Assembly (NCBI GenBank): GCA_021739625.1 | Contig: JAIPBJ010000006.1 | Location: 5,334-69,333, forward strand | From: Flavobacteriales bacterium | GTDB taxonomy: Bacteria; Bacteroidota; Bacteroidia; UBA10329 | DNA: 64,000 nucleotides | Reading direction: 5' to 3' | Part shown: positions 1 to 64,000 of the stretch, one piece after another | How the letters are laid out: every line of letters starts with the position of its first letter | Numbering within the stretch: position 1 is the first letter of the stretch | Notes under the pieces: generated by a model | Told to the model about the DNA's origin: nothing | Databases searched by the model: none | Seen by the model: the letters and a program-made list of their open reading frames with translations, nothing else | Program-made: the position numbers and the translations under genes

Positions 1-2
1 AG

Positions 3-1196
3 AAGGACATCATCTCAAAACTGGAGAAAGGCCAGATTCTCGAAGGCACCGTCAAGAACATCACCTCCTACGGTGTATTCATCGACCTTGGTGGCGTGGA
101 TGGTCTGGTACACATCACCGACCTCAGCTGGGGCCGCGTGGCACATCCGGAAGAGATCGTTACACTGGACTCCAAGATCAACGTGGTCATCCTCGACTTT
201 GATGATGAGAAGAAACGTATCGCTCTTGGCATCAAGCAACTTTCTGCCCATCCATGGGACGCTCTGAGCGAGACCGTAAACATCGGTGACAAGGTGAAAG
301 GTAAAGTGGTGGTGATCGCTGACTACGGTGCATTCGTTGAAGTGGCCCCCGGTGTTGAAGGTCTGCTGCACGTGTCAGAAATGAGCTGGAGCCAGCATCT
401 GCGTACCGCTCAGGACTTCCTCAAAGTAGGTCAGGAAGTAGAATGCGTGGTGCTGACCATGGATCGCGAAGAGCGCAAGATGTCACTTGGCATGAAGCAA
501 TTGACCCCCGACCCATGGGACAATATCTTGGCCAAGTATCCGGTCGGTTCGCAGCATACTGCCAAAGTTCGCAGCTTCACCAACTTCGGCATTTTCGCTG
601 AACTGGTTGAGGGCGTTGACGGCCTTGTGCATATCTCCGATCTGTCTTGGAACAAGAAAATCAAGCATCCGTCAGAGTTCACAAGCATCGGTGCAGATAT
701 CGATGTGGTGGTTCTCGAAGTGGATGCTGAGAATCGCAGGCTCAGCCTTGGCCACAAACAGTTGGAGGAGAATCCATGGGACACCTTTGAAACAGTGTTC
801 AATGTGGGAAGTGTCCACAAAGGCACCATCACCTCATCCAACGACAAGGGTGCTACCGTTATGCTCCCTTATGGTGTGGAAGGGTTTGTTCCCAAACGTC
901 ACATGAAAAAAGCTGACGGCTCTGAACTTGCCAACGAGGAGACTGCCGATTTCGAGGTCATCGAATTCAGCAAGGACACGAAACGTGTGGTAGCATCACA
1001 TGCCAAGATCCACTCCGATGCGGCCTATGACGCCAAACAAGGTGAACAGAACGAGCGCAAGGATGCGGCAGCATCCACAGCGAAAGGTGTGAAGAAGGTG
1101 CAGAGCAGCATCGAGAAGACCACCCTTGGCGATCTGGACGCATTGGCCAACCTGAAAACAGAAATGGAGGCCACAGAGAAGAAAAGGAAGAAGTAA
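3..1196 (+). CDS. rpsA: 30S ribosomal protein S1, 5'-truncated (frame open to window start; gene continues upstream)
   Basis: Repeated S1 RNA-binding domain pattern (GxxVxGxVxxIxxYGAFV..GLLHxSExSW / DGLVHISDLSW) recurs four or more times; lysine-rich C-terminal tail; translation in frame 3 is open from nt 3. Confidence 0.88.
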   Translation, partial: KDIISKLEKGQILEGTVKNITSYGVFIDLGGVDGLVHITDLSWGRVAHPEEIVTLDSKINVVILDFDDEKKRIALGIKQLSAHPWDALSETVNIGDKVKGKVVVIADYGAFVEVAPGVEGLLHVSEMSWSQHLRTAQDFLKVGQEVECVVLTMDREERKMSLGMKQLTPDPWDNILAKYPVGSQHTAKVRSFTNFGIFAELVEGVDGLVHISDLSWNKKIKHPSEFTSIGADIDVVVLEVDAENRRLSLGHKQLEENPWDTFETVFNVGSVHKGTITSSNDKGATVMLPYGVEGFVPKRHMKKADGSELANEETADFEVIEFSKDTKRVVASHAKIHSDAAYDAKQGEQNERKDAAASTAKGVKKVQSSIEKTTLGDLDALANLKTEMEATEKKRKK

Positions 1197-1219
1197 TCTC
1201 CATTTTCGCATCATGAAAT

Positions 1220-1258
1220 GAGAGGCCTGTCCGAAAGGATGGGCCTCTTTATTTTCAT
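1220..1258 (+). terminator. Rho-independent terminator after rpsA (GAGAGGCC...GGCCTCTT hairpin followed by TTATTTT)
   Basis: Inverted repeat gagaggcc/ggcctctt with 14-nt loop followed by a T-rich run, 24 nt after the rpsA stop codon. Confidence 0.6.
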
Positions 1259-1330
1259 CAGCAAACATGAATATCAATGAGTGAGGTCGTGTGCCCCAAC
1301 ACAATTTGAAGTAAGTTTGCCCGACTGCCG

Positions 1331-1885
1331 ATGAGCATGGAACCCCGCATTATTCTCGACCACACGCAACTGTCGCTCTCGGTGGAGCGCATCTGCTACC
1401 AGCTCATTGAAAATCACAACGACTTCAAGGACACCGTGCTGGTAGGGCTGCAGCCCAGAGGCATCTTTCTGGCCCGGAGGATCAAGGCCCGTCTTACCGA
1501 ACTGACCCCTAATCACAATATCCCATTGGGCGAGTTGGACGTGACCTTCAACCGCGATGATCACAGAAGAAGAAGTGAACCGATCATCCCCTCGCCCATG
1601 AAGATGGATTTTCTGCTCGAAGGGAAACGGGTCATTCTTATTGATGACGTGCTTTTCACAGGGCGCACCATCCGGGCCGGACTGGATGCCATGATGGCCT
1701 TCGGACGACCTGCACAGGTCGAACTAGTGGTGCTCATCGATCGGAGATTCAGCCGCGACCTTCCCATCGAGGCCAATTATGTGGGCAAGCGAATCGACAC
1801 CATAGTATCAGAACGCGTGGAGGTGACCATTACCGAAAATGGCGACCACGATTCGGTGAAACTCTACTCAGAAACAAAGGAATGA
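1331..1885 (+). CDS. pyrR: Bifunctional pyrimidine operon regulator / uracil phosphoribosyltransferase PyrR
   Basis: PRTase-type motif VILIDDVLFTGRTIRAGLDAMMAFGRP and length (~184 aa) typical of PyrR; overlaps pyrB start by 4 nt (ATGA). Confidence 0.85.
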   Translation: MSMEPRIILDHTQLSLSVERICYQLIENHNDFKDTVLVGLQPRGIFLARRIKARLTELTPNHNIPLGELDVTFNRDDHRRRSEPIIPSPMKMDFLLEGKRVILIDDVLFTGRTIRAGLDAMMAFGRPAQVELVVLIDRRFSRDLPIEANYVGKRIDTIVSERVEVTITENGDHDSVKLYSETKE

Positions 1886-2808
1886 GCGGACTGTCTGTCA
1901 AACATCTGTTAGGAATCAAACACCTCACCACCGAGGATATTGAACTCATATTTCAGACAGCAGACACTTTCAAGGACGTCATCAACCGTCCGATAAAAAA
2001 AGTCCCTTCCCTTCGCGACATCACCATTGCCAATCTGTTCTTCGAGAATTCGACCCGCACCAAACTCTCATTTGAACTGGCCGAAAAACGGCTTTCTGCC
2101 GATGTGATCAACTTCTCCGCCTCGGCATCCTCGGTGAAGAAGGGAGAAACGCTGGTGGACACGGTGAACAACATCCTGTCCATGAAGGTGGACATGGTGG
2201 TGATGCGTCACCCTGATGCCGGTGCTGGCGAATTCCTTTCGCGCCATGTCAACGCCATCATAGTGAATGCAGGTGATGGGGCGCACGAACATCCGACACA
2301 GGCCCTCCTTGACGCATTCTCGATCCGTGAGAAACTTGGTTCGGTGCGAGGGAAGAAAGTGGCCATCATCGGTGACATCCTGCACTCACGTGTAGCACTG
2401 TCCAACATCTTCGCATTGCACAAACTGGGTGCTGAAGTAATGGTCTGCGGTCCGGCCACGCTCATCCCAAAACATATCAGATCACTCAATGTGCATGTGA
2501 CCCACGACCTCAGATCTGCGCTTGAATGGTGTGATGTGGCCAATATGCTGCGCATACAACTTGAACGTCAGGACGTGCAGTATTTCCCCACGCTGCGCGA
2601 ATACGCCCAGAACTTCGGCCTCACCGGACGAATGCTCCGCGAGTTGGACAAGGAACTTATCATCATGCACCCGGGTCCAATCAACCGTGGAGTGGAGATC
2701 ACATCCGATGTGGCAGACAGCCCCAACGCCATCATACTCGATCAGGTGCAGAATGGGGTGGCCATCAGAATGGCGGTGCTTTATCTGCTGGCAGGAAGGG
2801 TGGAATGA
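1882..2808 (+). CDS. pyrB: Aspartate carbamoyltransferase catalytic subunit
   Basis: STRTKLSFE carbamoyl-phosphate binding motif, HPTQALLD motif, ~308 aa; operon partner of pyrR. Confidence 0.9.
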   Translation: MSGLSVKHLLGIKHLTTEDIELIFQTADTFKDVINRPIKKVPSLRDITIANLFFENSTRTKLSFELAEKRLSADVINFSASASSVKKGETLVDTVNNILSMKVDMVVMRHPDAGAGEFLSRHVNAIIVNAGDGAHEHPTQALLDAFSIREKLGSVRGKKVAIIGDILHSRVALSNIFALHKLGAEVMVCGPATLIPKHIRSLNVHVTHDLRSALEWCDVANMLRIQLERQDVQYFPTLREYAQNFGLTGRMLRELDKELIIMHPGPINRGVEITSDVADSPNAIILDQVQNGVAIRMAVLYLLAGRVE

Positions 2809-2901
2809 ATTGTCAACTGAAGTGAATCAACAGAAGGAAATCGAGTGTCCGGCCCATTGCTTGCCGATTATTTCTAATTTCGCACCAAACCTGCACGGAC
2901 G

Positions 2902-3276
2902 ATGAACTTTGAAATCGAGAAGAAGGAAGGCTTTGCAGTGGTGCGGGTCACCACCGAAAAGCTTGACAGCCAGATTTCACCGGCATTGAAATCTGAACTC
3001 GTGGTTCTCAATGCAGATGATTTCAAGAATATCATCATCGATCTATCTGAAACACGGTACTGCGACAGTTCAGGTCTCAGTGCCATTCTCGTGGCCAATC
3101 GGCTGTGCAAAAACTCGCATGGCACCTTTGTGCTTTGCGGCCTGCAGCGCTCCGTTTCCAAATTGATCTCAATCTCACAGTTGGACACCATACTCAATAT
3201 AACCCCCACCTTGGCCGAGGCCATCGATTTTCTCGCCATGGAAGAGGTTGAACGAGACCTTGACAATGAAGAATAA
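2902..3276 (+). CDS. STAS-domain anti-sigma-factor antagonist-like protein
   Basis: ~124 aa with characteristic STAS pattern (DLSETRYCDSSGLSAIL...LCGLQRSVSKLISISQLD). Confidence 0.65.
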   Translation: MNFEIEKKEGFAVVRVTTEKLDSQISPALKSELVVLNADDFKNIIIDLSETRYCDSSGLSAILVANRLCKNSHGTFVLCGLQRSVSKLISISQLDTILNITPTLAEAIDFLAMEEVERDLDNEE

Positions 3277-3325
3277 TTCCTTTCCTTTACACTAACCAAT
3301 CAAAATCATCCAAACCAAATTCATC

Positions 3326-4216
3326 ATGAAAAAAGTTCTACTTACAGTTGTTACGGGCCTGTTCTCTTTGGGGATGGCCAATGCACAGTGCACGCCAAGT
3401 GTGGCCTACGCTGACTCTGCTTTCGGTCTGTGGCCCGACAGCATTCCGTTCATCACCGAAAATGGTGCTTATGCCGGTGTCGACTACAGCTCAGTGATCG
3501 ACCTCAAGACATTTGTGGACACAGTTGTCCCCAATCCGCTTGGTGGCAATGTGAACATCAAAATGGATGCTTTCAAGATCATCAGCATCACTGGTCAACC
3601 TGCAGGTTTTGAGTGGGCAGCTGCTGGCCCTACGTGGAATCAATCTGAGCTGACGTGGTATAACGGTGGCGCTGGAGGTCCTTGCGCAGATCTCACCTCG
3701 GTTCAAGGCTGCATGTCCATCACTGCCGATGCTGCCGCAGTTACCGCTGCTGCACCCGTTTCCGGCTACACAGACTACCCATTGGTGGTTTCAGTTGACG
3801 CACGCATCGCTTGCAGCAATCCTGACATCAGCTTGCTCATCGCCAACGGTGCATGGTTGAGCACTGTACCTGCCAACCTTGGTGGCGGTGCTTTGGCTGT
3901 CAATGACTATGTGCTCCGTGTAAATGCCACAGTTGGCGTTGCCGAGATGCTGAACACTACACGTTTCGATGTTGGTCAGAGCTACCCCAACCCAGCTACT
4001 GGCGAGACTTTCATCAACTTCAACACCCCGAACAGCAGCACAGTTGAATTCGCTGTTTACAACATGCTGGGTGTAGTAGTGCTTTCAGATGTGATCACTT
4101 CTGAAGCAGGTCTTAACGAATACCGTTTCGATGCAGGCAAACTTGCCTCTGGCATGTATGTGTACACCATGCGCAACAACGGCAGCACGGTCACCAAGCG
4201 CCTGAGCGTGAAATAA
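3326..4216 (+). CDS. Secreted protein with T9SS type-A C-terminal sorting domain (Por secretion CTD)
   Basis: N-terminal signal peptide (MKKVLLTVVTGLFSLGMANAQ); C-terminal ~80 aa matches the Por/T9SS CTD pattern (VEFAVYNMLG...GMYVYTMRNNGSTVTKRLSVK). Confidence 0.7.
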   Translation: MKKVLLTVVTGLFSLGMANAQCTPSVAYADSAFGLWPDSIPFITENGAYAGVDYSSVIDLKTFVDTVVPNPLGGNVNIKMDAFKIISITGQPAGFEWAAAGPTWNQSELTWYNGGAGGPCADLTSVQGCMSITADAAAVTAAAPVSGYTDYPLVVSVDARIACSNPDISLLIANGAWLSTVPANLGGGALAVNDYVLRVNATVGVAEMLNTTRFDVGQSYPNPATGETFINFNTPNSSTVEFAVYNMLGVVVLSDVITSEAGLNEYRFDAGKLASGMYVYTMRNNGSTVTKRLSVK

Positions 4217-4237
4217 TCCTCTTCAAAAGGAAAGCGA

Positions 4238-4272
4238 AAGCCCCGGGCCGTAAGGTCTGGGGCTTTTTGTTT
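4238..4272 (+). terminator. Rho-independent terminator (AGCCCCGG..CTGGGGCT + TTTTTGTTT)
   Basis: GC-rich hairpin followed by a T-run directly after the T9SS cargo gene stop. Confidence 0.55.
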
Positions 4273-4294
4273 GGTCAGAACTGGGTATCCAAGG

Positions 4295-5839
4295 TTAGCC
4301 GTACAAGTGCGCAGACGTGTAGTCCACCTCATATCTCCTGCCCTGCAGCCTGTTGTTGAACCAAGTGTGAAAGCAGATCAGTTCGGGGGTCTGAACCTGC
4401 CAGGCATCAACACCTGTCCTTTGCTTCAACTTTCCCAACTCCCTATCCTTGGAATGGGCCACTGCTGCAAAATCATAGCCCAATCTTCTAAGTTCCACCA
4501 ATATGTCCACAATATGCTTGTCACGCGGCCTCAATACGGCCAGCTTCAATCCCTCCCTCACAAACTGTCTGAGATTGAGGATGAGTGCATCAGCATGGTC
4601 GTAATCTGCAAGATCGATCGCATTGAGGATGTTGAGAACTCGCAGACCTATGTTCCAGCCCTCTTTATCCTGTCCAATGGTCTGACTATGTGATAAAAAC
4701 CTGCGCACATTACCATGATTGCCCAGACAGAACTCGACACATGCCATAAGATAGCCGCGCACAGCCTTCTGAAATTCACTTTGATCGATGGCCGGATCCG
4801 AAACAAGCGACTCCAGCGTACGTTTCGCCATTATCAGATTGCCAGAATAGAACTGAGCACGGAACAGATATTCCATCATCAGTGCATGATTTCTGGAATT
4901 GGGGCGCAAGTGTGTCAACGATTCCTTGAAAAAATCAGCTGACTCTTCAAATTGATGCATCCACATCGCGTTGGCACCGCTATTGGCATAAGCGGTCGCC
5001 AATCGGATTCGATTGCGAATGGCCGGACTGTGTTCCACTATGTGGGACAATTGGAGCAGATGCCTTGCTGCCTCTTCCAATTGTCCCTGCAACTGATGGA
5101 GCTCTACTCGCAACAGGTGATAATAGTATCCGACAATGGCGGCCTTTGTAACTTCAAAATCCACCGCCAATTCATTCACCCGTGTCTCCACAAATGCCAA
5201 TCGCTCGCTATCTGCCACTGCATGGTTCAACCCCTTGAAACCATACTGCCTTGTCACTTCATCAAAATAGGTCCGTGCCCTGACCTCAGCATCACGAATT
5301 GCGGAGAACAGCAGGATCTCATCCTTCAGAGCCGATACTTCTGAATCGGAAGTCCGGCCAGAACGATATTGCCTTTTGATGAACAACATCTCCATCAGGT
5401 CATGGAACAGCTCATATTTCTTGGCCAACATGATAGACCTCTCCAATTCACGCAACCCCGCATCGCGCTGCCCTCGGGCCACGAGCATCTGGGCTGCAAT
5501 CTTGCCCTGTGCAACCTGAGCCCGCGCCTGGGCAATGTCATCATACACCTCTTGTCTGACAATGTTGACATCGAGTGTGAGACTGGCGAGCACCTTCTCA
5601 TAGAGCCTTGAAAGCACCATTCTTCGGGCATCAGCAGTAAGCACCTTCTTGCTGAAGAGTTGACTGACACGGTGATCATCAGAGTACTTCTCAAGCAGAT
5701 CGAGCAGCATCAACGTCTTGGGCTTATGGCCTTTTTTCCGCGACTCGAAGCATTGCAGATAGTTGCGCAAGACCGTGCGCTCGTTGGCATCCATCATAAA
5801 AAGGACACCTCGGACGCGCGCAATGCTTTTTGGGCTCAT
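4295..5839 (-). CDS. Hypothetical all-alpha (TPR-like?) protein, 514 aa, no recognised family
   Basis: Long uninterrupted ORF with reasonable codon usage; visibly lower GC than neighbours; no catalytic motif recognised. Confidence 0.55.
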   Translation of the reverse strand: MSPKSIARVRGVLFMMDANERTVLRNYLQCFESRKKGHKPKTLMLLDLLEKYSDDHRVSQLFSKKVLTADARRMVLSRLYEKVLASLTLDVNIVRQEVYDDIAQARAQVAQGKIAAQMLVARGQRDAGLRELERSIMLAKKYELFHDLMEMLFIKRQYRSGRTSDSEVSALKDEILLFSAIRDAEVRARTYFDEVTRQYGFKGLNHAVADSERLAFVETRVNELAVDFEVTKAAIVGYYYHLLRVELHQLQGQLEEAARHLLQLSHIVEHSPAIRNRIRLATAYANSGANAMWMHQFEESADFFKESLTHLRPNSRNHALMMEYLFRAQFYSGNLIMAKRTLESLVSDPAIDQSEFQKAVRGYLMACVEFCLGNHGNVRRFLSHSQTIGQDKEGWNIGLRVLNILNAIDLADYDHADALILNLRQFVREGLKLAVLRPRDKHIVDILVELRRLGYDFAAVAHSKDRELGKLKQRTGVDAWQVQTPELICFHTWFNNRLQGRRYEVDYTSAHLYG

Positions 5840-5954
5840 GTGTCACTGGTCGATCAAAAATAGACGTTATCGATGAACGACCGAACCGAAGATACCGCCA
5901 GGCCCTATAAGTATTCTCATTCAATCAAACTACTAAACACTAACACCAAGACCC

Positions 5955-6131
5955 ATGGAACTTTTAATTGCATTTTTGATTGCTTTTGGCATTGTTTCTT
6001 CTTCAGACAAGGAAACTCTTTTGAAGGATGCTGACAAGACCCAGTCCATCTACCAGTCAAGCGGTCTCAGCGACAGCGACTTCGAGGCATACAAGAAAAA
6101 GATTGTTGACCTTGAACAGGACGGTATGTGA
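5955..6131 (+). CDS. Possible small membrane-anchored protein (58 aa; MELLIAFLIAFGIVSSSDKETLLKDADKTQ...)
   Basis: ATG-initiated 58-codon ORF below the ORF-track cutoff, with an N-terminal hydrophobic helix followed by a charged tail; AT-rich codon usage atypical for the genome; a strong + strand terminator lies ~160 nt downstream. Confidence 0.25.
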   Translation: MELLIAFLIAFGIVSSSDKETLLKDADKTQSIYQSSGLSDSDFEAYKKKIVDLEQDGM

Positions 6132-6289
6132 ACCGTGACATCGGATGCTGCTTTGGCAATGGCCGGGGGTTGGTTCCATAGTTGAATGGAATGGGCGCTT
6201 TCAGGTTTCACTCATTACACAGCTTTCCAAAGAACTGCATATCAGGTCGGTCTCTGCGGAGACAAAAGCATCCGGTCTGTTGGTAGAGA

Positions 6290-6324
6290 AGGTGTGTCCC
6301 ACACGGGGGCACACCTTTTTGGTT
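6290..6324 (+). terminator. Rho-independent terminator (GGTGTGTCCCACACGGGGGCACACC + TTTTTGGTTT)
   Basis: Near-perfect 10-bp-stem hairpin with ACAC loop followed by a T-run; + strand orientation. Confidence 0.6.
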
Positions 6325-6446
6325 TGCCGTCAGGCATAAAAAAGCCGGGACATCCATAGATGCCCCGGCATATTCGGAATGTTTTTTCCCGATAAAGGGA
6401 ATCCACCTGCGTCCAACCCCTCAAACACAGGTGACCATCCCGAAGA

Positions 6447-7136
6447 CTATATGGCCTTTTCAAGTCCTTTTCTGTCCTTGACCTGAACAGAAACACGATT
6501 GAAATCAATAAGTTTCAACTTCCTCAGTTCATTCATTACCCCGGTCACGAATTGACGAGACGCACCCGTTATACCTGCGATGTCCTGATGTGTCATGAAG
6601 TGATAGGCCTTGGAACTATCAGCACCAGCGCTGCGTGCTTCCTTGTCCTTGTCCAGAATGAACTCGATGATCCGTGTGCGGGAATCCTTGAGCACGTAGT
6701 CCTCCATCATGGATTCGGCCACCTTGACCCGTTGTCCAAGATACTGGATGAGACGGTCGGTCAATTCAGGGCTACCGTTAATCGCATGACGCAGATCAGC
6801 GGCCCTCACCGCTATAAAAACTGCACTCATTTTCATGGGAATGGCAAACTCCTCACGCTCTGCGGTACTGAACAGAGATGCCTCACCGAACATTTCTCCG
6901 GGAACCACAACGCGTTTGATGACCTCGCGGCCTTCCTCTCCCACATTACCCAATTTCAATCTCCCTTCGACAAGAAAGAACACGCTGTCGGCCGTATCAC
7001 CAGGGAAATAGACCCCGGACCGTGGCGGTCGTGTTCGGCTGCTTATGGATTGAGAAAGATTGGAGAGACTTTCTGGAGATATGCCTGCGAAAAAAGGAAT
7101 CTGCTCCAATTGACTAAGAGAAATCTTTGTGACCAT
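6447..7136 (-). CDS. Crp/Fnr family transcriptional regulator (cNMP-binding domain + C-terminal HTH)
   Basis: N-terminal cNMP-binding beta-barrel pattern (GEMFGEASLF...) and C-terminal HTH (QDIAGITGASRQFVTGVMNELRKLKLI). Confidence 0.85.
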   Translation of the reverse strand: MVTKISLSQLEQIPFFAGISPESLSNLSQSISSRTRPPRSGVYFPGDTADSVFFLVEGRLKLGNVGEEGREVIKRVVVPGEMFGEASLFSTAEREEFAIPMKMSAVFIAVRAADLRHAINGSPELTDRLIQYLGQRVKVAESMMEDYVLKDSRTRIIEFILDKDKEARSAGADSSKAYHFMTHQDIAGITGASRQFVTGVMNELRKLKLIDFNRVSVQVKDRKGLEKAI

Positions 7137-7254
7137 TGCTTTGCGGTTTGAGCCTCACAAAGGTGGGACATTTATTTAAAAGAAACACGATTCCTACGTG
7201 ATGAACAGAAAATATTCTACGCGATACACGTAGCCGGCTTAAAGACAGGGGATT

Positions 7255-8292
7255 TCACTCTGCGAGCCCAACGAGCAATCGCCTTTCCATCAAGTTCGCA
7301 CCGCTCAACAACGTATCACTGATGATTCTGCTCACCAGCGCATCAGCATTGTCCGGATAATTGACGCGGATGACAGACTTTTCGGCCAACCAGCCTTCCA
7401 GTCTGGTCAAGTGCTTCCGTTTGATGGAAGGAAGCACAGTGATGCCCATTTCGGCAAGTGCCACCGCATTGCATTGCTGTTCAAATTGGCCTTTCATAGG
7501 AATGACGCACAGCTTTTTTCTCAGGAACAATGCCTCGGTGGTGGTTCCGAACCCTGCTGCACAGAGCACTCCGCTGCTCGATGCCATGCTGTGGAGGAAT
7601 GCTGTGCTGGAAATTGGGCGCACAGTGATGTTGCCATGGTCCTCTGATGCTGTTGCCCGTTTTGAAAATACCTCCCAGCGCTGTCCCGGAAGCATTGAAA
7701 GCCATTTGATCACCTTGTCCGTACGGTGAGCTGGGAGATACACGGTGCAGTGTCCGAGGTCGGTCACTTTCATCGTTCTCACGTCTTTTCTAATGAGTGG
7801 TGTTTCGATGGACGTGTTGTAGCGCTGAAAGTGAAAGCCGTAAGACCGGCTGACCGGGGCATAATTGTGAAGGATGAACCGGCCTATAGGATCCATGACA
7901 TCTGCCAATGGCACGCCATCGGTAAAAAGTGCGGCCTGATTGCTCAGCCCGATACAGGGCTTGCCATGGATATAGCAGGCCCAGGATGAGATCGGTTCAA
8001 AGTCAGAAACGATGAGGTCGTAATCGTGAACCGGTAGGCTGTTCACTTCTCGCACGAACCTTCGGAAGCGATTGCTGGCATAAGTGGCGTAGAGGTCGAT
8101 CCCACCCTTTTTTCCAAAAATGAAACTGAGCCCGTGGTAGCGATAACGAACAGGAAATGGCAGTTCCAGCTCGCATTGCGTGCCACTGAGCAGCACATCG
8201 ACCTCAGCCCGTCTCTGAAAATGTGGGATGATCTCCATGGCGCGGCTCAAGTGGCCGTTGCCCGTGCCTTGTATGGCATACAGGATTCTCAC
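7255..8292 (-). CDS. Glycosyltransferase family protein (MGT / TIGR00661-like, GT-B fold)
   Basis: N-terminal MRILYAIQGTGNGHLSRA motif typical of UDP-glycosyltransferase/MGT-like enzymes; 345 aa. Confidence 0.5.
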   Translation of the reverse strand: MRILYAIQGTGNGHLSRAMEIIPHFQRRAEVDVLLSGTQCELELPFPVRYRYHGLSFIFGKKGGIDLYATYASNRFRRFVREVNSLPVHDYDLIVSDFEPISSWACYIHGKPCIGLSNQAALFTDGVPLADVMDPIGRFILHNYAPVSRSYGFHFQRYNTSIETPLIRKDVRTMKVTDLGHCTVYLPAHRTDKVIKWLSMLPGQRWEVFSKRATASEDHGNITVRPISSTAFLHSMASSSGVLCAAGFGTTTEALFLRKKLCVIPMKGQFEQQCNAVALAEMGITVLPSIKRKHLTRLEGWLAEKSVIRVNYPDNADALVSRIISDTLLSGANLMERRLLVGLAE

Positions 8293-9149
8293 GCCCTTGC
8301 GGTGATGTTGAATTCGGTGAGCAGCTCGGCATACAACTGTGTGGCAGTAAGCTCAAGCATGACATCCGACTCGCGCGATGCTTCTTCCTGCTGGAACTTT
8401 CGATCGTCATGCACATAGAGTGTCCATTTGCCTTCGCTGTATTCCAAGGCGGTGAGGTTTTCGACCCAGTCGCCAGAGTTCATGTATTCAATGGAACCCT
8501 TGCTGGTTGTGATCGTTGTGATTTCCGGACGGTGAATGTGCCCACAGATCACGTAATCGTAACCGTTCTCTATACCTATCTCGGAGACGGTGTTCTCAAA
8601 ATCGTTGACATGGGCGATGGCGGCCTTCACACTGTCCTTCACTTTTTTTGACAACGACACTTTATCGCGCCCCAATTTCTCCAGCCCGATATTCACCGCC
8701 CGGTTAAAAAGAATGAGCAGGTCATAGCCGAATCCTCCGAGTTTGGCTATCCACTTGGAGTGGCGCATCGACACATCGAACACATCGCCATGGAAGATCC
8801 AGGTCTTCCTGCCGTCCATTTCAAGCACCACCTTGTTCTCAATGATGAGTTTGCCCATACGATGCCCCACGAATTTGCGAAGCATCTCATCATGGTTGCC
8901 GGGCACATAATAGACCTCCACGCCCTTCGACAAGTGCTTCATCAGCTCTTTCACCACCTTCATGTGGGCCGGAGGGAAGTAGCTTTTGCTGAACTGCCAG
9001 ATGTCGATGATGTCGCCATTGAGCACAAGCCGCTTTGGGCGTATGCTGCGCAGGTAGTGTACCAGTTCGTCCGCGTGACATCCGTAGGTGCCCAGATGCA
9101 CATCACTTATGACCACCGTGTCCACTGTTCTCCTTGTATTGTTTTTCAT
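8289..9149 (-). CDS. Metallophosphoesterase of the UDP-2,3-diacylglucosamine hydrolase (LpxH-like) type
   Basis: Calcineurin-like motifs DVHLG...GDIIDIW...GNHDE...GHIHRP; 4-nt overlap with the upstream glycosyltransferase gene suggests an operon. Confidence 0.6.
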   Translation of the reverse strand: MKNNTRRTVDTVVISDVHLGTYGCHADELVHYLRSIRPKRLVLNGDIIDIWQFSKSYFPPAHMKVVKELMKHLSKGVEVYYVPGNHDEMLRKFVGHRMGKLIIENKVVLEMDGRKTWIFHGDVFDVSMRHSKWIAKLGGFGYDLLILFNRAVNIGLEKLGRDKVSLSKKVKDSVKAAIAHVNDFENTVSEIGIENGYDYVICGHIHRPEITTITTSKGSIEYMNSGDWVENLTALEYSEGKWTLYVHDDRKFQQEEASRESDVMLELTATQLYAELLTEFNITARA

Positions 9150-9788
9150 TGGTGCTGTGGCGTGTCGTACAGTTCTAAGAGTCTGAAAATTGCAACGATG
9201 ACATTTCTCCGCATTTTGCCCGACCAGATGGCAGCCGTTGAACGGCCCTTAGCCTTGCGGTGAGCATCAGTGCTTTGAATCGCACTTTTTCTGGAGGGAG
9301 GAATGTCTGCTGACGTTGCTGTCAGGAAGTTGAACTCGTGGAAAGCGGTGCATTCCGCTCTTACCATGTGGACATCCCTTGGATGGGGGCAAAATAGCAG
9401 CACGTGTTTCAACAGTGAATGAAGGGCAGGTTATCCCGTGGTTAAGGTTTGGAGACGGATCATCGGACGATTGGCCCATCATTTATCAGTATTATGGTTT
9501 TCACACAATTGTGATCTAAAATGATTCTATGCACGGAGGCTTCCGACCTGCTGGCCGGCATTGGCAAGAGAAAAAACTGATGAATGTCAGGAAACAGCTC
9601 TAAGCTGAGTTATTCTCATCCTACATTTGCATCGAACAGCGGGAGATATTTTTTTTCAGGTCGTTGAAATAAAATGCAATCCGCTCCGTTTAACGGAATA
9701 TCGCTCTACTACAACTCACCCTCTAACCCGACAGCCATAGCAGGTTTCTACTCTTACCGATTACTACAATCACCTAAAGAGGGAAACC

Positions 9789-10373
9789 ATGAGACTGTCT
9801 GCACTGAGCGATCAGCAGCTTATAAAGCTGTACATCAACGGGAACGAGCATGCGCTGCGAGAGGTCTTTGACCGGCATCGCGACCGCCTTTTCACCTATC
9901 TTATCCTACTGTTGAAAGACCGAAGGCTTGCCGAGGATCTCTTTCAGGACACGTTGGTCAAGGTCATTGAGACCATAAGGGCGCAGCGCTACAACGAAGA
10001 GGGGAAATTCAAACCGTGGATGATGCGCATTGCGCACAACATCGTCATCGACCATTTCCGTCAGCAGCAGAAGATGCGGATGCAGCACAGCACTGAAGAG
10101 TTTGACATCTTTTCGGTGGTGGACACGGGCGATCCTACCCGCGAGGAGGAAATGATCCTGGAGCAGAACCATTTGGAGCTGCGCAAACTGGTGGCCATGT
10201 TGCCAGAGGACAGGCGCGAAGTGATCCTGATGCGCGTGTATGCCAAAATGCCTTTCAAGGAGATTGCGTGGATAACCAACACTAACCTCAATACCGCTAT
10301 CGGACGCATGAGACGTGCCCTTAGCCATCTCCGTGAGCTGATGGAGGAGCACAATGTGAAGCTGGTGGCCTGA
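9789..10373 (+). CDS. RNA polymerase ECF-type sigma-70 factor
   Basis: Sigma-70 region 2 (FDRHRDRLFTYLILLLKDRRLAEDLFQDTLVKV...WMMRIAHNIVIDHFR) and region 4 HTH (EVILMRVYAKMPFKEIAWITNTNLNTAIGRMRRA). Confidence 0.85.
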   Translation: MRLSALSDQQLIKLYINGNEHALREVFDRHRDRLFTYLILLLKDRRLAEDLFQDTLVKVIETIRAQRYNEEGKFKPWMMRIAHNIVIDHFRQQQKMRMQHSTEEFDIFSVVDTGDPTREEEMILEQNHLELRKLVAMLPEDRREVILMRVYAKMPFKEIAWITNTNLNTAIGRMRRALSHLRELMEEHNVKLVA

Positions 10374-10397
10374 CGGCTTCTGTGGTAAAATGGAAGG

Positions 10398-11333
10398 GTG
10401 CCGGGCGGCAAACTGTCCGGCACCTTTGCTTTCTACGAGCATCTTAGGCGCATTGCACCAACTTACATTTGCGCCATGCTGCTGCCCCGTGAGAACACTT
10501 TCAGGTCGTTCCGTCAATTGTTCAGAGAACATTTGGAGGACATGTATGACCGGGACGAAATAGATGCCCTGTTCCGCATTTCGGTAGAGGAGCAATTGGG
10601 CGTGAAATGGTCCCATGCGATACTTGGCAACAGGTTCAGCGAGAGCGACATCAACCTTGTGTCTCCAGTTCTTGAAGAGCTGAAGGAGGGCCGGCCTCTC
10701 CAATACATTCTCGGCCGCACAGAGTTTCTGGGATGTCGGATCATGGTGGACGAGAGGGTCCTCATTCCCCGGCCGGAAACTGAGGAACTCTGCGAACTGA
10801 TCCTGCAAGAGAACGCAAAAGAGCGGCCACTGAGGGTGTTGGACATCGGCACGGGCAGCGGGTGCATACCCATCGCTTTGAAAAAACATGCCCCGGAATG
10901 GAAAGTGAGTGCAGTGGAGGTCGATGCGGAAGCTCTGAAACTCGCAGACCAGAATGCCCGGCACAACAGCACTGATGTAGAATTCATGGAGCTTGACATT
11001 TTGAAAGCTTCACGCCTTTCCGACCATTATGACATCATTGTAAGCAATCCGCCATACGTGGCCGAGGAGGAGAAACTGGAGATTCTGGACAACGTGCTGG
11101 TGCATGAGCCGCACCTTGCGCTGTTCGTGCCCGACACCGACACACTACTTTTCTACCGCAGGATCTCTGGCCTGGCGGCAAACGCGCTTCTTCCTGGAGG
11201 AAGGCTCTATTTTGAGATCAACGGTAGGTTCGGGGCCGAGACTTTGGCGGTGATGGAGGCAGCTGGACTTTCAGATTGTCGCCTGATCCAAGACCTCAGC
11301 GGCAAGGACAGGTTCGCTGTCGGAAACCGGTGA
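10398..11333 (+). CDS. prmC: Release factor glutamine N5-methyltransferase PrmC/HemK
   Basis: SAM-MTase motifs VLDIGTGSGCIPIAL and the diagnostic NPPY motif (IVSNPPYV). Confidence 0.85.
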   Translation: MPGGKLSGTFAFYEHLRRIAPTYICAMLLPRENTFRSFRQLFREHLEDMYDRDEIDALFRISVEEQLGVKWSHAILGNRFSESDINLVSPVLEELKEGRPLQYILGRTEFLGCRIMVDERVLIPRPETEELCELILQENAKERPLRVLDIGTGSGCIPIALKKHAPEWKVSAVEVDAEALKLADQNARHNSTDVEFMELDILKASRLSDHYDIIVSNPPYVAEEEKLEILDNVLVHEPHLALFVPDTDTLLFYRRISGLAANALLPGGRLYFEINGRFGAETLAVMEAAGLSDCRLIQDLSGKDRFAVGNR

Positions 11334-11339
11334 GCGGAA

Positions 11340-12905
11340 TCACTCCCCTTTCAAAAGTCGAGCGCCCCCGTGCAGGATGTGCCATGCACTGCCCTGTCTG
11401 GTCCTGAGCGTGCGCTCTTTCACTGACTTGGAATAGATCCAACGCACAGAGGCACGGTCAGCTACGAGTTCAAGCAGCATGAACCCATGGTCCATCAGAT
11501 TGGCGTAGCGCACGTGCGGATTGCGTTTGCGGGCCTTGATGTAGCCGGCAGCAAACTTTGCGGCAAATTTCCCGATCTGCTCATCAAGATTGGTGGATGA
11601 GATGCTTGGCGTGACGAATTCGGCACCCACCACCCCTTTCCCTGCCTTGCGGTCATAGACCGTGGGGTCATGTGGGTCGCGGGCCAGCTCAATGCCCCAT
11701 GCGGTGTGAATGTCGCCCGTTATGACTATCAGGTCACGTATGCCATGCGCCTGAAGGGTGTCGAAAATGCGGTCACGGTTTGTGGGATACCCGTCCCAGC
11801 CGTCCATGTTGCGCTGTCTTTCCTTAGCATGTTTCCCGAAATCCATCGGAGAGAACATCACATTGTTGCCCAGGATCTTCCACCGTGCCTGCGAGGTTCT
11901 CAATCCAGTGGTGAGCCAATCGGTCTGCCCCTCGCCCAACATGCTGCGCGAAGGGTCGAACCGGGCAGGGTCCTTGAAATCCTCAATGGGCGGGGTACGC
12001 CCTTCCATTCGGCCATCGATCATGAACAGATCGGCCAGGCCACCATAGTTGAAGCTGCGGACGATGGACTGCTTTTCGGGATTCTCCACCGGCAACCATT
12101 CGAAGTAGGCCCTCTTTGCCGCCAACCTGCGCGCATTCCACTCGCAGACCTTGGGGTCGTGCCTCGGTGCCCCTTGAGCGTAGCAATTGTTGGCAATCTC
12201 GTGGTCGTCCCAGATGACGATGAACGGGTGCAGCCGGTGCAATTCCAACAGGTCGGGGTCGAGACGGTACTGCGCATATCGGCTGCGGTAGTCGCTGAGG
12301 GTCAGAATCTCGTAGGGAGGAATATGCCCTCTTCCGATCGCGCCCTGCGTCCCGTTCTCATATATATAGTCGCCAAGGTGAATGACAGCATCAATGTCTG
12401 GCTGTTGGGCGATCAGACCATAAGCATTGAAATATCCTGCGGGATAGTTGGAACAGCTTGCCACGGCAAATCGCAGGCGGTCGGGATTATCGGGGGCTGT
12501 GCGCGTTCTACCTGTAGGAGAGATTCCTTCTCCGGTCTTGAAACGATAATAATAGGTGGTCCCGGCCTTGAGTCCGGTGGCCGACAGGTGTACTGTGAAG
12601 GCCGATGATGAATCTGTGCGCACAGTGCCCGAACCCACCACTTCAGTAAGATTGGTATCGGTGGCTATGGCCCAATCGACCTCCACGCTGCTGCCAATTT
12701 GCGTTGGCACCACTTTGGTCCACAGCACTACCCTGTCCTGACGCGGGTCGCCAGAGGCCACTCCGAACGGGAATTTCTCTCCCTCGTCAAGCCGTTCCAT
12801 TATTCCCTGATGGAAAATGGACTGGCCTGTGCAGCTCAAGGACGCGCCCACCATCAGCACAAATGCCACCCATTTCATCTGTTCACAATTATGACCCTGG
12901 TCCAC
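11340..12905 (-). CDS. phoD: Alkaline phosphatase D family (PhoD-like metallophosphatase) with signal peptide
   Basis: Signal peptide; PhoD N-terminal domain followed by metallophosphatase motifs (IHLGDYIYE...WDDHE...GDIH). Confidence 0.75.
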   Translation of the reverse strand: MDQGHNCEQMKWVAFVLMVGASLSCTGQSIFHQGIMERLDEGEKFPFGVASGDPRQDRVVLWTKVVPTQIGSSVEVDWAIATDTNLTEVVGSGTVRTDSSSAFTVHLSATGLKAGTTYYYRFKTGEGISPTGRTRTAPDNPDRLRFAVASCSNYPAGYFNAYGLIAQQPDIDAVIHLGDYIYENGTQGAIGRGHIPPYEILTLSDYRSRYAQYRLDPDLLELHRLHPFIVIWDDHEIANNCYAQGAPRHDPKVCEWNARRLAAKRAYFEWLPVENPEKQSIVRSFNYGGLADLFMIDGRMEGRTPPIEDFKDPARFDPSRSMLGEGQTDWLTTGLRTSQARWKILGNNVMFSPMDFGKHAKERQRNMDGWDGYPTNRDRIFDTLQAHGIRDLIVITGDIHTAWGIELARDPHDPTVYDRKAGKGVVGAEFVTPSISSTNLDEQIGKFAAKFAAGYIKARKRNPHVRYANLMDHGFMLLELVADRASVRWIYSKSVKERTLRTRQGSAWHILHGGARLLKGE

Positions 12906-12987
12906 CGACCTGCACGAATTCAGTGGAATTCCTTTCGCCCTGTCCCTTACATCTTATGCCTTACGCCTTATCCCTTACGCCTTCACT

Positions 12988-15507
12988 CTAAAACTTCGCC
13001 ACCAGCTTCACATTCAACTGTCGCGATGTGAGGTAGTTCGGCACAGCATATTGGCGGTTGGTGATATCAGAGATCCAAAGGTAGGACAGCGTATTGTTGG
13101 TTCCCAGCAGGTTGAACACCTCCAGACTCACCCACAGCGACTTGAGGTAGTGCAGCGGATTCTTCTTGGGAAACTCCTTCTTCTCGCCCTTTATCATGTA
13201 GGAGAAACCGATATCGACCCTGCGGTAGGGCGGAATGCGCAACGTGTCCTGATAGCGCTGGCTGTCGGGCGGACCAAAGGGCATGCCTGTGCCCAGCACC
13301 AGATTGAGGTGCATCTTGAGCATGGGCAGGCGCGGCACATAGTCCTGAAAGAAGAGGGAGAAGTTTACACGCTGGTCGGTGGGGCGCGGAATGTAGCCTG
13401 GCTCCACACGGGTGCTGTCCACCGGCACATTGTTCTCGGTGATACCGAACTGGATCTGCTCACCATCGGAGTTGTAATAGTTGTAATAGAAATCGTCCTT
13501 GATGTCCTCCTGCACGGTCATCACGCTCACGCTGGCCCACGACTCTATGCCCTTGACGAACTCACCGTTTATCTTCAGGTCGAGACCTGTGGCATAGCCC
13601 CTTGCGTTGTTGGTGGCGTAGTAGCGGATGCGCACGTTGTCGATCTCGTAGGGCACGATGTTGTCCAGATACTTGTAATAGACCTCGGCCACGAGCTTGA
13701 AAGGACGGCCCCAAGCGAAGAAATTGTAGTCGGTGCCGATGACCGCATGATAGGATTCCTGCGCTTTCAGGTTCTTGTTGAGCTGACCATTGAGGTCGCG
13801 CAGCTCGCGGTAGAAAGGCGGTTGATAGTACATGCCGCCCGACACGCGGAACACCACATCGCGCTTCCATCTGGGGTTGAAGGCATAGCTGGCGCGGGGC
13901 GTGGCGATGAACTGGCCGTTCACATCCCAATAGTTGAATCGGACACCGGCCGTCAGCGTGTGCTTCGAGGTGTCGGAGAACAGCCATGTGTTCTGCAAAT
14001 GGCCGGAGATGCGGTTGCTCTGAAGGCTGAGGTCGGTCTTCAGCACATTGGACAACGTAAGTTCATTCGGACTGAGCGGAATGCTGTAGCCCGATGAGTC
14101 GTTCATGTTCCATTCGTTCAGCTCATCGGTGATGTACTCGTGCTGATACTGGAGGCCCCAGTCCAGCTTACGGTGGCCGTCCAGCCAATGGCCGATGTGC
14201 TTCACTGTTCCCACATTCACCGTCAGGTAATTCCTTGCATGGTCGAGGAACGTGCCGATGCCCCTGTTGAAGGCCACCTCGCCCAGATTGTCGCTGCCGA
14301 AATTGTTGTCGAGCACCCCCAGCCAGTATTGGCCCTGCACATCGAAGGTCTCGCTCTCGTTGCTGCGATAGCCCGAGGCGATGAACTTGAAGCGCAACCG
14401 CTGATCGGGACGGTACTCGGCCGTGAGCGCGCCCGTCATCGTCTCGAACGTGTTCACCTCCTGCCCATCAAAGAACACAGTGAAGCGCAACGCCTCGCTG
14501 ATGGTGCCGAAATCGGTCTCGCGGTTCTCTGGGATGAAGCGGTACTGATTGAGCGAATAATGGCCAAGAAAACCGATGTCCCACTTGTCGTTCACCTCAT
14601 AATTGAGCAGCGCCTGCGCGTCCCAGAACTGTGGTTTGTACTGCCCGTCCGTGTCCAGACTGCCCAGCACATAAGAGTTGCTGCGATAGCGCAGACCGCC
14701 TATCCAAGAGAACCTGTATTCCTTGGTCGCCCCTTCCAAATGCAGCGCACCGCCCAGCAGACTGCCCGATGCGGTGGCCGCGAACGAGCGTGGCCTTCTG
14801 TATTTCACATCGAGCACAGAGGAGAGCTTGTCGCCATACTTGGCCTCGAACCCGCCTGCCGAAAAGCTGATGCCCTCCACCATGTCGGGGTTGATGAAGG
14901 TGAGTCCCTCCTGCTGCCCGCTGCGCACCAGGAACGGACGGTATATCTCCACATCGTTCACATAGATGAGGTTCTCGTCATAGTTGCCGCCCCGCACATT
15001 GTATTGCGAACTGAGCTCGTTGTTGCTGCTCACCCCGGGAAAGGTCTTGAGCAAAGCCTCGATGCCACCGCCTGCCGATGGAATGATGACGGCCATCTTG
15101 GGGTCGATGCGCTGCATGGTGCTTTTGCGGTTGCTCTCGTCAGATATGAGCACCTCGTCCACCACATTGTCCTTCAGTTTCAGGATGCGGTTCAGGGTGC
15201 GCACCTCCCCTGCTGCGAGGGTGATGTCGTAGCCCTGAGGCTGAAATCGGATGTGCGAGAACGACAGCCGCACCTGCTGCCCGGCAGGCACCTGCACATT
15301 GTAGGATCCGAGGCTGTCCGATGCCGTGCCGAAGCTCGTGCCAATCACCGCGATGCTCACATAAGGAATGCCCATGCCCTGCTCATCGCGCAGTTGGCCC
15401 TGCACTGTGGCGCGGTCCTGGGCTTGGGCCAATGGGGCGATGGCCGACAGCATCAGCACAAAGACCAATGGCCAGACGAGACGTGGCCTGCTGTTGCCGA
15501 AACCCAC
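12988..15507 (-). CDS. TonB-dependent outer-membrane receptor with N-terminal carboxypeptidase-regulatory-like domain; most likely GTG start at 15507
   Basis: GTG at 15507 precedes a canonical signal peptide (GFGNSRPRLVWPLVFVLMLSAIAPLAQA|QD). This is followed by a CarbopepD_reg domain, a plug domain, a long beta-barrel and a C-terminal aromatic residue (..LVAKF). The ORF-track ATG at 15807 would translate the 21-bp repeat array as an N-terminal extension ahead of the signal peptide, which is implausible. Confidence 0.8.
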   Translation of the reverse strand: MGFGNSRPRLVWPLVFVLMLSAIAPLAQAQDRATVQGQLRDEQGMGIPYVSIAVIGTSFGTASDSLGSYNVQVPAGQQVRLSFSHIRFQPQGYDITLAAGEVRTLNRILKLKDNVVDEVLISDESNRKSTMQRIDPKMAVIIPSAGGGIEALLKTFPGVSSNNELSSQYNVRGGNYDENLIYVNDVEIYRPFLVRSGQQEGLTFINPDMVEGISFSAGGFEAKYGDKLSSVLDVKYRRPRSFAATASGSLLGGALHLEGATKEYRFSWIGGLRYRSNSYVLGSLDTDGQYKPQFWDAQALLNYEVNDKWDIGFLGHYSLNQYRFIPENRETDFGTISEALRFTVFFDGQEVNTFETMTGALTAEYRPDQRLRFKFIASGYRSNESETFDVQGQYWLGVLDNNFGSDNLGEVAFNRGIGTFLDHARNYLTVNVGTVKHIGHWLDGHRKLDWGLQYQHEYITDELNEWNMNDSSGYSIPLSPNELTLSNVLKTDLSLQSNRISGHLQNTWLFSDTSKHTLTAGVRFNYWDVNGQFIATPRASYAFNPRWKRDVVFRVSGGMYYQPPFYRELRDLNGQLNKNLKAQESYHAVIGTDYNFFAWGRPFKLVAEVYYKYLDNIVPYEIDNVRIRYYATNNARGYATGLDLKINGEFVKGIESWASVSVMTVQEDIKDDFYYNYYNSDGEQIQFGITENNVPVDSTRVEPGYIPRPTDQRVNFSLFFQDYVPRLPMLKMHLNLVLGTGMPFGPPDSQRYQDTLRIPPYRRVDIGFSYMIKGEKKEFPKKNPLHYLKSLWVSLEVFNLLGTNNTLSYLWISDITNRQYAVPNYLTSRQLNVKLVAKF

Positions 15508-15754
15508 CGATGGTCCGTGGATGCCCACCGATGGTCCGTGGAGGCCCACCGATGGTCCGGGGATGTCTACCAGTGATCCGTGGAGGCCCACCGATGATCC
15601 GTGGAGGTCCACCGATGGTCCGTAGAGGTCCACCGATGGTCCGTGGATGTCCACCGATGGTCCGTGGAGGTCCACCGATGGTCCGTGGATGTCCACCGAT
15701 GGTCCGTGGAGGCCCACCGATGATCCGTGGAGGTCCACCGATGGTCCGGGGATG
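15503..15754. repeat. Tandem array R1: 12 copies of a 21-bp unit (consensus CCACCGATGGTCCGTGGATGT), intergenic, abutting the receptor start codon
   Basis: Direct reading: 12 head-to-tail 21-mers with a few point differences (GGATG/GGAGG alternation), open in several frames on both strands. Confidence 0.9.
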
Positions 15755-15810
15755 TCTACCGGTGTGCGGTCTGCGTCATAGAGATCAAGGCGTGCAACTT
15801 TCCTCACCGC

Positions 15811-16524
15811 TCAGTCCTTCTTCTCTCTACGTTTGAACTCCCCATTCTTCCACGCTTTGATGAACCGAGCCCATGCCAGCGGGTTCAGCAGGTTGTTGGG
15901 CGGGAGCTGCCCGGCATAGTAGAGCCTTGCCGCGTGCTGCTGCATGGCATATTTGAAGTTCTCGCTGCCGTCCATGCCCATGGCATCGGCCCGCTCGCGC
16001 ATCTCGAACCACTCCAGATTGCGCATGGCCACCTGCTTGTCGTCCTCGGGCAGACGCAGGTCGAGGAATGCCTGTCTGAACTGCTCCTTGGTGGGCCATG
16101 GATAGACCACCGCCTCCTGAAGCAGGAAAGTGTCGGCACTCATCATCTGAATGAGAGAATAATTGCGGCTGTTCAGCGTGTCGGGAATCACGAACTCGCT
16201 GTCCTTGAAGCCCAGATACGAGAACACGATGGTGTCGAACGGCTCTGCCACGAACGAGAAATAGCCGAAATAGTCGCTGATGGTGCCCCTTCGCGAATTC
16301 TTGACAATGATGTTGGCGAAAGGAACCGCCTCAAGACTGTCGGCCGTGAGCAGCACGCCCGAGAACTGGATGAGCCTGCGCTGATCCTTGGGAACCTCCT
16401 TGTTCTGGCCCACCGCCTGCGTTGCGGACAGCACTGTGAGAAGGATGAGCAGCAGGAACGGGGAATGTATGATGGGTCTCATGGGGCGCGGACGATAACG
16501 TGAACTGAGGGCGGATATTTCCAT
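15811..16524 (-). CDS. Carboxypeptidase-regulatory-like domain protein (signal peptide; probable start at ATG 16482)
   Basis: Signal peptide MRPIIHSPFLLLILLTVLSATQAVGQ; CarbopepD_reg-like beta-sandwich pattern (FSGVLLTADSLEAVPFANIIVKNSRRGTISDYFGYFSF). Confidence 0.55.
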   Translation of the reverse strand: MEISALSSRYRPRPMRPIIHSPFLLLILLTVLSATQAVGQNKEVPKDQRRLIQFSGVLLTADSLEAVPFANIIVKNSRRGTISDYFGYFSFVAEPFDTIVFSYLGFKDSEFVIPDTLNSRNYSLIQMMSADTFLLQEAVVYPWPTKEQFRQAFLDLRLPEDDKQVAMRNLEWFEMRERADAMGMDGSENFKYAMQQHAARLYYAGQLPPNNLLNPLAWARFIKAWKNGEFKRREKKD

Positions 16525-16533
16525 TCGCCCCGA

Positions 16534-17064
16534 TTATTTATTGATGTAACCGTTCAGCACCTCTAAGATGCTCATGTAAAGATCTTCGGCCTCAGAGATC
16601 TCCAATTCCGAAATGGCATCCTTGAAACGGTGGATCTCCTCGGTCAGCGTAAGCTGGTCTTCAAACCCGTCCCAGTTCTCGATGATGGTGAGCACTTCCA
16701 GCACCTCCATATAATCGCCCAGCAGCGCCACATTGAGGAACACCGGCAGGCGGTGCGAAGTGTCGAGCCCGCATTGCCAGCAGGCCGCCAGCATCTGCAC
16801 ACGCACCGGTTCGAACCTCGGGTCCATAAGGTGGTCGATCATCACATTCAGGGCCTCGGCATCTTTCAGGTCGAAAAGGGTGAGGGCGATGGCACTGGCC
16901 GCCTCCATGTCGTCCGTAGTGGCAAGCACTGTGAGCAAGTCGGGAATGAGGGTGGCATCGCCCTGGGCCTTCACCTTGGCGATGGCCCCCGCAACCTTCC
17001 GCCCATCACCGCTGTTGAGCTGCGCGATGAGCTGCTCGCGTTCTGTCTGGTTCAAGTCTGGCAT
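16534..17064 (-). CDS. HEAT-repeat-like hypothetical protein
   Basis: Helical repeat pattern (LIPDLLTVLATTDD..AIALTLFDLKDAEALNVMIDHLMDP); no other motif recognised. Confidence 0.45.
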   Translation of the reverse strand: MPDLNQTEREQLIAQLNSGDGRKVAGAIAKVKAQGDATLIPDLLTVLATTDDMEAASAIALTLFDLKDAEALNVMIDHLMDPRFEPVRVQMLAACWQCGLDTSHRLPVFLNVALLGDYMEVLEVLTIIENWDGFEDQLTLTEEIHRFKDAISELEISEAEDLYMSILEVLNGYINK

Positions 17065-17200
17065 ATCAGGGCCGCGAAGTTAACCACGGGCCGGGGTTGT
17101 GGCCCCGATGCCGACAGGGCAGCTTGGCCGGCCATAATTTTTTTCAAGGAGTCCATCGGGAAGGATATTCATCGTAATTTTGCGATTGAAATGGGACTTA

Positions 17201-17517
17201 CCAAGACCGAACACTTCTCCGACTCACAGAACCGCATGGCCGAACTGGCCAAGGCCCTTGGGCATCCCGCCCGCATCGCCATCCTACAGTTCCTTGCCAA
17301 GCAGCAGAACTGTGTCTGCGGCAGCATTGTGGAAGAGGTCGGTCTGGCGCAGGCCACCGTGTCGCAACACCTCAAGGCACTGAAGGAGGCCGGGCTCATC
17401 ACCGGCACCATCGAAGGCACCAGCATCTGCTATTGCATTGATCCTAAGGGAATCGAAGAGATCCGTCAATTACTGAACGGGCTGCTCGCGGAATGCTGCA
17501 CCCCATCCTGCTGCTGA
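17201..17517 (+). CDS. arsR: ArsR/SmtB family metalloregulator
   Basis: wHTH pattern LGHPARIAILQFLAKQQNCVCGSIVEEVGLAQATVSQHLKALKEAGLI with metal-binding Cys pairs; first gene of the ars cluster. Confidence 0.8.
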
Positions 17518-17593
17518 AAAAAATTTGAACCCTACCATCGTAATAAACCGATAATCAAAAACCAAAATCAAATCCAAACCAAAACCAATCATC

Positions 17594-18091
17594 ATGAACA
17601 CACCATCGTTTCCCCGCATGCATGTGAGCCTCTACGTGGCCGACATTGACAGGACCGTCAAATTCTATGAGACCTTTTTCGGCCAGGCGGCCGAGAAGGT
17701 GAAGCCCGGCTATGCCAAGTTCCACCTCAGCGAGCCATCGCTCATCATCTCCTTTGTGGAAAATGCGAAAGAGATCGCACCGCTGTTCGGTCACCTCGGT
17801 TTTCAGGTGGAGACCAGTGAGCAGTTGGAACAGCGCCTTGCCGCTGCGAAGGACGCAGGTCTTGGCATCCTCGAAGAAAAGGGCACCAACTGCTGCTATG
17901 CCACGCAGGACAAGTTCTGGGTGGCCGACCCGGACGGCTATCGCTGGGAGGTCTATCATTTCCATCAGGACGTGGAATGGAACGACCCGCACTACAGCAC
18001 CGGTGAAGCATGCTGCTCTCCTGCCATGGTGACCGCCCAAGAGCCTGCCAAGGCCGAGAGCTGCTGCACACCCCGTGGCGGTTGCTGCTGA
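17594..18091 (+). CDS. arsI: ArsI-type C-As lyase (organoarsenical demethylase; glyoxalase/VOC fold), possibly CadI-like
   Basis: VOC-fold N-terminus (MHVSLYVADIDRTVKFYETFFG..KVKPGYAKF) and the diagnostic vicinal Cys pair in GTNCCYATQDKFWVADPDGYRWEVYHF; Cys-rich C-terminal tail; sits between arsR and arsC. Confidence 0.72.
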   Translation: MNTPSFPRMHVSLYVADIDRTVKFYETFFGQAAEKVKPGYAKFHLSEPSLIISFVENAKEIAPLFGHLGFQVETSEQLEQRLAAAKDAGLGILEEKGTNCCYATQDKFWVADPDGYRWEVYHFHQDVEWNDPHYSTGEACCSPAMVTAQEPAKAESCCTPRGGCC

Positions 18092-18260
18092 AACCCCGCC
18101 CTGACCCCTCTCCGCCAAAGGTGGAGAGGGAAAATCGCTGCGGAAACGGGAATACGTATCCCACATCAATCGCAAATCGGACATCGTTAACCGACCGAAA
18201 GGAGTTCACTGTTTTCACAGTAATCGTTCTTCGCAAATCATCTTCCTCGACCTGCATCAT

Positions 18261-18893
18261 ATGATGAACCTCGCACTGCTCCTCTCCCAATCACCGCTCA
18301 TCCCGCCCCAACGCGTGGAAAAACTCAACGCCCTCGCGGCCCTCGCCAAGCGGGAATTGGAGACAAAAGGTGTTCTGCGGATGAACTTCATCTGCACGCA
18401 CAATTCGCGCAGGAGCCACATTTCGCAGCTTTGGGCATGGGCTGCGGCCCAGCATTTCGGGGTTCTGCCTTTCGAGAGTTTTTCGGGTGGAGTGGAGGTC
18501 ACTTCCTTCAACCCACGGGCGGTGGAGGCCATGCGCAGGGCGGGTTTCATCATCGGTGAGGCAACAGGCCACAACCCGCACTATCCAGTGAAATTGGACA
18601 CGCATGTCCCACCAAGGGCATGCTACTCCAAGACCTTCGATGACCCTGCCAATCCCAGCAGTGATTTCATTGCCGTGATGGTATGCACCGATGCCGAACA
18701 GAACTGTCCGTTCGTGGCAGGCGCATCGCACCGTTTCTCCCTTTCCTTTGAAGACCCCAAAGCATCGGACGGCTCTCCCGATGAGGTTGAGGTCTATGAT
18801 GCCAGCGTGGCTGAGATAGGGAGGGAAATGCTCTTTCTCTTTGAGCAGATCAGGGTTTCAGCTGATCAGCTTTTCAGTGGAACGGGGCACTGA
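18261..18893 (+). CDS. arsC: Arsenate reductase of the LMW-PTPase (thioredoxin-coupled ArsC) family
   Basis: P-loop CTHNSRRS (CX5R) and downstream Cys pair in VMVCTDAEQNCP resembling the B. subtilis ArsC Cys82/Cys89 region; operon context. Confidence 0.6.
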   Translation: MMNLALLLSQSPLIPPQRVEKLNALAALAKRELETKGVLRMNFICTHNSRRSHISQLWAWAAAQHFGVLPFESFSGGVEVTSFNPRAVEAMRRAGFIIGEATGHNPHYPVKLDTHVPPRACYSKTFDDPANPSSDFIAVMVCTDAEQNCPFVAGASHRFSLSFEDPKASDGSPDEVEVYDASVAEIGREMLFLFEQIRVSADQLFSGTGH

Positions 18894-18933
18894 GCAAGCG
18901 CACCATTTTCAGTTTTCCATTTTCTTCAAACCT

Positions 18934-19962
18934 ATGAAAGACACCTCCCCTCTCGGATTCTTCGAACGTTATCTCACCATCTGGGTCGCACTTTGCATAG
19001 CGGTCGGGGTGGGCATCGGGGTCTTGCTGGGCGATAGGATGGAGGTGCTCAGCGGCCTGAATATGTTCGGCATCAACCTGCCCATCACCATCCTTGTCTG
19101 GCTCATGATCTTTCCCATGATGCTTCAGGTGGATCTCTCGAAAGTGGGCGAAATAGGTCGTCAACCGAAGGGGATTCTCCTGACGCTGGTCATCAACTGG
19201 CTCATCAAACCGTTCAGCATGGCGTTCATCGCGTGGCTGTTCTTCAGCAAGGTGTTCGCTGCATGGCTCACGCCCGAGCAGGCCGAGCAGTATCTGGCCG
19301 GGGCCATCCTATTGGGTGTTGCACCCTGCACGGCCATGGTGTTCGTGTGGAGTTATCTCACCAAAGGCAATCCGCTCTACACGCTTGTGCAAGTGAGCAT
19401 CAACGACCTCATTATTCTCATTGCCTTCATTCCGCTGGTAGGGCTGCTGCTGGGGGTGAGTGGCGTGGAGATCCCATACAGTACGCTGGTCACCTCGGTC
19501 ATCCTGTTCGTAGCCGTACCGCTTCTGGCCGGCTATCTGGTGCGCAGGGCCGTGCTGGCCTCAAAGGGGCAGGAGTGGTTTGAGAAGACGTTACTGCCAG
19601 CTTTCAAGCCTGTGTCCATCATAGCCCTGCTCACCACGCTGCTGCTGCTTTTCGCCTTTCAGGGCGAGACCATCATCGGGCAGCCGCTTGTGATCCTTCT
19701 CATTGCTGTGCCGTTGACCATCCAGACCTACCTCATCTTCTTCGTCACCTGGGGTGCAGGCAGATGGCTGAAGCTGCCGCACAATGTATGCGCCCCCGCC
19801 AGCATGATCGGGGCCAGCAATTTCTTCGAATTGGCAGTGGCGGTGGCCATTGCGCTCTTCGGACTGCATTCGGGCGCGGCACTCGCCACTGTTGTCGGAG
19901 TATTGATAGAGGTGCCGGTGATGCTGAGTCTGGTGGCCTTGGCCAACCGATGGAGGTATTGA
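18934..19962 (+). CDS. acr3: Arsenite efflux transporter, ACR3 family
   Basis: ~10-TM profile with ACR3-typical N-terminus (FFERYLTIWVALCIAVGVGIGV) and conserved Cys/Pro-rich TM segments; first ATG at 18934. Confidence 0.85.
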   Translation: MKDTSPLGFFERYLTIWVALCIAVGVGIGVLLGDRMEVLSGLNMFGINLPITILVWLMIFPMMLQVDLSKVGEIGRQPKGILLTLVINWLIKPFSMAFIAWLFFSKVFAAWLTPEQAEQYLAGAILLGVAPCTAMVFVWSYLTKGNPLYTLVQVSINDLIILIAFIPLVGLLLGVSGVEIPYSTLVTSVILFVAVPLLAGYLVRRAVLASKGQEWFEKTLLPAFKPVSIIALLTTLLLLFAFQGETIIGQPLVILLIAVPLTIQTYLIFFVTWGAGRWLKLPHNVCAPASMIGASNFFELAVAVAIALFGLHSGAALATVVGVLIEVPVMLSLVALANRWRY

Positions 19963-20044
19963 TGGAAGCCTGCAAAGGGAGGGCAGCAGACCTGACCCCT
20001 GTTGCCAGTCCATTGCAGACCTTTGGCAGCCAAAGCCGCACCGC

Positions 20045-20944
20045 TTGAGCACCACCAGACGCCTTGAGACCATCACAGTTCCTGCACTGGCCGCCACCGT
20101 GCGCCTGTCAGACCTGCCGCACCACTATTTCGGGACCATCGCATCGCGCAAGGGACTTAAAAAGGCCATCGACAAGGGGCTTGTGACGGTCAATGGGCGT
20201 GTGGCATATTCTGGCGACCATATCAGCGGTGGCGAGACCATCGAGCGTTTTGAGGCCATGCAGCAGCAGAGCCCCATCCTTGAACTCAAGGTGAAAGTGC
20301 TTTATGAGGATGAACATCTGGCAGTGGTATGCAAACCTGCCGGACTTGAAGTGAGCGGTAATCGCAAGTGGACACTGCAACACGCCCTGGCCTTCAATCT
20401 CACTGCCAGTTCGCAGCCCGATGCACTGCCCCGTCCCGAGCCTGTCCATCGGATCGACCATCCGACCACTGGGGCCGTCCTGGTTGGGAAGACAGTGGCG
20501 GCAGTCATGGCGCTCAACCGCCTTTTTGAAACTCGGGCGGTGACCAAGACCTACCACGCCATCTGCATCGGACACATGCCCACATGCGGTGAAATGATCA
20601 CTCCAGTGGACGACAAACCTTCCAGTGCGTCATTCACCGTACTGTCCTGTTTAGCGTCCACGAAATATGGTGGCCTCAATCTTCTGTGTCTGCATCCGCA
20701 TACCGGGCGAAGGCATCAGCTCCGCAAGCAGCTGGCAGAAATGGGCAATCCGATCCTTGGCGACCGCGAATATGGGATTGAAGGGCGCATCATGACGGGC
20801 AACGGGCTCTATCTGCATGCATCGTCACTCCGGTTCACGCACCCTGTGACCAACGGGGAAATGACCGTGAAGGCCGATCTGCCGAAGAAATTCCTGAAGT
20901 TGTTTCCCGATTTGGAATCTGGTACTTTGATGAGGATTGACTGA
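20045..20944 (+). CDS. RluA-family pseudouridine synthase
   Basis: Catalytic-Asp motif HRIDHPTTGAVLVGKT; S4-like N-terminal region. Confidence 0.8.
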   Translation: MSTTRRLETITVPALAATVRLSDLPHHYFGTIASRKGLKKAIDKGLVTVNGRVAYSGDHISGGETIERFEAMQQQSPILELKVKVLYEDEHLAVVCKPAGLEVSGNRKWTLQHALAFNLTASSQPDALPRPEPVHRIDHPTTGAVLVGKTVAAVMALNRLFETRAVTKTYHAICIGHMPTCGEMITPVDDKPSSASFTVLSCLASTKYGGLNLLCLHPHTGRRHQLRKQLAEMGNPILGDREYGIEGRIMTGNGLYLHASSLRFTHPVTNGEMTVKADLPKKFLKLFPDLESGTLMRID

Positions 20945-20973
20945 TGCCCGGCAGCCGATGATCCAAGGCCTGT

Positions 20974-21504
20974 TCAGTCAAGTTTCACTCCAAGGTGGTG
21001 CATCACTTTGAGCGTAAGGTCGTCCCCTTCGGGCGCTACGATGATGATGGAATTCCCAGTGCCATCGGCCGAGTTGAACACATGCGTGTAGGCCTCCTTG
21101 GCAGCCACCTCTTTCATGGCCTTCTGAATCTGCTGTGCGATGGGACGGATGAGGTCTGAACGCTTCTGGGCCAGTTCCTGCTCGGCATTCGCCAGTGCCG
21201 CATCGTAGGCCGCCTGCGTGGCCTTGAGCTCGCTGCTGGCAATGATGCGGCCGGCATCGGTCAGTTCACCCTTCTTCTCCTTGGTCTGAAATGATACATA
21301 CTTTGCTTCCAATTCCGACTTCTGCTTCTCCAGTTCCGCCTGCCGCTCCATCATGAAACGGTCGAGGATGCGGTTCATCTCCTTAGCCTCGTCCATCCGC
21401 GAGAGCACCTGCTCCATATAGACATGGCCAATGCGAGGGCTGTTGTCCACTGACATCGAGAGTGTTAATAGACCTGCGAGGAATGCGATGGCTGCGTTTT
21501 TCAT
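20974..21504 (-). CDS. skp: OmpH/Skp-family periplasmic chaperone
   Basis: Signal peptide plus long coiled-coil region rich in E/K/A/Q, ~176 aa, typical of OmpH. Confidence 0.75.
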   Translation of the reverse strand: MKNAAIAFLAGLLTLSMSVDNSPRIGHVYMEQVLSRMDEAKEMNRILDRFMMERQAELEKQKSELEAKYVSFQTKEKKGELTDAGRIIASSELKATQAAYDAALANAEQELAQKRSDLIRPIAQQIQKAMKEVAAKEAYTHVFNSADGTGNSIIIVAPEGDDLTLKVMHHLGVKLD

Positions 21505-21565
21505 TATGAACGGTCAAGTGGTTTAGTATTGCTTATTTCGCCTGCAAGTTAGGCCCCCTGCCCGC

Positions 21566-22297
21566 ATGCGGTATCCGTTGCTCTTTTTCCGGTCGCTCTC
21601 CTTCGCAGTGCTGACACTGGGATGCACTTTCACGGTGGTCATAGGCCGCATTTCGGGGCGACCGCACACCTTCTCGCTCAAGGTCCAGCAGTTCTGGAGC
21701 AAGGCCATGCTGCGAAGCTGGGGCGTTCGCACAGTGCTTCATGGCACACCCCCCAAAGGAGGGCTCATCATGTCCAATCATCAGAGCTATCTCGATATCT
21801 GGATGATTCCCAAGTACTGCATCAGCGTGTTCGTGGCCAAGGCAGAGGTAAGGAGAATGGCCCTTGTGGGATGGGGGGCCAGTTCGGTGAATACGGTGTA
21901 TGTGGACCGCACAAGCAAGGACAGCCGCAGCAGGACCCGAGAGGCCATTGCCGACCGTCTGCGCAAGGGACGCTCGGTGATCATCTTCCCTGAAGGGACC
22001 ACGCATTCAGGAAAGGAAATGCTGCCGCTGAAACCGGGCATGTTCTATGCTGCTGCCGAAGAGGGCTTTCCCATCATCCCTGTGGCCATTGCCTATGAGG
22101 ATGCTGGTCTGATCTGGGTAGGCGATGAACCGATAGGCAAGAACTTCTTCAGGAATTTCGGACGTTGGCGCAGCACTGCGCACATCCATTATGGGGAACC
22201 GATCACCGGAAATGACCCGGAAGCAATGATGCAGCAGGTGAAGGATTGGATTGAAAGCGAGAAGGACCGCTTGCTGACACAGGCCAAGGACCGCTAA
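21566..22297 (+). CDS. plsC: 1-acyl-sn-glycerol-3-phosphate acyltransferase (lysophospholipid acyltransferase)
   Basis: Acyltransferase motifs NHQSYLD (HX4D) and FPEGTT. Confidence 0.8.
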   Translation: MRYPLLFFRSLSFAVLTLGCTFTVVIGRISGRPHTFSLKVQQFWSKAMLRSWGVRTVLHGTPPKGGLIMSNHQSYLDIWMIPKYCISVFVAKAEVRRMALVGWGASSVNTVYVDRTSKDSRSRTREAIADRLRKGRSVIIFPEGTTHSGKEMLPLKPGMFYAAAEEGFPIIPVAIAYEDAGLIWVGDEPIGKNFFRNFGRWRSTAHIHYGEPITGNDPEAMMQQVKDWIESEKDRLLTQAKDR

Positions 22298-22941
22298 AGG
22301 CCCTTGATCCAGATCACCGACTTGGTCTCGAAATAATCCTCATTGAAGAAGGACTGAATCGGAATGATGCGTGCCGTCATCTTGGCTGCACTCATTTCCT
22401 CGGCAAGGTCACCGCCCTTGAGGGCCAGCAGTCCACGGACAGACTTGGCGGTCTTGGGATCCAAGCGCCCGCGCAGCCACTGTTTCAGTTGCGATAGCGG
22501 TGCCACGGCACGGGTCACCACAACATCGTAGGTGTGTGGCAGCAGCTCCACACGGGCCTGTTCTGCGGTCACATTCTCCAGACCGAGTGCTTCGGCCACA
22601 CCGTTCACCACCTTGATCTTCTTTCCTATGCTGTCCACCAGATGGAACGTACAGTTGGGAAACATGATGGCTAACGGTATGCCCGGAAATCCACCGCCAG
22701 TGCCTACATCCAGCACTACGGTTCCATCATCGAACGGAGCAGCTTTGGCAATGGCCAACGAATGCAGCACGTGGTGAACATAGAAGGACTCCATGTCCTT
22801 TCGCGAGATCACATTGATCTGCGCATTCCATTCCTCATAGAGCGGCAGCAACTGCGCGAACTGCGCCTGCTGCCTTGCCGTGAGGTTCGGAAAATACTTG
22901 GAAATGACAGTGATTTCATCAGCCATCTCAGCCTCGACCAA
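22294..22941 (-). CDS. rsmG: 16S rRNA (guanine527-N7)-methyltransferase RsmG/GidB
   Basis: GidB-like SAM-binding pattern (VLDVGTGGGFPGIPLAIMFPNCTFHLVDSIGKKIKVV). Confidence 0.85.
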   Translation of the reverse strand: MVEAEMADEITVISKYFPNLTARQQAQFAQLLPLYEEWNAQINVISRKDMESFYVHHVLHSLAIAKAAPFDDGTVVLDVGTGGGFPGIPLAIMFPNCTFHLVDSIGKKIKVVNGVAEALGLENVTAEQARVELLPHTYDVVVTRAVAPLSQLKQWLRGRLDPKTAKSVRGLLALKGGDLAEEMSAAKMTARIIPIQSFFNEDYFETKSVIWIKGL

Positions 22942-22973
22942 CTTTGAACCGTGAACTTCGAACCCGCGCTGCG

Positions 22974-23588
22974 TCAGATCTTCTCCTTACTGTTCTTCAG
23001 GATATTGTAGAGGAATTCGCGCGCACGGAACAGCTGCGCCTTCACAGTGCCCAGCGGCAGTTCCAACTCAGTGGCGATCTCCTCATAGCTGTATTCCTTA
23101 AAATAGCGCAATTCGACAAGTGTGCGATAGCGCGGCTTCAGTCGCTCTACCAGTCCTTGCATCAACAGTGCCTTCTGCGCTTTGATGTAGGTCTCTTCGG
23201 GATCGAGGGTGTTGCTCGGCACATCAAAGGTCATTTCACCACCGTCAGTACCTTCAATCGGCTTGTCAAGCGAATAGACGTGCTTCTTCTTCTTGCGGAT
23301 GAAATCGATGCAGTTGTTGGATGCGATCTTGAAAAGCCACGTACTGAAAGCATAATTCGGGGTGTACTGATGGAGCTTGTTGAACGCCTTTCCGAATGCC
23401 TCTATGGTCAGATCGTCAGCATCGTCCTTGTTGTTCACCATCTTGAGCAACATGAAATAGATGCTGTCGCGATAGCGGTCCATGAGCAGCGCATATGCCT
23501 TCTGGTCGCCACGCTCCACGGCCGCCTTCACCAGACGGTAATCATACTGAGCTTTCTCAGAGAGGTCCGGGTTGAACTCTACTTCCAT
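22974..23588 (-). CDS. RNA polymerase sigma-70 family ECF sigma factor
   Basis: Region 2 (LLMDRYRDSIYFMLLKMVNNKDDADDLTIEAFGKAFNKLHQY..FSTWLFKIASNNCIDFIRKK) and region 4 HTH (YRTLVELRYFKEYSYEEIATELELPLGTVKAQLFRAREFL). Confidence 0.85.
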   Translation of the reverse strand: MEVEFNPDLSEKAQYDYRLVKAAVERGDQKAYALLMDRYRDSIYFMLLKMVNNKDDADDLTIEAFGKAFNKLHQYTPNYAFSTWLFKIASNNCIDFIRKKKKHVYSLDKPIEGTDGGEMTFDVPSNTLDPEETYIKAQKALLMQGLVERLKPRYRTLVELRYFKEYSYEEIATELELPLGTVKAQLFRAREFLYNILKNSKEKI

Positions 23589-24721
23589 GCAGTAGGTGGT
23601 TTAATGAGTACGGAGGCACTTGCCAACGCGTTGAAGATCGGTGAGAACACGTCTCCCAGCAGCGAAAATAAGAAAAGGTCGGGTTCTTTCAGAAGCCGCG
23701 TGGTGGCTCGCATGATCGACAAGTGACATACCCATTTCACTGCGAGCGCCACAAAGGCCGACCAATAAATGGATTGAATCGACAGAACCACAATAAACGC
23801 CCCATAGAAGCAGATTGCAGAGAAACTGTAAATCCCCAGAAAAATTTTCGACTCCCACCGATAAAGCCCCGGTGTGGTCAGATGTCTGCGTTTCTGGTGC
23901 CACCATGTGGCCAAAGTGTCCTTGGGGGCCGACAGGGTGTGCGCATCGCCATGAACCGCTATCGTGGTGTTGGCCCCTGTCGAGACCTCGTTCACCAACA
24001 GATCGTCATCGCCCGAAGCTACATGGCGGTGTTTGATGAATCCCTTGGTCTGAAAGAACAGTTCCTTGCGGTAGGCGAGGTTGCGCCCAACACCCATGTA
24101 GGGCCGGCCGGCCAATGCATAGGACAGGTATTGCAGGGCTATGTGCAATGCCTCGTAGCGATACAGCTTATTCAATAGACCTGGGCGTTTTTCAAACCCC
24201 CCGTAGCCAAGCACTACCTCTTTGCCGTCCACCATTGCTGCGCTCATCCGCCTAAGCCACTGGTCGCTACGTGGGCGGCAGTCGGCATCGGTGAAGACGA
24301 GACGGTCATACTTCGCTCCTTTGATGCCCATGGACACTGCGAACTTCTTGCCGCGCATGTTGGCATTGTCACGGTTCAGGTCGATGGAATGAAGATGAGG
24401 GAATGCCTTTTTCCATTCGTGCAGCAGGATGTCGGTCTCGTCAGTGCTGTGGTCGTTCACCACGATTACCTCAAACTGCGGATGGTCCTGATTGAGCACC
24501 GACTCCAGATGCCTACGGAGATTCTCCTCCTCGTTCCATGCACAGATGATGACCGAGACGGGCTCTGTGCCCAATTTCTCCTCTTCCACCTTGTAGAACA
24601 GCAACCTCACGAAGAAATATAGATAGTAGAACAGCTGCACCACAAGCGCAGCCCCCAGCACCGCAAGCGCAGCGGTCTGCCATGCATGGACAAGCAATAT
24701 GTTGGGGATAAGGATTTCCAC
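23579..24721 (-). CDS. Family 2 glycosyltransferase (GT-A) with N- and C-terminal TM segments
   Basis: GT2 motifs VSVIICAWNEEENL...FEVIVVNDHSTDETD...VFTDADCRP. Confidence 0.8.
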   Translation of the reverse strand: MEILIPNILLVHAWQTAALAVLGAALVVQLFYYLYFFVRLLFYKVEEEKLGTEPVSVIICAWNEEENLRRHLESVLNQDHPQFEVIVVNDHSTDETDILLHEWKKAFPHLHSIDLNRDNANMRGKKFAVSMGIKGAKYDRLVFTDADCRPRSDQWLRRMSAAMVDGKEVVLGYGGFEKRPGLLNKLYRYEALHIALQYLSYALAGRPYMGVGRNLAYRKELFFQTKGFIKHRHVASGDDDLLVNEVSTGANTTIAVHGDAHTLSAPKDTLATWWHQKRRHLTTPGLYRWESKIFLGIYSFSAICFYGAFIVVLSIQSIYWSAFVALAVKWVCHLSIMRATTRLLKEPDLFLFSLLGDVFSPIFNALASASVLIKPPTAWK

Positions 24722-24795
24722 AGCTCAGATATGGGACAGGTCGTAGTGGCCGATGACAGGGTGCGTTCCCTCACCCGGACCTTGAACACGGAACC

Positions 24796-26001
24796 TTGAA
24801 CCCATTGCCCAAAACTACCCGCACCCCCGATGGACGTTCACTTACCTTTGGCCGACTTATGAACATGGGGCTGGGATTTCAGATCAATGCCAAGGACAAG
24901 GGTTCCAAGGCACGTGCAGGGACATTCAAAACCGCGCATGGAGAGGTGCAGACGCCCATCTTCATGCCTGTTGGCACCATTGGCACAGTGAAAGGCGTGC
25001 ATCAGCATGAGCTGCGTGATGACATCCGCGCTCAGATCATTCTCAGCAATACCTATCACCTTTATCTGCGGCCCGGCATGGAGACGCTTGAAAAGGCGGG
25101 AGGGCTGCACCGTTTCATGGGCTGGAATGGCCCCATCCTTACAGACAGTGGTGGCTATCAGGTCTATTCATTGGGCCATCGCAGAAAGATCAAGGAAGAA
25201 GGCGTGACATTCCGTTCACACATCGATGGGTCGAAGCACTTCTTCAGCCCTGAGAGCGCAATGGATATTCAGCGCACTATCGGGGCCGACATCATTATGG
25301 CGTTTGACGAATGCACCCCTTACCCTTGCGACTATCATTATGCCAGACGGTCGATGGACATGACCCACCGTTGGCTGAAGCGCTGCTGCGACCATTTCGA
25401 TGGCACAGGGCCGAAATACGGTTTCCATCAGGCCCTGCTCCCCATTGTTCAAGGCTCTACCTATAAAGACCTGCGGATAAGGTCGGCAGAGACCATCGCA
25501 TCTTTCGACCGCGAGGCGAATGCCATCGGTGGCCTCAGCGTGGGCGAACCCGATGAGGAGATGTACGCCATGACCGATATCGTCTGCGGCATCCTTCCAG
25601 AAGACAGGCCGCGCTATCTGATGGGCGTAGGCACCCCTGTGAACCTCTTGGAGAACATCGCCCTGGGCATCGACATGTTCGACTGTGTGATGCCCACCCG
25701 CAATGCGCGCCACGGACTGCTTTACACGTGGGATGGCATGATCAACATCAAGAACAGGAAGTGGGAGCACGATTTCGGCCTGCTCGACCCCAAGGGAACT
25801 TCCTACGTGGACACGGCCTATTCCAAGGCATACCTGCGTCACCTGTTCCAGACCAAGGAGCTTCTCGGGCCACAGATCGCCAGCATCCACAATCTGGCCT
25901 TCTATCTCGACCTGATGCGCACCGCCCGCGAACACATTGTTTCCGGTGATTTCAGAGAATGGAAGGACGGGGCCGTGGGAACTTTGGCTCAGCGACTTTA
26001 A
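24796..26001 (+). CDS. tgt: Queuine tRNA-ribosyltransferase (true start may be an internal ATG around 24862)
   Basis: TGT hallmark motifs FMPVGT, LTDSGG, MAFDECTPY, zinc site CxCxxC...H. Confidence 0.9.
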   Translation: MNPLPKTTRTPDGRSLTFGRLMNMGLGFQINAKDKGSKARAGTFKTAHGEVQTPIFMPVGTIGTVKGVHQHELRDDIRAQIILSNTYHLYLRPGMETLEKAGGLHRFMGWNGPILTDSGGYQVYSLGHRRKIKEEGVTFRSHIDGSKHFFSPESAMDIQRTIGADIIMAFDECTPYPCDYHYARRSMDMTHRWLKRCCDHFDGTGPKYGFHQALLPIVQGSTYKDLRIRSAETIASFDREANAIGGLSVGEPDEEMYAMTDIVCGILPEDRPRYLMGVGTPVNLLENIALGIDMFDCVMPTRNARHGLLYTWDGMINIKNRKWEHDFGLLDPKGTSYVDTAYSKAYLRHLFQTKELLGPQIASIHNLAFYLDLMRTAREHIVSGDFREWKDGAVGTLAQRL

Positions 26002-26038
26002 TCTCCAGGGCTGATAGTTCAGTATCCGCAGAATCTGG

Positions 26039-29000
26039 TCACCTCATCAGATTAACGTGGCCCACGTAATGGTGCGGCTCTCCTTTGATGTCCACTATAT
26101 TGAACATGTAAACATAGACGCCCTGCTGCACGGGATGCCCGTTCTTGGTGCCGTCCCAGGGGAATTCCATGTCGCCAGACTCGAATATCTGCGAACCCCA
26201 TCGGTCGAAGATGACCATCTGATAGCTGGCCACTCCCACCCCGGTGCCATAGAAGGTCTGGTTGTGCGCATCGCTGTTGGGTGTGAACGTGTTCGGGATG
26301 TAGAAGTAGTATTCGGGATCCACAATCACCACGGTCTGTGCGGTGTCCATACAGCCGAACTGCGTGCTCACATACTGCGTGATAGTGAAGGTGCCGGTGT
26401 CCTGATAGTTGTGTGTCACATGCTGAATATCATACCATGTCCCATCACCGAGGTCATAGGTCCATGAGGAAATGTTCGGACTGCTGAGGTCTGTGACCCG
26501 CATGCGCGCAAAAAGCAGTTCAGCCCTGCGGGGATCGACATCGAACCATGCGTCAGGCTTTGGATACTCGGTGATATAGTCCTGATAGGTGGCTGATGAG
26601 ATGCAACCGTTGCCAGAGGTGACCACGAGCGATACGGTGAAGACACCTTCATCGAACGGGCCAAGTGTATCTGTGTGATAGATGTTGACAGGGAATTGCC
26701 CATAGACACTGTCGGTCCCATCTCCGAAGTCCCACTGCCACGAGGCAAGACTGTAAGGGACGGGGATCGTGGTCTGATCCAAGAACTGAACAAGGAAAGG
26801 CTGGCAGCCTCTGGTCGTGTCCACGGTGAATGCTACCCGGGGCAAGGGATAGATCTCGACCGCATGCGTCACCGTGTCCACACAGCCATGGTTGCTTATC
26901 ACAGCAAAGGTCACATCATAGAATCCTTCGTCATTGTACAGATGAACAGGGTCAGGAATTGTGGATAGATTCCCATCACCGAACTGCCACGACCATTGCA
27001 CCAACGAGTCGTTGGGATAGTTGTCCAATGTACTGAGGTCACCGAACGCAGTCGAATCCTGATGACAGTTGGCGATATTGTCACTGAACATGGCTGCCGG
27101 TTTCGGATGAACTCGGGCCGGACCGATGACAGTATCATGCATACAGCCATTCTCGCTGGTCACGGTGAGTGTGATCTCATAGTCGCCCCATGAGTCGTAG
27201 TAGTGAACAGGATGTTGATCCACCGTGTTGATGTTGGCATCTCCGAACCGCCAGTCCCAGCCTGTTATGAGGTCGCTCCCTGCTAAGGTGCTCAGGTCTG
27301 TGAAGGATGTCGGGAGTGGAAAACAGACCGTGTCAAAAGTGAATGAGGCCACTGGCACAGCGAAAATCTCCAAGGCATGATACATGGTGTCGCGGCAGCC
27401 GTGGTCGCTCACCACTATAAGTTCCACATCATAGATGCCATGCGTGCCGAAATAGTATGGGCCGGGCGCAGTCGCATCCATCAGGGTGCCATCATCCAAA
27501 TCCCAAAGATTCTGCTCAATGGTACCGCTGGGAACCGTTGAACCGTTCACGAAAACAGCAGGGTCATAAAGGCAGACATCATTCACAGCGAACAAGGCCA
27601 CTGGAAGATCGAACACTTCTGCCGCGTGGGTAACCGTGTCGCGGCATCCATTGTCGGTCTCCACCATCAGCGTCACATCGAAAGAGCCGCTTGAAGTGTA
27701 GATATATGCGGTGTCCTGGGCTGAAGAGGTTCCGCCATCATCGAAATCCCACTCCCATTGCACAACCGATGAACCTGCTGCCACCATAGACTGGTCTGTG
27801 AACTGGCTGGCATCGTTCAGGCATTCATCAGTAAAACCAAAATCTGCATCAGGCTTAGGGTGCACAACCACCGTTCTGACAACGAGGTCCACACAGCCCT
27901 CATCAGTGGTGGTGGTCAACTGCACCTGATAGTTGCCCCCCGGTTGGAAGATATGGGTCGGATCCTGTTGCACGGAGGATCCTCCATCCCCGAAACTCCA
28001 GCTCCATCCCACGATGCTGCCACTGCTCACAACGCTTGTGTCTGTGAAGCCTGTGAAGAGTTCAGCGCACACCGTGTCATTCACAAATCCGGGCTGCGGT
28101 GATGGATAGACGGTCACCTGATGCACAATGGTATCAGAACAGCCAAATGGGGTGAAGGAGATGAGCCGGGCATCGTAGGTGCCCGATATGGTATAAATGT
28201 AATTGGGGTTCTGCTGTGCACTGCTTCCCCCATCCCCGAAATCCCACGCCCACTGAACAATGCCATCGGGGTGGGAAGACTGGTCGCTGAACGCAGATGC
28301 CAAACCTTCGCAGGCCTGCTGAACGCTGAAATCCGCCACGGGCGGGGCATGCACGATCACAGGTAGAATTGCCTGCCCTTCGCAGCCGAGGTCGGTGTTC
28401 ACCGTTAGTTCCACATTGTAAGTTCCGCTCGTGCCGTAGGTGTGCAGCACATCCTGGGTCACTGCCTGCGTCAAGTCGTCCAGATCCCATTCCCAAGTGT
28501 TGATGACACCTGAAAGTGTCGTGCTCCTGTCGCTCAGGTCATTCGGGTCATTCAAGCAGACTTCAGTGGCTATGAAATCGGCTACAGGATTGTAATAGAC
28601 CTCCACCTGATGGGTCACCGAATGTGAACATACGCCCAGCGAGGCAGTCAGTTCCACATCATAGATGCCTCCGGCCGTGAAGATGTGCGAAGGATTCTGC
28701 GAAGTCGATGTGGCCCCACCATTGTCAAAATCCCACTGCCAAGTGTCTATGACCCCAGCGGTAATTGAGGCGGCATCGGTGAATGAGGTTGCCGTGCCCT
28801 GACACTCAAGCGTGAAAGTAAACTCTGCCGTCACCGTCTCCTCTTCAAGCAGGATATCGGTCACCTCACACTGACTTCCAAGGGTGTAGCGCGCTTGGAA
28901 AGTGCCCGTACCAAAGTTGTTGGCCGACACGTTGAGCACCGCGTTGGTCTGCCCAACGAGTGCCACACCCTCGCGGAACCACTGCCAAGTACCTCCGGCA

Positions 29001-29893
29001 CTGTCCGATGCGGCAGTCAGAACCACGTTGTCCGAACAATAATCTCCAGTTGGGGCTATGGTCAGCGAATTGAAGAAGTCGGTCTCATTGAGAATCAGAT
29101 TGTCAAAGTAGAAATAGGGGTAGCAGGCTCCACTGTAACCGGGGGGCAAGGCACATGGAGATCCGATGATGACCGCATTGATGTTCTGGGCAGGCGTAAA
29201 ATTGACAGTTATCAGATCCCAGGCCGCCACAGGCACATAGTTGGTGCTGCCTAGAATGACCCAATTGGCACTCGCCCCACTTGGACAGCCGTTCGTATTC
29301 ACTGGAAGTGTATTGCAGTTCGGACTTCCATAGATCACAATGTCGATAGGCTCGTAATTGATGGTGCCTCCATTGCAAACCCCGCCCTGTCCATCAATGG
29401 GCGTGGATGCGATGTCAAACGTGAGCTGGTAGTTGTTGCCTGCGGTCATGGTGCTGGACAGGCACGAGCCGACATATTCCTGCCATCCGGGCGAGAAAAT
29501 GGCACCGAGAATCCCGTTCCCGTCCGGAAAGGGCACAAGTCCTGCCGAAGTGGCCGCCCCAAAAACGAACCCACAGGTGTTCATGTAGTCAGAAGTTGGA
29601 GTGCTTGCCTGGATCCAACCCGAAGCGCAACTGACCTGACTATAGGAACTTGGGCAGCAGTTGGTCTGCTCGAACGATGCGTTGGGAATGAGCGAAGGGG
29701 CACTTGTGGTGTTGGAGAATCCTGTGCAGGCACACAGCGGGTCGTTCAGGTCGATAAGCCCATCGCCATTGTCATCAATACCATTGGCGCAATTCTCCTG
29801 AGCATGCAACAGAACAGGCAACAGCAGCACCAACAGTACGCCCCAAGCGGCCCGTCCATTGAAAAACCCATAGATCCGTTTATTCCGATTCAC
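26039..29893 (-). CDS. Giant secreted PKD-repeat adhesin-like protein with gliding-motility-associated (T9SS type-B) C-terminal domain
   Basis: Signal peptide; at least 8 PKD-like repeats each containing WxWDFGDG; C-terminal PNTFTPNSDAHNQTF...WDGTKNGHPVQQGVYVYMFNIVD matches the type-B CTD. Confidence 0.8.
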   Translation of the reverse strand: MNRNKRIYGFFNGRAAWGVLLVLLLPVLLHAQENCANGIDDNGDGLIDLNDPLCACTGFSNTTSAPSLIPNASFEQTNCCPSSYSQVSCASGWIQASTPTSDYMNTCGFVFGAATSAGLVPFPDGNGILGAIFSPGWQEYVGSCLSSTMTAGNNYQLTFDIASTPIDGQGGVCNGGTINYEPIDIVIYGSPNCNTLPVNTNGCPSGASANWVILGSTNYVPVAAWDLITVNFTPAQNINAVIIGSPCALPPGYSGACYPYFYFDNLILNETDFFNSLTIAPTGDYCSDNVVLTAASDSAGGTWQWFREGVALVGQTNAVLNVSANNFGTGTFQARYTLGSQCEVTDILLEEETVTAEFTFTLECQGTATSFTDAASITAGVIDTWQWDFDNGGATSTSQNPSHIFTAGGIYDVELTASLGVCSHSVTHQVEVYYNPVADFIATEVCLNDPNDLSDRSTTLSGVINTWEWDLDDLTQAVTQDVLHTYGTSGTYNVELTVNTDLGCEGQAILPVIVHAPPVADFSVQQACEGLASAFSDQSSHPDGIVQWAWDFGDGGSSAQQNPNYIYTISGTYDARLISFTPFGCSDTIVHQVTVYPSPQPGFVNDTVCAELFTGFTDTSVVSSGSIVGWSWSFGDGGSSVQQDPTHIFQPGGNYQVQLTTTTDEGCVDLVVRTVVVHPKPDADFGFTDECLNDASQFTDQSMVAAGSSVVQWEWDFDDGGTSSAQDTAYIYTSSGSFDVTLMVETDNGCRDTVTHAAEVFDLPVALFAVNDVCLYDPAVFVNGSTVPSGTIEQNLWDLDDGTLMDATAPGPYYFGTHGIYDVELIVVSDHGCRDTMYHALEIFAVPVASFTFDTVCFPLPTSFTDLSTLAGSDLITGWDWRFGDANINTVDQHPVHYYDSWGDYEITLTVTSENGCMHDTVIGPARVHPKPAAMFSDNIANCHQDSTAFGDLSTLDNYPNDSLVQWSWQFGDGNLSTIPDPVHLYNDEGFYDVTFAVISNHGCVDTVTHAVEIYPLPRVAFTVDTTRGCQPFLVQFLDQTTIPVPYSLASWQWDFGDGTDSVYGQFPVNIYHTDTLGPFDEGVFTVSLVVTSGNGCISSATYQDYITEYPKPDAWFDVDPRRAELLFARMRVTDLSSPNISSWTYDLGDGTWYDIQHVTHNYQDTGTFTITQYVSTQFGCMDTAQTVVIVDPEYYFYIPNTFTPNSDAHNQTFYGTGVGVASYQMVIFDRWGSQIFESGDMEFPWDGTKNGHPVQQGVYVYMFNIVDIKGEPHHYVGHVNLMR

Positions 29894-29996
29894 GATCGGC
29901 CAAGTTAGAAATTGCCTTGAAGGTTGTGCATGACCTTGACGATGAATGCAGGAGCAAGTTGCCGTGCCCCATAGTTCTACCTACTACTTTCGTCCC

Positions 29997-31229
29997 ATGT
30001 CAAAAAACGTGGCAGTGGTCGGTGGCGGAGCAGCCGGATTTTTCGCGGCCATCACCTGCAAACAGCAATGCCCGAAGGCATCGGTGATCATTCTGGAAAA
30101 ATCAGACAAGGTGCTGGCCAAGGTGAAGGTGTCGGGCGGTGGGCGATGCAATGTCACCACCTCGGTGACTGACATTTCAGCACTCATCACTAATTATCCC
30201 AGAGGGGGAAAGCGGCTTCGCAAGTGCTTCTCTCAATTCGGACCCTCGGATACGGTGAAATGGTTTGCAGCAGGCGGTGTCCGACTGAAGACCGAGCCTG
30301 ATGGCCGCATGTTCCCTGTCACCGACTCATCGCAGACCATTATCGACTGTCTGATGGGCGAGGTGCATCGGCTGGGCATCATTATCAGAAAGCAGGCAAC
30401 CGTGAGCAGGATCATTCTCAATGAGAATGAATTTGAATTGAATTGCGGGAATGCCGGCCTCGTCAGGGCCGATCGCGTCATCATCACAGCAGGCGGAAGT
30501 CCAAAGACCGATGCATACCGCTGGTTGGAGGAATTGGGCCACACCATTGAATCGCCCGTGTCTTCACTTTTCACCTTCAACATGCCCGATGAGGACATCA
30601 CCGCACTGATGGGCGTGGTGGCAGACCCTGTGTCGGTGCGTATCCAAGGCACAAAACTGCAAAGTGGGGGTCCGCTGCTCATCACGCACTGGGGCATGAG
30701 CGGCCCGGCCATTCTCAAGCTCTCGGCTTTCGGAGCACGGATATTGAATGGGATGGACTATGCATTCCGTGTGCAGGTGAACTGGTTGAATGACTTGACC
30801 GAAGAACATGTGCGCCTTATGGTAGAGGCCCATCGCACGGCACACCCAGAAAAACAGGTCGGCAATGGCAACCCTACGAAGCTGCCTTCCAGACTATGGC
30901 TATTTCTGGTGGCAAAGGCAGGAATTTCAGAAACTTCCCGCTGGTCAGACATTCAAGGCAGGCCAATGAATCGGCTCATCAACGTGCTGGTGAACGATGC
31001 GTATGCTGCCAAAGGCAAGACCACCTTCAAAGAGGAGTTCGTGACCTGTGGCGGGGTGTCGCTCGAAGATGTGAATCTGGAAACGATGGAAAGCCGTGTC
31101 TGCCGAGGGCTCTACTTCGCTGGCGAAGTCCTGGACGTGGACGGAATCACAGGCGGATTCAACTTTCAGGCCGCATGGACCACCGGATTCATCGGTGGGC
31201 GCGCCTGCGCTGCTTCTCTTTCAGAATAA
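29997..31229 (+). CDS. HI0933/BaiN-family FAD-dependent oxidoreductase (aminoacetone-oxidase-like flavoprotein)
   Basis: Rossmann GxGxxG at start (VAVVGGGAAGFFAAI), GGGRCNVT motif, ~410 aa. Confidence 0.75.
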   Translation: MSKNVAVVGGGAAGFFAAITCKQQCPKASVIILEKSDKVLAKVKVSGGGRCNVTTSVTDISALITNYPRGGKRLRKCFSQFGPSDTVKWFAAGGVRLKTEPDGRMFPVTDSSQTIIDCLMGEVHRLGIIIRKQATVSRIILNENEFELNCGNAGLVRADRVIITAGGSPKTDAYRWLEELGHTIESPVSSLFTFNMPDEDITALMGVVADPVSVRIQGTKLQSGGPLLITHWGMSGPAILKLSAFGARILNGMDYAFRVQVNWLNDLTEEHVRLMVEAHRTAHPEKQVGNGNPTKLPSRLWLFLVAKAGISETSRWSDIQGRPMNRLINVLVNDAYAAKGKTTFKEEFVTCGGVSLEDVNLETMESRVCRGLYFAGEVLDVDGITGGFNFQAAWTTGFIGGRACAASLSE

Positions 31230-32358
31230 GGGAAAGCTCGCGGCCCACCTGCCCGGCCACAGAGGTGTTCTCCTCGGCCCTGCGGATGAGATAGGGCATC
31301 ACCAGCCGAACAGGGCCATAAGGCACATACTTCACCACATTGTAGCCTGCATGGCCGAGGTTGAAACTGATGTTGTCGCTCATGCCGTAAAGCTGAGCTG
31401 AGAAGACCCGCCTGTCATCCCTCGCGATACCCTGCTCCTGCAACAGCCTGATGAGATGGTGCGAGCTGGCCTCGTTGTGTGTTCCCGACATGAGACAGAT
31501 GCTGTCCAGATGCTTCACGCAATAATCGAGTGCCGCATCGTAGGCCACATCGGTCTCCTCCTTGGTCGGGTGGATGGGAGATGGATAGCCCTTTTTGGCC
31601 GCACGCTCGCGCTCCTGCTCCATGTAGGCCCCGCGCACCAGTTTGGCCCCGAGCAGATATCCCCTCTGCATGGCGCGCCCGTGGCTTTCCTTCAGAAAGT
31701 CCAAACGGTCTGAACAGTACATCTGAAAGGTGTTGTAAACCATCACCTCCCCGTGGTTGAACTCCTCCATGAGGTCGGTGACAAACCCGTCCACGGCAGC
31801 ATGGAGCCAGGTCTCCTCTGAGTCCACCAGCACCGGGACCCGATGTTCGGCCGCTGCAACTGCGATACCCCGGACACGTGCCATGCCCCGGTCATAAGCA
31901 GTCTGTTCACCGGGTCTCAGCTTTGTCCCACTGCTCACCTTCTCCAAAAGCACGCCATTCACGATGCCCGTAGGTTTGAACACCGCAAAGGGAATGCGTC
32001 TGTCGGTCGTGGCACGGACGATGGTCTTGACAACCTCGGCTGCTGCACGGTCAAAGTCGGCCTCGCTGTCCGTGCCTTCGGCAGAATAGTCGAGCAGGGT
32101 ATGCACCCCACCGGCATGGAGGCGTTGGACAGTCTGCTCACAGTCGGCCACGCTCTCGCCTCCACAGAAATGATTGAACACTGTGCTGCGGATGATGCCA
32201 GTGACCGGCAGTTGGAGCGACAGGGCCATTTTCAGCACCGATTGGCCCATCTTGACCATTGTTGGACTGCCCACCATCCGAAAAAGAAGTTCGGCACGGC
32301 TCAGTTCAGCATCGCTGCGGTCGGCAAAGGCGATGGCGGTGTTATCGAAGGCTACCAT
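31189..32358 (-). CDS. Proline dehydrogenase (monofunctional PutA-like)
   Basis: PRODH TIM-barrel pattern; 41-nt convergent 3' overlap with the flavoprotein gene. Confidence 0.75.
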   Translation of the reverse strand: MVAFDNTAIAFADRSDAELSRAELLFRMVGSPTMVKMGQSVLKMALSLQLPVTGIIRSTVFNHFCGGESVADCEQTVQRLHAGGVHTLLDYSAEGTDSEADFDRAAAEVVKTIVRATTDRRIPFAVFKPTGIVNGVLLEKVSSGTKLRPGEQTAYDRGMARVRGIAVAAAEHRVPVLVDSEETWLHAAVDGFVTDLMEEFNHGEVMVYNTFQMYCSDRLDFLKESHGRAMQRGYLLGAKLVRGAYMEQERERAAKKGYPSPIHPTKEETDVAYDAALDYCVKHLDSICLMSGTHNEASSHHLIRLLQEQGIARDDRRVFSAQLYGMSDNISFNLGHAGYNVVKYVPYGPVRLVMPYLIRRAEENTSVAGQVGRELSLILKEKQRRRAHR

Positions 32359-32566
32359 GCTTGGAAATGAAGCGGCAAATATAGGTGGGCAACAATCTGT
32401 AGCGCAGATTCACCTGTCAGCAATGCCGCGCCCATGATCTTCTATACCAAGGATGCGAAGTTCAGAACACGGTCATACTTAAAAATGATCAAAATCATCC
32501 GAACTCATGACTTCGGACTAAAAAGTCCGAAGTTTTGCACGCAACTTTGCCCTCACAAGCCACGCC

Positions 32567-33016
32567 ATGTTCTTCTCCAAGACCTGCGAATACGCAATCA
32601 AGATCATGATTCATCTGAAGGTGGAATTTCAGGACGGTCAACGGTTGGGGCTGAAGGGCATTTCAACGGAAACAGAATCACCGGAACCTTTCACCGCAAA
32701 GATTCTGCAGCAGTTGGTGCGCCATGGGCTGGTAGAATCTATGCGCGGGCCGAATGGCGGATTTGCCATCAGAGATCCAAAATCGGAACTCAATCTGCTT
32801 CAGGTGGTCAGGGCCATCGATGGAGATGGCATCATCTGCAAATGTGTCCTGGGCCTTGAAGAATGCTCCAATGAGAATCCATGTGCGGCCCATGACCAGT
32901 TTGTGGAAGTGCGCAATCACTTGGCCCATGCGCTCTCATCCACCACAGTGAACCAAGTCGCGGTAGGCGTTCGGAATAATCAGAGACTATTGAAAAGAAG
33001 ACCGGTTGCTCACTGA
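32567..33016 (+). CDS. Rrf2-family transcriptional regulator (NsrR/IscR-like)
   Basis: Rrf2 wHTH N-terminus (MFFSKTCEYAIKIMIHL) and C-terminal Cys cluster (C..C.....C) typical of Fe-S Rrf2 sensors; immediately upstream of the nos cluster. Confidence 0.8.
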   Translation: MFFSKTCEYAIKIMIHLKVEFQDGQRLGLKGISTETESPEPFTAKILQQLVRHGLVESMRGPNGGFAIRDPKSELNLLQVVRAIDGDGIICKCVLGLEECSNENPCAAHDQFVEVRNHLAHALSSTTVNQVAVGVRNNQRLLKRRPVAH

Positions 33017-33067
33017 CATTTCTAACATCTCCTTAATAACGGATTTCCTTATCGTTTATTCTTTTGC

Positions 33068-34477
33068 ATGATGCCCGTTCAGTCCAAATATCCCATTGCG
33101 CAAGCCCGCTATTGGGGGTTTCAGGGAAATTCCGCGACTGAACCTCATCAGAACAGCGTATTCAGGAATGCGAAAGCAACTGGCGAAAGCGTTGATGACC
33201 AAGCGGATTCAAAAAGCTTATTCACCTCTGCATTCATACATGGTTGGCTTAGGGCGGCCGTGCTGTTCTTTCTCGTGGCCTCCATTTTCGGACTCACGAT
33301 GCGCTACCTGTTCGTGGGCGAGCTGCCCCTCGTCACCTACAAACATCTTCTGCACGCACACTCGCATGTGGCCCTTATGGGATGGGCCTATATGCTCATG
33401 AGCGGGGCACTGCTGTTCCTTTTCATTCAGCGCACCGAAAGGTCATGGCTCTACCGGGTCATATTCATTTTGAACGTAGTGTCTGCGGCCGGCATGGCAC
33501 TTTCCTTCCCTGTACAGGGCTATGGGCCTGTGAGCATCACCTTCAGCACCTTGCACCTCTTCACGGTCTATGTGTTCGCCTATCAGTTCCTGCACGACCT
33601 GCGCAACTCCAAGCAGGGCGATGCCGCCCGGTTTGCACGATGGAGCATTTACTGGCTAGTGCTGTCCACGGTCGGGCTTTGGGCCATTGCCCCTGTTGCT
33701 TCAATTCTAGGAAAACTGCACCCGCTCTATTTCATGTGCATCCAGTTCTTTCTTCATTTCCAACTTAACGGTTGGCTCACATTCGCGGTGCTCGCCCTGT
33801 TGGTCCAATATGTTCAAAGGGACAGCCCGGGTGTCTCCATGTCGAAGACCGGGTTCTGGATACTGCAAGTGTCGCTTCTGCTTACCTATACACTAAGTGT
33901 GACCTGGAGCAATCCGATACCGGCACTGTTCTACATCAACAGTTTCGGAGTGGTGCTTCAGGGCCTGGCCTTCCTGATCCTGTTGTGGCCCCTCCGCTCG
34001 TTGCCATCTCTTTCGTGGAAAGATGCCGACTGGAGGAAGTGGCTGCTGCTTGCAGGAGTGGCCTGCATCATCCTCAAGGTGTTGGTGCATGTGGCTGTGG
34101 CGCTCCCAGTTGTGGCAGAGATCTCCTATACCATTAAGAATTTCGTGATAGGGTTCATTCACCTGGTGGTGATAGGGAGTGCCAGTCTATCTGCGGCAGG
34201 CATCATGCTCAACCGCGACCTTATCCCTTCAGACCGATGGTCGCGATACGGGTGGCAGTTGCTGCTTTCGGCATTCCTTCTCACCGAGGTCATGCTTATG
34301 GGACAGGGGCTGCTGCTGTGGATGGAATTGGGATTCGTTCCTCATTACCATCTCATCCTATTCTCTGTGTCAGCCATCTTCCCGGTCGCCCTGCTCATCG
34401 TCCTGTCAGGCTTTTGGCGAAAACAGGATTCTGAGCCGGTCCTGCAAACAGTAATATCTCAACCAACAATCAGATAA
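33068..34477 (+). CDS. Polytopic membrane protein, NnrS-like (putative NO-responsive haem/copper membrane protein); family uncertain
   Basis: ~12 predicted TM helices with conserved His clusters in TM segments (HLLHAHSHVALMGW; HLVVIG); position between Rrf2 regulator and nos genes. Confidence 0.4.
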   Translation: MMPVQSKYPIAQARYWGFQGNSATEPHQNSVFRNAKATGESVDDQADSKSLFTSAFIHGWLRAAVLFFLVASIFGLTMRYLFVGELPLVTYKHLLHAHSHVALMGWAYMLMSGALLFLFIQRTERSWLYRVIFILNVVSAAGMALSFPVQGYGPVSITFSTLHLFTVYVFAYQFLHDLRNSKQGDAARFARWSIYWLVLSTVGLWAIAPVASILGKLHPLYFMCIQFFLHFQLNGWLTFAVLALLVQYVQRDSPGVSMSKTGFWILQVSLLLTYTLSVTWSNPIPALFYINSFGVVLQGLAFLILLWPLRSLPSLSWKDADWRKWLLLAGVACIILKVLVHVAVALPVVAEISYTIKNFVIGFIHLVVIGSASLSAAGIMLNRDLIPSDRWSRYGWQLLLSAFLLTEVMLMGQGLLLWMELGFVPHYHLILFSVSAIFPVALLIVLSGFWRKQDSEPVLQTVISQPTIR

Positions 34478-34509
34478 AACAAGTCACTAACCCGAAAAAC
34501 CAGACCACC

Positions 34510-35001
34510 ATGAACAAAGTCATTCTTTCAATCACACTGATTTCAATGGGCCTCATCATCTCCTGCGGAGGTGGCGACACCACTGCACCGAATGCCGCAG
34601 AGACTGCGGTCACCGAAGCACCCAAGGCAGACCCGAAAGGCATTGGCGCCATCACCAGTGTCACACTCACCGATCCGATGGAACAGTCCATGATAGCCAG
34701 CGGCAAGGCCATCTATGAGATGAAATGTTCCGCATGCCACAAGCTGGACGGGATGCGCGTGGTAGGGCCCGGTTTCTCGGGCATCACCAACAGGAGGAGA
34801 CCTGAATGGGTCATGAACATGATCACCAACACAGAGGTGATGTTAGAGAAGGATCCCGCAGCACAGGCGCTGTTGGAGGAATGTCTGATGCGCATGCCCA
34901 ACCAGAATCTATCGACAGGGGATGCGCGCGATGTGCTCGAGTTCATGCGCAAGAACGATGAGGACACCGCAGGCAAGAAGGACGGTGCCGTGAACAGTTG
35001 A
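34510..35001 (+). CDS. Class I c-type cytochrome lipoprotein (probable electron donor to NosZ)
   Basis: Lipoprotein signal (LISMGLIISCGG) and a single haem-binding CSACH motif plus distal Met region. Confidence 0.75.
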   Translation: MNKVILSITLISMGLIISCGGGDTTAPNAAETAVTEAPKADPKGIGAITSVTLTDPMEQSMIASGKAIYEMKCSACHKLDGMRVVGPGFSGITNRRRPEWVMNMITNTEVMLEKDPAAQALLEECLMRMPNQNLSTGDARDVLEFMRKNDEDTAGKKDGAVNS

Positions 35002-35048
35002 ACAAACAAGAACCTTTCAATCAGTCAATTAACCAACCCGTAGAAATC

Positions 35049-35603
35049 ATGAAAAAACAGATGAAACAATTGCTTGTGATCGGGCTTGGCGGCCTGATGT
35101 GGACTGCCTGTGGCCAGCCTCAGGGCGACAGTGCATCTGAGGTCGCAGATGCCGCAGATGCACCCGGACAATCTGCAGTGCAAGATGAATACTCAAGGCC
35201 CAATGTGGTGCAGGTCGCGGTGAGCTCAGCCGACCACTCCACGCTGGTTACAGCAGTGACCACCGCAGGACTGGTGGACGTGCTCTCCAATGTAGGCCCA
35301 TTCACCGTGTTCGCCCCGGTGAACGATGCCTTTGCCGCCCTGCCCGCAGGAACTGTTGAGTCGCTTCTCAAGCCTGAGAACAAGGCACAACTGACGGACA
35401 TTCTTGAATATCACGTGTATGTGGGTGTCATCCGGACCAATCTGATGCGTGACGGAATGACCCTCAACCAAGTGAACAGCAAGAACGTGACCATCACCAA
35501 GGACGGTGACAGGTTTAAGGTGAACAACGCCAACATCATCGCCTCTATCGATGCTGCGAACGGTGTGATCCATGTGATCGATGCCGTGCTCCTCCCGCAA
35601 TAA
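35049..35603 (+). CDS. Fasciclin (FAS1) domain protein, secreted/lipoprotein
   Basis: FAS1 conserved blocks (TVFAPVNDAF...LEYHV...GVIHVIDAVLLP). Confidence 0.8.
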   Translation: MKKQMKQLLVIGLGGLMWTACGQPQGDSASEVADAADAPGQSAVQDEYSRPNVVQVAVSSADHSTLVTAVTTAGLVDVLSNVGPFTVFAPVNDAFAALPAGTVESLLKPENKAQLTDILEYHVYVGVIRTNLMRDGMTLNQVNSKNVTITKDGDRFKVNNANIIASIDAANGVIHVIDAVLLPQ

Positions 35604-35643
35604 TCCAACCATCAACCAACCACTGAATCAATCGACAGAAATC

Positions 35644-37623
35644 ATGAAAAAATCAAGCTTTTTCCAATTGGGGACGGCCGTTGCCGCTGCGGTGGTCATC
35701 GGGCTCTTCCCCGGGTGCAAGCCTAAGGCCCCTGGTCAGGTGGGCGTGGGCGATGCCGCCACGAAAACGTATGTTGCCCCAGGGCAGTACGATGAATTCT
35801 ACAACATCGTCTCAGGAGGATTCAATGGACAGATGAGCGTGGTGGGACTTCCATCAGGCCGGGTGTTCCGAATCGTGCCTGTGTTCTCTGTGAATCCGGA
35901 GAGCGGGTATGGCTACAGCGAAGAATCGAAGGCGATGTTGAACACTTCGTTCGGTTTTGTTCCATGGGATGACCTTCACCATATTGCCCTGTCCACCACC
36001 AAAGGCGAGCATGATGGCCGCTGGGCGTTCGGCAATGCCAACAATACGCCCCGAGTGGCCCGTGTTGACCTCACCACGTTCGAGACCACAGAGATCATTG
36101 AGCTGCCTAACAGCGGAGGCAATCACTCTTCGCCATTCATCACTGAGAACTCTGAGTATGTGGTGGCCAGCAGCCGATTCTCCGTGCCGATCGGCACGGA
36201 CGCACAGCGCGATGTGCCTATCAATACCTACAAAGAGAATTTCAAAGGCACTGTGAGCTTTATCAGCGTTGACACTGAGGGCGGAATGAAACTGGCTTTC
36301 CAGCTGGTGGCTCCACCTGTGAACTTCGACCTTGCGCGCTCGGGCAAAGGCAAATCTCATGGTTGGTTCTTCTTCTCGTGCTACAACACAGAGGCCGCCT
36401 ACTCGCTTCTTGAAGTGAACGCATCACAGAAGGACAAGGACTATATCATGGCACTGAACTGGAAGAAGGCCGAGGAGTATATCAAAGAGGGCAAAGGAAC
36501 GATGACCAAGGCGCGCTATGCCCACAACAAGATGGACCATCACTCATTCACAGCCACATCCACCATACTTGAAGAGGTGTTGCAATTGGACCCATCGGTG
36601 CTCAAGGACATCATCTACTTCATACCATGCCCGAAGTCTCCTCACGGCTGTGACGTTGACCCATCGGGCGAGTATATCGTTGGAAGCGGCAAGTTGGCCG
36701 CGCAGATTCCCGTGTTCTCTTTCACCAAACTGATGAAGGCCATAGAAGACAAGGATTTCGAGGGCGACTATGCGGGTCATCCTGTGGTACGATACGAATC
36801 GGCCCTCCACGGCATTGTTGAGAAGCCGGGCCTCGGGCCGCTCCACACAGAATTTGACGGAAAAGGCAATGCCTACACGTCCATGTTCGTTTCCTCTGAA
36901 GTGGTGAAATGGGACATCGCCACCCTGCAGGTGCTGGACCGGATTCCGACCTACTACTCTGTGGGTCACATCTGCATCCCTGGCGGCCCGACTGCCAAGC
37001 CTCATGGAAAATATCTGATCGCCTACAACAAGATCACCAAGGACCGCTATCTGCCCACCGGGCCCGAGCTGTGCCATGCCGCCCAGCTCTATGACATCTC
37101 TGGTGACAAGATGAAACTGCTGCTCGACTTCCCGACCATCGGTGAGCCGCACTATGCCGAAGCACTTCCTGCGAGCCTGATCAAAGACAAGCAGGTGACG
37201 TTCTACAAGCTGGAGGAGAACACCCACCCTTATGCCGCCAAAGGCGAAGGCGAGGCCAAAGTGGTGCGCAAAGGCAAAGAGATCCATGTTTACATGACCT
37301 CGATCCGCTCGCACTTCTCGCCCGACAACATTGAGGGTGTGAAGATCGGAGACGAGGTGTATTTCCACGTGACCAACTTGGAGCAGGACTGGGATGTGCC
37401 GCATGGATTTGCCATCCGTGGTGCGAAAACTGCTGAGACGCTGATCATGCCGGGTGCCACGCAGACTTTGAAATGGGTTCCTGAGCGCGTAGGCGTAGTT
37501 CCTTTCTACTGCACAGACTTCTGCTCTGCCCTTCATCAGGAGATGCAGGGTTATATCCGGATATCTCCGGCCAACAGCAATGTGGAGCTGAAATACTCTC
37601 TGGGCGAAACAAGCCCACAGTAG
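35644..37623 (+). CDS. nosZ: Nitrous-oxide reductase NosZ, Sec-dependent (clade II / atypical) type
   Basis: Seven-bladed propeller CuZ-site His ladder and C-terminal cupredoxin CuA motif (H..C..FCSALHQEMQGY). The signal peptide lacks a twin-arginine motif and has a lipobox-like LFPGCK, as expected for clade II NosZ. Confidence 0.9.
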   Translation: MKKSSFFQLGTAVAAAVVIGLFPGCKPKAPGQVGVGDAATKTYVAPGQYDEFYNIVSGGFNGQMSVVGLPSGRVFRIVPVFSVNPESGYGYSEESKAMLNTSFGFVPWDDLHHIALSTTKGEHDGRWAFGNANNTPRVARVDLTTFETTEIIELPNSGGNHSSPFITENSEYVVASSRFSVPIGTDAQRDVPINTYKENFKGTVSFISVDTEGGMKLAFQLVAPPVNFDLARSGKGKSHGWFFFSCYNTEAAYSLLEVNASQKDKDYIMALNWKKAEEYIKEGKGTMTKARYAHNKMDHHSFTATSTILEEVLQLDPSVLKDIIYFIPCPKSPHGCDVDPSGEYIVGSGKLAAQIPVFSFTKLMKAIEDKDFEGDYAGHPVVRYESALHGIVEKPGLGPLHTEFDGKGNAYTSMFVSSEVVKWDIATLQVLDRIPTYYSVGHICIPGGPTAKPHGKYLIAYNKITKDRYLPTGPELCHAAQLYDISGDKMKLLLDFPTIGEPHYAEALPASLIKDKQVTFYKLEENTHPYAAKGEGEAKVVRKGKEIHVYMTSIRSHFSPDNIEGVKIGDEVYFHVTNLEQDWDVPHGFAIRGAKTAETLIMPGATQTLKWVPERVGVVPFYCTDFCSALHQEMQGYIRISPANSNVELKYSLGETSPQ

Positions 37624-37767
37624 CAGGCTCCCGGCCGGCACAGGTTGGGTCAGATTGCAACAACAACGGCCTTGCCGGCCACTTTCTGCCGATGAACGGT
37701 CGGGAATGCACAGGCGTTCCCGACCGGACAACGGTCTCACTGAACCAATGAACAAATACCCTAAGAG

Positions 37768-38343
37768 ATGAAGAAGTTGCTGCCAACTTCCAGGATTGCC
37801 ATTGCTATTGCATCACTGCTTCTCGCCATCACTTTCTTCACTCCCGTCTGGTATATCTGGATGTGGGCACCGCAATATCCTGAAGGACTGAGCCTGTACA
37901 TCTGGCTCAACAACATTACCGGTGATGTGGACATCATCAACGGCCTGAATCACTACATCGGGATGAAGCACATCAAGGTGGAGATGTTCCCCGAATTCGA
38001 GGTGATGCCCGCCATTGTAGGAGGTATAATGGCATTCGGCCTGCTGACCGCGCTGGTGGGCAGACGGTGGCTGCTATGGGCATTCCTGTTGACATTCATC
38101 GCCATCGGCATTGCGGGGATGGTGGATTTTTGGATGTGGGGCTATGACTATGGCCACAACCTCGACCCCACTGCGGCCATCAAAGTGCCGGGCATGGCCT
38201 ATCAGCCACCTTTGATCGGCAGTAAGGAACTTTTGAATTTCATCGCCTACTCCGCTCCCGACATCGGGGGCTGGATGTTCATCTCGACCGGGCTGCTAAC
38301 TGTTTCGGCCTTGGTCTTTGACATCGTCAGAAACAAACGATAG
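37768..38343 (+). CDS. Four-TM membrane protein directly downstream of nosZ (NosB-like)
   Basis: Four hydrophobic helices; the gene order nosZ-then-small-TM-protein is characteristic of clade II nos clusters. Confidence 0.5.
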   Translation: MKKLLPTSRIAIAIASLLLAITFFTPVWYIWMWAPQYPEGLSLYIWLNNITGDVDIINGLNHYIGMKHIKVEMFPEFEVMPAIVGGIMAFGLLTALVGRRWLLWAFLLTFIAIGIAGMVDFWMWGYDYGHNLDPTAAIKVPGMAYQPPLIGSKELLNFIAYSAPDIGGWMFISTGLLTVSALVFDIVRNKR

Positions 38344-38345
38344 AC

Positions 38346-38786
38346 ATGAAGAACCCCCTCATCATCATCGCACTGCTGGCCTCAACGCTGGTGTTTTCGT
38401 GCAACGTGGAGCCAGAGCCTATCAACTATGGCAAGGATGCCTGCGACCATTGCCGCATGACCATCATGGATCCCAAGTTCGGGGCAGAACTGGTCACGGC
38501 AAAAGGCAAGGTGTATAAGTTTGACGATGTGAACTGCATGGTCAACCACGCCAAGGGGCTTGCGGAAGGACTGTCGGGTGCCGCGCACATACTGGTGACC
38601 GACATGCAACAGCCTGCCACACTGATCGCTGTCGGATCGGCATTCTTCCTGCGGTCTGATGAGGTGCGCAGCCCCATGGGAAGCCGGGTGGCCGCATTCT
38701 CGGAACAATCCGTGCGCGACAGTCGACTTGAAATGTGGGGAGGGACGGCACTTGATTGGAACGAAACAAAAAACATCTTCGAATGA
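38346..38786 (+). CDS. nosL: Copper chaperone lipoprotein NosL
   Basis: Lipobox (LVFSCN) and the NosL copper-binding signature DACDHCRM...DDVNCMVNH. Confidence 0.8.
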   Translation: MKNPLIIIALLASTLVFSCNVEPEPINYGKDACDHCRMTIMDPKFGAELVTAKGKVYKFDDVNCMVNHAKGLAEGLSGAAHILVTDMQQPATLIAVGSAFFLRSDEVRSPMGSRVAAFSEQSVRDSRLEMWGGTALDWNETKNIFE

Positions 38787-40009
38787 TGCGTTGGACTGCC
38801 GTGATGCTGATGCTGGGATGGCAGACCGCAGATGGCGGTGTCATCAGGGCCGGTGATGGCCGCAGCGTTGTGCAGGCGGTGGAGATGGCCGCAGCGGGCG
38901 ACACGGTGATAGTGCCGCAAGGGACTTACGCAGAAGGCAACATCCTGATCAGAAAGCCGCTGACAGTGCTCGGTGAGAACATGCCCGTGATGGACGGCCG
39001 CATGAAGGATGAGATATTCACCATCGCTGCCGAGCATGTGACCATCGATGGGTTCCGCATCATCAACACGGGAAGGTCGAGCATGGAGGATCTGGCGGGC
39101 ATCAAATGCCTTGACGCGCACCATGCCGTCATCCGTAACAACATCTTTGAGAACACTTTCTTTGGGATACATATTTCCAATTCGGACCACAGCACCATCA
39201 GCAACAACAAGCTGTCGTCTTCTGCCGAGTTCGAGTATCAGTTGGGCAATGGCATCCATCTGTGGAAGTGCAAGCATGCCTTGATCGAGGGTAACGAGGT
39301 CACCGGCCATCGAGATGGCATCTACTTTGAGTTCGTCACCCTTTCGTTCATCAGAAAGAACATCAGCCAAAAGAACATGCGCTATGGGCTGCATTTCATG
39401 TTCTCGCACGATGACGCGTATGAGGACAACGTGTTCCGTAACAACGGGGCGGGTGTTTCGGTGATGTACACCCGACATGTGAAGATGCACCGCAACGTGT
39501 TCGAGGACAATTGGGGCAGTTCATCCTACGGCCTGCTGCTGAAGGACATCAGCGACAGCGAGGTGATCGGCAACCGTTTCACAGGCAACACCAGCGGCAT
39601 ATATATGGAAGGCACGAGCCGCACAGTGTTTGACGGCAACCTATTCAGGCAGAACGGATGGGCCATCAAACTGATGGCAAGCTGTGACGGCAACAGTTTC
39701 AACCGGAATAATTTCAGCGGCAATACTTTCGACATCTCGACCAACGGGGCGCTTGTGCTCAACTCCATGAGCCACAACCATTGGGACAAGTATGAGGGCT
39801 ATGACCTCGACCGCGATGGAATAGGCGACATCCCGTTCCATCCCGTGAGCCTGTTCTCGGTCATCTCAGAGCACATCCCATCGGCCATGCTCATCTGGCG
39901 GAGCTTTCTGGTCTTTCTGCTTGACAGGGCCGAGAAAGTGATGCCCGCGGTGACGCCCGCCAACCTGAAAGACGATAACCCCATGATGCACGCCCATGAT
40001 CTCGGTTGA
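38756..40009 (+). CDS. nosD: Periplasmic copper-binding beta-helix protein NosD
   Basis: Parallel beta-helix repeats (many NN..x.N/G turns) with NosD-typical length; 30-nt overlap with nosL (start may be at 38783). Confidence 0.8.
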   Translation: MERNKKHLRMMRWTAVMLMLGWQTADGGVIRAGDGRSVVQAVEMAAAGDTVIVPQGTYAEGNILIRKPLTVLGENMPVMDGRMKDEIFTIAAEHVTIDGFRIINTGRSSMEDLAGIKCLDAHHAVIRNNIFENTFFGIHISNSDHSTISNNKLSSSAEFEYQLGNGIHLWKCKHALIEGNEVTGHRDGIYFEFVTLSFIRKNISQKNMRYGLHFMFSHDDAYEDNVFRNNGAGVSVMYTRHVKMHRNVFEDNWGSSSYGLLLKDISDSEVIGNRFTGNTSGIYMEGTSRTVFDGNLFRQNGWAIKLMASCDGNSFNRNNFSGNTFDISTNGALVLNSMSHNHWDKYEGYDLDRDGIGDIPFHPVSLFSVISEHIPSAMLIWRSFLVFLLDRAEKVMPAVTPANLKDDNPMMHAHDLG

Positions 40010-40709
40010 GGACATAAGGAAGAACTTCGGAAACCTGCGGGCCTTGGACGGGGTGAGCGTTGAGCTGTCGAAAGGCCGCTCCTACGCGTTCATCGGCCCA
40101 AACGGGTCGGGCAAGACCACGCTCATCAAATGCATCCTCGGACTGGTGATCCCCACCTCGGGCGACATCCGTCTGGAGGGAGAAAGCATTCTCAATCAAT
40201 GGGACTACCGCGCATCCATAGGCTACATGCCGCAGATAGGCCGCTACCCGGACAACATGCGCATAGGCCAGTTGATGGACATGATGATGAACATCCGCAA
40301 CCACAGCGGGGCGTTGGATGAGGAGCTGATTGCGGAGTTCCGACTGCGCGACATGTATGACAAGCCCATGCACGGCCTCAGCGGGGGAACCCGCCAGAAG
40401 GTGAGCGCGGCCTTGGCCTTCCTCTTCAACCCGCCCATGCTGATACTGGACGAGCCCACGGCCGGACTGGATCCGGTGTCGGTCGAGATACTGAAGGACA
40501 AGATCAACCGCGAGCGCACGGATGGCAAGCTAATCGTGATCACATCGCACGTGATGAGCGACCTCGATGAACTGTCCTCTGAGGTGATCTACATCTGCGA
40601 TGGGCGCATCCATTACAACGACTCGATAGACAACTTGAAGCAGGAGACCGGCCACGAGAGCCTTGGCCGCGCCATCTCCAAAATAATGAACCGTACAGCC
40701 ACCGCATAA
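39996..40709 (+). CDS. nosF: ABC transporter ATP-binding protein NosF
   Basis: Walker A GPNGSGKTT, signature LSGGTRQK, Walker B LILDEPTAGLD, H-loop. Confidence 0.85.
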   Translation: MISVEDIRKNFGNLRALDGVSVELSKGRSYAFIGPNGSGKTTLIKCILGLVIPTSGDIRLEGESILNQWDYRASIGYMPQIGRYPDNMRIGQLMDMMMNIRNHSGALDEELIAEFRLRDMYDKPMHGLSGGTRQKVSAALAFLFNPPMLILDEPTAGLDPVSVEILKDKINRERTDGKLIVITSHVMSDLDELSSEVIYICDGRIHYNDSIDNLKQETGHESLGRAISKIMNRTATA

Positions 40710-40721
40710 AGCCCACCCTCC

Positions 40722-41489
40722 GTGCCCCGCATCATCAAATACATCCTGTATGACATCCTGCGAACGCGGTTCATACTGTTCTACACGTTGTTCCTGCTGC
40801 TGAGCGCTGTGGGCATGTATCAACTCGACAGCGACACATCGAAGGTGGTGCTCAGCATGATGAACATCGTGCTGATCGTGGTGCCGCTGGTGAGCATCGT
40901 GTTCACCACCATCCATTTCTACAATTCCTACGAATTCATCGAATTGATGCTGGCGCAACCGGTGAACCGCACCGTGGTGTTCCTGTCGCAATACCTGAGC
41001 GTGGCGCTCTCGCTACTGCTGGCCTACACCGTGGGCATCGGGCTGCCGATGGTGTTCTACGGCACGGAGGCGAGCGGGCTCACGCTCATCCTGTCGGGGG
41101 CCATGCTCACGTTGGTGTTCGTGTCGCTTGCATTCCTTTCGGCCGTGCTCACACGCGACAAGGCGAAAGCCATCGGTGTGGCACTGCTGTTCTGGTTCTA
41201 CTTCTCGCTGATCTTCGATGCCTTCGTGCTGTGGATCCTCTACAGTTTCAGCGACTATCCGCTGGAGAAGGTGACCGTGGCCCTCATTGCCCTCAACCCC
41301 GTTGACCTTGCCCGCATTCTGATGATCCTGCAGCTCGATGTGTCGGCCCTCATGGGCTACACGGGCGCATTCTTCAAGGACTTCTTCGGTGGCGGAATGG
41401 GTTTCGCCTTTGCCACGGGCGTGCTGCTGCTCTGGGTGGCCGTGCCGCTGGGGCTGGCCATGCGCGTGTTCAAGCGCAAGGATCTTTGA
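40722..41489 (+). CDS. nosY: ABC-2 type permease NosY
   Basis: Six-TM ABC-2 permease immediately after nosF. Confidence 0.8.
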   Translation: MPRIIKYILYDILRTRFILFYTLFLLLSAVGMYQLDSDTSKVVLSMMNIVLIVVPLVSIVFTTIHFYNSYEFIELMLAQPVNRTVVFLSQYLSVALSLLLAYTVGIGLPMVFYGTEASGLTLILSGAMLTLVFVSLAFLSAVLTRDKAKAIGVALLFWFYFSLIFDAFVLWILYSFSDYPLEKVTVALIALNPVDLARILMILQLDVSALMGYTGAFFKDFFGGGMGFAFATGVLLLWVAVPLGLAMRVFKRKDL

Positions 41490-41507
41490 CGGGCAAACGG
41501 AATTCTT

Positions 41508-41675
41508 TTCATCAGAATGAGGTTTTCCTTCATCAGAATGGAGAATTCCTTCATCAAAAATCAGAATTCCTTCATCAGAATCGAAAATTCCTTCATCAAA
41601 AATCAGAATTCCTTCATCAGAATGGAGAATTCCTTCATCAGAATGGAGCATTCCTTCATCAGAACCCTCAGATCT
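41508..41675. repeat. Tandem array R2: 8 copies of a 21-bp unit (consensus TTCATCAGAATGGAGAATTCC) in the convergent gap between nosY and the outer-membrane gene
   Basis: Direct reading of 8 head-to-tail 21-mers with internal variants (AATGGAG / AAAATCA / AATCGAA); begins 19 nt after the nosY stop and ends at the stop codon of the minus-strand gene. Confidence 0.9.
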
Positions 41676-43785
41676 TGAACCGCACCTGCACCCGGATGTC
41701 CGTGCGGTGGTTGCCGTCTATCTCCTCCAGGCCGCTGCCCACGGTGGGGCGGTCGTGGTAGAAGAGGTTGGCGATGCGGAACCACACGCTGATGTTGCGC
41801 GTGATGTCGTAGCGGATGTTGAGGTACGCTTTCATCCCCTTGTAGTAATAGGCAGGGAAGGAATAGGCATAGAGGATGTCGTTCTCGTAGGCATAGATGC
41901 GGGCGTTGTAGGTCTCCGTGTCGAAATAGGCCAACCGCGTGCTGAACGAGACCGGGAAGCTGAGCGGTTTGAAGATGAGGTCCTGAAAGACCATGAAGCC
42001 CTGCTCCACATCGCCATCGCCCCTTCTGTAGCGTGAATACTCCACACGGCTGCGCAGCGACCACGCCTTGCTGAGACGGTAGCTCAGGTGCAGGCGGTAG
42101 GAGCTTCGCCTCTCATCCTCAATGTAGCGGATAGGCTCGGTGTTGCTGTCCGCAGAAACGGTCACCTCCTTGTTCTTCTGTCGGAAGCGGAACGAGATGT
42201 CGAGGTTGCGATTGGGGCGATAGCTGAGCTGCGCGATGCCTTCATAACCATAAGAAGGACTGTTGACCCCATAGCGCAGCCACGGGAAACGGAACAGGTC
42301 GAAGAACCCCGTCACATACCAGCCCCTGAACGGGTTGAGGCTCACTCCGAGATAATAGCCCGTCTCGTTGTTCATGCGCGAATTCTCGGTGACAGCATTG
42401 GCGTAAACCGCCTGATAGTCGGCCTCCAGATGGCGCACCATGGCCGTCACGGTCACTTTCGGGTCAAGCGTCATGAGCACCCCGTGCGTGGTGGCGAAAC
42501 CGAGGTTCTGGCTCATGCTGAATTCGCCATAGAAATTGAAATTGCGGAAAAGATAGCTGTAGTCCACCCCGAAGTTGCTGTTCTGTGTGCCGCTGAACTC
42601 GTTCACGTTGTAGAGGTCTGCACTGCGGGTGAAGGGTTTGGAGAAATGGTAGCCCACCCCTGTGAAACCCACCTGCAACCGCTTGTGGCGATAGTTGATG
42701 TTGCTCCCGTAGATGAGTTCATCGATCGCCTGTTTCTTCTCCAACTCACCGGGCGTGCGGTGGAATCCGCTGCTGAAAATGGAGCTGAACGCCTCCTCGG
42801 CCTCTGTCAATGTGTCGCTGGTGATGGAGGTGATGCTCGCGTCCACAGATTTGTAGCTGATGAAGGCCGTCACGTCCACCCGCTTGCCGATGGATATGGT
42901 GGCCGCGCCCCCGCGCAGGAAACGGTTCTCATCCACCGAGGTGTAGGGCCGCAGCCCCTGCGCATTGCGCTTCACCCCTACTCCATTGGCCGACTTGCCG
43001 AAGGCCAGCCCGCTGAAGAACGTGAGCCCCTGCCCGAACTGCGCCTGAAAATCGCCCAATGCTGCGGCCTTCAGAATGCCGATGTTGCGGACGAAGAGGT
43101 GCGCACTGTAGAAGTCGAAGCCCTGCTTCTGGGTTCCGGTGAAGAATTCCTCGCCCGCGTCCTTCTCCATCGTCACGCCCCAGCTCACACGGTTGCCGAA
43201 CTGAAAGCGGTATCGCGCCCACACGCGGTCGGGCGAGCCGAGATAGCGGCTGTTCGGGCTTTGGGCCAGCAGGCTGTCCTCAATCTCGGTGTAGCCCTTC
43301 TTCTCCTCCAAAGTGCGGTCGTAACGAACCACCAGCTCATGTCGGCCCTCCTTCCACATATTGCGCAGGTTGAACTTCGCGCTGCCCGACTCATTCACCG
43401 TGACGAATGGCATGATCATGCGGATGGTGTTCAGGGAGAATCCCTTGATGCCTTGCAATTCGAGGATTGACAGCAGATTTCCGTGGTCCTCGCGATGTTT
43501 CAGCAAAGCATTGATGGCGATGTCGTCCAGAATGATGAGGCGTTCGAGGTCATCGCGGGTGGCGGCATTGATGTTGAGCGGCTTCTCGCTGTAGATGAGC
43601 AGGTCGTCCACCAAGGTGTTGTAGTCGATGTTCTCATCGTTCTCACCGGCCTGCTCCGCGATGGTCTCCACCAGCACCTCTATCATCAGGCTATTGCGGG
43701 TGTCATTCTCCTCCTGCGCCCATGCTCTGCCTGCTGCCGACAGGGGCAGAAGCATGAGGAGCAGATATCGGCTGAGGGTTCTCAA
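41668..43785 (-). CDS. Outer-membrane protein with N-terminal helix-hairpin-helix (ComEA-like) region and C-terminal beta-barrel-like domain
   Basis: Signal peptide; HhH-like segment (LNINAATRDDLERLIILDDIAINALLKHRE..LSILELQGIKG); long alternating amphipathic C-terminal region ending in an aromatic-rich strand. Confidence 0.5.
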   Translation of the reverse strand: MRTLSRYLLLMLLPLSAAGRAWAQEENDTRNSLMIEVLVETIAEQAGENDENIDYNTLVDDLLIYSEKPLNINAATRDDLERLIILDDIAINALLKHREDHGNLLSILELQGIKGFSLNTIRMIMPFVTVNESGSAKFNLRNMWKEGRHELVVRYDRTLEEKKGYTEIEDSLLAQSPNSRYLGSPDRVWARYRFQFGNRVSWGVTMEKDAGEEFFTGTQKQGFDFYSAHLFVRNIGILKAAALGDFQAQFGQGLTFFSGLAFGKSANGVGVKRNAQGLRPYTSVDENRFLRGGAATISIGKRVDVTAFISYKSVDASITSITSDTLTEAEEAFSSIFSSGFHRTPGELEKKQAIDELIYGSNINYRHKRLQVGFTGVGYHFSKPFTRSADLYNVNEFSGTQNSNFGVDYSYLFRNFNFYGEFSMSQNLGFATTHGVLMTLDPKVTVTAMVRHLEADYQAVYANAVTENSRMNNETGYYLGVSLNPFRGWYVTGFFDLFRFPWLRYGVNSPSYGYEGIAQLSYRPNRNLDISFRFRQKNKEVTVSADSNTEPIRYIEDERRSSYRLHLSYRLSKAWSLRSRVEYSRYRRGDGDVEQGFMVFQDLIFKPLSFPVSFSTRLAYFDTETYNARIYAYENDILYAYSFPAYYYKGMKAYLNIRYDITRNISVWFRIANLFYHDRPTVGSGLEEIDGNHRTDIRVQVRFKI

Positions 43786-43872
43786 AGGGAAAATAGAAAA
43801 TTGAAAATTGAAAATCGTGGTTGCGTCACCTGTTCTGTGGACTATCGACCGTGGACTATGGACTCCCGACCC

Positions 43873-44706
43873 TTACCCCTTCTTCTTCACATTGAACATG
43901 TATGCCAACGATGCCTTGGGCGAGAAACCGAGGATGGGATGGATGGCCCCCGCGATGTCGAAATGGAAATGCTTGAGACGGAGCCCGAAACCGATGTCCA
44001 TGTGCAGCGGTAGGGTTCCCATTCCCAAGCGGATGGCGAACTGTTCCACAGGAAGGTATTCGATGCCGATCTTCACATTGGGGTCGAGCACAAGATCCTT
44101 CTCCACCTCCACGGCCATGAGCACCTTCTTCGAGAAATCGTATTGAAGGCCGAGGCGGAAGTTCATCGGTACACGCTCATCCGTGCCGTCCTCCAGCACG
44201 GTGCGGGTAAGGTTATAGGCATGGAATCCTGCGCGCAGTTTGGGCGTGATCTGCGATAGGAGACCTATCTCTGCCACAAAGCTGTGACGGTCGCCATAGC
44301 CTTCGGCCAGATGTGTGTTCAGATAGTTGAGCTGCAGGCCCACGCTCAGGAAGGGGAAGAGCTGCTTGCCGTAGGCCAGTCCGTAGCGGCTCTGGTTGTA
44401 GAGCGTATTGCCGAACCTCGCGAAGCTGATTCCGAAGGTGCCGAACTTGCTGGCAGGAATGGCAATGGTGGCGGCCTGCAGGTTGAGGTCGGGCAGCAGG
44501 AAACGGTTCTCGTAATAGACCGCAGCACCCGCCTGTTGCAGACCCGCCAATGCGGCCTGGTTGTGGTGAACGGCCCAGAGGTCGGTGAGCGCCACCGTGG
44601 CATGGCCCATGCCTGCCGAGCGCGCCCCCACCGGGAAATCGCTGCTCTGCGCAGAAGCGGACACGGCCGTCAGCAGAAAACCTATGGAGAGTAGAGTTGA
44701 CCTCAT
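43873..44706 (-). CDS. Small outer-membrane beta-barrel protein, FadL/PorV-like N-terminal motif (possibly PorQ/PorP-family T9SS-associated); family uncertain
   Basis: Signal peptide, GARSAGMGHATVALTD motif near the N-terminus, alternating beta-strand pattern, C-terminal ..MFNVKKKG. Confidence 0.45.
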   Translation of the reverse strand: MRSTLLSIGFLLTAVSASAQSSDFPVGARSAGMGHATVALTDLWAVHHNQAALAGLQQAGAAVYYENRFLLPDLNLQAATIAIPASKFGTFGISFARFGNTLYNQSRYGLAYGKQLFPFLSVGLQLNYLNTHLAEGYGDRHSFVAEIGLLSQITPKLRAGFHAYNLTRTVLEDGTDERVPMNFRLGLQYDFSKKVLMAVEVEKDLVLDPNVKIGIEYLPVEQFAIRLGMGTLPLHMDIGFGLRLKHFHFDIAGAIHPILGFSPKASLAYMFNVKKKG

Positions 44707-44873
44707 TCAGCCCGATGATGTGGCCGAAAGTACTACTTACGGCTATGGGCCGGGCGTTATGCCTCGGTTAAGTGATGTGGGAATTGAGAAAATGGAAAAT
44801 CGTAACCGAGGCCACCTCTGACCTTCACGACTACCTACCATTTTCAATTTTTCATTTTCTCGAAGTATGTTAA

Positions 44874-46583
<1,710 letters not shown>

Positions 46584-46838
46584 GCATAAGGCTCGCATAG
46601 CCTCGCGGTTCCTTTTTCCTGATGGTCGTTTTCGATGGTCGTTACTGATCGCCCTTGGCGGCAGTGGATGCCTTAACTTCAATATACAGAGGACTACGTA
46701 GGGCCGGTTCAATGCCCTGAATGTCCTTTGACCGTTGAAGGCCGGCCGGTCACACTGGCCTCCAAGGAATCCAGAAACCTTTCAAACGGGGCGGATCTGA
46801 AAAGCCAAACGAGTAGGGAACCCAAAGACCACATCATC

Positions 46839-48077
46839 ATGAACACAGTTTCTACACTCAAAAACCTTCCGATCGCACTGGTCCTGGGCCTCGCCCTTCT
46901 GCAATCGGCATCGGCCCAAACATGGACACTGATGGACGAGACCTTCACCCAGAGCATGAAGGAAATCGAATTCTTCGATGAGAACACAGGCATCGTAAGC
47001 CGGGGCTATGCCATGAACACGACCTCAGATGGCGGCACCTCATGGGGCAGCGACATCGATTTCACATGGACAGTGAACGCGCTCAAGTACACCGGGGGAT
47101 CCACCCTTTTTCTGGGCACCGGAAACGGCACGATCTTCAAATCTGTGGACGGTGGTGCCAACTGGTCTCAGATTGGAGGCTACATCGTCAGCGACATCCG
47201 CAGCATGGCCTTCAATGGGTCGAACGGCATTGTGGTGGACAACAACTGCAAGATCGCATGGACCAGCAATGGTGGCGACAGTTGGACTGCCATACCAAGC
47301 GATGACCTCTGCGGAAACCTGAGCCGCTTGGACCATGTGGACATGCCCTCCTCGACCGTGGCCTATGCGGGCGGAAACAACGGATACATGTTCAAGTCAA
47401 CGGACGGTGGTCAGACTTGGACGGCCATCACCTCACTGCCAGCAGAATTCGATGATATGAGCGGAATGTCGTTCCCGACCACCGAGGTGGGCTACATCAC
47501 CGGCAGCGTAATGAACGAGAATACGGCACTTGTGCTCAAGACCACCGATGGCGGTGCCAACTGGACGGACATCAGCGCTGGTCTGACCCAGAGCATATCG
47601 GACATCTTTGCAGTGAACGCCACCACAGTGTATGTGGGTGCAGGGGGCAACAAGATCTACAAGTCAACGGACGGAGGTGACAATTGGGCCGTGGATTATA
47701 CCCATCCTGTCTGCACGCAGTGCGCCATCAAGGAATTCGATCTGGGCGGCACCACGCTTTATGCCCTGTTCGACAACGGTGGAGAGCACAAGAAGATCGT
47801 GAAGCTGGCCAACGCCACGGTAGGGATCAACGACACACCGGACCAGAACACCTTCAGTGTCCGTCCCAACCCGAGCAATGGGATATTCAGCATCACTTTT
47901 CAAAAGGCCCCCGTACAACTGGATGTCTATGACGTTCTGGGCAATCTGTTGTTCTCAAAGGGAAACCTTTCCCTCACCAATGTTCAACTGGATCTGAGCC
48001 ATCTGTCCAAGGGCATTTATGTGATGAAGGCGTTCGATGGCACTGGCGCAAGCACGCAACGGTTGGTGATCGACTGA
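46839..48077 (+). CDS. Secreted BNR/Ycf48-like beta-propeller protein with T9SS type-A C-terminal sorting domain
   Basis: Signal peptide (LPIALVLGLALLQSASAQ); repeated S-x-D-G-G-x-(T/N)-W BNR motifs; C-terminal LDVYDVLGNLLF...KGIYVMKAFDGTGASTQRLVID CTD. Confidence 0.7.
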   Translation: MNTVSTLKNLPIALVLGLALLQSASAQTWTLMDETFTQSMKEIEFFDENTGIVSRGYAMNTTSDGGTSWGSDIDFTWTVNALKYTGGSTLFLGTGNGTIFKSVDGGANWSQIGGYIVSDIRSMAFNGSNGIVVDNNCKIAWTSNGGDSWTAIPSDDLCGNLSRLDHVDMPSSTVAYAGGNNGYMFKSTDGGQTWTAITSLPAEFDDMSGMSFPTTEVGYITGSVMNENTALVLKTTDGGANWTDISAGLTQSISDIFAVNATTVYVGAGGNKIYKSTDGGDNWAVDYTHPVCTQCAIKEFDLGGTTLYALFDNGGEHKKIVKLANATVGINDTPDQNTFSVRPNPSNGIFSITFQKAPVQLDVYDVLGNLLFSKGNLSLTNVQLDLSHLSKGIYVMKAFDGTGASTQRLVID

Positions 48078-48103
48078 CACCTGCCCGGAGCTTTGAAGGA
48101 AGA

Positions 48104-48135
48104 AGGCTGTCTCCCACACGGGGGCAGCCTTTTTC
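48104..48135 (+). terminator. Rho-independent terminator (GGCTGTCTCCCACACGGGGGCAGCC + TTTTT)
   Basis: Hairpin with ACAC loop and T-run 27 nt after the stop; shares the core TCCCACACGGGGGCA with the terminator at 6290-6324. Confidence 0.6.
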
Positions 48136-48342
48136 CATGACCTGCAAGCCCTGTTCGAAGACCGATGGAATGCAGGACGTTACGGCAGCAGGAGACATGC
48201 AATTCATCGCCCCGACACGGGTCTGCAACCGTGTTCGGGCATCGCACTGGCACAAGGGAACGGGTCATCTTCTTCCACATAAATCCTGATGCCCGCCCCC
48301 CTCTGCTAATCATATCTTTGCCGCCCTTAATTCTCAATTGGA

Positions 48343-50223
48343 ATGGATAAGAACTCGGCCATCGGGCTGACACTGATACTGCTGATATTCGTTGGATTCA
48401 GCTATTTCAACCAACCCTCGGAAGAGGAGGTCGCGGCTGCGAAGCACTCACAGGACTCGGTGGCGGCCGCACAGATAGAGCAACAGCAGGCACAGGAGAT
48501 GGCCGTTGTGAAGGAGGCCATCACTGAGCTTCCCACGGGGTTGGACACCACCCTTACGGACTCGGCCGCGCAGGTGGCGCTCACCTCACAGTTCGGGGCT
48601 TTCGGGGCTGCGGCCAAGGGCGAGGACGGTGTGGTGGTGCTGGAGAACGATGTGCTGCGCATGGAGGTGAGCCGCAAGGGCGGACACCCGCTGTCGGTGC
48701 AACTGAAGGACTACCGGACCCACGACTCGCTGCCGCTGATGCTCTTCGAGGGAGAGCAGAACCGGTTCGCTCTGGAATTCTTCTCGCAGAACAGGCGCAT
48801 CAGCACACAGGACCTCTATTTCCAACCATCGAACGAGGGCATCACCGTGACGGGCGATGGCGAGCGCAACCTGAGCATGAGGCTGAATGCCGGAGAAGGC
48901 CGCTATCTCGAATATGTCTATACGCTGAAGGGCAATGACTACATGGTGGATTTCGACATCAACCTTGTAGGGTTCGACCAGCTGATGGAGCGCAATGCCA
49001 CGAGCATCGACCTGCATTGGCGGGCCGACATGCCTTCGCAGGAGAAGAGTCTGAAGACCCAGCAGGAGAGCAGCACGGTCTATTACCGTTTCAATGACGG
49101 TGAAGTGGATTATCTCTCTGAGCGCAAGGACGAGAAGCAGAGCTTTGTGAACCGGTTGCAGTGGATCGGTTTCAAACAGCAGTTCTTCAGCACGGTGCTG
49201 ATCGCAGAGAGCGGTCTGGAGCCGCCCAGCGAGGTGGAGACCATTCACGATGAGGCCAGCCTCGATGTGGTGAAGACCTGCGATGCGCGGCTCACGCTGC
49301 CATTCGCGCATGGTGCGATGGAGCAGGTGGCGTTCAGATTCTATTTCGGCCCCAACCACTACAAGACACTGAAATCGTACGACATCGGCCTCGAACACCT
49401 CATTCCGTTGGGCTGGGGCATATTCGGGTGGGTGAACAAGTATGCGGTGATCCCCGTCTTCAACCTGCTGAGCGGGACCGGATGGAGCTATGGCATCATC
49501 ATTCTGATACTGACGCTGCTGCTGAAACTGATACTGGCGCCATTCACCTACAAGAGCTATCTGAGTTCGGCCAAGATGAAGGTGCTGAAACCGGAGATCG
49601 AGGAGCTGAACAAGAAATTCGAGGGCAAGGACGACCCCATGGCCAAGCAGCAGGCCACCATGGCGCTCTATAGCAAGGCGGGGGTGAACCCGATGGGCGG
49701 CTGCCTGCCCATGCTGCTGCAGATGCCCATTCTCATCGCCATGTTCCGGTTCTTCCCTTCAAGCATCGAGCTGCGGCAACAGCCTTTCCTGTGGGCCGAG
49801 GACCTGAGCAGCTATGACAGCGTTCTGAGCCTGCCGTTCGAGATTCCGTTCTATGGCGCCCACGTGAGCCTGTTCACCATACTCATGACCATCAGCACGC
49901 TCATATACACGCATAAGAACATGGCCATGAGCGCGGGCAACCCGCAGATGGAGCAGATGAAATGGATGATGTACCTCATGCCCTTCACCATGCTGTTCTG
50001 GTTCAACAGCTATGCATCGGGACTGAGCTACTATTATTTTCTGGCCAACATGGTGTCGTTCGGGCAGACCGCGCTTTTCCAACGTTTCGTGGACGAGGAC
50101 AAGCTCCACAAACAGATTCAGGAGAACAAGAAGAAGCCCGTGAAAAAGTCGGGGTTCCAGAAGCGTTTGGAGGACATGGCGAAGAGCCGTGGCTACGAGG
50201 CCCCCAAGCCGAAGAAGAAGTGA
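48343..50223 (+). CDS. yidC: Membrane protein insertase YidC
   Basis: Large periplasmic domain followed by the conserved five-TM core (..GWSYGIIILILTLLLKLILAPFTYKSY..PMGGCLPMLLQMPIL..) and a basic C-terminal tail. Confidence 0.9.
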   Translation: MDKNSAIGLTLILLIFVGFSYFNQPSEEEVAAAKHSQDSVAAAQIEQQQAQEMAVVKEAITELPTGLDTTLTDSAAQVALTSQFGAFGAAAKGEDGVVVLENDVLRMEVSRKGGHPLSVQLKDYRTHDSLPLMLFEGEQNRFALEFFSQNRRISTQDLYFQPSNEGITVTGDGERNLSMRLNAGEGRYLEYVYTLKGNDYMVDFDINLVGFDQLMERNATSIDLHWRADMPSQEKSLKTQQESSTVYYRFNDGEVDYLSERKDEKQSFVNRLQWIGFKQQFFSTVLIAESGLEPPSEVETIHDEASLDVVKTCDARLTLPFAHGAMEQVAFRFYFGPNHYKTLKSYDIGLEHLIPLGWGIFGWVNKYAVIPVFNLLSGTGWSYGIIILILTLLLKLILAPFTYKSYLSSAKMKVLKPEIEELNKKFEGKDDPMAKQQATMALYSKAGVNPMGGCLPMLLQMPILIAMFRFFPSSIELRQQPFLWAEDLSSYDSVLSLPFEIPFYGAHVSLFTILMTISTLIYTHKNMAMSAGNPQMEQMKWMMYLMPFTMLFWFNSYASGLSYYYFLANMVSFGQTALFQRFVDEDKLHKQIQENKKKPVKKSGFQKRLEDMAKSRGYEAPKPKKK

Positions 50224-50258
50224 GCATGGGTTCAAGGTTCAAGGTTCAAGGTTTGGGG

Positions 50259-50762
50259 ATGATGGCCGCACTCAGTGCGATACTGTTGACCGGCAGTTGC
50301 AAAAGCAAGGAACAGACCACGGTGAGGCCCACGGAGACCACAACCTCTGCGACCACAACTGCCACCGAAGGCCCGGCCATTCTGGCCACCATAGAGCGCA
50401 CCTCGTGCTTCGGCAGTTGCCCCATCTACAAGGCCACCTTTTTCGACAATGGCGAGGTGATGTATGTGGGCAGGAATTTCGTGACCAACATCGGCACCTA
50501 CACCACCCTCATCTCGGCCGAAGAGCTGCAAGGGATAAGGACCATGGCCGAGGACGTGGGCTATTTCCTGCTGGAGGACGCCTATCCCACCCCCATATCG
50601 GATTTCCCGAAATGCATCACATCGGTGCAGATGGACGGGAAGAAGAAGAGCGTTCTGAACGGTGAGAACGCCCCGCGCGACCTGATCGGTCTTGAGCGCC
50701 ACCTCGATGGCCTGCTGAAGGAACGCGAATGGGTGAAGGTGTCGGACGTGAGCCGCTACTGA
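50259..50762 (+). CDS. Hypothetical lipoprotein
   Basis: Lipobox MMAALSAILLTGSC followed by a Thr-rich linker; conserved-looking Cys pairs (SCFGSCPIYKA). Confidence 0.5.
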   Translation: MMAALSAILLTGSCKSKEQTTVRPTETTTSATTTATEGPAILATIERTSCFGSCPIYKATFFDNGEVMYVGRNFVTNIGTYTTLISAEELQGIRTMAEDVGYFLLEDAYPTPISDFPKCITSVQMDGKKKSVLNGENAPRDLIGLERHLDGLLKEREWVKVSDVSRY

Positions 50763-52333
50763 CCCGGCAGCGGTCTGCGCGACCGTTCCTTGATCTCGTT
50801 GGCGAGCATGTCGATGGCACCGTCCTGTGCATCGAGCCGCAGATAGGAGCCCTTGCCCCTGCGGGCGATGCGCTTCATCATCCGCTCGGCATCATCATCG
50901 CCAGCATAGCCTGCCACCGAAAGGATGATGCCCTTGCCGGCATGGTCGGCAGCCATGAGAATGGCATCCTTCTCGGTGAACGATGAGGAGTTGAACATGC
51001 CATCGGTGACCAGAATGAGCTGATTGTTGCCGCCCTCGACCCATTGCGCGGTAAGTTGGGCGTAGGCCTCCTTCATGCCTTTGACCCCACTGGTGTAGCC
51101 TTCGGCCTGGAGGTCGAAAATGAGGTCGATGATGGTCTCGGGCGCGGTGACGGATGTGGGGGGCAGCACGGTGAACACCGCTGCGTTGAACGCCAGCACC
51201 GAGAGCCTATCGATGGGCCGCATCATGCCGATGAGACGCGCGGCCGCTGCCTTGAGCCTGTCGAGCTTGGCATCCTTGTTCATGGACGATGAGACATCGA
51301 GCAGCAGCACGATGTTGTTGGGGCGATAGGTGGCCTCGGCAAATTCGGGGGCGGGCGCCTGCACTGCCGTGGCCGGTGGTGTCTGCTCCCCAACGGACAC
51401 TGGGGCCACTGGGGCAGCGGGCGGTTCGTCAAACTGGTCGTTGACGTTGATGCCAAGGTCGGTCTCCGGTTCCTCCACCTTTTTGGGAGGCTGTGGCACA
51501 GGCCGCACGGGCCCGGCCCATCGGTCTTCGGCCACCGGTTCCTCCATCTGTTCGTTGACGGAGACCCCCATGTCGGCCACCGGTGCTTCGGCCGGCACCC
51601 TGTGCACGGTGACCGCCTGGGCGGGCCGCTCAGGCTGTTGGGCGGGGGGCTGCATTCCGCCCTTCTTCCGGGGTTCGACCATGATGATGACGGTTCCCTG
51701 CCTGCGTTCGAGCGCAATCTCCTCCACGGTGGGCCGATAGTCGGGATGCTCCACCTTGGCTGTGAAGCGGCCCATCTCCAGTCTGGTGCGCACAAGTCCG
51801 CGACTGTCGGTGGTGTAGGTGGCGCGGCTTTCCTCTTTCTTGAACAGCCCGACCGTTGCGCCCACCACCTGCTGGCCCGTTGAGCGGTCCACCACGGTGA
51901 TGGTGCTGGTGCCCGAGGACTGTGCGGGCTGGTCTGCGCTGAATGTGGGGCAGGCGGTGAGGGCGTTGTTGCGGAGCGAGACGATGTTGCCGCGCAGGGT
52001 GAGGCGCTGCGGCCTGTCGGAGGCGTTGGAAAAGAGCTCCACCTCTTTGGAGAAGGGGCCGTTGTCGGCCGTGTAATAGTGGATGGTGACCTCGGCCGTC
52101 TCACCGGGGCCGATGCTCCTGTTGGGAAGGACGACCTGCACATCGCGCCCGAAGTGCTGGGGCAGGAACATGAGTTTTGACGTGCCGGTGTTGGTGAGGC
52201 GGAAGACCGCAGGCGGGCTGTCCCAATCGCGCACGGTGCCGAAGTTGAAGGAGGTGCTCTGCCAGTCTATGCGCTGCCCCGATGCCATGGAGCAGGCCAA
52301 TGTGATGAACAGGGAAAGCAGTGGGCGTCTCAT
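50756..52333 (-). CDS. von Willebrand factor A domain protein with N-terminal beta-sandwich region and central proline-rich linker (probable start at ATG 52333)
   Basis: Signal peptide MRRPLLSLFITLACSMASGQ; C-terminal VWA/MIDAS motif VLLLDVSSSM...LVTDG; low-complexity P/A/E linker. Confidence 0.7.
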   Translation of the reverse strand: MRRPLLSLFITLACSMASGQRIDWQSTSFNFGTVRDWDSPPAVFRLTNTGTSKLMFLPQHFGRDVQVVLPNRSIGPGETAEVTIHYYTADNGPFSKEVELFSNASDRPQRLTLRGNIVSLRNNALTACPTFSADQPAQSSGTSTITVVDRSTGQQVVGATVGLFKKEESRATYTTDSRGLVRTRLEMGRFTAKVEHPDYRPTVEEIALERRQGTVIIMVEPRKKGGMQPPAQQPERPAQAVTVHRVPAEAPVADMGVSVNEQMEEPVAEDRWAGPVRPVPQPPKKVEEPETDLGINVNDQFDEPPAAPVAPVSVGEQTPPATAVQAPAPEFAEATYRPNNIVLLLDVSSSMNKDAKLDRLKAAAARLIGMMRPIDRLSVLAFNAAVFTVLPPTSVTAPETIIDLIFDLQAEGYTSGVKGMKEAYAQLTAQWVEGGNNQLILVTDGMFNSSSFTEKDAILMAADHAGKGIILSVAGYAGDDDAERMMKRIARRGKGSYLRLDAQDGAIDMLANEIKERSRRPLPGQ

Positions 52334-52507
52334 GTGGCTAAAGGTAGCCAACGGGATGGGGGGAGAGGAGACCTGTTTCCCAGCGGAGACACATTCTCCA
52401 GCGGAGGGCTTTATGGAAAAGTGCCGACCCATGCCCTAAGGGCCGCTCCACATTGCTGTGGAACGGTTTTTTTTTGGTACTTGCCGATTCTTACAGTGAA
52501 ACCCTGT

Positions 52508-52738
52508 GATAGGAAATATGGAACACCTGATAGGAGAACTGAAACACCAAATAGGAGAAATGGAACACATGATAGGATATATGGAACATATAATAGGATG
52601 AACAGAACATCTGATAGGAGAAATAAAATGCCTGACAGGATACATGGAACATTTGATAGGATAAATGGAACATACGATAGGAAAGACTGAACATCTGATA
52701 AAAGAAATGGAACACACGTTAGGAGTGATAGAACAGAT
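52508..52738. repeat. Tandem array R3: 11 copies of a 21-bp unit (consensus GATAGGAGAAATGGAACATCT) in the divergent promoter region
   Basis: Direct reading of 11 head-to-tail 21-mers; AT-rich; lies between the start of the VWA gene (-) and the start of the hypothetical gene at 52820 (+). Confidence 0.9.
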
Positions 52739-52819
52739 GTGTTCCATGGCTCCGATCGCATGAGAGACCTGTACGGGCAAATGAATCTCGGAACCGGATA
52801 CCGTTAGAACAATGAATTC

Positions 52820-53467
52820 TTGAAGAACATGATCGACAGACCCTACACCTGCACCGACCCTCAGGCCGTTCAGCGCTGCGAGAGCATGCTGCTGGCCTAT
52901 GACGACCACATGGCCGCCTTCACTGCTCTGGACCCGGATTTCAATGCCACGTTCCGCAACGACTGGCGCGCGGCCATCGATGCCTGTATCGCCTATCCCA
53001 CGGATGAGAGCACGCTCGACCTGCAAAAGGGCCACGGGCAGGTCATTGACCGATGCATGGAACAGTGCCGCATGGCCCTTGCCGACCTGCGCTATTATGC
53101 CAAGAAGGCATACAGCACCAAGGGCCGCTACCGTGTGTTCGGGTTCGAGCGTCACAACAGATTGCGCGGTTCAACGGCCAACTATGCGGTGTTCATGCAC
53201 ACGCAGCATCGGCTGGCGCTGCGCTTTCAGCCCGACCTCGCGGCCAAGGGCATGACCCCTGCGCAGACCGATGCCCTGCTCACCTCTGCCACCGCCCTCT
53301 GGGATGCCGAAGTGGGGCAGGAGACCTTCAAACGCGAACGCATCCTGCACACCGTGGAGCGCAGCGAGGCCTTCCGCCATCTCTGGTCCTTTGTGCAGAG
53401 GTTGCAGCACGCGGCCGATGCCGTTTTTGAGAATGATGCGGTGGGAAGGGGGCTATTTGTGGGATGA
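52820..53467 (+). CDS. Hypothetical Cys-rich protein (215 aa), no recognised family
   Basis: GC-rich ORF with normal codon usage; no signal peptide; several conserved-looking Cys (C..C......C...C). Confidence 0.5.
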   Translation: MKNMIDRPYTCTDPQAVQRCESMLLAYDDHMAAFTALDPDFNATFRNDWRAAIDACIAYPTDESTLDLQKGHGQVIDRCMEQCRMALADLRYYAKKAYSTKGRYRVFGFERHNRLRGSTANYAVFMHTQHRLALRFQPDLAAKGMTPAQTDALLTSATALWDAEVGQETFKRERILHTVERSEAFRHLWSFVQRLQHAADAVFENDAVGRGLFVG

Positions 53468-53589
53468 TCGGGGCCGAGGAACGCGACAGGTATTGGAAGG
53501 TGATCGAGGGGAAGGTGGGGTGAGGGAGGCGTTGCCGCCCCGTCCACGTCCCTTCATAAAGGCTAATTTTGGCCGCAAGCAATAGCATC

Positions 53590-54825
53590 ATGGTCAACCG
53601 CATAGGCATAGGCAATTTCAAGTCGATCGACAAGCTGGAGTTCGAGCTTGGCCGCTTCAACGTGTTCATCGGTGAGAACGGCTGCGGAAAGAGCAACATC
53701 CTTGAGGCAATTGGGATGGGTGCTGCAGCGTCTGCCAATAAACTGGAGAATGAATTTCTGAGCAGTAGGGGCATTCGGGTTACCGATTCTCTTTACATGC
53801 GATCTGCTTTTTCTTCCAAAAACTCTGGGAAGGACATCAGCATTTCAATTCAGATTCGAGATATTGATGTGGAATGGTCGATTTCGAACGATAATCAACC
53901 GTACTCTTCATGGCAACAGGAAGCAGTTGTGAAAGATGGTGTCGATTCGTCCCCTGAAACTGAAGAACCATCCGAAGTTGACAGCCTATTGAAATCATGG
54001 AAGGCACTTGAGACGGACACCTACAATCTTTTAGTTGAAGAAAAAAAAACGGAAGATCCAACTCGTAAGAGAGAAATTGGAAAAGTTCTAAAGCGTGTGG
54101 AGGAATTCTTGCCTCGACTTCAGGAGACGTTTCAGCAAATAATTGCCAAGACGTTACACATACCCTTAGGGCAATTCCAGATTTACTCCCCTGAAAACTC
54201 GTCATTGAGGGCGTTTGAAAGAGAAGGCCAAATAGAGCCGTTGGGTCTCAAAGGCGAAGGGCTCTTCAAACTGCTTAAGACCTTTGCACACACAAATCCT
54301 GAAGCTATCCAACGGATCGCTGAGGAATTGCAGGTCTTCGATTGGTTTGAAAGCTTTCAGTTGCCAGACAAGACAATGTCGGACGAGCGGTACATCAAAG
54401 TGAAGGACCGCTTCCTTGATGATGCGCTGGATCAGTTCGACCAAAGGAGCACCAACGAGGGTTTCCTTTTCGTGCTCTTCTACCTCGCACTGTTTATCAG
54501 CAAGGACACGCCCAAGTTCTTCGCCATCGACAACATAGAGGCTTCGCTAAACCCTAAGCTGTGCAAGGAACTGATCGCCAAGCTCAACCGCCTTTCGGCA
54601 GAGAACAGCAAGCAGGTGATCATGACCACCCACAGCCCGGCCGTGCTCGATGGTCTCGACCTGACGGATGACGAACAGCGGCTGTTCGTGGTGTATCGCA
54701 ACAGTGAGGGGCGCACACGTGTAAGGCGGGTAGAGCCGCCCAAAGTGATGGCAGGCGAGGAGGAAGTGCCGCTGTCAGAGGCGTTCGTGCGCGGTTATCT
54801 CGGAGGCCTCCCTAAGAATTTCTGA
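53590..54825 (+). CDS. AAA_21-type ABC ATPase (OLD/PARIS AriA / AbiLi-like defence ATPase)
   Basis: Walker A GENGCGKSN, ABC-signature-like STNEGF, the AAA_21-diagnostic IDNIEASLNP block (variant of lIDEPEnsLHP) and TTHSP H-loop. A long inserted coiled-coil region lies between the N- and C-terminal halves. TAATTTTG promoter element at 53564-53571. GC is visibly lower than in the flanking genes. Confidence 0.75.
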   Translation: MVNRIGIGNFKSIDKLEFELGRFNVFIGENGCGKSNILEAIGMGAAASANKLENEFLSSRGIRVTDSLYMRSAFSSKNSGKDISISIQIRDIDVEWSISNDNQPYSSWQQEAVVKDGVDSSPETEEPSEVDSLLKSWKALETDTYNLLVEEKKTEDPTRKREIGKVLKRVEEFLPRLQETFQQIIAKTLHIPLGQFQIYSPENSSLRAFEREGQIEPLGLKGEGLFKLLKTFAHTNPEAIQRIAEELQVFDWFESFQLPDKTMSDERYIKVKDRFLDDALDQFDQRSTNEGFLFVLFYLALFISKDTPKFFAIDNIEASLNPKLCKELIAKLNRLSAENSKQVIMTTHSPAVLDGLDLTDDEQRLFVVYRNSEGRTRVRRVEPPKVMAGEEEVPLSEAFVRGYLGGLPKNF

Positions 54826-54828
54826 GCG

Positions 54829-55497
54829 GTGGCAAGGGTGTTCGGCATCATAGCAGAAGGACCGAGTGACATTGCTGTCATCCGGAACATCCTGACAGGC
54901 TATTTCTCAGACCCCGACCTTGAGTTGACCGAGATTCAGCCTGTGAAAAAACAGCCCAGTGGAGAGTATGAGGCGGGCGGCTGGAATCAGGTGCTGGCCT
55001 GCTGCGCCTCTGACCGCCTGCGCGGTGCCTTCCAGTACAATGAAGCAGTGATCATTCAGATAGACACCGATGTCTGTGAAGAGAAGGGCTACGATGTGTC
55101 CAAGCGGGGCGAGAAGGACAAGGTTGTGATGCCTGAGGAACTTATTCTCCGTGTGGAGGAGAAACTGTCCGCCCTCATCGGTACGGAGGTGATGGAGAAG
55201 TTCACTGACCGTATTTTGTTTGCGGTGTGCGTAGATGAACTGGAATGCTGGCTGCTACCGTTGTATTATACCGATAGGAAGAAATCCAAGACTACTGGAT
55301 GCCTGTCCACGCTCAATCAGGCTCTCGGGAAAAAGGAGGATTTCACCATTGATGTGAACAAGAAGAACCACCGATACTACGAGGTCATCTCTGAGCCATA
55401 CCGCAAGAAGCGAAAGGTATTGATGGCTGCCGCTGAGCAGAATGCGAGTTTCAAGGTTTTCATGGACAGGTTGAGCGCGAGGTTCGAAATGCCTTGA
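54829..55497 (+). CDS. TOPRIM-like (OLD-family / DUF4276-DUF4435-like) putative nuclease partner of the ATPase
   Basis: GTG start 4 nt after the ATPase stop (translational coupling). N-terminal IAEGPSD (conserved Glu) and IQIDTDVCEE (DxD) match the TOPRIM catalytic motifs of OLD-family nucleases. 222 aa. Confidence 0.5.
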   Translation: MARVFGIIAEGPSDIAVIRNILTGYFSDPDLELTEIQPVKKQPSGEYEAGGWNQVLACCASDRLRGAFQYNEAVIIQIDTDVCEEKGYDVSKRGEKDKVVMPEELILRVEEKLSALIGTEVMEKFTDRILFAVCVDELECWLLPLYYTDRKKSKTTGCLSTLNQALGKKEDFTIDVNKKNHRYYEVISEPYRKKRKVLMAAAEQNASFKVFMDRLSARFEMP

Positions 55498-55568
55498 CGG
55501 CTTGGAACATTTCTCCCCAGTATCTCCCCATCTTTACACAACCTTAAACAATTCTAACCCAAAGACAG

Positions 55569-56033
55569 ATGAGAACAAGATTCCTTACCATGATAATGAT
55601 TGCCACTGCGCTGGGCTTTGCAGGTTGCGCAGAAGACAATGACGATGACACGGACAATGGCGTTCCGGCCAACACGCTGATCGTGAGTGGCACAAGCATT
55701 TCCATGTCCTCGGTCGTGTGCTCAGAGACCGGCAGCGGAAATGACCTTACCCTCACGGTCTCGGACATCGCTATGGAAAATCTCCTGTATATCCGTTTCC
55801 ATATTGAGCGGCCTGCTGTCACTACCACCATCCCACTGTCGCCCAGTGGTTCAAGTTCAGAGGCGTGGGGCGACTATACGGTGAATGGCAGCATCGAATA
55901 TGAGATAAAGAGCGGGACAGCCACGCTTACCCCACAGTCCAATGGTTCGCTGACCATCACATTCAACAACGTTGTTGCCGAAACGAACAATGATGTTCAG
56001 GCCACGTTGAGTTTCAACGGTACCTGCCTGTAG
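55569..56033 (+). CDS. Hypothetical lipoprotein (154 aa)
   Basis: Lipobox LGFAGC followed by a D-rich linker and a beta-rich domain; no family recognised. Confidence 0.45.
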   Translation: MRTRFLTMIMIATALGFAGCAEDNDDDTDNGVPANTLIVSGTSISMSSVVCSETGSGNDLTLTVSDIAMENLLYIRFHIERPAVTTTIPLSPSGSSSEAWGDYTVNGSIEYEIKSGTATLTPQSNGSLTITFNNVVAETNNDVQATLSFNGTCL

Positions 56034-56065
56034 GACAGTACTGCCCTTTTCTGCATTGAATGATG

Positions 56066-56100
56066 AACGCCTGAGGCCAACGCTTCAGGCGTTTGTTTTT
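56066..56100 (+). terminator. Rho-independent terminator (AACGCCTGAGG...CTTCAGGCGTT + TGTTTTT)
   Basis: Hairpin plus T-run 33 nt after the lipoprotein stop. Confidence 0.55.
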
Positions 56101-56181
56101 GGTGGACAGAGGCTTCATGGCTGTTCACCGTTCACCCCCTGATTCCTGAACCGTTCCCGCCCAGCCCCTACTTTTGCCGCC

Positions 56182-57585
56182 ATGGCAAGAGACAAAGTGG
56201 TGCGCGATGTGGTGATAGAGGAGATGGCGGCCGAGGGCAAGGCGCTGGCCCGCATAGGCGAGGTGGTGACGTTCGTAGAGGGCGTGGTGCCGGGCGATGT
56301 GGTGGATGTGCTGATCACGAAGAAACGCAAGAACTACTGGGAGGGGCGGCCCTACCGCTTCGTGTCGTATTCGGAGAAGCGGGCGGATGCGCGGTGCTGC
56401 TATTTCGGGGTGTGCGGGGGCTGCAAATGGCAGCATCTGGACTATGCGGATCAGCTGGCCTTCAAGGAGAAGCAGGTGAAGGATGCCTTGCAGCGCATAG
56501 GCAAGGTGAGTGTGGGCGAATGGCTGCCCATCATGGGTTCGCAGGAGGTGTTCCACTACCGCAACCGCCTGGATTTCAGCTTTGCCGACAAGCGCTGGCT
56601 CACAAGGGAGGAGGTGGAGAGCGGCACTGATATCGCGGAAAGGCCCGCGCTGGGGTTCCATGTGCCGGGCCGCTGGGACAAGGTGCTGGATGTGGAGGAA
56701 TGCCACCTGCAGCCCGAGCCGAGCAACGCGATCCGCAACCGGGTGCGCGAGCTGGCGATGGGGCACAACATCCCCTTCTTCGACCCGGTGAGCCAGAAGG
56801 GCCACCTGCGCAACCTGACGCTGCGCAACACCACGACAGGGCAGTGGATGCTGCTGCTGTCCGTGGGGAGCGACAGCCCGAAATGGCGCGATGCGGTGCT
56901 TGGACCGATCGTAAGGGAGTTCCCGCAGCTCACGAGTGTGATGTATGTGGTGAACACGAAGGCGAACGACACGATATATGACCTCGACATCAAGGTGTAT
57001 GCGGGCCAGGACCACATTATGGAGGAGATGGAGGGGCTGCGGTTCAAGATCGGGCCGAAATCGTTCTTCCAGACCAACGGCAAGCAGGCCGAGGAGCTGT
57101 ATAAGGTGGCCCGCGATCTTGCTGGACTTACGGGCAATGAAACGGTCTATGACCTCTATACCGGCACGGGCACCATTGCGCTCTACGTGTCGAAGAAGGC
57201 GAAGAAGGTCGTGGGCATCGAGCAGGTGGAGGCCGCGATCGAGGATGCGAAATTGAACGCATCGCTCAACGGCATAGGCCATGCCTCCTTCCACGCGGGC
57301 GACATGAAGGACATCTTCACTCCTGAGTTCATTGCGAGGGAAGGCCGCCCCGATGTGATCATCACCGACCCGCCCCGCGCAGGGATGCATGGCGATGTGG
57401 TGCATCGGCTGCTGGAACTGGCCGTGCCGCGCATCGTCTATGTGAGCTGCAACCCGGCCACGCAGGCCCGCGACCTGCAACTGCTGTCAGCGCAATATGA
57501 TGTGGTGAAGGTGCGTCCCGTGGACATGTTCCCCCACACGCACCACGTGGAGAATGTGGCGCTGCTGGAGCTGAGAGCGCTTTGA
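56182..57585 (+). CDS. rlmD: 23S rRNA (uracil1939-C5)-methyltransferase RlmD (RumA)
   Basis: TRAM domain N-terminus, Fe-S cluster Cys (C...CGGCKWQH), SAM-MTase motifs (DLYTGTGTIAL; DPPRAGM) and catalytic Cys near the C-terminus. Confidence 0.85.
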   Translation: MARDKVVRDVVIEEMAAEGKALARIGEVVTFVEGVVPGDVVDVLITKKRKNYWEGRPYRFVSYSEKRADARCCYFGVCGGCKWQHLDYADQLAFKEKQVKDALQRIGKVSVGEWLPIMGSQEVFHYRNRLDFSFADKRWLTREEVESGTDIAERPALGFHVPGRWDKVLDVEECHLQPEPSNAIRNRVRELAMGHNIPFFDPVSQKGHLRNLTLRNTTTGQWMLLLSVGSDSPKWRDAVLGPIVREFPQLTSVMYVVNTKANDTIYDLDIKVYAGQDHIMEEMEGLRFKIGPKSFFQTNGKQAEELYKVARDLAGLTGNETVYDLYTGTGTIALYVSKKAKKVVGIEQVEAAIEDAKLNASLNGIGHASFHAGDMKDIFTPEFIAREGRPDVIITDPPRAGMHGDVVHRLLELAVPRIVYVSCNPATQARDLQLLSAQYDVVKVRPVDMFPHTHHVENVALLELRAL

Positions 57586-57696
57586 TTCCGGAATATTGAA
57601 TATCGATTGAAGATTGCAGATCGATATTCTGAAATCATCATACCATTGCTATCCTTTACGATGGTATTGAACTCATAGCGCGGGTATATTTGCCCC

Positions 57697-59538
57697 ATGA
57701 GCAACTTCATGCGGGTAGTGAAGATGATTTCGGCCTACAAGGGCCTGACCGCCCTGGTCATCCTCTTCGACATCCTCTCGGTCATCTTCTCGCTCTTCTC
57801 CTTGACGATGGTGGTGCCGCTGTTGGGCGTGCTGTTCGGCATTCAGCCGCTGGTGATGGACAGGCCCGAGTTCACGCTCAATCCCAACGGCCTCATCGAC
57901 CGGTTCTATTACGAGATAAGCCGCGTGATTCTCGATGGTGCAGGTCAGGTGACGCTCGATGGGCAGATGCGGGCCCTCGTGCTCATCTGCGGCTTTGTGG
58001 TGGTCACCTTCCTGCTCAAGAACCTGTTCCGCTATCTGGCCCTGTACTTCAGCGCACCGCTCAAGAATGCCGTGGTGCGCGACATACGCAACAACATCTT
58101 CCGCAAAGTGCTCAGTCTGCCATTGGCCTATTTCTCTGAGGAGAAGAAAGGCGAGATCATCGCCAAGATGACCAGCGATGTGCAGGAGGTGGAAAGCTCG
58201 GTGATGAGCTCGGTGGAGGTGGTGTTCAAAGAGCCGTTCACCATCATTTTCTTCCTCGGCACGTTGGTGGTGTGGAGTCCTGAACTGACGGGCTTTGTGC
58301 TGATCCTGCTGCCGCTCACAGGCATCATCATCGGCCGTGTGGGCAAGAGCCTCAAAAAGTCGAGCAAGAAGGTGCAGGACCAGATGGGCGTGCTGCTTTC
58401 GAGCATGATAGAGGCGCTGTCGGGCCTGCGTATCATCAAGGCATTCAACGCCACCGAGACCTCCTACAACAACTTCCAGCAACAGAATCAGGAATTCATG
58501 CGCATGAAGGTGAGCATGATCCGCAAGCAGCACTTGGCATCACCGCTCAGCGAGGTGCTCGGCACTTTGGTGATGGTGGCGGTAATCTACTACGGTGGCT
58601 CGCTCGTGCTGGGCGGTGGCGGGCTCAAGGCCGACCTCTTCATCGGCTACATCGTGGTGTTCTCTCAGCTCATTCAGCCAGCGAAGGCGCTCACCGGAGC
58701 AATCTACAACATTCAGAAGGGCATGGCCGCTGCCGAACGCATAGACACCGTGCTCGAAGCCAAAGAGACCATTGCCGACAGGCAGAATGCGCAGCATCTG
58801 GAAGGATTCGATCAGGGCATTGAATTCAAGGACGTGTCGTTCCATTACGAGGACGGCTATCAGGTGCTCAAGAACATCAACCTCACCATCAAGAAGGGGC
58901 GCACCATCGCCATAGTTGGACCATCGGGTGCGGGCAAGACCACCCTGGTGGACCTCATTCCGCGCTTCTATGATGTGACGGCCGGTGCAGTGCTCATTGA
59001 TGGCATCGACACCCGCGATTGCCGCATCCATGACCTGAGGGCGCAATTGGGCATCGTCACACAGGAGGCCATCCTCTTCAACGACACCATCTTCAACAAC
59101 ATAGCTTTCGGACTGAAGAACATCTCAGAATCTGAGGTCATCACGGCAGCAAGAGTGGCCAACGCCCACGATTTCATCATGCAGATCGAGGGCGGCTATC
59201 ATGCCAGCATCGGGGAGGGCGGCAACAAGCTCTCTGGCGGACAGCGGCAGCGCATCAGCATTGCGCGGGCCATTCTTCACAACCCGCCTATCCTTATCTT
59301 GGACGAAGCAACATCGGCCCTCGATGCCGAAAGCGAGAAACTGGTGCAGGAGGCACTCTTCAACCTGATGAAGAACCGCACATCGCTGGTCATTGCCCAC
59401 CGCCTCAGCACCATCCAGTTCGCAGACGAGATCATCGTATTGCAGGATGGCGAGATCATTGAACGCGGCAATCATCTGGGCCTCATCGCCCACAAAGGGG
59501 TGTACAGGAAACTGTATGAGATGCAGGCGTTTGTTTAG
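57697..59538 (+). CDS. ABC transporter permease/ATPase fusion (MsbA-like lipid exporter)
   Basis: Six-TM N-terminal domain followed by an NBD with Walker A GPSGAGKTT, signature LSGGQRQR, Walker B ILILDEATSALD. Confidence 0.85.
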   Translation: MSNFMRVVKMISAYKGLTALVILFDILSVIFSLFSLTMVVPLLGVLFGIQPLVMDRPEFTLNPNGLIDRFYYEISRVILDGAGQVTLDGQMRALVLICGFVVVTFLLKNLFRYLALYFSAPLKNAVVRDIRNNIFRKVLSLPLAYFSEEKKGEIIAKMTSDVQEVESSVMSSVEVVFKEPFTIIFFLGTLVVWSPELTGFVLILLPLTGIIIGRVGKSLKKSSKKVQDQMGVLLSSMIEALSGLRIIKAFNATETSYNNFQQQNQEFMRMKVSMIRKQHLASPLSEVLGTLVMVAVIYYGGSLVLGGGGLKADLFIGYIVVFSQLIQPAKALTGAIYNIQKGMAAAERIDTVLEAKETIADRQNAQHLEGFDQGIEFKDVSFHYEDGYQVLKNINLTIKKGRTIAIVGPSGAGKTTLVDLIPRFYDVTAGAVLIDGIDTRDCRIHDLRAQLGIVTQEAILFNDTIFNNIAFGLKNISESEVITAARVANAHDFIMQIEGGYHASIGEGGNKLSGGQRQRISIARAILHNPPILILDEATSALDAESEKLVQEALFNLMKNRTSLVIAHRLSTIQFADEIIVLQDGEIIERGNHLGLIAHKGVYRKLYEMQAFV

Positions 59539-59540
59539 TT

Positions 59541-59616
59541 CGAGGTTCCGAGTTCAAAGTTTAAGGTTCGAGAGCGAGTCAACTTTGAACCTTGAACTCT
59601 GAACCTTGAACTACTT
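59541..59616. repeat. Palindromic TTGAACC-heptad repeat element in a convergent intergenic gap (likely bidirectional terminator)
   Basis: GTTCGAGGTTCCGAGTTCAAAGTT...AACTTTGAACCTTGAACTCTGAACCTTGAAC: inverted copies of the GTTCAAAGTT / AACTTTGAAC motif able to form a long hairpin between two convergent genes. Confidence 0.6.
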
Positions 59617-60111
59617 TTTAAAAAGCGGAACGGTGCTGCACGCCTCGCCATACATCAGACTTTTCACCACTGGGCGCAGGCGCGACACGAACTCCACGTA
59701 GGCTGAAGTTGGCACGGGATACTTGCTGCATCCTTTCACTATGACACGTCCGTCACGGAACTGCTCAAGGTCGAGTGCCGCCAATGCTTCCTGAAAAAGC
59801 ACGGTCTCCAAAGTCTCGCTGCTGCCCATCACCACGCGCTTGGCGACTGGCTCCAAATAGGTGGCGGCCAGCATGAACGCCCATTGCGGCACTATGGCAT
59901 CGGCCGAGCATTGGATATGGACGAAATGCCCTGCATACTGCGACCAATCCAAGTCCATCAACCGCTGGCGGTAGTCTTTCTCCCGCAGAATCAATCCTTC
60001 AAACAGAAAGTCCACCAGATCGAAAGCAGAGCGTGGCCCCACCTGATAGAGGTCTTCCAGATTGAAGGTGATGAGGCTGCTTTCGGCTACCTTGTTGCGG
60101 ATTTCTTCCAT
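59611..60111 (-). CDS. Conserved hypothetical protein (DUF2480-like), probable ATG start at 60111
   Basis: ORF with normal codon usage. The ORF-track start at 60141 is a TTG lying inside a repeat element, so the first ATG (MEEIRNKVAE...) is preferred. Confidence 0.5.
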   Translation of the reverse strand: MEEIRNKVAESSLITFNLEDLYQVGPRSAFDLVDFLFEGLILREKDYRQRLMDLDWSQYAGHFVHIQCSADAIVPQWAFMLAATYLEPVAKRVVMGSSETLETVLFQEALAALDLEQFRDGRVIVKGCSKYPVPTSAYVEFVSRLRPVVKSLMYGEACSTVPLFKK

Positions 60112-60120
60112 ATTGATAAA

Positions 60121-60152
60121 GGGACGAGGGACGAAGGACAAGGGACGAGAGG
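60121..60152. repeat. 31-nt GGGACGA-heptad element, copy A (GGGACGAGGGACGAAGGACAAGGGACGAGAGG)
   Basis: Near-identical (one mismatch) to copy B at 63242-63273. Confidence 0.85.
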
Positions 60153-60204
60153 CTTATACCTCATCAGCCCAACTTTGAACCTTGAACATTAAACTTTGAA
60201 CCCT

Positions 60205-60531
60205 TTACATAAAACCAAGTTCCAACAGTGCCGCCTCACTCATCATGTCCTTGTCCCATGGCGGGTCGAAGGTCAGTTGCACCTTGCCGGAAGTAATGCC
60301 AGGAACAGCCCGTACTTTCTCTTCCACTTCCTGCGGCATGCTTTCGGCCACTGGGCACGAAGGCGATGTGAGGGTCATCAGCACCTTGGCGTTCAGTTCA
60401 TCATCCACTTTCACTTCATAGATGAGGCCCAGCTCGTAGATGTCCACAGGAATCTCCGGGTCATAGACCGTGCGCAGCACATCAATGATGCGCTCTTCCA
60501 GTTTCTTGCGTTCTTCAGTCGTGGCGTTCAT
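60205..60531 (-). CDS. sufT: Fe-S assembly DUF59/MIP18-family protein (SufT-like)
   Basis: DUF59 pattern DPEIPVDIYELGLIYEV...LTSPSCPVAE; suf operon context. Confidence 0.75.
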   Translation of the reverse strand: MNATTEERKKLEERIIDVLRTVYDPEIPVDIYELGLIYEVKVDDELNAKVLMTLTSPSCPVAESMPQEVEEKVRAVPGITSGKVQLTFDPPWDKDMMSEAALLELGFM

Positions 60532-60974
60532 TGTCCGTTGTGTTGGGCCTTGAAGGCCAATGCATACAGTTTCATCTGTTTGATCATGCTCACCAGTCCG
60601 TTGGAGCGGGTGGGCGATAGATGTTCTTTCAATCCGATGCGCTCCACAAAGGTGAGTTCGGTGTTGATGATGGACTCTGGGCTTTGGCCCGAAAGCACAC
60701 GGATCAACAGGCTTATCACGCCTTTGGTGATGATGGCATCGCTATCTGCGGTGAACACCACTTTGCCGTTCTCCATCTTGGCGTGCAGCCACACACGGCT
60801 CTGACAGCCCTTGATGAGAAGGTCGTCAGTTTTCTTGCTTTCCTCAATGAGCGGCAGTTCTTTTCCGAGCGAAATGATGTATTCGTACTTGTCCATCCAA
60901 TCGGTGAACATGCCGAATTCCTCAACTACTTCTGCCTCGCGGTCTGCTATTGTGTTTTCCAATGTCGTGTTCAC
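60528..60974 (-). CDS. sufE: Cysteine desulfuration protein SufE
   Basis: SufE motif with the active Cys in LIKGCQSRVWL. Confidence 0.85.
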   Translation of the reverse strand: MNTTLENTIADREAEVVEEFGMFTDWMDKYEYIISLGKELPLIEESKKTDDLLIKGCQSRVWLHAKMENGKVVFTADSDAIITKGVISLLIRVLSGQSPESIINTELTFVERIGLKEHLSPTRSNGLVSMIKQMKLYALAFKAQHNGQ

Positions 60975-60985
60975 TTTTCCCGTTC

Positions 60986-62218
60986 TTATTTGAACATTCT
61001 CACTACCCGTTCCAATCCTTCCGCCAATTTATCTACTTCTTGCTTGGTGGTATAGACCGCAAATGACGCCCTTACAGTGCCTGGGATCCCGAACCGGTCC
61101 ATTATAGGTTGTGTGCAATGATGCCCTGTGCGCACGGCTATTCCCATCTTGTCCAGAATCACCCCAGCGTCATAAGGATGAATGCCATCCAACAGAAAGG
61201 ACACCACGCCTGCACGCTTCTTAGCCGTGCCGATCTGCCGTAGCCCTGAAATGGTGCCGAGGGTAGAAATGGCGTATTGCATCACCTCTTTCTCATGTGC
61301 CGAAATGGCTTCGAAACCGATACTGTTGATGAAGTCGATGGCCGCTCCAAGTCCTATGCCACCTGCGATGTGGGGCGTTCCTGCTTCGAACTTGAAGGGC
61401 AGTTCATTGTACTCCGTTTTGGCGAAGCTCACCGTCTTTATCATGTCGCCACCGCCTTGGTAGGGCGGCATGGCGTTGAGGTATTCTTCTTTTCCGTAGA
61501 GAATTCCAACACCTGTCGGGCCATACATCTTGTGGGCGGAGAAGGCATAGAAATCGCAGTCCAACGCCTGCACATCAACGGGTGTGTGATGCGCAGCCTG
61601 AGCTCCATCAATCAATACAGGCGTTCCATTTGCGTGGGCCATTCGGATGATCTCGCTCACAGGATTTACCGTTCCCAACGAATTGGAGATATGAACCACA
61701 GAGACCAGTTTGGTCTTGGCCGTCAGCAACCGCTCCACATCCTTGAGGTCAATTTCACCTTCGTCAGAAATTGGGATCACTTGCAGTTTCGCGCCTTTGC
61801 GCTCGCAAAGCATCTGCCAAGGCACAATGTTGCTATGGTGCTCCATGGCCGTGATGAGGATCTCATCATCCTTGCCGATGAATTTCTCACCGAAAGAACT
61901 TGCCACGAGATTGATGCCGCCTGTGGTTCCACTGGTGAAAATGACCTCGTGGTCGTACCTGGCGTTGATAAAGCGCTGCACTTTCTTCCGCACCTCTTCA
62001 TACGCCATCGTTGCATTGGCACTCAGCGTGTGCACTCCACGATGGATATTGCTGTTCTCAGCCTCATAGTAGCGCGATATGGCATCGATCACCGACTGCG
62101 GTTTCTGTGAACTGGCACCATTGTCCAAATAGACCAACGGCTTGCCATTCACCTCTGTGTGGAGGATGGGAAACTTAGCGCGCAGGGCTGTGATGTCTAT
62201 TTTGGTATCGATAATCAT
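60986..62218 (-). CDS. sufS: Cysteine desulfurase SufS (class V aminotransferase, group II)
   Basis: PLP-lysine motif SAHKMYGPTGVG, catalytic-Cys loop RTGHHCTQP, N-terminal LDNGASSQ. Confidence 0.9.
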   Translation of the reverse strand: MIIDTKIDITALRAKFPILHTEVNGKPLVYLDNGASSQKPQSVIDAISRYYEAENSNIHRGVHTLSANATMAYEEVRKKVQRFINARYDHEVIFTSGTTGGINLVASSFGEKFIGKDDEILITAMEHHSNIVPWQMLCERKGAKLQVIPISDEGEIDLKDVERLLTAKTKLVSVVHISNSLGTVNPVSEIIRMAHANGTPVLIDGAQAAHHTPVDVQALDCDFYAFSAHKMYGPTGVGILYGKEEYLNAMPPYQGGGDMIKTVSFAKTEYNELPFKFEAGTPHIAGGIGLGAAIDFINSIGFEAISAHEKEVMQYAISTLGTISGLRQIGTAKKRAGVVSFLLDGIHPYDAGVILDKMGIAVRTGHHCTQPIMDRFGIPGTVRASFAVYTTKQEVDKLAEGLERVVRMFK

Positions 62219-63475
62219 CTATTCCATTCCGGATAAACGTGATTGGATCTTTTCTTCTAATACCGCCCGAAGGCCCTCATCACTCACTTGCACCAACACA
62301 TCTGAGGCAAATGCAGTCAGCAACAACGCAATCGCTCCTTTGTGCGAAAGTCCACGCGAACGGAGGTAGAACACCGCGTCTTCGTCCAACTGCCCCGTTG
62401 TGCTGCCGTGGCTGCATTTCACATCATCGGCATAGATCTCCAACTCTGGTTTGGAGTTCATGGTGGCGGTGTCGCTCAGCAGGATGTTCTTGTTCTGCTG
62501 ATAGGCATTGGTCTTCTGAGCATCGCGGTGCACATGCACTTTGCCGTTGAACACACCAGTTGCTTTTCCAGAGAGAAGACCCTTGTAAACCTCATTGCTC
62601 TGGCAGTTCGGCACAAGATGATCCACCAGCGTATGGTTGTCATACAGGTCGTTACCATCGATCATATAGAACCCATTGAGGTGTGCCTCGGCATTCTGAC
62701 CAGTAATGCGCACGTTGGTGTTGTTGCGGATCAATTTTCCGCTCAATTGCACCGTATTGGTGGTGAAACGGCCATCGCGTTCTACATTCACTTCGGTGGT
62801 GTTCACCAGATTTCCAGTGCCTATTTCTTGCAGAAAATTCAGTTCCAACGAAGCATTAGCACCGATGAAAGCCTCTGTGACATGATTCACCAATGAGCTG
62901 TCAGAAATGGCTGTCCCATGGAAATGATGCACGCAATTCAGCTTAGCGCCATCTTCCAGTACAATGAGGATGCGTGAATTGAAAAGCTCTGATCCAGTGG
63001 CACTGACACTATGGTCGATGAGCAGTGATTGCGCGAGTTGTGCGTTCTTTTTCACTTGGATGATCAGCACATCTGTGAACAGGACTGTGTTCAACGCGGC
63101 CAATTCCTGCTTGCCATGAATACCGCTCTTTCCAATGAATCGATTCAACTCACCTGCATCAGAAAACAGACTGAACGTCACGCCATCCAGCGTTGGGAAA
63201 TTCTTGCTGACCGAAGAATTCGTGAGCTGAACTGCTGGACTGGGGACGAGGGACGAAGGACGAGGGACGAGAGTTTCAGCCGATGAAGAAGATGCCAACC
63301 CGTTATCAAAGAGCCGCTTGATGTTGGTGTATTTCCAATCCTCATGACGCTTGCTCGGAATTCCTTTCTCACGGAGAAACGATGCCGCTTCCTCTCGAAT
63401 GGCAAAAAGGCTGTCTGAGGGCATGGCCTCAAGCAGATGCCCAAGAACTTCAGTAGTCTCTTTCAGAATACTCAT
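62219..63475 (-). CDS. sufD: Fe-S cluster assembly protein SufD, carrying an in-frame insertion derived from the GGGACGA repeat element
   Basis: SufD N-terminal EDWKYTNI motif and C-terminal beta-helix core; overlaps the sufC stop by 4 nt. Confidence 0.85.
63242..63273. repeat. 31-nt GGGACGA-heptad element, copy B (GGGACGAGGGACGAAGGACGAGGGACGAGAG), inside the sufD coding sequence
   Basis: One mismatch relative to copy A; encodes ..[13 protein letters not shown].. in the SufD N-terminal domain. Confidence 0.85.
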
Positions 63476-64000
63476 GCCGCTGTTTCTTCCAATTCGGCCT
63501 TGATCCAGTCGTAGCCTTTCTCCTCCAACTCCAAGGCCAGTTCTTTTGTTCCTGATTTCACGATGCGACCGTTGTAGAGCACATGCACGAAGTCGGGAAC
63601 GATGTAGTCCAACAGCCTCTGATAGTGCGTGATGACAATGAACGCTTTGTCTTTGCTGCGCAGCTTGTTCACGCCATTGGCAACGATGCGCAGCGCATCA
63701 ATATCAAGTCCCGAATCGGTCTCGTCAAGGATGGCCAGTTTGGGGTCGAGCATCGCCATTTGGAAAATCTCGTTACGCTTTTTCTCTCCGCCCGAAAATC
63801 CTTCATTCACCGCACGGCCAGCAAGGTCAGCGGTCAGTTCCACCATCTCCTTCTTCTCCTTGATGTAAGCGAGGAATGCCTTGGCATCCAGCTCTGGCAG
63901 ACCGCGGTGCTTGCGCACTTCGCCCAACGCGGCACGTAGGAAATTGGTGTTGCTAACCCCTGGAATTTCCACTGGATATTGGAACGCGAGGAAAACACCT
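63472..64000 (-). CDS. sufC: Fe-S cluster assembly ATPase SufC, 5'-truncated by the window end
   Basis: ABC ATPase C-terminal motifs (signature [10 protein letters not shown], Walker [14 protein letters not shown]-loop ITHY); ORF remains open to nt 64000. Confidence 0.85.

Follow-up and report, generated by a model that had tools for sequence, protein, structure and literature searches.

A 21-bp minisatellite adjoining the probable start codon of a TonB-dependent receptor gene in a Flavobacteriales bacterium

In some Flavobacteriia the intergenic spacers carry lineage-specific arrays of heptamers, the spacers of close relatives being shorter and free of repeats, and heptamer arrays beside start codons are described for these, for Beggiatoaceae and for cyanobacteria (MacGregor 2015, PMC4679880, summarising Mrazek et al. 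2007). The array considered here lies on the minus strand of a 64-kb stretch of DNA (hereafter the window, whose numbering is used throughout), in the spacer that follows a CarbopepD-like gene and precedes the gene of a TonB-dependent receptor. Like the heptamer arrays of PMC4679880, it is one of a kind of array whose members are arranged head-to-tail without spacers, lie against a start codon, are missing from relatives and occur many times per genome, but the present unit is a GC-rich 21-mer that is not built of heptamers, spans the start codon and has no stop in any frame. A heptanucleotide array of the STRR or TAACTGA type was rejected, the autocorrelation within the array at lags 7 and 14 being 0.23, against 0.27 by chance.

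The MIRUs are comparable in being repeats at a start codon within an operon-like string, with a frame open toward the flanking genes, but, as summarised in PMC12548453, they are dispersed at many loci and act in coupling through a -4 overlap, whereas the present array occupies a single locus in the window and is fused in frame. Since this open frame runs the same way as the neighbouring genes, an insertion of the MIRU type need not disturb downstream translation. The position of the array is MIRU-like, between two same-strand genes and with the GTG at 15507 contained in its last unit; full identity was rejected, there being no overlapping stop/start coupling (the ORF is fused in frame) and only one locus in the window. 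MIRUs are 46-101 bp long, as against the 21-bp unit found here.

In Haemophilus influenzae, the 5' UTRs of hmw1A and hmw2A contain (ATCTTTC)n repeats whose copy number grades expression with no switch of frame (PMC12721329). In both cases a tandem repeat precedes the start of a surface-protein gene, located in hmw between promoter and start and transcribed as a leader; the hmw leader, however, forms a long hairpin that is cleaved by RNase III (PMC12721329), whereas the array described here has a 21-bp instead of a 7-bp unit and folds with an MFE z of only -0.93 relative to shuffled sequences. This value, together with the absence of any Rfam match (E <= 1 or gathering score), led to the rejection of a structured RNA leader. 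BrickBuilt of Porphyromonas gingivalis is a 23-nt minisatellite within a MITE; it possesses leader and tail subunits, ends in inverted repeats and is present 19 times per genome (PMC4596501). It shares with the present array an intergenic position in a member of the Bacteroidota and a unit of about two helical turns, but leader, tail, inverted-repeat ends and further copies were not found here in the window. The hgp TonB-dependent receptors of H. influenzae carry CCAA repeats in their 5' coding region and are phase-variable by frameshift. The likeness is that, in an outer-membrane receptor gene, the repeats lie at the 5' end, near the signal peptide; the hgp units, however, are not multiples of three, whereas the 21-bp unit corresponds to seven codons, so that a change in copy number cannot shift the frame and a frameshift contingency locus was rejected.

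Architecture of the array and of its gene string

The features on which the following description rests are these:

15496-15768, minus strand: 21-bp minisatellite, 13 in-register units u0 to u12, sense unit GGACCATCGGTGGACCTCCAC; Tandem Repeats Finder core 15504-15761
12988-15507, minus strand: TonB-dependent receptor gene, encoding 839 aa when read from GTG 15507, with CarboxypepD_reg, Plug and barrel
15505-15507, minus strand: GTG, favoured receptor start and last in-frame GTG, inside the final partial unit; yields MGFGNSRPRLVWPLVFVLMLSAIAPLAQA followed by QD
15421-15507, minus strand: signal-peptide coding region of 29 codons, ending in AQA ahead of the conserved mature N-terminus QDRATVQG (direct reading)
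15805-15807, minus strand: GTG, earliest start available to the 939-aa ORF, 3 nt past the upstream TGA and in frame
15769-15810, minus strand: repeat-free spacer segment separating the array from the preceding stop codon; identical in the independent contig L084
15811-16524, minus strand: upstream CarbopepD_reg_2 gene, stop TGA at 15811-15813; 223 aa from 16482 in the L084 call
16534-17064, minus strand: HEAT-repeat gene, first of the conserved string
11340-12878, minus strand: downstream PhoD phosphatase gene, likely start ATG 12878, lipoprotein-type signal peptide
12943-12983, no strand assigned: 7/14-bp tandem repeat filling the receptor-PhoD spacer, the second repeat-inflated spacer of the string

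The array is the strongest tandem repeat of the window: Tandem Repeats Finder scores it 383 at 15504-15761, with a period of 21, 12.3 copies and 87% matches but no indels. Followed in register from 15768 to 15496, it consists of a degenerate first unit, 11 full units and a last unit that enters the signal-peptide codons. A sequence-only reading had already recognised it, with 12 units at 15503-15754, an extent that proves slightly short on the upstream side. Three units are identical to the consensus, the 42-bp block u1u2 recurs as u7u8, and the variant GGTAGACATCCCC is common to u0 and u9; the GGATG and GGAGG variants that had been described as alternating (ATC and CTC on the sense strand) are real but follow an irregular pattern. 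The unit, with a GC content of 65% in a region of 60-64%, can be read as GGACCATCGGT plus GGACCTCCAC, and the autocorrelation peaks at lag 21 (0.88) and at lags 10 and 11 (0.42-0.43), chance being 0.27. When the 21-mer was sought across the window with at most 3 mismatches, all 10 matches fell within the array (0.01 expected), that is, no second copy was detected, and a 30-nt degenerate pattern of the unit had no match outside the array in public genome and metagenome contigs. Of the 82 GGWCC sites of the window, 13 lie inside the array, and elsewhere in the window the site is depleted (O/E 0.40). With its head-to-tail unit in the 10-100-bp range, high identity and lack of spacers, the array is an ordinary VNTR-type feature and not a new protein domain.

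The flanks given in the same reading, a CarbopepD-like gene followed by a TonB-dependent receptor on the same strand, agree with domain matches and homologue names: the long receptor ORF, 12988-15807 on the minus strand (939 aa), contains CarboxypepD_reg and Plug, and its homologues are named TonB-dependent receptor. The neighbours of the array are HEAT, CarbopepD, receptor, PhoD and ArsR-type genes, the rest of the window being of housekeeping character (YidC, SufBD). The same-strand string HEAT-CarbopepD-receptor-PhoD is conserved in the relative L001, where the receptor and PhoD genes abut. Co-transcription of the four genes is plausible, given that they share one strand, that the string is conserved in L001, that the spacer holds no terminator-like site on the receptor strand, and that the Bacteroidota -7 motif TAnnTTTG, which occurs upstream of other genes of the window, is absent from the receptor strand between 15507 and 17300. 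Matches to sigma-70-type promoters near the receptor were at chance level only.

Relatives, start codons and coding potential

The distance separating the conserved mature N-terminus of the receptor from the stop codon of the preceding gene is 399 nt in the present genome, 126 nt in the closest pair of genomes, L001 and L012 (90% amino acid identity), 101 nt in L004, 108 nt in L006 and 145 nt in L005. The excess over L001 and L012, 273 nt, equals exactly 13 x 21, a match that is recorded but not pressed, the flanking segment being otherwise unalignable. The relatives have spacers of 35-78 nt, and at the N-terminus of their receptors stand signal peptides about 19-29 residues long; the likely start in L087 is a TTG about 74 nt past the upstream stop, and in L004, L005 and L087 the receptor is in a different frame from the upstream gene. 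Tandem Repeats Finder detected no arrays in L001-L003 and none at the receptor spacer of L012. On these comparisons, the array is an insertion specific to one lineage, absent from all relatives examined. The search for an ancestral seed was fruitless at this distance, the DNA of spacer and signal peptide being too diverged from that of the relatives for meaningful alignment, and a GCCTCCA heptamer common to the spacer and L001 was rejected as a seed trace, since it is within chance.

The 120 best homologues, which measure 812-871 aa, align over 86-89% of the 939-aa ORF, and none of them has the 100-aa extension, their aligned N-termini being ordinary signal peptides. The stretch encoded from GTG 15507, MGFGNSRPRLVWPLVFVLMLSAIAPLAQA followed by QD, reads directly as a normal signal peptide, and the N-termini of aligned homologues begin at similar distances from the conserved AQ. 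That GTG had been placed exactly at the array boundary; it is indeed at the downstream edge, but within the last partial unit and not beyond it. In this unit, u12 (GGACCATCGGTGGGTTTCGGC), the first 14 bases are the same as in the adjacent upstream u11 and the signal-peptide codons follow. The array contains ten further in-frame GTGs, and because the GC-rich context of GTG 15507 recurs ten times upstream, no sequence mark favours this codon as the start. The codon at 15807, earlier taken for an ATG, is a GTG.

An open receptor frame through the array, as had been pointed out, is indeed present, but it carries no information, since the consensus unit lacks stop codons in each of its six frames; a plus-strand ORF (15321-15836) spans the entire array as well. 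Comparison of the units revealed 16 differences, of which 15 are non-synonymous and one synonymous (9, 6 and 1 at codon positions 1, 2 and 3), about 27% synonymous being expected at random, and this pattern shows no coding constraint. Searched against 5.8 billion proteins, the 100-aa extension matched only two repeat ORFs, on contigs of 0.6-1.2 kb, and in the one whose contig was read the DNA unit is different; the repeat peptide thus has no real relatives in this collection. Over residues 24-64, the Pfam search gave PF21930, but under the threshold, with E = 0.0098 and a score of 16 bits where the cut-off is 27. A genuine N-terminal heptad-repeat domain was ruled out, being absent from the 120 best homologues and showing no bias of unit differences towards synonymous changes. 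The earlier proposal is borne out in so far as the 100-aa extension forms no part of the conserved receptor, as seen from homologues devoid of it, short spacers in the relatives, an orphan repeat peptide and unconstrained substitutions. Gene callers probably assign a false 100-residue N-terminus to the receptor, which masks its signal peptide, and similar mis-annotation is likely wherever stop-free arrays of 3n period adjoin start codons.

Probable origin and alternative readings

The array is a young minisatellite of the VNTR type, by which a short spacer within a conserved gene string is 273 bp (13 x 21) longer. As its last partial unit holds GTG 15507, where the signal peptide begins, it most likely arose from the start region of the receptor gene itself, and it would represent a clean case of a minisatellite seeded by a start codon. 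The seed would have been the 21 bp across that codon (about -9 to +12), with growth by slipped-strand mispairing or unequal recombination, one unit or a block of several at each step. The array is probably an untranslated intercistronic leader, tolerated thanks to its 3n length and stop-free sequence: the GC-rich repeats would be carried untranslated on a transcript reading through from the upstream genes, and the receptor would be translated from GTG 15507. Tolerance may be explained by an array that is in frame and ahead of a cleavable signal peptide, with a unit of 3n length, no stops and a repeated start codon. Starts at GTG 15807 or at the ten in-array GTGs would merely yield a longer pre-sequence cut off by signal peptidase, and because the pre-sequence is removed the mature receptor would be the same for any start. 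The effect is probably near neutral; at most, translation of the receptor (perhaps also of PhoD) could be dampened or uncoupled from the upstream genes, copy number acting as a graded and not an on/off control. If copy number varies in the population, this would provide graded, frameshift-free tuning of an outer-membrane receptor, and perhaps of PhoD.

It is conceivable, though rather doubtful, that the array is translated, ribosomes restarting at GTG 15807 or at in-array GTGs and adding up to 100 residues of (GPSVDLH)n before the signal sequence. In its detailed form, viewed with the same reserve, the hydrophobic segment would serve as an internal signal, signal peptidase would cut between AQA and Q, and the array would be a MIRU-like ORF for ribosome delivery; MIRUs at start codons bear coupled ORFs (PMC12548453). 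Translation is consistent with a frame that is open from the upstream stop and offers a GTG 3 nt later, with the purine-rich context of GTG 15807 outside the GC-rich repeats, with the same TGA-NNN-GTG arrangement and open frame in L001 and L012, and with the recurrence of an identical junction, TGAGCGGTG, at a second gene pair (54823-54831). By codon usage the receptor frame is also the best of six, although its score of 0.15, on 7 codons only, lies between the non-coding frames and real genes (0.33 +/- 0.12). An acidic stretch of 100 residues before a Sec signal peptide is atypical, however, and counts against this reading, as do the lack of the extension in all 120 best homologues, the nearly all non-synonymous differences between units, and the six open frames of the unit, which imply that openness was not selected. 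In addition, the receptors of L004, L006, L005 and L087 start 35-76 nt past the stop with the signal peptide N-terminal, those of L004, L005 and L087 being out of frame with the upstream gene. A translational "rheostat" of an undescribed kind, a stop-free in-frame minisatellite derived from a gene's own start codon, in which the number of units would determine how many entry sites ribosomes have and how long a disposable pre-sequence is, is unlikely; under it, a dozen in-frame starts, eleven of them in near-identical repeat contexts, may precede the cleavable signal sequence.

A role at the DNA level, with the array as an operator- or iteron-like platform that titrates or polymerises a regulator of the receptor or PhoD (e.g., a response regulator binding direct repeats), is very unlikely. 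The two-part composition of the unit and the autocorrelation at lags 10 and 11 would fit it, since a recurrence every 10-11 bp places the GGACC cores on one face of the helix, and so would a period of two helical turns common to unrelated arrays in the clade and the presence of PhoD in the same string. A dispersed operator motif was nevertheless rejected, GGACC-N4-7-GGACC being found in the 64 kb solely inside the array; relatives with the same string have neither an array nor a similar spacer motif, and the other 21-bp arrays are unrelated in sequence and located in 3'-3' or other spacers. Iterons or replication-origin repeats were likewise discarded: the period fits their 17-22 bp, but the neighbours are housekeeping genes, the GC content is 60-64% and no initiator or origin-like context is present. 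Insertion of a dispersed element, a BrickBuilt-like minisatellite borne by a MITE, is largely refuted and scarcely credible. Minisatellites of 22-23 bp within MITEs, always intergenic, are known in Bacteroidota (PMC4596501), and at other Bacteroidota loci arrays commonly have periods of 21-22 bp; around the present array, however, neither terminal inverted repeats nor leader or tail were found (inverted-repeat pairs being weak or elsewhere), the unit has no second copy in the window or in public genome and metagenome contigs, and the last unit grades into signal-peptide codons. That the array or its length is an artefact of assembly is highly improbable. Repeats exceeding the read length are often mis-assembled, and the only other assembly of the strain, a Logan contig of run SRR12088350 (L084) that is 100% identical to window positions 21752-15719, breaks 43 nt into the array. 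Short-read assemblies typically break at tandem repeats. This independent short-read contig of the same strain is an exact match across the junction and through the first 1.3 units, confirming the upstream junction only, with no bearing on copy number; moreover, the units show ordered variants and not a collapsed consensus, and the frame into the receptor is intact. An exact-protein look-up led from the HEAT protein, and likewise from the CarbopepD call of 223 aa, to one and the same contig, ending inside the array, and retrieved no record for the 237-aa CarbopepD call, PhoD (521 and 512 aa) or the receptor (839 and 939 aa).

Other arrays in the genome and clade

The array is one case of a genome-wide habit, in which unrelated 21-bp and 7-/14-bp arrays occupy many intergenic spacers. 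Period-21 arrays with unrelated units lie in the spacers at 41508-41664 and 52507-52735, and 11 of the 18 distinct arrays of the window have a period of 7n. As a separate observation on sequence composition, CGNCG has zero occurrences in the window and in the whole clade; for students of genome architecture, this absence and the 21-bp regularity of the clade may hold more interest than the array does. The long arrays of the clade, four independent ones with unrelated units, all share a period of 21, and one, with copies in L004 and L006, lies directly downstream of the same receptor gene. The shared period could reflect some mechanism particular to the lineage by which repeats of two helical turns are made or selected.

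The array and its neighbouring genes

The tandem array that the sequence-only reading had placed ahead of a TonB-dependent receptor gene was borne out. Tandem Repeats Finder (TRF) positions it at 15504-15761, with a period of 21 bp, 12.3 copies, 87% matches, no indels and a score of 383, the top among the arrays of the window. The sense-strand unit GGACCATCGGTGGACCTCCAC, searched at up to 3 mismatches, gave 10 matches in the window against 0.01 expected, every one of them within the array; the repeat is real and far above chance level. The genes around it are the following:

16534-17064, minus strand: HEAT-repeat protein
15811-16524, minus strand: CarbopepD_reg_2 protein, stop codon TGA at 15811-15813
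12988-15807, minus strand: long ORF with CarboxypepD_reg and Plug, a TonB-dependent receptor
11340-12905, minus strand: PhoD, ORF start mechanically listed as GTG 12905

The HEAT-CarbopepD-receptor-PhoD string is kept in the nearest genomes, those of loci L001 and L012 (90% amino acid identity). For PhoD, ATG 12878 (region 12830-12905, minus strand), which gives MKWVAFVLMVGASLSC with a lipoprotein-type signal peptide, is a more likely start than GTG 12905.

Thirteen in-register units, u0 to u12, can be read on the minus strand from 15768 to 15496, namely a degenerate first unit, eleven full ones and a last unit, GGACCATCGGTGGGTTTCGGC, that extends into the signal-peptide codons of the receptor. 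Three units match the consensus exactly. Blocks u1u2 and u7u8, 42 bp each, have identical sequences, and the variant GGTAGACATCCCC is present in both u0 and u9, which indicates that the array grew by block duplication plus single-unit duplication. A short-read contig assembled independently by Logan from run SRR12088350, of a strain matching the window, is 100% identical to positions 21752-15719 and ends 43 nt inside the array, which confirms the upstream junction only.

The GC content of the array (65%, versus 35-38% in other arrays) would be in keeping with the coding start region, and not ordinary spacer DNA, as its source. Moreover, its 273 bp hold 13 of the 82 GGWCC sites of the window, about 44 times the background density; with GGWCC otherwise depleted (O/E 0.40), this is consistent with a young array. 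The under-representation of GGWCC in the window (z = -8) is accompanied by that of CCWGG (O/E 0.41) and CTAG (O/E 0.05).

Absence of the array from relatives

Spacers of related loci from the same flavobacterial clade were compared by the distance separating the upstream stop codon from the codon of the conserved mature N-terminus ([AG]T[VLI]).

Stop-to-mature-N-terminus distance in the window and in related loci
Window: 399 nt
L001: 126 nt
L012: 126 nt
L004: 101 nt
L006: 108 nt
L005: 145 nt

The window exceeds L001 and L012 by 273 nt, exactly 13 x 21. TRF detected no array in L001-L003 and none in this spacer of L012, and the exact repeat was not found in 596 Gb of genome contigs nor in a metagenome collection. 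The array is shown to be an insertion particular to this lineage, expanded locally and recently and missing in relatives. As to the relatives themselves, L005 (43% GC) and L012 (55% GC) are labelled Chryseobacterium, probably wrongly, since receptor identity and synteny place them among unclassified Flavobacteriales MAGs.

Translation and alternative identities of the array

The codon at 15807, given as ATG in the sequence-only reading, is in fact GTG, the first start of a 939-aa ORF. That the receptor frame is stop-free through the array, as had been pointed out, holds true but is uninformative, since the consensus unit lacks stops in all frames of both strands and a plus-strand ORF (15321-15836) likewise spans the entire array. 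The main claims of that reading, that the N-terminal extension is no true protein feature and that the signal peptide begins at the array edge, stood; what it proposed on translation, a promoter and modulation of expression is conjectural. The last unit holds GTG 15507, from which direct reading of the sequence yields MGFGNSRPRLVWPLVFVLMLSAIAPLAQA|QD, a normal signal peptide of 29 residues (a family-typical length) with a charged n-region, a 17-residue hydrophobic core and an A-x-A site. The extension, that is, the ~100 residues encoded between GTG 15807 and GTG 15507, is found in none of the 120 best homologues of the long ORF, which have 812-871 aa, cover 86-89% of that ORF and carry ordinary signal peptides starting 6-37 residues ahead of a conserved A-Q. 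Among the differences of full units from the consensus, 15 of 16 are non-synonymous and only one affects a third codon position, the random expectation for synonymous differences being ~27%. Searched against 5.8 billion proteins, the extension alone matched two small ORFs, on contigs of 0.6-1.2 kb, both being translated tandem repeats; the DNA unit of one was read as GGGCCCTCCGTCGGCCTGAGA, unlike that of the array. Pfam PF21930 over extension residues 24-64 was not significant (E = 0.0098, 16 bits versus a cut-off of 27). These data showed that the extension is not a conserved protein domain.

The array is probably untranslated, with the receptor (839 aa) starting at GTG 15507, and substantial translation through it is unlikely. 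The latter would be favoured by the arrangement seen in the window, L001 and L012, where the upstream gene's own TGA closes the receptor frame and an in-frame GTG follows 3 nt later (TGA-NNN-GTG), as well as by the purine-rich context of GTG 15807, that of GTG 15507 being GC-rich and recurring ten times upstream. In addition, the nine-base junction TGAGCGGTG (stop codon, GCG, GTG) occurs both between the CarbopepD gene and the receptor ORF (15805-15813) and at a second co-oriented pair, an AAA-ATPase gene and a 222-aa ORF (54823-54831); it may be a termination-reinitiation junction. Translation is opposed, besides the lack of the extension in homologues and the mostly non-synonymous unit differences, by loci L004, L006, L005 and L087, in which the start is (nearly) unambiguous, 35-76 nt past the upstream stop, and the protein opens with its signal peptide. 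The probable initiation codon of L087 (82% identity) is a TTG ~74 nt past the stop, yielding MRASLTIILLCCSMGLMAQ, and a 7-nt spacer indel between L004 and L006 shows that the spacer is non-coding in that branch. Codon usage ranks the receptor frame best of six (0.15, versus 0.33 +/- 0.12 in real genes), seven codons being too few to decide. The mature receptor would be identical either way, because any additional residues precede the signal-peptidase site.

A protein-binding array was suggested by the one-per-helical-turn spacing of the GGACC cores, but the window has no GGACC-N4-7-GGACC outside the array, and nothing similar is present in relatives that share these genes. The unit is composed of GGACCATCGGT and GGACCTCCAC, hence the autocorrelation peaks at lags 10 and 11; values at lags 7 and 14 are background, which discards a heptamer-built array. 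A structured RNA leader was also rejected, as the folding of the 391-nt region does not surpass that of shuffles (z = -0.93) and no Rfam family is matched, and so was a mobile element, inverted repeats bracketing the array not being found.

On the minus strand the spacer shows no terminator-like site, and sigma-70-like matches are at chance level. This genome does use the Bacteroidota -7 motif TAnnTTTG: 9 of 18 occurrences fall in the 150 nt preceding an ORF start. The motif often ends only 4-17 nt before ATG (e.g., 56169, 57685, 1312, 32383, 5862), meaning that many mRNAs are probably leaderless or have very short leaders. As it is missing from the minus strand over 15507-17300, read-through from the HEAT and CarbopepD genes would be the simplest source of receptor transcripts.

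Origin, related repeats and further observations

Other arrays of the window are:

41508-41664: 21-bp array, unit about TTCCTTCATCAGAATGGAGAA, between two convergent genes
52507-52735: 21-bp array, unit about TGATAGGAGAAATGGAACACC, upstream of a VWA-domain gene, overlapping only an ORF without family match
12943-12983: 7-/14-bp array, receptor-PhoD spacer
43789-43815 and 43837-43863: 7-/14-bp arrays, one of them starting 4 nt ahead of an ORF (start 43785)
50229-50253, 59581-59612, 60120-60149 and 60171-60215: 7-/14-bp arrays
63243-63271: 7-/14-bp array, inside a SufBD ORF as drawn

The period is a multiple of 7 in 11 of the 18 distinct arrays of the window. The short repeats (e.g., CCTTACG, GAAAATT, GGTTCAA, AACCTTG, AGGGACG) lie mostly in spacers, and GGTTCAA/AACCTTG arrays were found in other loci too. 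In L004 (8558-8723) and L006 (3833-4051) another 21-bp array directly follows the orthologous receptor gene; like the two further ones of the window, these have 7.5-10 copies of unrelated AT-rich units, all in spacers. Every clade array of at least 80 bp has a base period of 21, versus 21, 22, 24, 25 and 27 in other Bacteroidota loci.

By its tandem structure the array belongs to the broad class of intergenic VNTRs and long simple sequence repeats, and is a further example of an already known kind. Heptanucleotide repeats are the most common long simple repeats of prokaryotes, and lineage-specific arrays adjoin start codons in Beggiatoaceae, cyanobacteria and some Flavobacteriia, the spacers of close relatives being shorter and repeat-free (PMC4679880). 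Nearest in working are MIRUs, repeats at start codons within operons whose open frame spares downstream translation (PMC12548453), although the array lacks their defining dispersal and 4-nt overlap. The likeness to the hmw heptamer repeats of H. influenzae would be that of a transcribed leader repeat with graded control (PMC12721329), but, unlike these, the array has no stable hairpin. A frameshift-type contingency locus (unit length divisible by three), a BrickBuilt-type MITE (no inverted-repeat ends, and no further copies in the window or in the genome and metagenome contigs searched; PMC4596501) and an iteron array (initiator gene and AT-rich element both missing) were rejected.

The array probably arose by duplication of a 21-bp segment spanning the receptor start codon, with later amplification by slippage or unequal recombination, and would have persisted for being in frame, free of stops and followed by a cleavable signal peptide. 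It would be transcribed as a ~300-nt intercistronic leader (35-76 nt in relatives), and any effect would consist of receptor, possibly also PhoD, translation graded by copy number; on/off switching is not expected, because 21-bp steps never shift the frame. That it represents an in-frame rheostat derived from a start codon, or the product of a clade-specific mechanism making or selecting 21-bp repeats, is a long shot.

CGNCG has no match on either strand of the window, versus 266 +/- 13 expected from shuffles, with normal counts of CGCG (219) and CGNNCG (267); Arg-Arg is encoded by CGN-CGN in 0 of 35 cases, despite CGN making up 79% of Arg codons. The motif is equally missing from L001-L007, L012, L018, L084 (the Logan contig) and L087 (15-66 expected in each), clade loci whose receptors are 55-90% identical and whose GC content ranges from 35 to 57%, whereas almost all remaining Bacteroidota loci contain it about as often as expected. 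This looks like a clade-wide absolute site avoidance, perhaps of the target of a conserved nuclease; a full-text literature search for the motif returned nothing relevant.

A DUF805 RNA motif (Rfam RF03081; 57.3 bits, above the gathering score) lies at 46759-46823 on the plus strand, directly before ATG ~46839 of an ORF drawn as 46728-48077. Finally, the AAA_15/AAA_21 (AbiEii-like) ATPase gene and the 222-aa ORF that follows it (53569-55497, plus strand), with the 52507-52735 array ~830 bp upstream, resemble a two-gene defence module.

Follow-up and report, generated by a model that had tools for sequence, protein, structure and literature searches.

Unrelated tandem arrays with a shared 21-bp period in a Bacteroidota lineage: the minisatellite between nosY and a convergent outer-membrane gene

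Three tandem arrays (R1, R2 and R3) with one and the same period of 21 bp are found in the 64-kb stretch of DNA that was analysed here (the window; NCBI proteins MCF8256254-MCF8256298), and one of them, R2, fills the gap between nosY and its convergent neighbour. The question raised by this locus is whether such arrays are related to each other by descent or by function, or whether they only have their period in common. A sequence-only reading of the window had proposed that the common period is no coincidence, that R2 and R3 share a core sequence, and that the arrays belong to a genome-wide 21-bp family, as divergent copies of one ancestral element or as binding sites for related proteins.

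R2 (41508..41664; no strand is assigned to this or any other repeat feature described below) is a minisatellite with a 21-bp period, identified by TRF, by unit listing and by a pattern search. TRF reported 7.5 copies of period 21 with 83% matches and a score of 195, and a period of 42 was also scored over R2 (3.3 copies, 90% matches); period 7 was not reported. Read by eye, the array consists of seven full units, with starts at 41508, 41529 ... 41634, followed by an eighth unit that breaks off after 10 nt (TTCATCAGAA, 41655-41664), so that TRF and direct reading both confirm a real 21-bp array after nosY. The exact consensus TTCATCAGAATGGAGAATTCC has two occurrences, and four R2 units match it with at most three mismatches, against 0.01 expected by chance. 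The unit types are ordered A B C B A A', corresponding to a 42-bp higher order, and a degenerate partial unit (GGAATTCTT, 41499..41507), read from the sequence before the first full unit, resembles the 3' end GAGAATTCC of the R2 unit. The units abut without spacers, and a CRISPR array was rejected because there are no unique spacers between them.

The gene on the left of R2, nosY (40722..41489, plus strand), encodes an ABC-2 permease (Pfam ABC2_membrane_2; 'Cu-processing system permease' in JGI for cluster members) and is the last gene of a nos cluster comprising the NosZ propeller, NosL, NosD, NosF and NosY, after which synteny breaks. The convergent gene on the right (41668..43785, minus strand; MCF8256281.1) encodes a protein of 705 aa, to which weak matches in Pfam (HHH_3) and NCBIfam (comEA) assign a helix-hairpin-helix domain and which has, from its translation, an outer-membrane-barrel-like C-terminus (...RVQVRFKI); it is preceded by a PorV/PorQ-like gene, and synteny was used to delimit it as well. 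The stop codon TGA of nosY occupies 41487-41489 and the first full R2 unit begins 18 nt further on, one less than the 19 nt first counted, while the stop of the convergent gene (TCA on the plus strand, 41668-41670) lies 3 nt beyond R2. Nearly all of the 178-bp gap between the two stops is therefore R2, with 18 nt and 3 nt as the only flanking DNA outside the array. The earlier description of R2 as filling the convergent gap was thus correct, although the end that it had given, 41675, runs 8 nt into the neighbouring gene. As head-to-tail copies of a unit in the 10-100-bp range, located in non-coding DNA between stops at 41489 and 41668, R2 has the form of a minisatellite. Its existence is corroborated by a second assembly, since a Logan contig (SRR12088350) is identical to the window up to 41554 and ends two units into R2; its exact copy number is that of the MAG assembly, the only one spanning the array.

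Several searches were directed at a function, a structure or a dispersal of R2. Folding of R2 gave no excess of structure over shuffled controls for either strand (z = 0.67 and 0.14), searches of R2 for sites resembling terminators or promoters were negative, and the Rfam covariance models, at their gathering scores, gave a single match in the window, a DUF805 RNA at 46759-46823, and none at R2; an RNA element or terminator was rejected on these grounds. No inverted repeats were found flanking R2 or R1, and no unit of R1, R2 or R3 has a copy outside its own array in the 64-kb window. A degenerate two-unit R2 pattern, searched in JGI metagenome contigs, retrieved two unrelated chance matches only (a coding GTSGSDE repeat and an incidental match), scans of viral contigs found no arrays, plasmid searches gave no matches, and the R2 translations in all four open frames had no relative among 5.8 billion protein clusters. 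An origin of the R2 unit from ancestral flanks present in relatives was also rejected, as no match exceeded the shuffled controls. Most likely, R2 has no sequence-specific function and serves at most as a spacer between converging transcription units.

The genomic position of R2 became clearer from its relatives. The closest nos-cluster genomes (L002, L084 and L085) have a NosY that is at least 90% identical, and 3' of nosY they carry an RND efflux operon or its 1030-aa pump ORF; similarity to the nos clusters of relatives stops at 41485 (as aligned in L002). From the other side, L091 is collinear with the window over 41665-52355, from the outer-membrane gene to the VWA gene, with different neighbours on both sides and no array at the R2 site. 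As homology ends at 41485 and at 41665, R2 sits exactly on a lineage-specific junction, where, judging from these alignments, this lineage appears to have joined the nos cluster to a gene block located elsewhere in relatives. The far end of the same 10.7-kb block, at 52355, is ~150 bp from the start of R3, in the same intergenic gap. Three Logan assemblies (L092-L094) have a different array downstream of the same outer-membrane gene, consisting of four copies of a 42-bp unit of unrelated sequence. This array is embedded in ~300 bp of inserted DNA. The insertion sets in at the stop codon, opens with a perfect hairpin (L092) and has an imperfect 24-bp copy of the 3' end of the gene at its flank.

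R3 (52503..52735) comprises ~11 diverged direct units of 21 bp, supported by TRF (52507-52715, period 21, 10 copies, 71% matches, with 63- and 84-bp higher orders), by unit listing, by an independent Logan assembly and by an orthologous array in a relative. It lies in a divergent gap, with the VWA gene starting at 52333 on the minus strand and an ORF of 215 aa at 52820 on the plus strand. A single inverted unit (52737..52762), with arms 72-85% complementary in the repeat search, begins 1 nt past the degenerate eleventh direct unit, or at a 21-nt spacing if counted from the tenth. The Logan assembly of SRR12088350 provides a contig that is 100% identical to the window over 46035-54898, R3 included. 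P0097, an ORF of 158 aa found in Logan and ENA contigs, aligns without gaps to window positions 52783-52508 at 54% amino-acid identity, with all 11 R3 units in register and the flank aligning too, which indicates that R3 is an older array with positional conservation. Such unit-by-unit preservation in a relative speaks against rapid turnover of R3 and would agree with a function of the array. L091 has no array at the R3 site; it also lacks the segment beyond R3, where the window has a functionally unassigned ORF and two paired genes that are a PDC-M31-like defence candidate. An iteron/Rep arrangement was considered for R3 and rejected, the 215-aa ORF having no matches in Pfam, NCBIfam, PHROGs, PADLOC or plasmids.

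The GC-rich R1 (15504..15776, 12-13 units of 21 bp according to TRF, translation and the PGAP model; reported by TRF itself as 15504-15761, period 21, 12.3 copies, 87% matches) lies between the stop of a CarbopepD_reg_2 gene (15811-16524, minus strand) and the signal-peptide region of a TonB-dependent-receptor-like outer-membrane gene (12988..15507, minus strand; Pfam CarboxypepD_reg and Plug; signal peptide MGFGNSRPRLVWPLVFVLMLSAIAPLAQAQ). R1 is open in the reading frame of this receptor-like gene, whose start is likely the in-frame GTG in the last R1 unit or a codon slightly further downstream. Proteins in its 90%-identity cluster have 815-827 aa, with the exception of two models, the 939-aa PGAP model of this MAG and a 959-aa JGI protein, of which the N-termini consist of 7-residue repeats. 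The site is occupied by different arrays in different relatives: the window has 12-13 units with the gene-strand sequence ACCTCCACGGACCATCGGTGG, L086 and L087 have 12.5 units of TCAACCAAGGTTAAAGGCGCA, and L088 has nine units of CAAGAGTGGGATGCCTCTGCA, while L089/L090, L096/L097 and L098 have no array and ~100 bp only. Between L086 and L088 the receptor gene is 97.7% and the upstream gene 92% identical, whereas the 425-440 bp from the upstream stop to the signal-peptide cleavage site share nothing. Unrelated arrays beside a near-identical gene point to rapid replacement at the same site and with the same period. At some sites, then, arrays appear from these comparisons to have been gained, lost or replaced faster than the flanking genes diverged. 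The presence of three independent 21-bp arrays at one orthologous site also resembles a hotspot or selection. In the window, L086, L088 and L089/L090 no stop interrupts the receptor frame across the gap, and a start codon is found 0-4 nt from the stop of the upstream gene. This is the arrangement for translational coupling that has been described for MIRUs (PMC12548453, PMC3184786), and it would explain why only stop-free multiples of three are tolerated as arrays at the R1 site. Two ENA ORFs with different flanks contain repeats that match the R1 unit at 6/7 residues.

Replacement at an orthologous site already suggests that the units themselves are not conserved, and a comparison of all units gave the same picture. 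In the best circular alignment the R2 and R3 consensus sequences match at 13/21 positions (P ~0.02 by composition-preserving shuffles, and 0.023 in the comparison of all pairs). This is, however, the best among 28 unit pairs, those of relatives included, for which the smallest P expected by chance is ~0.03, so that the units are not demonstrably homologous. R1 matches R2 and R3 at 9/21 positions each (P ~0.7) and is unrelated to both. Aligning the consensus sequences therefore left the relatedness of R2 and R3 at chance level and the proposed common core not significant; two of the shared 'CATC' positions rank among the least conserved columns within R3, and the complementary bases noted at the differing positions are merely A/T swaps in AT-rich units. 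Descent from one ancestral element was contradicted by units that are unrelated even at orthologous sites, and binding sites for related proteins lost their basis with the chance-level similarity of R2 and R3 and the unrelated R1. What stood of the genome-wide family was its period, and not its unit sequences. An association with genes for outer-membrane or secreted proteins is seen for every array examined, although it is weak evidence, because such genes are common in Bacteroidota. Within each array the mismatches are clustered in a few columns (P = 0.0002-0.012); this could reflect constraint, and the inheritance of variants through block duplication explains it too.

The period was examined in a census of arrays of at least three copies in the window and nine non-redundant close-relative loci (227.5 kb in total), with periods of at least 10 bp counted as long, and with 1.25 Mb from 79 more distant NosY-bearing genomes for comparison. 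Among the 13 long arrays, six have a period of 21 bp and one of 42 bp, and one or two each have periods of 11, 12, 22, 44 and 101 bp. Under a flat null of 10-50 bp, the binomial probability of the share of 21 or 42 bp (7/13) is ~9e-7, which bears out the claim that the common period is no coincidence. Heptamers account for 15/19 short-period arrays. The distant genomes contained one long array and five heptamer arrays, which corresponds to 0.08 long arrays per 100 kb compared to 5.7 in the close relatives, a ~70-fold difference. The census is partly biased, since several loci had been selected for their orthology to sites with arrays, and L086 because its ORF was over-long. Of the close relatives, L098 is the most distant, and its arrays have periods of 9, 44 and 101 bp instead. 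The periods in this lineage are strongly biased to 7 and 21 bp (also 42 bp), and the 21-bp units differ at every locus. Plain slippage predicts no sharp preference for 21 bp.

The heptamers behave differently, as their motifs recur between loci (AAAATTG, AACCTTG, ACGAGGG) whereas the 21-mers do not. TRF identified (GAAAATT) x3.9 at 43789..43815, directly upstream of the start of the outer-membrane gene, and the motif is also present at the orthologous place in relatives (L091 at 9929, L092 at 1066). TRF and motif grouping further identified (GGTTCAA) x3.6 at 50229..50253, the motif family (AACCTTG) being found again at 59581-59611 and 60171-60215, and (AGGGACG) x4.3 at 60120..60149, found again at 63243-63271 and in L088 at 387-424. 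The idea that the 21-mers are triple heptamers was rejected (mean lag-7 autocorrelation 0.25, P = 0.40): without internal heptamer structure in the 21-mers, 'three heptamers' are not visible. Copy number did not differ between samples (L086 = L087; L092 = L093 = L094), and R3 has 11 units like P0097; the differences between relatives consist of the presence, absence and replacement of arrays at orthologous sites.

Taken together, we consider it probable that the arrays are minisatellites, hypermutable and mostly without function, produced by slippage and unequal recombination, which form a lineage-specific class, non-coding in the case of R2, with lengths biased to two helical turns. Such an array would begin as a short local tandem duplication in an unconstrained gap beside a gene end or a rearrangement junction. 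Replication slippage and unequal recombination of blocks of one to four units would then expand and reshuffle it, to which the higher orders of 42, 63 and 84 bp point. Finally, the length would be set by a bias, mutational or structural, that favours steps of 21 bp, equal to two helical turns and likewise to 3 x 7 bp. A unit of 21 bp spans two B-DNA turns, and among the remaining long periods those of 11, 22 and 44 bp come close to whole turns as well. The length bias itself is observed; as to its cause, the bias may follow whole B-DNA turns or a threefold heptamer step, two ideas that the data do not separate.

The main alternative, which we hold to be unlikely, is that the arrays are functional cis-elements: rows of sites for a DNA-binding or nucleoid protein placed two turns apart on the same face of the helix, in the manner of plasmid iterons or operator arrays, or additive bends, with selection acting on period and presence and not on sequence. 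The period would be accounted for, as it equals two B-DNA turns in six arrays and four turns in one, next to those near whole turns (11, 22 and 44 bp), and so would the same gene boundary in three lineages at which the period was kept and the sequence changed. R3 fits well, with its 11 direct units and one inverted unit upstream of an ORF and its conservation in register in a relative, and each array has invariant and variable columns. The unrelated units, however, would each require their own sequence-specific protein, A-tracts are not common to all units, and no Rep-like or other DNA-binding gene adjoins the arrays. The R1 site carries no array in 3/6 lineages, nor do the R2 and R3 sites in L091, and R2 is located between two stop codons with nothing obvious to regulate. 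A phased functional array is accordingly most plausible for R3, in register and with its inverted unit, and least for R2, between stops.

Somewhat more doubtful still is a dedicated process, or selection on DNA shape, by which this clade may install or maintain exact 21-bp arrays at gene boundaries and rearrangement junctions regardless of sequence. Among the candidates would be a nucleoid protein dependent on phased DNA, or a repair or recombination pathway in which junctions are filled through templated duplication of 21 bp. This would explain the three unrelated 21-bp arrays at one site in three close relatives, and also the 21-bp arrays at both ends of the relocated 10.7-kb block.

Small mobile insertions that target gene ends and carry or create the arrays, modelled on the BrickBuilt MITE or on MIRUs inserting at start and stop codons, seem improbable to us. 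Such an origin is suggested by the 42-bp array of L092, given its ~300-bp insertion at a stop codon, with the imperfect 24-bp gene-end duplicate and the perfect hairpin; filled and empty sites occur among close relatives, one edge of R2 lies 3 nt from a stop codon, R1 ends at a start codon, and the in-frame gap at the R1 site, starting 0-4 nt from the upstream stop, is MIRU-like (PMC12548453, PMC3184786). Against such insertions, every array has its own unit, of which none recurs in the window, and R1 and R2 have no terminal inverted repeats and almost no room for a leader or tail. The R2-pattern scan of the JGI metagenome contigs and the search of R2 translations in the protein clusters, as described above, gave no recurrence either, and although the two ENA ORFs carry R1-like repeats (6/7 residues) in other flanks, these matches could be due to chance, given the number of 7-residue repeats in such databases.

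As 21 bp are seven codons, protein-coding 7-residue repeats, or in the case of R2 an unannotated small ORF, were also weighed, and found very improbable. The plus strand of R2 is stop-free in every frame, with ORFs of 53 and 91 codons, but a stop-free 21-mer is common by chance (~0.37 per strand), R2 follows the stop codons of both flanking genes, and its putative peptides are without relatives in the 5.8 billion protein clusters. The three lineages with an array at the R1 site all have it in frame with the downstream gene, and annotation has extended the gene through such arrays (939 and 959 aa); the repeat peptides, however, are wholly different beside near-identical genes (HGPSVDL, STKVKDA, QEWDASA), they precede the signal peptide, and the array-free orthologues have 815-827 aa. 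It is possible that the leader at the R1 site is translated as a coupling device, and not for a protein function.

An artefact of short-read de Bruijn assemblers is hardly credible, because, although the source is a MAG, many such assemblers use k = 21, the Logan contig of the same sample ends two units into R2 and R1 (273 bp) exceeds a typical read, the units are imperfect and ordered in higher-order patterns, an independent assembler reproduces R3 base for base, 21- and 42-bp arrays recur across different samples and pipelines (NCBI, JGI and Logan assemblies), arrays are identical between independent samples (L086 = L087; L092 = L093 = L094), and Logan contigs 100% identical to the window show that the arrays are not peculiar to one assembler.

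As a rule, intergenic tandem repeats of bacteria are regarded as typing markers that stand in isolation, or else as copies belonging to a single mobile family. In this lineage the period (7 and 21 bp) is retained, the sequence can vary freely, and arrays lie at synteny breakpoints. Should the bias reflect a defined step of slippage or repair, or a need for helical phasing, it would offer a handle on the birth of bacterial minisatellites. There is a practical side as well: such arrays break short-read assemblies and mislead gene callers, as in the case of the receptor gene, which PGAP and IMG lengthened by ~100-130 codons.

Several known systems resemble the arrays described here in part. Bacterial minisatellites or VNTRs, in the same way as these arrays, consist of imperfect head-to-tail units of 10-100 bp in non-coding DNA, with sub-patterns, and are present or absent between relatives. 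Unlike VNTRs in general, the arrays of this lineage have a period concentrated on 21 bp across unrelated units, and unrelated arrays of the same period occupy one orthologous site, while copy-number variation between strains was not observed. Plasmid iterons consist of five to a dozen direct repeats of ~20 bp, two helical turns apart. The likeness is one of geometry only, in the 21-bp period of about two turns and in the inverted copy of R3 upstream of an ORF; in contrast to iterons, there is no Rep gene and no plasmid or phage similarity, the context is one of chromosomal housekeeping, and the units differ between orthologous sites. Enterobacterial REP/BIME elements are dispersed imperfect palindromes in the 3' zone between convergent operons. 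R2 likewise lies in the 3' zone between convergent genes, but it is not palindromic, forms no stable stem-loop (z 0.67 and 0.14, as above) and is not dispersed.

MIRUs have been described as units of 40-100 bp that belong to one sequence family, with 40-50 dispersed copies per genome (Supply et al. 1997, as cited in PMC3184786 and PMC12548453). As far as these accounts go, the R1 site shares with MIRUs the minisatellites at gene boundaries of operons, the filled and empty sites and an ORF that begins at the upstream stop, but the units here are of 21 bp and unique to each locus, and the frame at the R1 site runs into the downstream gene rather than ending at its start. A MIRU-type ORF, overlapping the stop and start of co-oriented genes, is not found at R2, where the flanking genes are convergent and, unlike in MIRUs, translational coupling is thus not possible. 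In Porphyromonas gingivalis, the MITE BrickBuilt contains a minisatellite of 23-nt units, has leader and tail subunits, ends in inverted repeats and occupies 19 loci with one and the same unit sequence (PMC4596501). It shares with the present arrays the phylum Bacteroidota, a spacer-less array of units of ~2 turns and an intergenic position near coding sequences (PMC4596501), whereas R1 and R2 are without inverted-repeat ends and no recurrence of units was found in the window, in the scanned JGI contigs (R2 pattern) or in the protein clusters (R2).

Heptamers have been reported as the commonest long simple repeats in prokaryotes, with polymerase slippage as the proposed cause (Mrazek 2007, as cited in PMC4679880). 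TAACTGA heptamer arrays are known from Beggiatoaceae, Cyanobacteria and some Bacteroidetes (PMC4679880), next to the cyanobacterial STRR. For some Bacteroidetes it has been noted that close relatives lack the heptamer array at the corresponding site, and a connection with rearrangement has been suggested (PMC4679880). As with STRR and heptamer arrays, the genomes studied here are rich in heptamers of few recurrent motifs, often beside start codons, and as with the heptamer arrays of Gramella and Aequorivita (PMC4679880), arrays can be absent at the same site in relatives and are associated with rearranged neighbourhoods. The R2 unit, in contrast to heptamer repeats, has 21 bp and no heptamer substructure, and the 21-mers form no motif families. 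Compared to all these systems, what appears to be new is that three features occur together: units that are unrelated while their period is conserved, replacement at one orthologous site in near-identical genomes, and a location at synteny breakpoints.

The receptor-like outer-membrane gene downstream of array R1 has been modelled with the 21-bp array at its upstream side included, both in the window (PGAP, 12988-15807, minus strand) and in the relative L086, whose counterpart is read through the array (10001-12880). The resulting models comprise 939 aa (MCF8256254.1, PGAP) and 959 aa (IMG), compared to 815-827 aa for the orthologues, as the gene callers PGAP and IMG absorbed the upstream array into the gene. 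The signal peptide of the receptor-like gene is located downstream of the array, and these models therefore probably owe their N-terminal 7-residue repeats to misannotation or to translation of a leader.

The gap separating this gene from its upstream neighbour, the CarbopepD_reg_2 gene (window 15507-15813; 2716-3095 in L088, 9898-10001 in L089 and 9922-10001 in L090, three further relatives), contains no stop codon in frame with the receptor in four of the six lineages. The two genes share one frame in the window, L088 and L089/L090, with a stop codon alone between them, and a start codon (GTG, TTG or ATG) is found 0-4 nt past the CarbopepD_reg_2 stop. Together, the open frame and the position of the start codon suggest that the two genes may be linked by reinitiation coupling or readthrough.

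Repeats resembling the translated R1 unit were also identified in two short metagenomic ORFs, P0095 and P0096, carried by ENA contigs 1182 and 600 bp long. Their SVGLRGP-type 7-residue unit is identical to the SVGLHGP unit of R1 at six of the seven residues, and their flanks differ from those of the window. Judged from the residues, these ORFs may stem from an array like R1 in a different genome or at a different locus, or they may resemble R1 by chance. Among translated repeats a period of 21 is common, as illustrated by L082, an unrelated metagenome contig matched by chance, which harbors a 21-bp array of 23 copies (TGTTTTAAGCTTCACTGATTT) at 9742-10235 and also a coding GTSGSDE 7-residue repeat.

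Directly 3' of the stop codon of the outer-membrane gene that in the window converges with nosY, three relatives (L092, L093 and L094) carry an insertion of about 300 bp (3238-3540 in L092), containing a perfect palindrome (AGACGTTGCATGCAACGTCT), followed by four 42-bp units and finally an imperfect copy of the gene's 3'-terminal 24 nt. A 60-aa ORF has been annotated by IMG/Logan on the L092-type 42-bp array.

Richness in minisatellites reaches beyond the 21-bp class, as seen from the 101-bp (4.6 copies, 2836-3297), 44-bp (4.9 copies, 4213-4431) and 24-bp (3.2 copies, 4436-4513) arrays of L098, which occupy gaps between genes for type I restriction, a PIN toxin and a Por_Secre_tail protein. 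L098 is a more distant relative than the other close relatives. In the relative L085 (GCA_030153465.1), the intergenic DNA preceding a gene for a secreted protein is densely filled with repeats over about 1 kb (19477-20468): a 33-bp unit (2.2 copies), CCCCCTGA (3.8 copies), ACCTGTT (5.7 copies), TATACATGCGTGAAACCTTGC (7 copies, with a 63-bp higher order) and another 21-bp unit (2.1 copies).

The window also contains an island, missing from the relative L091, in which an AAA ATPase (418 aa) and its 222-aa partner (53569-55497) match the candidate defence pair PDC-M31A/B in PADLOC (E = 2.6e-76 and 2e-12, respectively), accompanied by 215-aa and 154-aa ORFs of unknown function. A DUF805 RNA motif (Rfam; 46759-46823, plus strand; 57.3 bits, above the gathering score) lies at the beginning of the ORF at 46728-48077.

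Heptamer tandem arrays are common in the window (12945-12983, 43789-43815, 50229-50253, 59581-59611, 60120-60149, 60171-60215 and 63243-63271), with few motifs being reused (AAAATTG, AACCTTG, ACGAGGG). The array 5' of the outer-membrane gene is also kept in relatives, and that at 63243-63271 falls within the SufD coding sequence. Downstream of the nos cluster of L042, a Cytophagales MAG, three copies of GTTATCA and TAACTGA-type heptamers (10750-10890) are arranged with an apparent 21-bp period; these TAACTGA-type heptamers correspond to the motif described by MacGregor (2015).

Follow-up and report, generated by a model that had tools for sequence, protein, structure and literature searches.

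The 3.7-kb block that lies between a VWA-domain gene and rlmD in DNA from a Flavobacteriales bacterium is most probably a mosaic of three independent units: a native 21-bp repeat array with a hypothetical gene (hyp215), an inserted cassette of the PDC-M31 type, and a native lipoprotein gene followed by rlmD. The stretch analysed, hereafter the window, is 64,000 nucleotides long. From 50756 to 57585 it carries the VWA/DUF1573 gene, the array, hyp215, the ATPase gene, the gene of its Toprim partner, the lipoprotein gene, a terminator and rlmD. This is the order given in a preliminary description of the block (array, hypothetical, ATPase-TOPRIM pair, lipoprotein with terminator), whose remark that none of the four genes has a housekeeping role agrees with the annotations found. 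Its account of the hypothetical as Cys-rich does not hold, as the protein has only 5 Cys in 215 residues (2.3%). The features are given below; loci used for comparison are designated by L numbers.

50756..52333 (open reading frame to 52432), minus strand: VWA/DUF1573 protein, left flank; Pfam DUF1573, CarboxypepD_reg and VWA; secreted
52447..52471, plus strand: terminator-like hairpin and T-run, TCCACATTGCTGTGGA, then ACGGTTTTTT; just 5′ of the array
52508..52738 (about 52507-52739), plus strand: 21-bp array of about 11 (10-11) units
52829..53467 (or start at 52820), plus strand: hyp215, 212-215 aa, all-helical; large uncharacterised family
53467..53523, plus strand: gene remnant, last 17 codons and stop, IGAEERDRYWKVIEGKVG
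53474..55500, plus strand: putative mobile cassette, DNA common to L086/L087 and L088; promoter region and two genes
53564..53571, plus strand: putative promoter box, TAATTTTG; 18 nt 5′ of the ATPase ATG
53590..54825, plus strand: ABC-type ATPase (AAA_15/AAA_21); PADLOC PDC-M31A and Pfam
54829..55497, plus strand: Toprim-like partner, DUF4276 type, 222 aa; PDC-M31B; start 3 nt past the ATPase stop
55569..56033, plus strand: lipoprotein, 154 aa; lipobox LGFAGC
56066..56100, plus strand: intrinsic-terminator-like hairpin, AACGCCTGA...TCAGGCGTT with TGTTTTT; 3′ of the lipoprotein gene
56182..57585, plus strand: rlmD, right flank; 23S rRNA U1939 methyltransferase; TIGR00479 1e-97, 328 bits against a cut-off of 184

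The likely start of the VWA gene is M34 within its 558-aa open reading frame, at the signal peptide MRRPLLSLFITLACS (compare the Logan gene call). The gene has a GC content of 0.634 and a GC3 of 0.80; it is native and GC-rich, and lies outside any cargo.

Boundaries and mobility of the cassette

Other Bacteroidota contigs carry the 2.0-kb unit in three unrelated contexts, at 76-87% nucleotide identity, and the two proteins show 65-84% identity in the unrelated neighbourhoods of L086/87 and L088. In both cases homology begins 50-115 bp 5′ of the ATPase ATG and ends at the partner stop codon (blastn matches at 53474-53906 and 54163-55486 for L086/87, and at 53537-53785 and 54172-55500 for L088). 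The junctions fall at 53468-53474 on the left and at 55500-55521 on the right; homology to L091 picks up again at 55522. At the left edge stands the remnant of another gene, whose parent is intact in L086, where it encodes 114 aa, is preceded by a 21-bp array and lies upstream of the pair. The remnant marks the 5′ end at which the incoming segment is truncated. The stretch containing the putative promoter box is conserved in the three copies compared (window, L086 and L088), the box in L086 reading TACCTTTG. The box of the window, TAATTTTG, fits what we take to be the Bacteroidetes -7 promoter motif, TAnnTTTG, a consensus known from Bacteroides promoters. A 2.0-kb segment with its own putative promoter and a two-gene operon would have arrived at this place, truncated inside the small upstream gene.

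ATPase and partner genes lie side by side in all seven other chromosomal or viral loci with upstream DNA available, as well as in two plasmids (adjacent and co-directional in L086-88, L096, L098-100 and both plasmids). More distant versions of the pair are found on plasmids, small mobilisable Acinetobacter plasmids among them, and on a few viral contigs, and the partner and cyanobacterial proteins share 46-48% identity. In L086/87 and L088 the GC content of the pair is about 8 points lower than that of its flanks (0.50-0.51 vs 0.58), and in the window it is 0.505 vs 0.547, with GC3 values of 0.59 and 0.67 that fall inside the range of the window's genes. No pair follows hyp215 in L083 and L092, and L091, whose rlmD product is 84% identical in amino acids, carries the lipoprotein gene and rlmD without it; among relatives, presence/absence polymorphism holds for the 2-kb pair only. 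These comparisons support horizontal mobility of the ATPase-Toprim pair as cargo. An exact empty site (VWA-array-hyp215-lipoprotein-rlmD) is seen in no relative close enough, and the insertion is therefore read from two half-comparisons; the organism was found in one public sample only, and among GTDB species representatives the best match to its rlmD reaches 61%.

Nothing in the way of an integrase, repeats or a target duplication was found that would account for movement of the cassette, and neither cassette nor block is flanked by direct or inverted repeats. The truncated remnant of the upstream gene at the cassette edge shows that pairs of this kind move without an integrase, apparently via illegitimate or homology-assisted recombination.

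The lipoprotein gene and rlmD

Only six homologues of the lipoprotein were found, and a match to Riean_0653 was weak and under the cut-off. In L091 the gene is colinear with rlmD at 82% nucleotide identity (window 55522-57567, L091 2836-4887). It is a lineage-restricted native upstream neighbour of rlmD, and not cargo.

The 21-bp array and hyp215

The consensus of the array is GATAGGA.AaATgGAACA..T, with positions 1-7 and 14-18 conserved and the rest variable, and the array closes with the palindrome GAACA-GATG-TGTTC (52731-52744). The window has three such 21-bp intergenic arrays in all. An array of 21-bp period, with conserved columns within each unit, stands upstream of 8 of the 9 distinct hyp215-family genes, and the order of terminator and then array also precedes the homologues in L085, L101 and L104. 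The modules across the family have about 8-11 units each in exact two-turn phasing. The orthologue in L092 has the same unit as the window, and the bipartite unit motif (here GATAGGA...GAACA) drifts together with the gene across modules. This layout of array and gene recurs in other Bacteroidota, in a family that makes up at least 900 clusters when grouped at 50% identity. Array and hyp215 gene appear, from this conservation, to belong together as a module; the array accompanies the hyp215 family and not the defence pair. Separately, hints of module exchange next to defence genes are seen in L086 and L091.

The hyp215 gene has a GC content of 0.61 and a GC3 of 0.78, like VWA and rlmD; it is of native composition and without linkage to the defence pair, and its homologues sit among ordinary chromosomal genes. 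No DNA-binding fold was recognisable in the helical bundle of the protein. Possibly, array and hyp215 form a conserved, undescribed Bacteroidota module of cis-element and gene, in which the array is an iteron-like set of binding sites and which is perhaps cassette-exchanged near defence genes. The array might support cooperative nucleoprotein assembly, or serve as a copy-number-tunable promoter controlling the hyp215 protein. The array-gene module is more unusual than the defence pair; the association would be a cheap and testable way into a large Bacteroidota family that is still uncharacterised, and into what the 21-bp intergenic arrays do.

A rather unlikely alternative holds that the region 5′ of lipoprotein-rlmD is a recombination hotspot exchanging array-bearing modules, so that array and hyp215 would also be mobile and not simply native. 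At the equivalent place, inverted, L091 has a different paralogue of hyp215 (27% identity), which comes with a 21/84-bp array of its own, and in L086 a 21-bp array and the 114-aa gene stand directly 5′ of the pair, 17 codons of that gene being retained in the window right after hyp215. Moreover, hyp215 itself (89% nucleotide identity in L092 and 83% in L083) has different neighbours in each of these two loci and in the window: homology stops with the gene, at the stop codon (last matching position 53463), and the DNA beyond differs. Such exchange would be at odds, however, with the native GC and GC3 of hyp215 and with the stable local order (long paralogue, then array, then short gene) kept by the distant orthologues L085, L101 and L104; neither recombinase nor terminal repeats turned up in this comparison of short contigs. 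A mosaic in which only the pair was inserted is preferred.

Predicted activities of the pair

The best of 132 PADLOC hits of the ATPase is to PDC-M31A (2.6e-76, 255 bits), and its motifs comprise Walker A GENGCGKS, the Walker B region FFAIDNIE and the H-loop TTHSP. Its identity to the other copies changes along the protein, from 92-94% to 21-38% (residues 66-195) and then 84-91%. The hypervariable residues 66-195 may constitute a sensor insert. Nearly all the differences among three otherwise almost identical cassettes fall in these residues, which offers an existing natural experiment on the trigger specificity of a candidate ABC-ATPase/DUF4276-Toprim system.

The partner matches three PDC-M31B models (2e-12, at a modest 45 bits; 2.3e-11; 2e-06) and no other PADLOC family. 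A Pfam search with the partner itself gave no match at E ≤ 0.01; its 40 homologues match DUF4276 in 23 cases (best 1.7e-06) and RloB in nine, and one plasmid-borne homologue carries the annotation 'DUF4276 family protein'. Both DUF4276 and RloB have been assigned to the Toprim superfamily, which is recognised by a conserved Glu in the β1-α1 loop and a DxD after β3 (PMC12065111). The partner has both in place: E10, D79-T80-D81 and E139 are invariant among the 40 homologues, and a pLDDT-90 model has the Toprim strand order, with E10 and the DxD placed relative to E4-8 and E73-79. A Foldseek search of the partner against the PDB returned nothing significant. The partner may be a metal-dependent nuclease effector.

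By analogy with PARIS and OLD-class systems, an oligomer of the ATPase would keep the Toprim nuclease inactive while its variable insert would sense a phage-derived trigger. Binding of the trigger would free or activate the nuclease, and the cutting of nucleic acid (tRNA or DNA) would result in abortive infection. What the analysis shows of the pair are its domain identities, conserved catalytic residues, operon structure, mosaic conservation, mobility and composition; its defence function, sensing, release and substrate are inferred.

The pair could instead be a selfish toxin-antitoxin or addiction module, or an orphaned restriction accessory resembling RloA/RloB, kept via mobility or post-segregational killing and not acting against phage. 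The Pfam label of AAA_21, 'putative AbiEii toxin, Type IV TA system', is consistent with this, as are the RloB matches of the partner homologues, the carriage of the pair by mobilisable Acinetobacter plasmids, its solitary position outside any defence island in L086 and L088, and the lack of protection by HEC-01 (ATPase and TOPRIM; 10.1101/2024.01.29.577857). This reading is nevertheless improbable: defence-candidate models give the best matches, the hypervariable insert in a conserved ATPase resembles the AriA pattern in PARIS (PMC11464382), and restriction-modification genes are absent nearby in every context seen. Mechanistically this reading and the anti-phage one overlap, since an abortive-infection system acts like a toxin-antitoxin module.

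The block as a whole

According to the preliminary description, the block has, by eye, the lowest GC in the window, is suggested to be horizontally acquired cargo, and holds in its hypothetical and its lipoprotein two possible further components of the defence cassette. Its mean GC is 0.518 vs 0.546 for the window, a value equalled or undercut by 14% of same-size windows, whose minimum (0.494, at about 2.9-6.5 kb of the window) lies outside the block. The claim stands for the ATPase gene, within which both the lowest 500-bp (0.422) and the lowest 1-kb (0.464) GC windows are located. GC is mixed along the block (array 0.35, hyp215 0.61, ATPase 0.495, partner 0.52, lipoprotein 0.52); values below average are confined to array, pair and lipoprotein, and the block is not atypical in composition as a whole. 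The contrast looks sharp by eye because both neighbouring genes have an unusually high GC content (0.63 and 0.61). As previously described, integrase and tRNA are missing: a search of the 64-kb window returned no tRNA, and Pfam detected no recombinase domain among the proteins of the block. A classical genomic island was rejected, as integrase, tRNA target and flanking direct repeats are all lacking.

Homologues of the hypothetical were examined at 13 loci (L083-85, L091-95, L101-104 and the Logan contig L081), the last belonging to the same organism as the window and ending, after 8,864 bp, 73 bp past the ATPase stop, at the partner start. The other 12 loci are all without the pair, the pair loci L086-88 are without hypothetical and lipoprotein, and the lipoprotein is colinear with rlmD in the pair-less L091; the proposal of extra defence components is thus contradicted for both genes. 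A check of co-occurrence found the four genes together in no other organism's locus examined, which the description itself had named as decisive against a single islet. A single acquired islet spanning all 3.7 kb, with hypothetical and lipoprotein as sensor or immunity accessories, is extremely unlikely: the shared strand of the four genes between two GC-rich core genes, the GC below the window mean and the lack of housekeeping annotations would suit it, but the genes occur together only in the two same-organism Logan contigs L081/L082, hyp215 matches the flanks in GC and GC3 and has homologues surrounded by ordinary chromosomal genes, L091 is colinear across lipoprotein-rlmD without the pair, and homology to L086-88 is bounded at 53474 and 55500. 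Acquisition is upheld for the ATPase-Toprim pair, with its three contexts and low GC, and not for the block as one islet. In annotation, the cargo label is defensible for the 2.0-kb PDC-M31-type pair only; hypothetical, array and lipoprotein are not defence components.

Comparison with known systems

Arrays comparable to that of the window include plasmid Rep iterons, the direct-repeat sites of OmpR/PhoB-type regulators and the heptad arrays of omega protein. Likenesses appear to lie in the tandem units repeated at exactly two helical turns, the conserved sub-motifs with variable spacers, and the site between a terminator and a gene start. The array differs from these in that it is accompanied by no replication or partition gene, the downstream hyp215 being a helical bundle.

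The pair itself appears to be a further member of an already known kind, the PDC-M31 candidate. PDC systems are a set of 145 candidates (Payne et al., bioRxiv 10.1101/2024.01.29.577857), and as PDC-M31 is a candidate only, membership says nothing certain about function. Both window proteins are best matched by its A and B profiles, and the two genes are adjacent and co-directional in the same order, ATPase first, with a 3-nt gap; the B subunit differs in the modest strength of its match.

The AAA_15/21 ATPase family is common to HEC-01, MADS, AbiL, OLD and Gabija. The window ATPase matches HEC-01A (1e-31), AbiLi (5e-22), mad3 (1e-20), and Old and GajA (1e-17 to 1e-19), all far more weakly than PDC-M31A, and OLD and GajA are single-chain fusions. 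MAD4 has been reported as a DUF4276 homologue (PMC12065111). MADS was rejected as an identity for the pair, with NCBIfam MAD3 (NF047739) at 52.9 bits against a cut-off of 420 and no methyltransferase or other MADS genes in the block.

PARIS, which couples the ABC ATPase AriA to the DUF4435 Toprim nuclease AriB, is likewise a two-gene combination of ABC-ATPase and Toprim, mobile and of low GC. The match of the window ATPase to the AriA model (4.9e-29) is, however, 47 orders of magnitude weaker than that to PDC-M31A, and its partner is a 222-aa protein of the DUF4276/RloB type, whereas AriB is a DUF4435 protein of about 300 aa. The partner matched neither DUF4435 (Pfam) nor AriB (PADLOC), and by these profiles it is not an AriB-type effector. 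The central and radial pore residues of AriA are poorly conserved, and it has been proposed that this reflects differences in the viral triggers recognised; the window ATPase, with its conserved core and variable region, is similar to AriA in this respect (PMC11464382).

Layout and composition of the block

The stretch between the VWA gene and rlmD (52436-56100, about 3.7 kb) is best explained as three juxtaposed units: a native module consisting of a 21-bp array and the hypothetical gene hyp215, a 2.0-kb PDC-M31-type operon which would have been acquired horizontally and truncated on its 5′ side, and a native lipoprotein-rlmD pair. Taken as a whole, together with a PARIS/OLD-type mechanism proposed for the operon, this explanation is probably correct. 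All features listed in the preliminary description are present, in the order given there:

52507-52739: tandem array of 21-bp units (10 copies by TRF, 11 units when put in register)
52820/52829-53467 (+): hypothetical ORF, hyp215, 212-215 aa
53590-54825: ATPase, 411 aa, with an ATG start that an identical called gene confirms
54829-55497: partner ORF, 222 aa
55569-56033: lipoprotein, 154 aa
56066-56100: hairpin and T-run

The assignment of rlmD is secure, as its TIGR00479 match (1e-97) exceeds the cut-off. The hypothetical protein had been called Cys-rich, a label that 5 Cys in 215 residues do not justify. The block was also thought to have the lowest GC in the window. This holds for the ATPase gene, which contains the lowest 500-bp (0.422) and 1-kb (0.464) windows of the 64 kb, but not for the whole block, whose mean is 0.518 (whole window 0.546). 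Of windows that size, 14% equal or undercut this value, the lowest of them (0.494) being at about 2.9-6.5 kb. Composition within the block is mixed: GC is 0.35 in the array, 0.61 in hyp215 (GC3 0.78), 0.495 in the ATPase gene, and 0.52 in both the partner and the lipoprotein. The dip looks exaggerated by eye because both flanking genes, the VWA gene (0.63) and rlmD (0.61), are unusually GC-rich. Cumulative GC skew across the window has its minimum near 37-38 kb and then rises to about 59 kb; yidC lies at 48.3-50.2 kb.

Exact matches to the proteins of the window come from one public run only, Logan SRR12088350. The organism belongs to the Bacteroidota, to judge from the top rlmD matches and from T9SS sorting tails in the vicinity. 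No close relative was found by rlmD among GTDB species representatives (best identity 61%) or through the VWA protein in a metagenome scan. Synteny centered on rlmD in 80 distant genomes or loci was uninformative, with yidC, the VWA gene and the downstream ABC gene nearby in 0 of 80. Since these searches gave no usable relative, the block was tested gene by gene, through homologues and their contexts.

The array-hyp215 module

The hyp215 protein has no match in Pfam, NCBIfam, PADLOC or PHROGs. A long helical bundle is predicted for it (pLDDT 88.7), with generic structural neighbours only. The family comprises 922 clusters at E <= 1e-3 in a 50%-identity library; its members are either short (about 215 aa) or long (about 310 aa), the latter with an added CarboxypepD_reg domain. 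The contexts covered include those of orthologues 84-91% identical (L083, L092) and of homologues 35-51% identical (L084, L085, L093-95, L101-104). The ATPase pair was never found beside a hyp215 homologue in any other organism's locus examined. In L083 and L092, homology to the window stops at the hyp215 stop codon, and different DNA lies beyond it in each.

Of the 9 distinct family members whose upstream sequence is long enough, 8 have an array with a 21-bp period shortly before the short-form gene; about seven such arrays occur in the other fetched Bacteroidota loci, which total roughly 1.45 Mb. Arrays are present in the window, L092, L083, L085, L101 (11 copies, 82-92% matches) and L104 (9.8 copies), and beside a paralogue (27% identical) in L091, a relative carrying the lipoprotein-rlmD pair; the array is weak in L095 and absent from L093/94. 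The array therefore belongs to the hyp215 module rather than to the defence cassette, and this association is the only unusual element of the block.

The unit consensus, GATAGGA.AaATgGAACA..T in the window, is identical in L092, and reads.TTAGGAaAAgTTcATCA.Gc in L104 and.TAAGATGC.AC.C.ACACGc in L101. Because some columns of the units are conserved and others free, the arrays argue for a putative bipartite motif at two-turn phasing that is under selection, rather than a neutral satellite. A terminator and T-run precede the array in the window, L085, L101 and L104, and at least one inverted unit closes it; in L101 and L104, the direct units give way to degenerate inverted ones. A coding role for the array was rejected: a stop-free 21-bp unit keeps frames open automatically, and L083, L085 and L104 do not conserve the ORFs (74-118 aa) that run through it in several frames. 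A long RNA hairpin is not compelling either, with fold z-scores of only -1.5 to -2.7.

Three homologous loci from more distant genomes (L085 8282-10645, L101 2506-4648 and L104 2533-4654) share the layout of a long paralogue, a terminator, a 21-bp array and a short hyp215 homologue. The long paralogue (311-318 aa, C-terminal CarboxypepD_reg) is without an array of its own. Directly upstream, L101 also has a two-component system of the OmpR type.

Other repeats in the window

Two further 21-bp arrays with unrelated units lie at 15504-15761 and 41508-41664, and no hyp215 paralogue was found beside either. One has 12.3 copies of GGACCATCGGTGGACCTCCAC on the minus strand and lies 5′ of the CarboxypepD_reg/Plug domains in an ORF for a TonB-dependent receptor; the other, with 7.5 copies of TTCCTTCATCAGAATGGAGAA, occupies the whole space between a convergent gene pair. 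With three arrays, the 64 kb are well above the density in other Bacteroidota loci, roughly 1 per 200 kb, and the two additional ones show that the phenomenon is wider than the hyp215 family. Shorter intergenic repeats include GGTTCAA x3.6 right after the yidC stop codon (50229-50253), an inverted pair of GGTTCAA-like/TTGAACC-like heptamer runs between convergent genes at 59.5 kb (59540-59612, 60171-60215), and GGGACGA x4 at 60120-60149 and 63243-63271, 3.1 kb apart. An Rfam DUF805 RNA motif (RF03081; 46759-46823, +; 57.3 bits, above the gathering score) is located at the start of an ORF at 46728-48077.

The ATPase pair as a mobile cassette

The three closest copies of the pair (partner 82-84% identical, ATPase 65-75%) lie in three unrelated neighbourhoods. 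In L086/L087 the pair is flanked by a 114-aa gene and a TPR protein, and in L088 by a polyketide-cyclase-like gene and an acyl-CoA dehydrogenase. At the nucleotide level, homology to the window starts at 53474 (L086/87) or 53537 (L088) and ends at 55486-55500, thus spanning from 50-115 bp upstream of the ATPase ATG to the partner stop codon. The window, L086 and L088 have in common the stretch CTTCATAA(A/G)GGCTA(AT/CC)TTTGGCCGCAAGCAAT. The -7 box region reads TAATTTTG in the window and L088, and TACCTTTG in L086; we take TAATTTTG to be a putative -7 box of the Bacteroidetes type. The GC of the pair is about 0.50 in every genome, versus 0.58 in loci L086-88 and 0.547 here. The gene order is the same in more distant pairs, which were found in four IMG/VR contigs, on a small Acinetobacter plasmid of the MOBQ type and on a Pseudanabaena plasmid, where the two proteins are annotated as 'AAA family ATPase' and 'DUF4276 family protein'.

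Right after the hyp215 stop, at the left edge of the cassette, the 114-aa gene survives as its final 17 codons (IGAEERDRYWKVIEGKVG*; 53467-53523). L086 has the complete gene upstream of the pair, so the incoming segment was cut inside it, and the remnant points to a probable recombination of a larger segment. On the other side, 55522-57567 is colinear with the lipoprotein-rlmD region of L091 (82% nucleotide identity; rlmD 84% identical), which has no ATPase pair upstream. The lipoprotein, for which only six homologues were found, is therefore a resident neighbour of rlmD. Homology to L091 begins 25 nt past the partner stop codon, which places the right junction of the insertion within 55500-55521. 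Assignment of the lipoprotein to the Riean_0653 family was rejected (18 bits versus a cut-off of 57). No flanking repeats or target duplication were found for block or cassette, and the reported lack of an integrase or tRNA was confirmed, terminal repeats likewise not being found.

A less likely reading makes the locus a hotspot at which array-bearing modules, too, change places. At this position L091 has a different paralogue and array, inverted, and L086 has an array and a small gene upstream of the pair. The L086 array (8018-8185, about 8 units, GCTTCGCACTTACGTATACAT-like) differs from that of the window and precedes the 114-aa gene (8378-8722, without a Pfam match), which lies directly upstream of the PDC-M31 pair.

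Identity of the pair

In PADLOC, the best match of the ATPase is PDC-M31A (2.6e-76), far ahead of PDC-M25A, HEC-01A, AriA, AbiLi, mad3, Old and GajA, and the partner matches PDC-M31B only (2e-12). Pfam classifies the ATPase as AAA_15/AAA_21/SMC_N. The partner has no Pfam match and nothing significant in the PDB by Foldseek or sequence profile. Its homologues, about 300 across phyla, include those of Cyanobacteria (46-48% identical), Magnetomorum and Nannocystis; among 40 sampled, 23 match DUF4276 and 9 match RloB. Both families are placed in the Toprim superfamily, with a Glu in the beta1-alpha1 loop and DxD after beta3 (PMC12065111). Several cyanobacterial homologues (P0017, P0022, P0045, P0048, P0051, P0102) are labelled 'phage tail protein' by NCBI, which looks like a propagated misannotation because of their Toprim motifs and constant ATPase neighbour. 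The pair is assigned to a known candidate family within the well-known ABC-ATPase/Toprim class and is thus ordinary.

The PDC systems are 145 candidates that their authors describe as untested, and in their assays they saw no protection by the related system HEC-01, an ATPase plus TOPRIM (10.1101/2024.01.29.577857). A selfish TA-like module or an orphan R-M accessory is an unlikely identity for the pair.

That the whole block is a single acquired islet is highly improbable, as its four genes do not co-occur in the other organisms' loci examined. The islet as originally framed is not a real unit: acquisition stands for the 2.0-kb pair, found in three unrelated contexts, and not for array-hyp215 and lipoprotein-rlmD, both native. 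The suggestion that hyp215 and the lipoprotein are extra components of the defence cassette fails as well, hyp215 homologues never lying beside the pair in the other loci examined and L091 carrying lipoprotein-rlmD without it.

Proposed mechanism and comparison with known systems

For the cassette within the three-unit arrangement, a mechanism is proposed by analogy with PARIS and OLD-class systems. An oligomer of the ABC ATPase would sequester the DUF4276-type Toprim nuclease, and a phage factor would be sensed via the variable insert of the ATPase. The nuclease would then be released or activated, aborting the infection. The parts list, conservation of catalytic residues, operon structure, mosaic variability and mobility are shown by the data; the remaining steps we infer.

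Across three cassettes, the ATPase is a mosaic: residues 1-65 are 92-94% identical, 66-195 (the hypervariable insert) only 21-38%, and 196-411 84-91%, with a break in nucleotide homology within the gene at 53907-54162. In AriA of PARIS, conservation is reported to be poor at the central and radial residues of the pore, and a suggested reason is that different viral triggers are recognised there (PMC11464382). The ATPase mosaic described here resembles this variability pattern.

Follow-up and report, generated by a model that had tools for sequence, protein, structure and literature searches.

Phased arrays of binding sites are a familiar feature of plasmids and phages. Iteron plasmids, including pPS10, F, pSC101 and R6K, carry direct repeats of about two helical turns, with an inverted partial repeat before the rep gene. 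The repeats of partition centromeres are bound cooperatively by a small protein and also serve as an operator: R1 parC contains ten 11-bp repeats, F sopC contains twelve 43-bp repeats, and the omega heptads of pSM19035 are arranged in direct and inverted orientation. The operators of LytTR regulators (AgrA, ComE, PlnC), which are abundant in Bacteroidota, consist of two or three 9-bp direct repeats with a 12-bp spacer. Intergenic direct repeats of heptamers, whose function is unknown, have been described in Beggiatoaceae, Cyanobacteria and some Bacteroidetes (MacGregor 2015, PMC4679880), and our literature search on 21-bp arrays returned nothing relevant beyond this heptamer paper. A chromosomal phased array that is tied to a large uncharacterised protein family appears to be undescribed so far.

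The array analyzed here, R3, is located in a window of 64 kb (the whole stretch of DNA that was analysed), and its parts and the homologous loci were listed in Table 1. Its direct units follow each other without gaps and in register, the register being that of the original prediction moved by one base, and Tandem Repeats Finder called a period-21 repeat without indels at 52507-52715/52735. Two blocks are conserved within the unit, (G)ATAGGA at positions 2-8 and (G)GAACA at positions 14-19, while positions 9, 11, 14, 20 and 21 are variable. When the pattern GATAGGA-N5-GGAACA was scanned over the window with at most 2 mismatches, 11 matches were obtained, compared with 1.03 expected from chance; all were within the array, and none of 100 shuffles reached this number. 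The matches comprised ten direct units and one inverted copy on the minus strand (52740-52757, 1 mismatch); direct unit 6 (52612) exceeded the mismatch limit. In leave-one-out scoring with a position weight matrix, exactly units 1-11 rose above the 99.5th percentile of the background. The array announced by the original prediction is thereby real, and its phase of two helical turns proved exact, no unit having gained or lost a base. The G+C content of the array was 35% compared with ~55% for the window, and the purine content of its + strand was 70%. Pairs of units were 57-95% identical (mean 70%), and the longest exact internal repeat was 14 bp. A 7-bp sub-periodicity was weak, with an identity at lag 7 of 0.37 versus 0.32 expected, and 0.70 at lag 21.

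The direct array ends 91 nt before the start codon of the 212-aa gene and is joined to an inverted twelfth unit, and unit 11 and this inverted unit together form the dyad GAACAGATGTGTTC, in which the arms 52692-52716 and 52738-52762 are 72% complementary. The open reading frames predicted across the array had no family match, the + frame meets a stop in unit 9, and homologous arrays of other lineages would yield unrelated peptides; the description of these frames as repeat shadows was therefore reasonable, and the idea of peptide-coding units was dropped. A CRISPR was not recognized either, as the units stand head to tail and no unique spacers separate identical repeats.

R3 resembles iteron arrays in the strict phase of its repeats of about two turns (helical-phase direct repeats of 17-22 bp there, eleven exact 21-bp units here), in the partial inverted copy by the gene start, and in a lineage-specific sequence that diverges with the gene. 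However, eleven units are present here and 3-7 there, the locus is chromosomal with no DnaA box/AT-rich unwinding element, and the 212-aa protein has no plasmid or phage relatives and is not a winged-helix Rep (Rep_3/RepA-like), profile searches of Pfam, NCBIfam, PADLOC, PHROG and PDB sequences having found no family for it. With parC and sopC it shares about 10-12 contiguous repeats upstream of a gene, in which direct and inverted orientation are both possible. Differently, the unit is 21 bp long, the locus is chromosomal, and no ParA/ParM motor and no ribbon-helix-helix/ParB protein were found; what lies downstream is the gene of the helical 212-aa protein, then the PDC-M31A AAA_15 ATPase gene with its own -7 box. 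The centre-to-centre spacing of 21 bp is that of the LytTR operators, but eleven repeats are found here. By eye, the window unit fitted only the GTT core, on the reverse strand, of the LytTR consensus ([TA][AC][CA]GTTN[AG][TG]), whereas the unit of the distant locus L022 agreed at 8/9 positions; no LytTR gene was present among the neighbours examined. The heptamer repeats (STRR / TAACTGA type) are likewise intergenic tandem repeats typical of a lineage, arrays of 7 bp abound in the window and in its relatives, and 21 is 3 x 7. R3 differs from them in its true 21-bp unit, in its distance from the start codon (~90 nt versus a few nt) and in its tie to one gene family.

Table 1. Parts of the R3 module and neighbouring genes in the window, and homologous loci with the number of direct units
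Feature or locus	Position	Strand	Direct units	Description
Terminator-like hairpin + T9	52443..52475	+		Stems CCGCTCCACA / TGTGGAACGG; left boundary of module
Spacer, T-run to first unit	52476..52506	+		31 nt, GGTACTTGCC...GTGAAACCCTG
Direct array (R3)	52507..52737	+	11	Consensus TGATAGGAGAAATGGAACACC, 11 x 21 bp
Twelfth unit, inverted	52738..52762	-		Reverse complement CATGCGATCGGAGCCATGGAACACA; adjoins unit 11
Gene-proximal region	52763..52828	+		Presumed promoter and short leader; last ~45 nt conserved with L003
212-aa gene	52829..53467	+		All-helical, uncharacterised family; gene that the array accompanies
PDC-M31 ATPase and small partner	53569-55497	+		PADLOC: A E = 2.6e-76, B E = 2e-12
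L003			at least 8, to contig end	Metagenome contig found via unit pattern; homologue 89% identical; same unit
L010			10 of 11-unit span	Protein 84% identical to window; 21-bp array upstream
L011			11	Protein 82% identical to window; 21-bp array upstream
L012/L018			10 (L012), 10 (L018)	Protein 76% identical; 21-bp array upstream
L013/L020			12 (L013), 11 (L020)	Protein 48% identical; 21-bp array upstream
L014/L019			6 + about 6 inverted (L019)	Protein 45-46% identical; 21-bp array upstream
L015-L017			11 (L015)	Protein 42% identical; 21-bp array upstream
L022			11-12	Distant long-form member, low-GC lake metagenome lineage; 21-bp array upstream
L021				Protein 39% identical; very AT-rich upstream, weak periodicity; ambiguous

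The gene to the left of the array is encoded on the minus strand and specifies a DUF1573 / CarboxypepD_reg / VWA protein. Its most probable start is the Met of the signal peptide at 52336; the public call of this gene begins downstream of that Met, and no exact protein match was obtained for the VWA product translated from Met 52336. With this start the array takes up about half of an intergenic gap of ~492 bp, which corrects the earlier statement that it fills most of a ~390-bp gap. The + strand hairpin with its T9 lies between the array and the VWA side, and no + strand gene is found in the window upstream of it. The 105 nt that separate the VWA start from the hairpin contain two copies of a 9-nt direct repeat CCAGCGGAG (52380-52410); this stretch could be the remnant of a lost upstream gene.

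On the right side there are four + strand genes, for the 212-aa protein, the AAA_15/AAA_21 ATPase, a PDC-M31B-like protein and a 154-aa protein, and a + strand terminator-like site (56079-56093) follows the last of them. PDC-M31 has the status of a candidate defence system in PADLOC. An exact Bacteroidetes -7 box, TAATTTTG at 53564-53571, is the ATPase (PDC-M31A) gene's own, and homologues of the 212-aa gene have other neighbours; the 212-aa gene therefore probably does not belong functionally to the defence islet, although it had been taken as the first gene of an accessory islet. Its own promoter would lie within 52763-52828. In this region no exact -7 box (TAnnTTTG) was found, no promoter was recognised in the window copy, and no terminator follows the array in the window. 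At L013, L015, L020 and L022, exact -7 boxes are located downstream of the direct array, which indicates that the array stands upstream of the promoter. Sigma-54, ECF-sigma and IHF consensus sequences were also compared by eye with the spacer and the units and were rejected because spacing or bases did not fit.

Comparison of homologous loci indicated that the array belongs to the right-hand 212-aa gene, not to the VWA gene. The closest VWA orthologues, 67-70% identical, kept the YidC / DUF6438 / VWA synteny with other upstream neighbours, and no such array was found at the orthologous VWA loci. In one assembly a VWA locus (L005) and a family gene with its array (L020) are placed on different contigs, so the array is not a property of the VWA promoter. 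Loci were then gathered for every retrievable homologue of the 212-aa protein, by which nine lineages were sampled. An upstream array with a period of 21 bp was present in 8 of the 9 (L003, L010, L011, L012/L018, L013/L020, L014/L019, L015-L017 and L022), the proteins being 25-89% identical to that of the window. The framing of the region as a divergent promoter is consequently not supported: the array accompanies the 212-aa gene elsewhere, is absent at the VWA orthologues, and is separated from the VWA side by a + strand terminator.

The period was exactly 21 bp at all array loci, and lag 21 was among the top three autocorrelation lags (21, 42, 63) of every family upstream region, weakly in L021. 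The arrays were positioned 25-270 bp upstream of the family gene. No array was found at the long paralogues in L013, L015 and L020 or at the second paralogue in L011. The two-block pattern was also scanned against GTDB species genomes, without a match, and against JGI metagenomes, with three matches, of which L003 was the relevant one; L002 was discarded as a run of GATAGGA-like heptamers and L004 as a chance match. In L003, a hairpin-forming element GTCATGCTGACGAAGGAAGCATC...GATTCCTCGTTCCTCGGAATGAC was inserted between array and gene (about 810-1000, reverse strand), and a similar element CGTCATTGCGAGGGAGGAAC...CGAAGCAA was observed upstream of the hairpin in L013 (7382-7420) and L020 (about 4310-4400). 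This short element looks like a miniature mobile repeat.

Within the window, the 45 deviations from the consensus were concentrated at the variable positions named above, positions 5, 8, 16 and 17 were invariant, and the uneven spread of substitutions over the unit was significant (permutation p = 0.0006). Conservation followed the same positions in L003, whose array is independent (Spearman 0.85). Between these two loci the genes were 89.6% identical and their third codon positions 81%, whereas the core positions of the array were 88-100% identical and the variable positions 25-62%, that is, positions outside the blocks diverge faster than the synonymous sites of the adjacent gene. These results suggested that the blocks are under constraint and that the rest of the unit is turning over. 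The units of close relatives were related (GATAGGA...GGAACAC; GATATAGG...AGAACAC; GATAACCCGAATAGAACAC), and those of deeper branches could not be aligned (TAAGATGCTACGCTACACGCC; CAAGGAACATACATTGCATAA; TTCCGCCTTCTTACGTAAACG); GGA motifs were absent from the units of L015 and L022.

A gene-proximal dyad made of the conserved block was found in the window, L003, L010, L011, L015 and L019, and in L003 the terminal unit is inverted as in the window. In L015 the 11 direct units are followed by 11 degenerate inverted units that reach the start codon, the two arms being 58% alike, and these direct and inverted halves folded better than shuffles (z = -3.4). The left boundary was kept as well. The first unit is preceded, at a distance of ~31-48 nt, by a hairpin with T8-T10 and then GG in the window, L011, L013, L015 and L020; its stem differs between the window and L011 by the exchange of one pair (A-T to G-C), and in L013, L015 and L020 the hairpin ends an upstream paralogous gene with an extra C-terminal CarboxypepD_reg domain. 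The spacer measures 31-33 nt in the window, L011 and L015, starting with GG and ending with GAAA(C/G)..., and in L013/L020 the GG start recurs together with a GAAAG motif, the T-run being separated from the first unit by about 48 nt.

The 212-aa protein belongs to a family of 922 cluster representatives at E<=1e-3, and a protein search with a diverse family alignment returned only 'hypothetical protein' annotations. The AlphaFold2 model (pLDDT 88.7) was all-helical with helices of 36 and 56 residues, and its structure matches were generic helical bundles only. The family proteins are acidic to neutral (pI 5.4-7.0), and no DNA-binding domain was recognisable in the 212-aa protein; a conserved K-x2-R-x3-T-x2-R face on its long C-terminal helix is the sole hint that it might bind DNA. 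Members of ~310 aa carry an added C-terminal CarboxypepD_reg domain. Tandem paralogues were frequent (L013 6282-7238, L015 6506-7441, L020 3171-4169, L011 1233-1934): either the ~310-aa form precedes the array and its short-form gene, or a second paralogue follows the short form, and in such pairs the array accompanied the short form only. The neighbours varied by locus and included AhpC, DEAD helicase, acetyl-CoA carboxyltransferase, PAS response regulator, BatA and Kinase-PolyVal genes; no DNA-binding gene was a consistent neighbour across the loci examined. Housekeeping genes surround the loci, one of which is on a contig of 1.67 Mb, and a tblastn search of 72,556 plasmid and 50,697 phage records found no relatives of the 212-aa protein, nor was any confirmed in viral contigs by an IMG/VR scan.

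The number of units was determined at ten loci as contiguous in-phase direct units with leave-one-out position-weight scoring (Table 1). In 7 of the 8 array-bearing lineages, including the most distant one, 10-12 direct units were found, usually 11. A Logan contig assembled independently from SRR12088350 was identical to the window over 46035-54898 (8.9 kb), array included. L013 and L020, which come from different samples, were 95% identical across the region, and their arrays were colinear unit by unit without indels.

These comparisons bear directly on the second mechanism that had been proposed, a slipped-strand switch in which copy number would alter promoter spacing or strength. Tandem repeats near promoters can behave in this way, and short-read contigs often break inside the arrays (L003, L014, L016, L017), so that minority length variants are compatible with the assemblies. 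Nevertheless, the units are too dissimilar and their exact repeats too short, and the comparison of copy number, which had been named beforehand as a check, revealed no variation wherever one could be made. Dissimilar units, identical or colinear assemblies and the steady count of 10-12 argue against slippage, which we regard as extremely improbable, and for stabilising selection on array length. The array might also be a by-product of a lineage-wide generation of 7n-bp repeats, kept at most as spacer, insulator or special DNA with no specific binder. Period 7 or 21 was indeed found in 11 of the 12 window arrays with at least 3.5 copies (R1 and R2 among them), the same habit in relatives implies that some general repeat-generating process exists, intergenic heptamer arrays are on record for some Bacteroidetes (PMC4679880), and distant lineages keep length and period with unrelated units. 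Such a process explains the origin of the array, but not the block conservation, which recurs in the independent array of L003, nor the terminal dyad made of the conserved block, nor the link to one gene family across distant lineages. The weak 7-bp sub-periodicity also speaks against it, as does a wedge model (approximate parameters) that predicted no curvature for R3, L011, L013 and L015 and led us to reject, for R3, intrinsic curvature as the common property. We consider a mere by-product rather unlikely.

Readings at the RNA level or as a site of replication or partition are, like the neutral repeat, less likely than an array of protein-binding sites. If the repeats acted as RNA, they would form a motif in a long leader or a separate transcript, serving as protein sponge or in translational control. 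The purine-rich + strand with AGGA and GGAA motifs in every unit, the lack of a recognised promoter between array and start codon in the window, and the folding of the L015 halves are in favor of this. A terminator just upstream of the array and none after it, the units of L015 and L022 without GGA motifs, and the -7 boxes that stand downstream of the direct array at four loci all conflict with it; the window array region folded no better than shuffles (z = -1.4), and Rfam gave no match at E<=1 in 52300-52900. The chance of an RNA role is accordingly small. The layout recalls that of the pPS10, F and pSC101 iteron plasmids, the neighbours of the gene differ between genomes, and in the window it adjoins a candidate defence pair, all of which would suit a mobile element, integrated or former, whose iteron origin or partition site is served by the 212-aa protein as initiator or centromere-binding protein. 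This is very unlikely, since neither match nor fold of a Rep, ParB or ribbon-helix-helix family was found, no ParA, ParM or helicase partner is present, plasmid, phage and IMG/VR searches were without confirmed relatives, the surroundings are those of housekeeping genes, and there was one near-DnaA box, fewer than chance predicts.

R3 has the appearance of an array of protein-binding sites under selection rather than of a copy-number switch. Two-turn phasing, position-specific constraint, a gene-side dyad and a fixed length form together the signature of multi-site protein binding, and the iteron-like cooperative array of the original prediction is kept as the best-fitting reading on account of the position-specific conservation, the terminal dyad and the preserved design, from which we infer protein binding, its cooperativity and the transcriptional output. 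In the mechanism proposed here, R3 would be the cis-acting half of a conserved two-part module, consisting of about eleven 21-bp-phased sites and a helical-bundle gene, and in most lineages the array ends in an inverted copy facing it. Each unit would be one binding site contacted at the ATAGGA and GGAACA blocks, and, the period being exactly two helical turns, all sites would lie on one face of the DNA. Binding would nucleate at the promoter-side dyad and then spread cooperatively along the array, and the nucleoprotein complex so formed, with its length fixed at about 231 bp, may set the transcription of the downstream gene, with the array as an operator or an upstream activating region. That the array is a same-face series of sites for a sequence-specific DNA-binding factor controlling the downstream gene has, in our estimate, an even chance of being right.

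The 212-aa product itself is one candidate for the binder, as array and protein diverge together and two paralogues of one metagenome-assembled genome (L018 and L019) have arrays unrelated in sequence; such co-divergence is also expected from common descent alone. A bolder version, which we hold possible though unlikely, is an undescribed self-contained system in which the helical-bundle protein or the CarboxypepD_reg paralogue polymerises on its own array into a filament of fixed length. One subunit or dimer would occupy every two helical turns, starting at the dyad, the filament would comprise 11 units, or 11 + 11 in the palindromic form, and cross-talk would be avoided by a unit sequence private to each paralogue.

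The array of protein-binding sites proposed above has a design that retains a period of 21 bp and about 11 units, whereas the sequence is a different one in each lineage. It gives a family of this size, which has no Pfam entry, a cis element that is usable as bait for a regulator, and it provides a concrete, testable case for the purpose of at least some of the unexplained 7-bp/21-bp intergenic repeats in Bacteroidota. Such arrays also regularly break short-read assemblies and draw spurious gene calls.

Other repeats were observed in the window. R1 (15504-15755) consists of twelve G+C-rich 21-bp units CCACCGATGGTCCGTGGAGGT with 88% identity at lag 21 and is located between two minus-strand genes; one (15811-16524) encodes a CarbopepD_reg_2 protein and the other a TonB-dependent receptor, the signal peptide of which starts right after R1. 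A long open reading frame over R1 with a heptad-repeat 'N-terminus' is probably a shadow. R2 (41511-41664) has a 21-bp unit ATCAGAATGGAGAATTCCTTC in ~7.5 copies and a super-period of 42 bp. It fills the gap between convergent genes for an ABC-2 permease and a 705-aa HHH_3 protein, and so has no promoter context, and it was absent at the orthologous site in relatives. The Rfam DUF805 RNA motif RF03081 was detected at 46759-46823 (+) with 57.3 bits, above the gathering score, and is located upstream of a BNR / Por_Secre_tail (type IX secretion) gene, not of a DUF805 gene. Intergenic heptamer arrays with 3.6-5.6 copies were found at 12945, 43789, 43838, 50229, 59581, 60120, 60171 and 63243, often just upstream of start codons. 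They also occurred in the orthologous gaps of relatives (L005, L006, L008, L009) with related or different units, AATTTTC / ATTTTCC / ATTTTCA upstream of a ~700-aa gene and GGTTCAA / CCAATAA / ACCTGTG in the YidC-DUF6438 gap.
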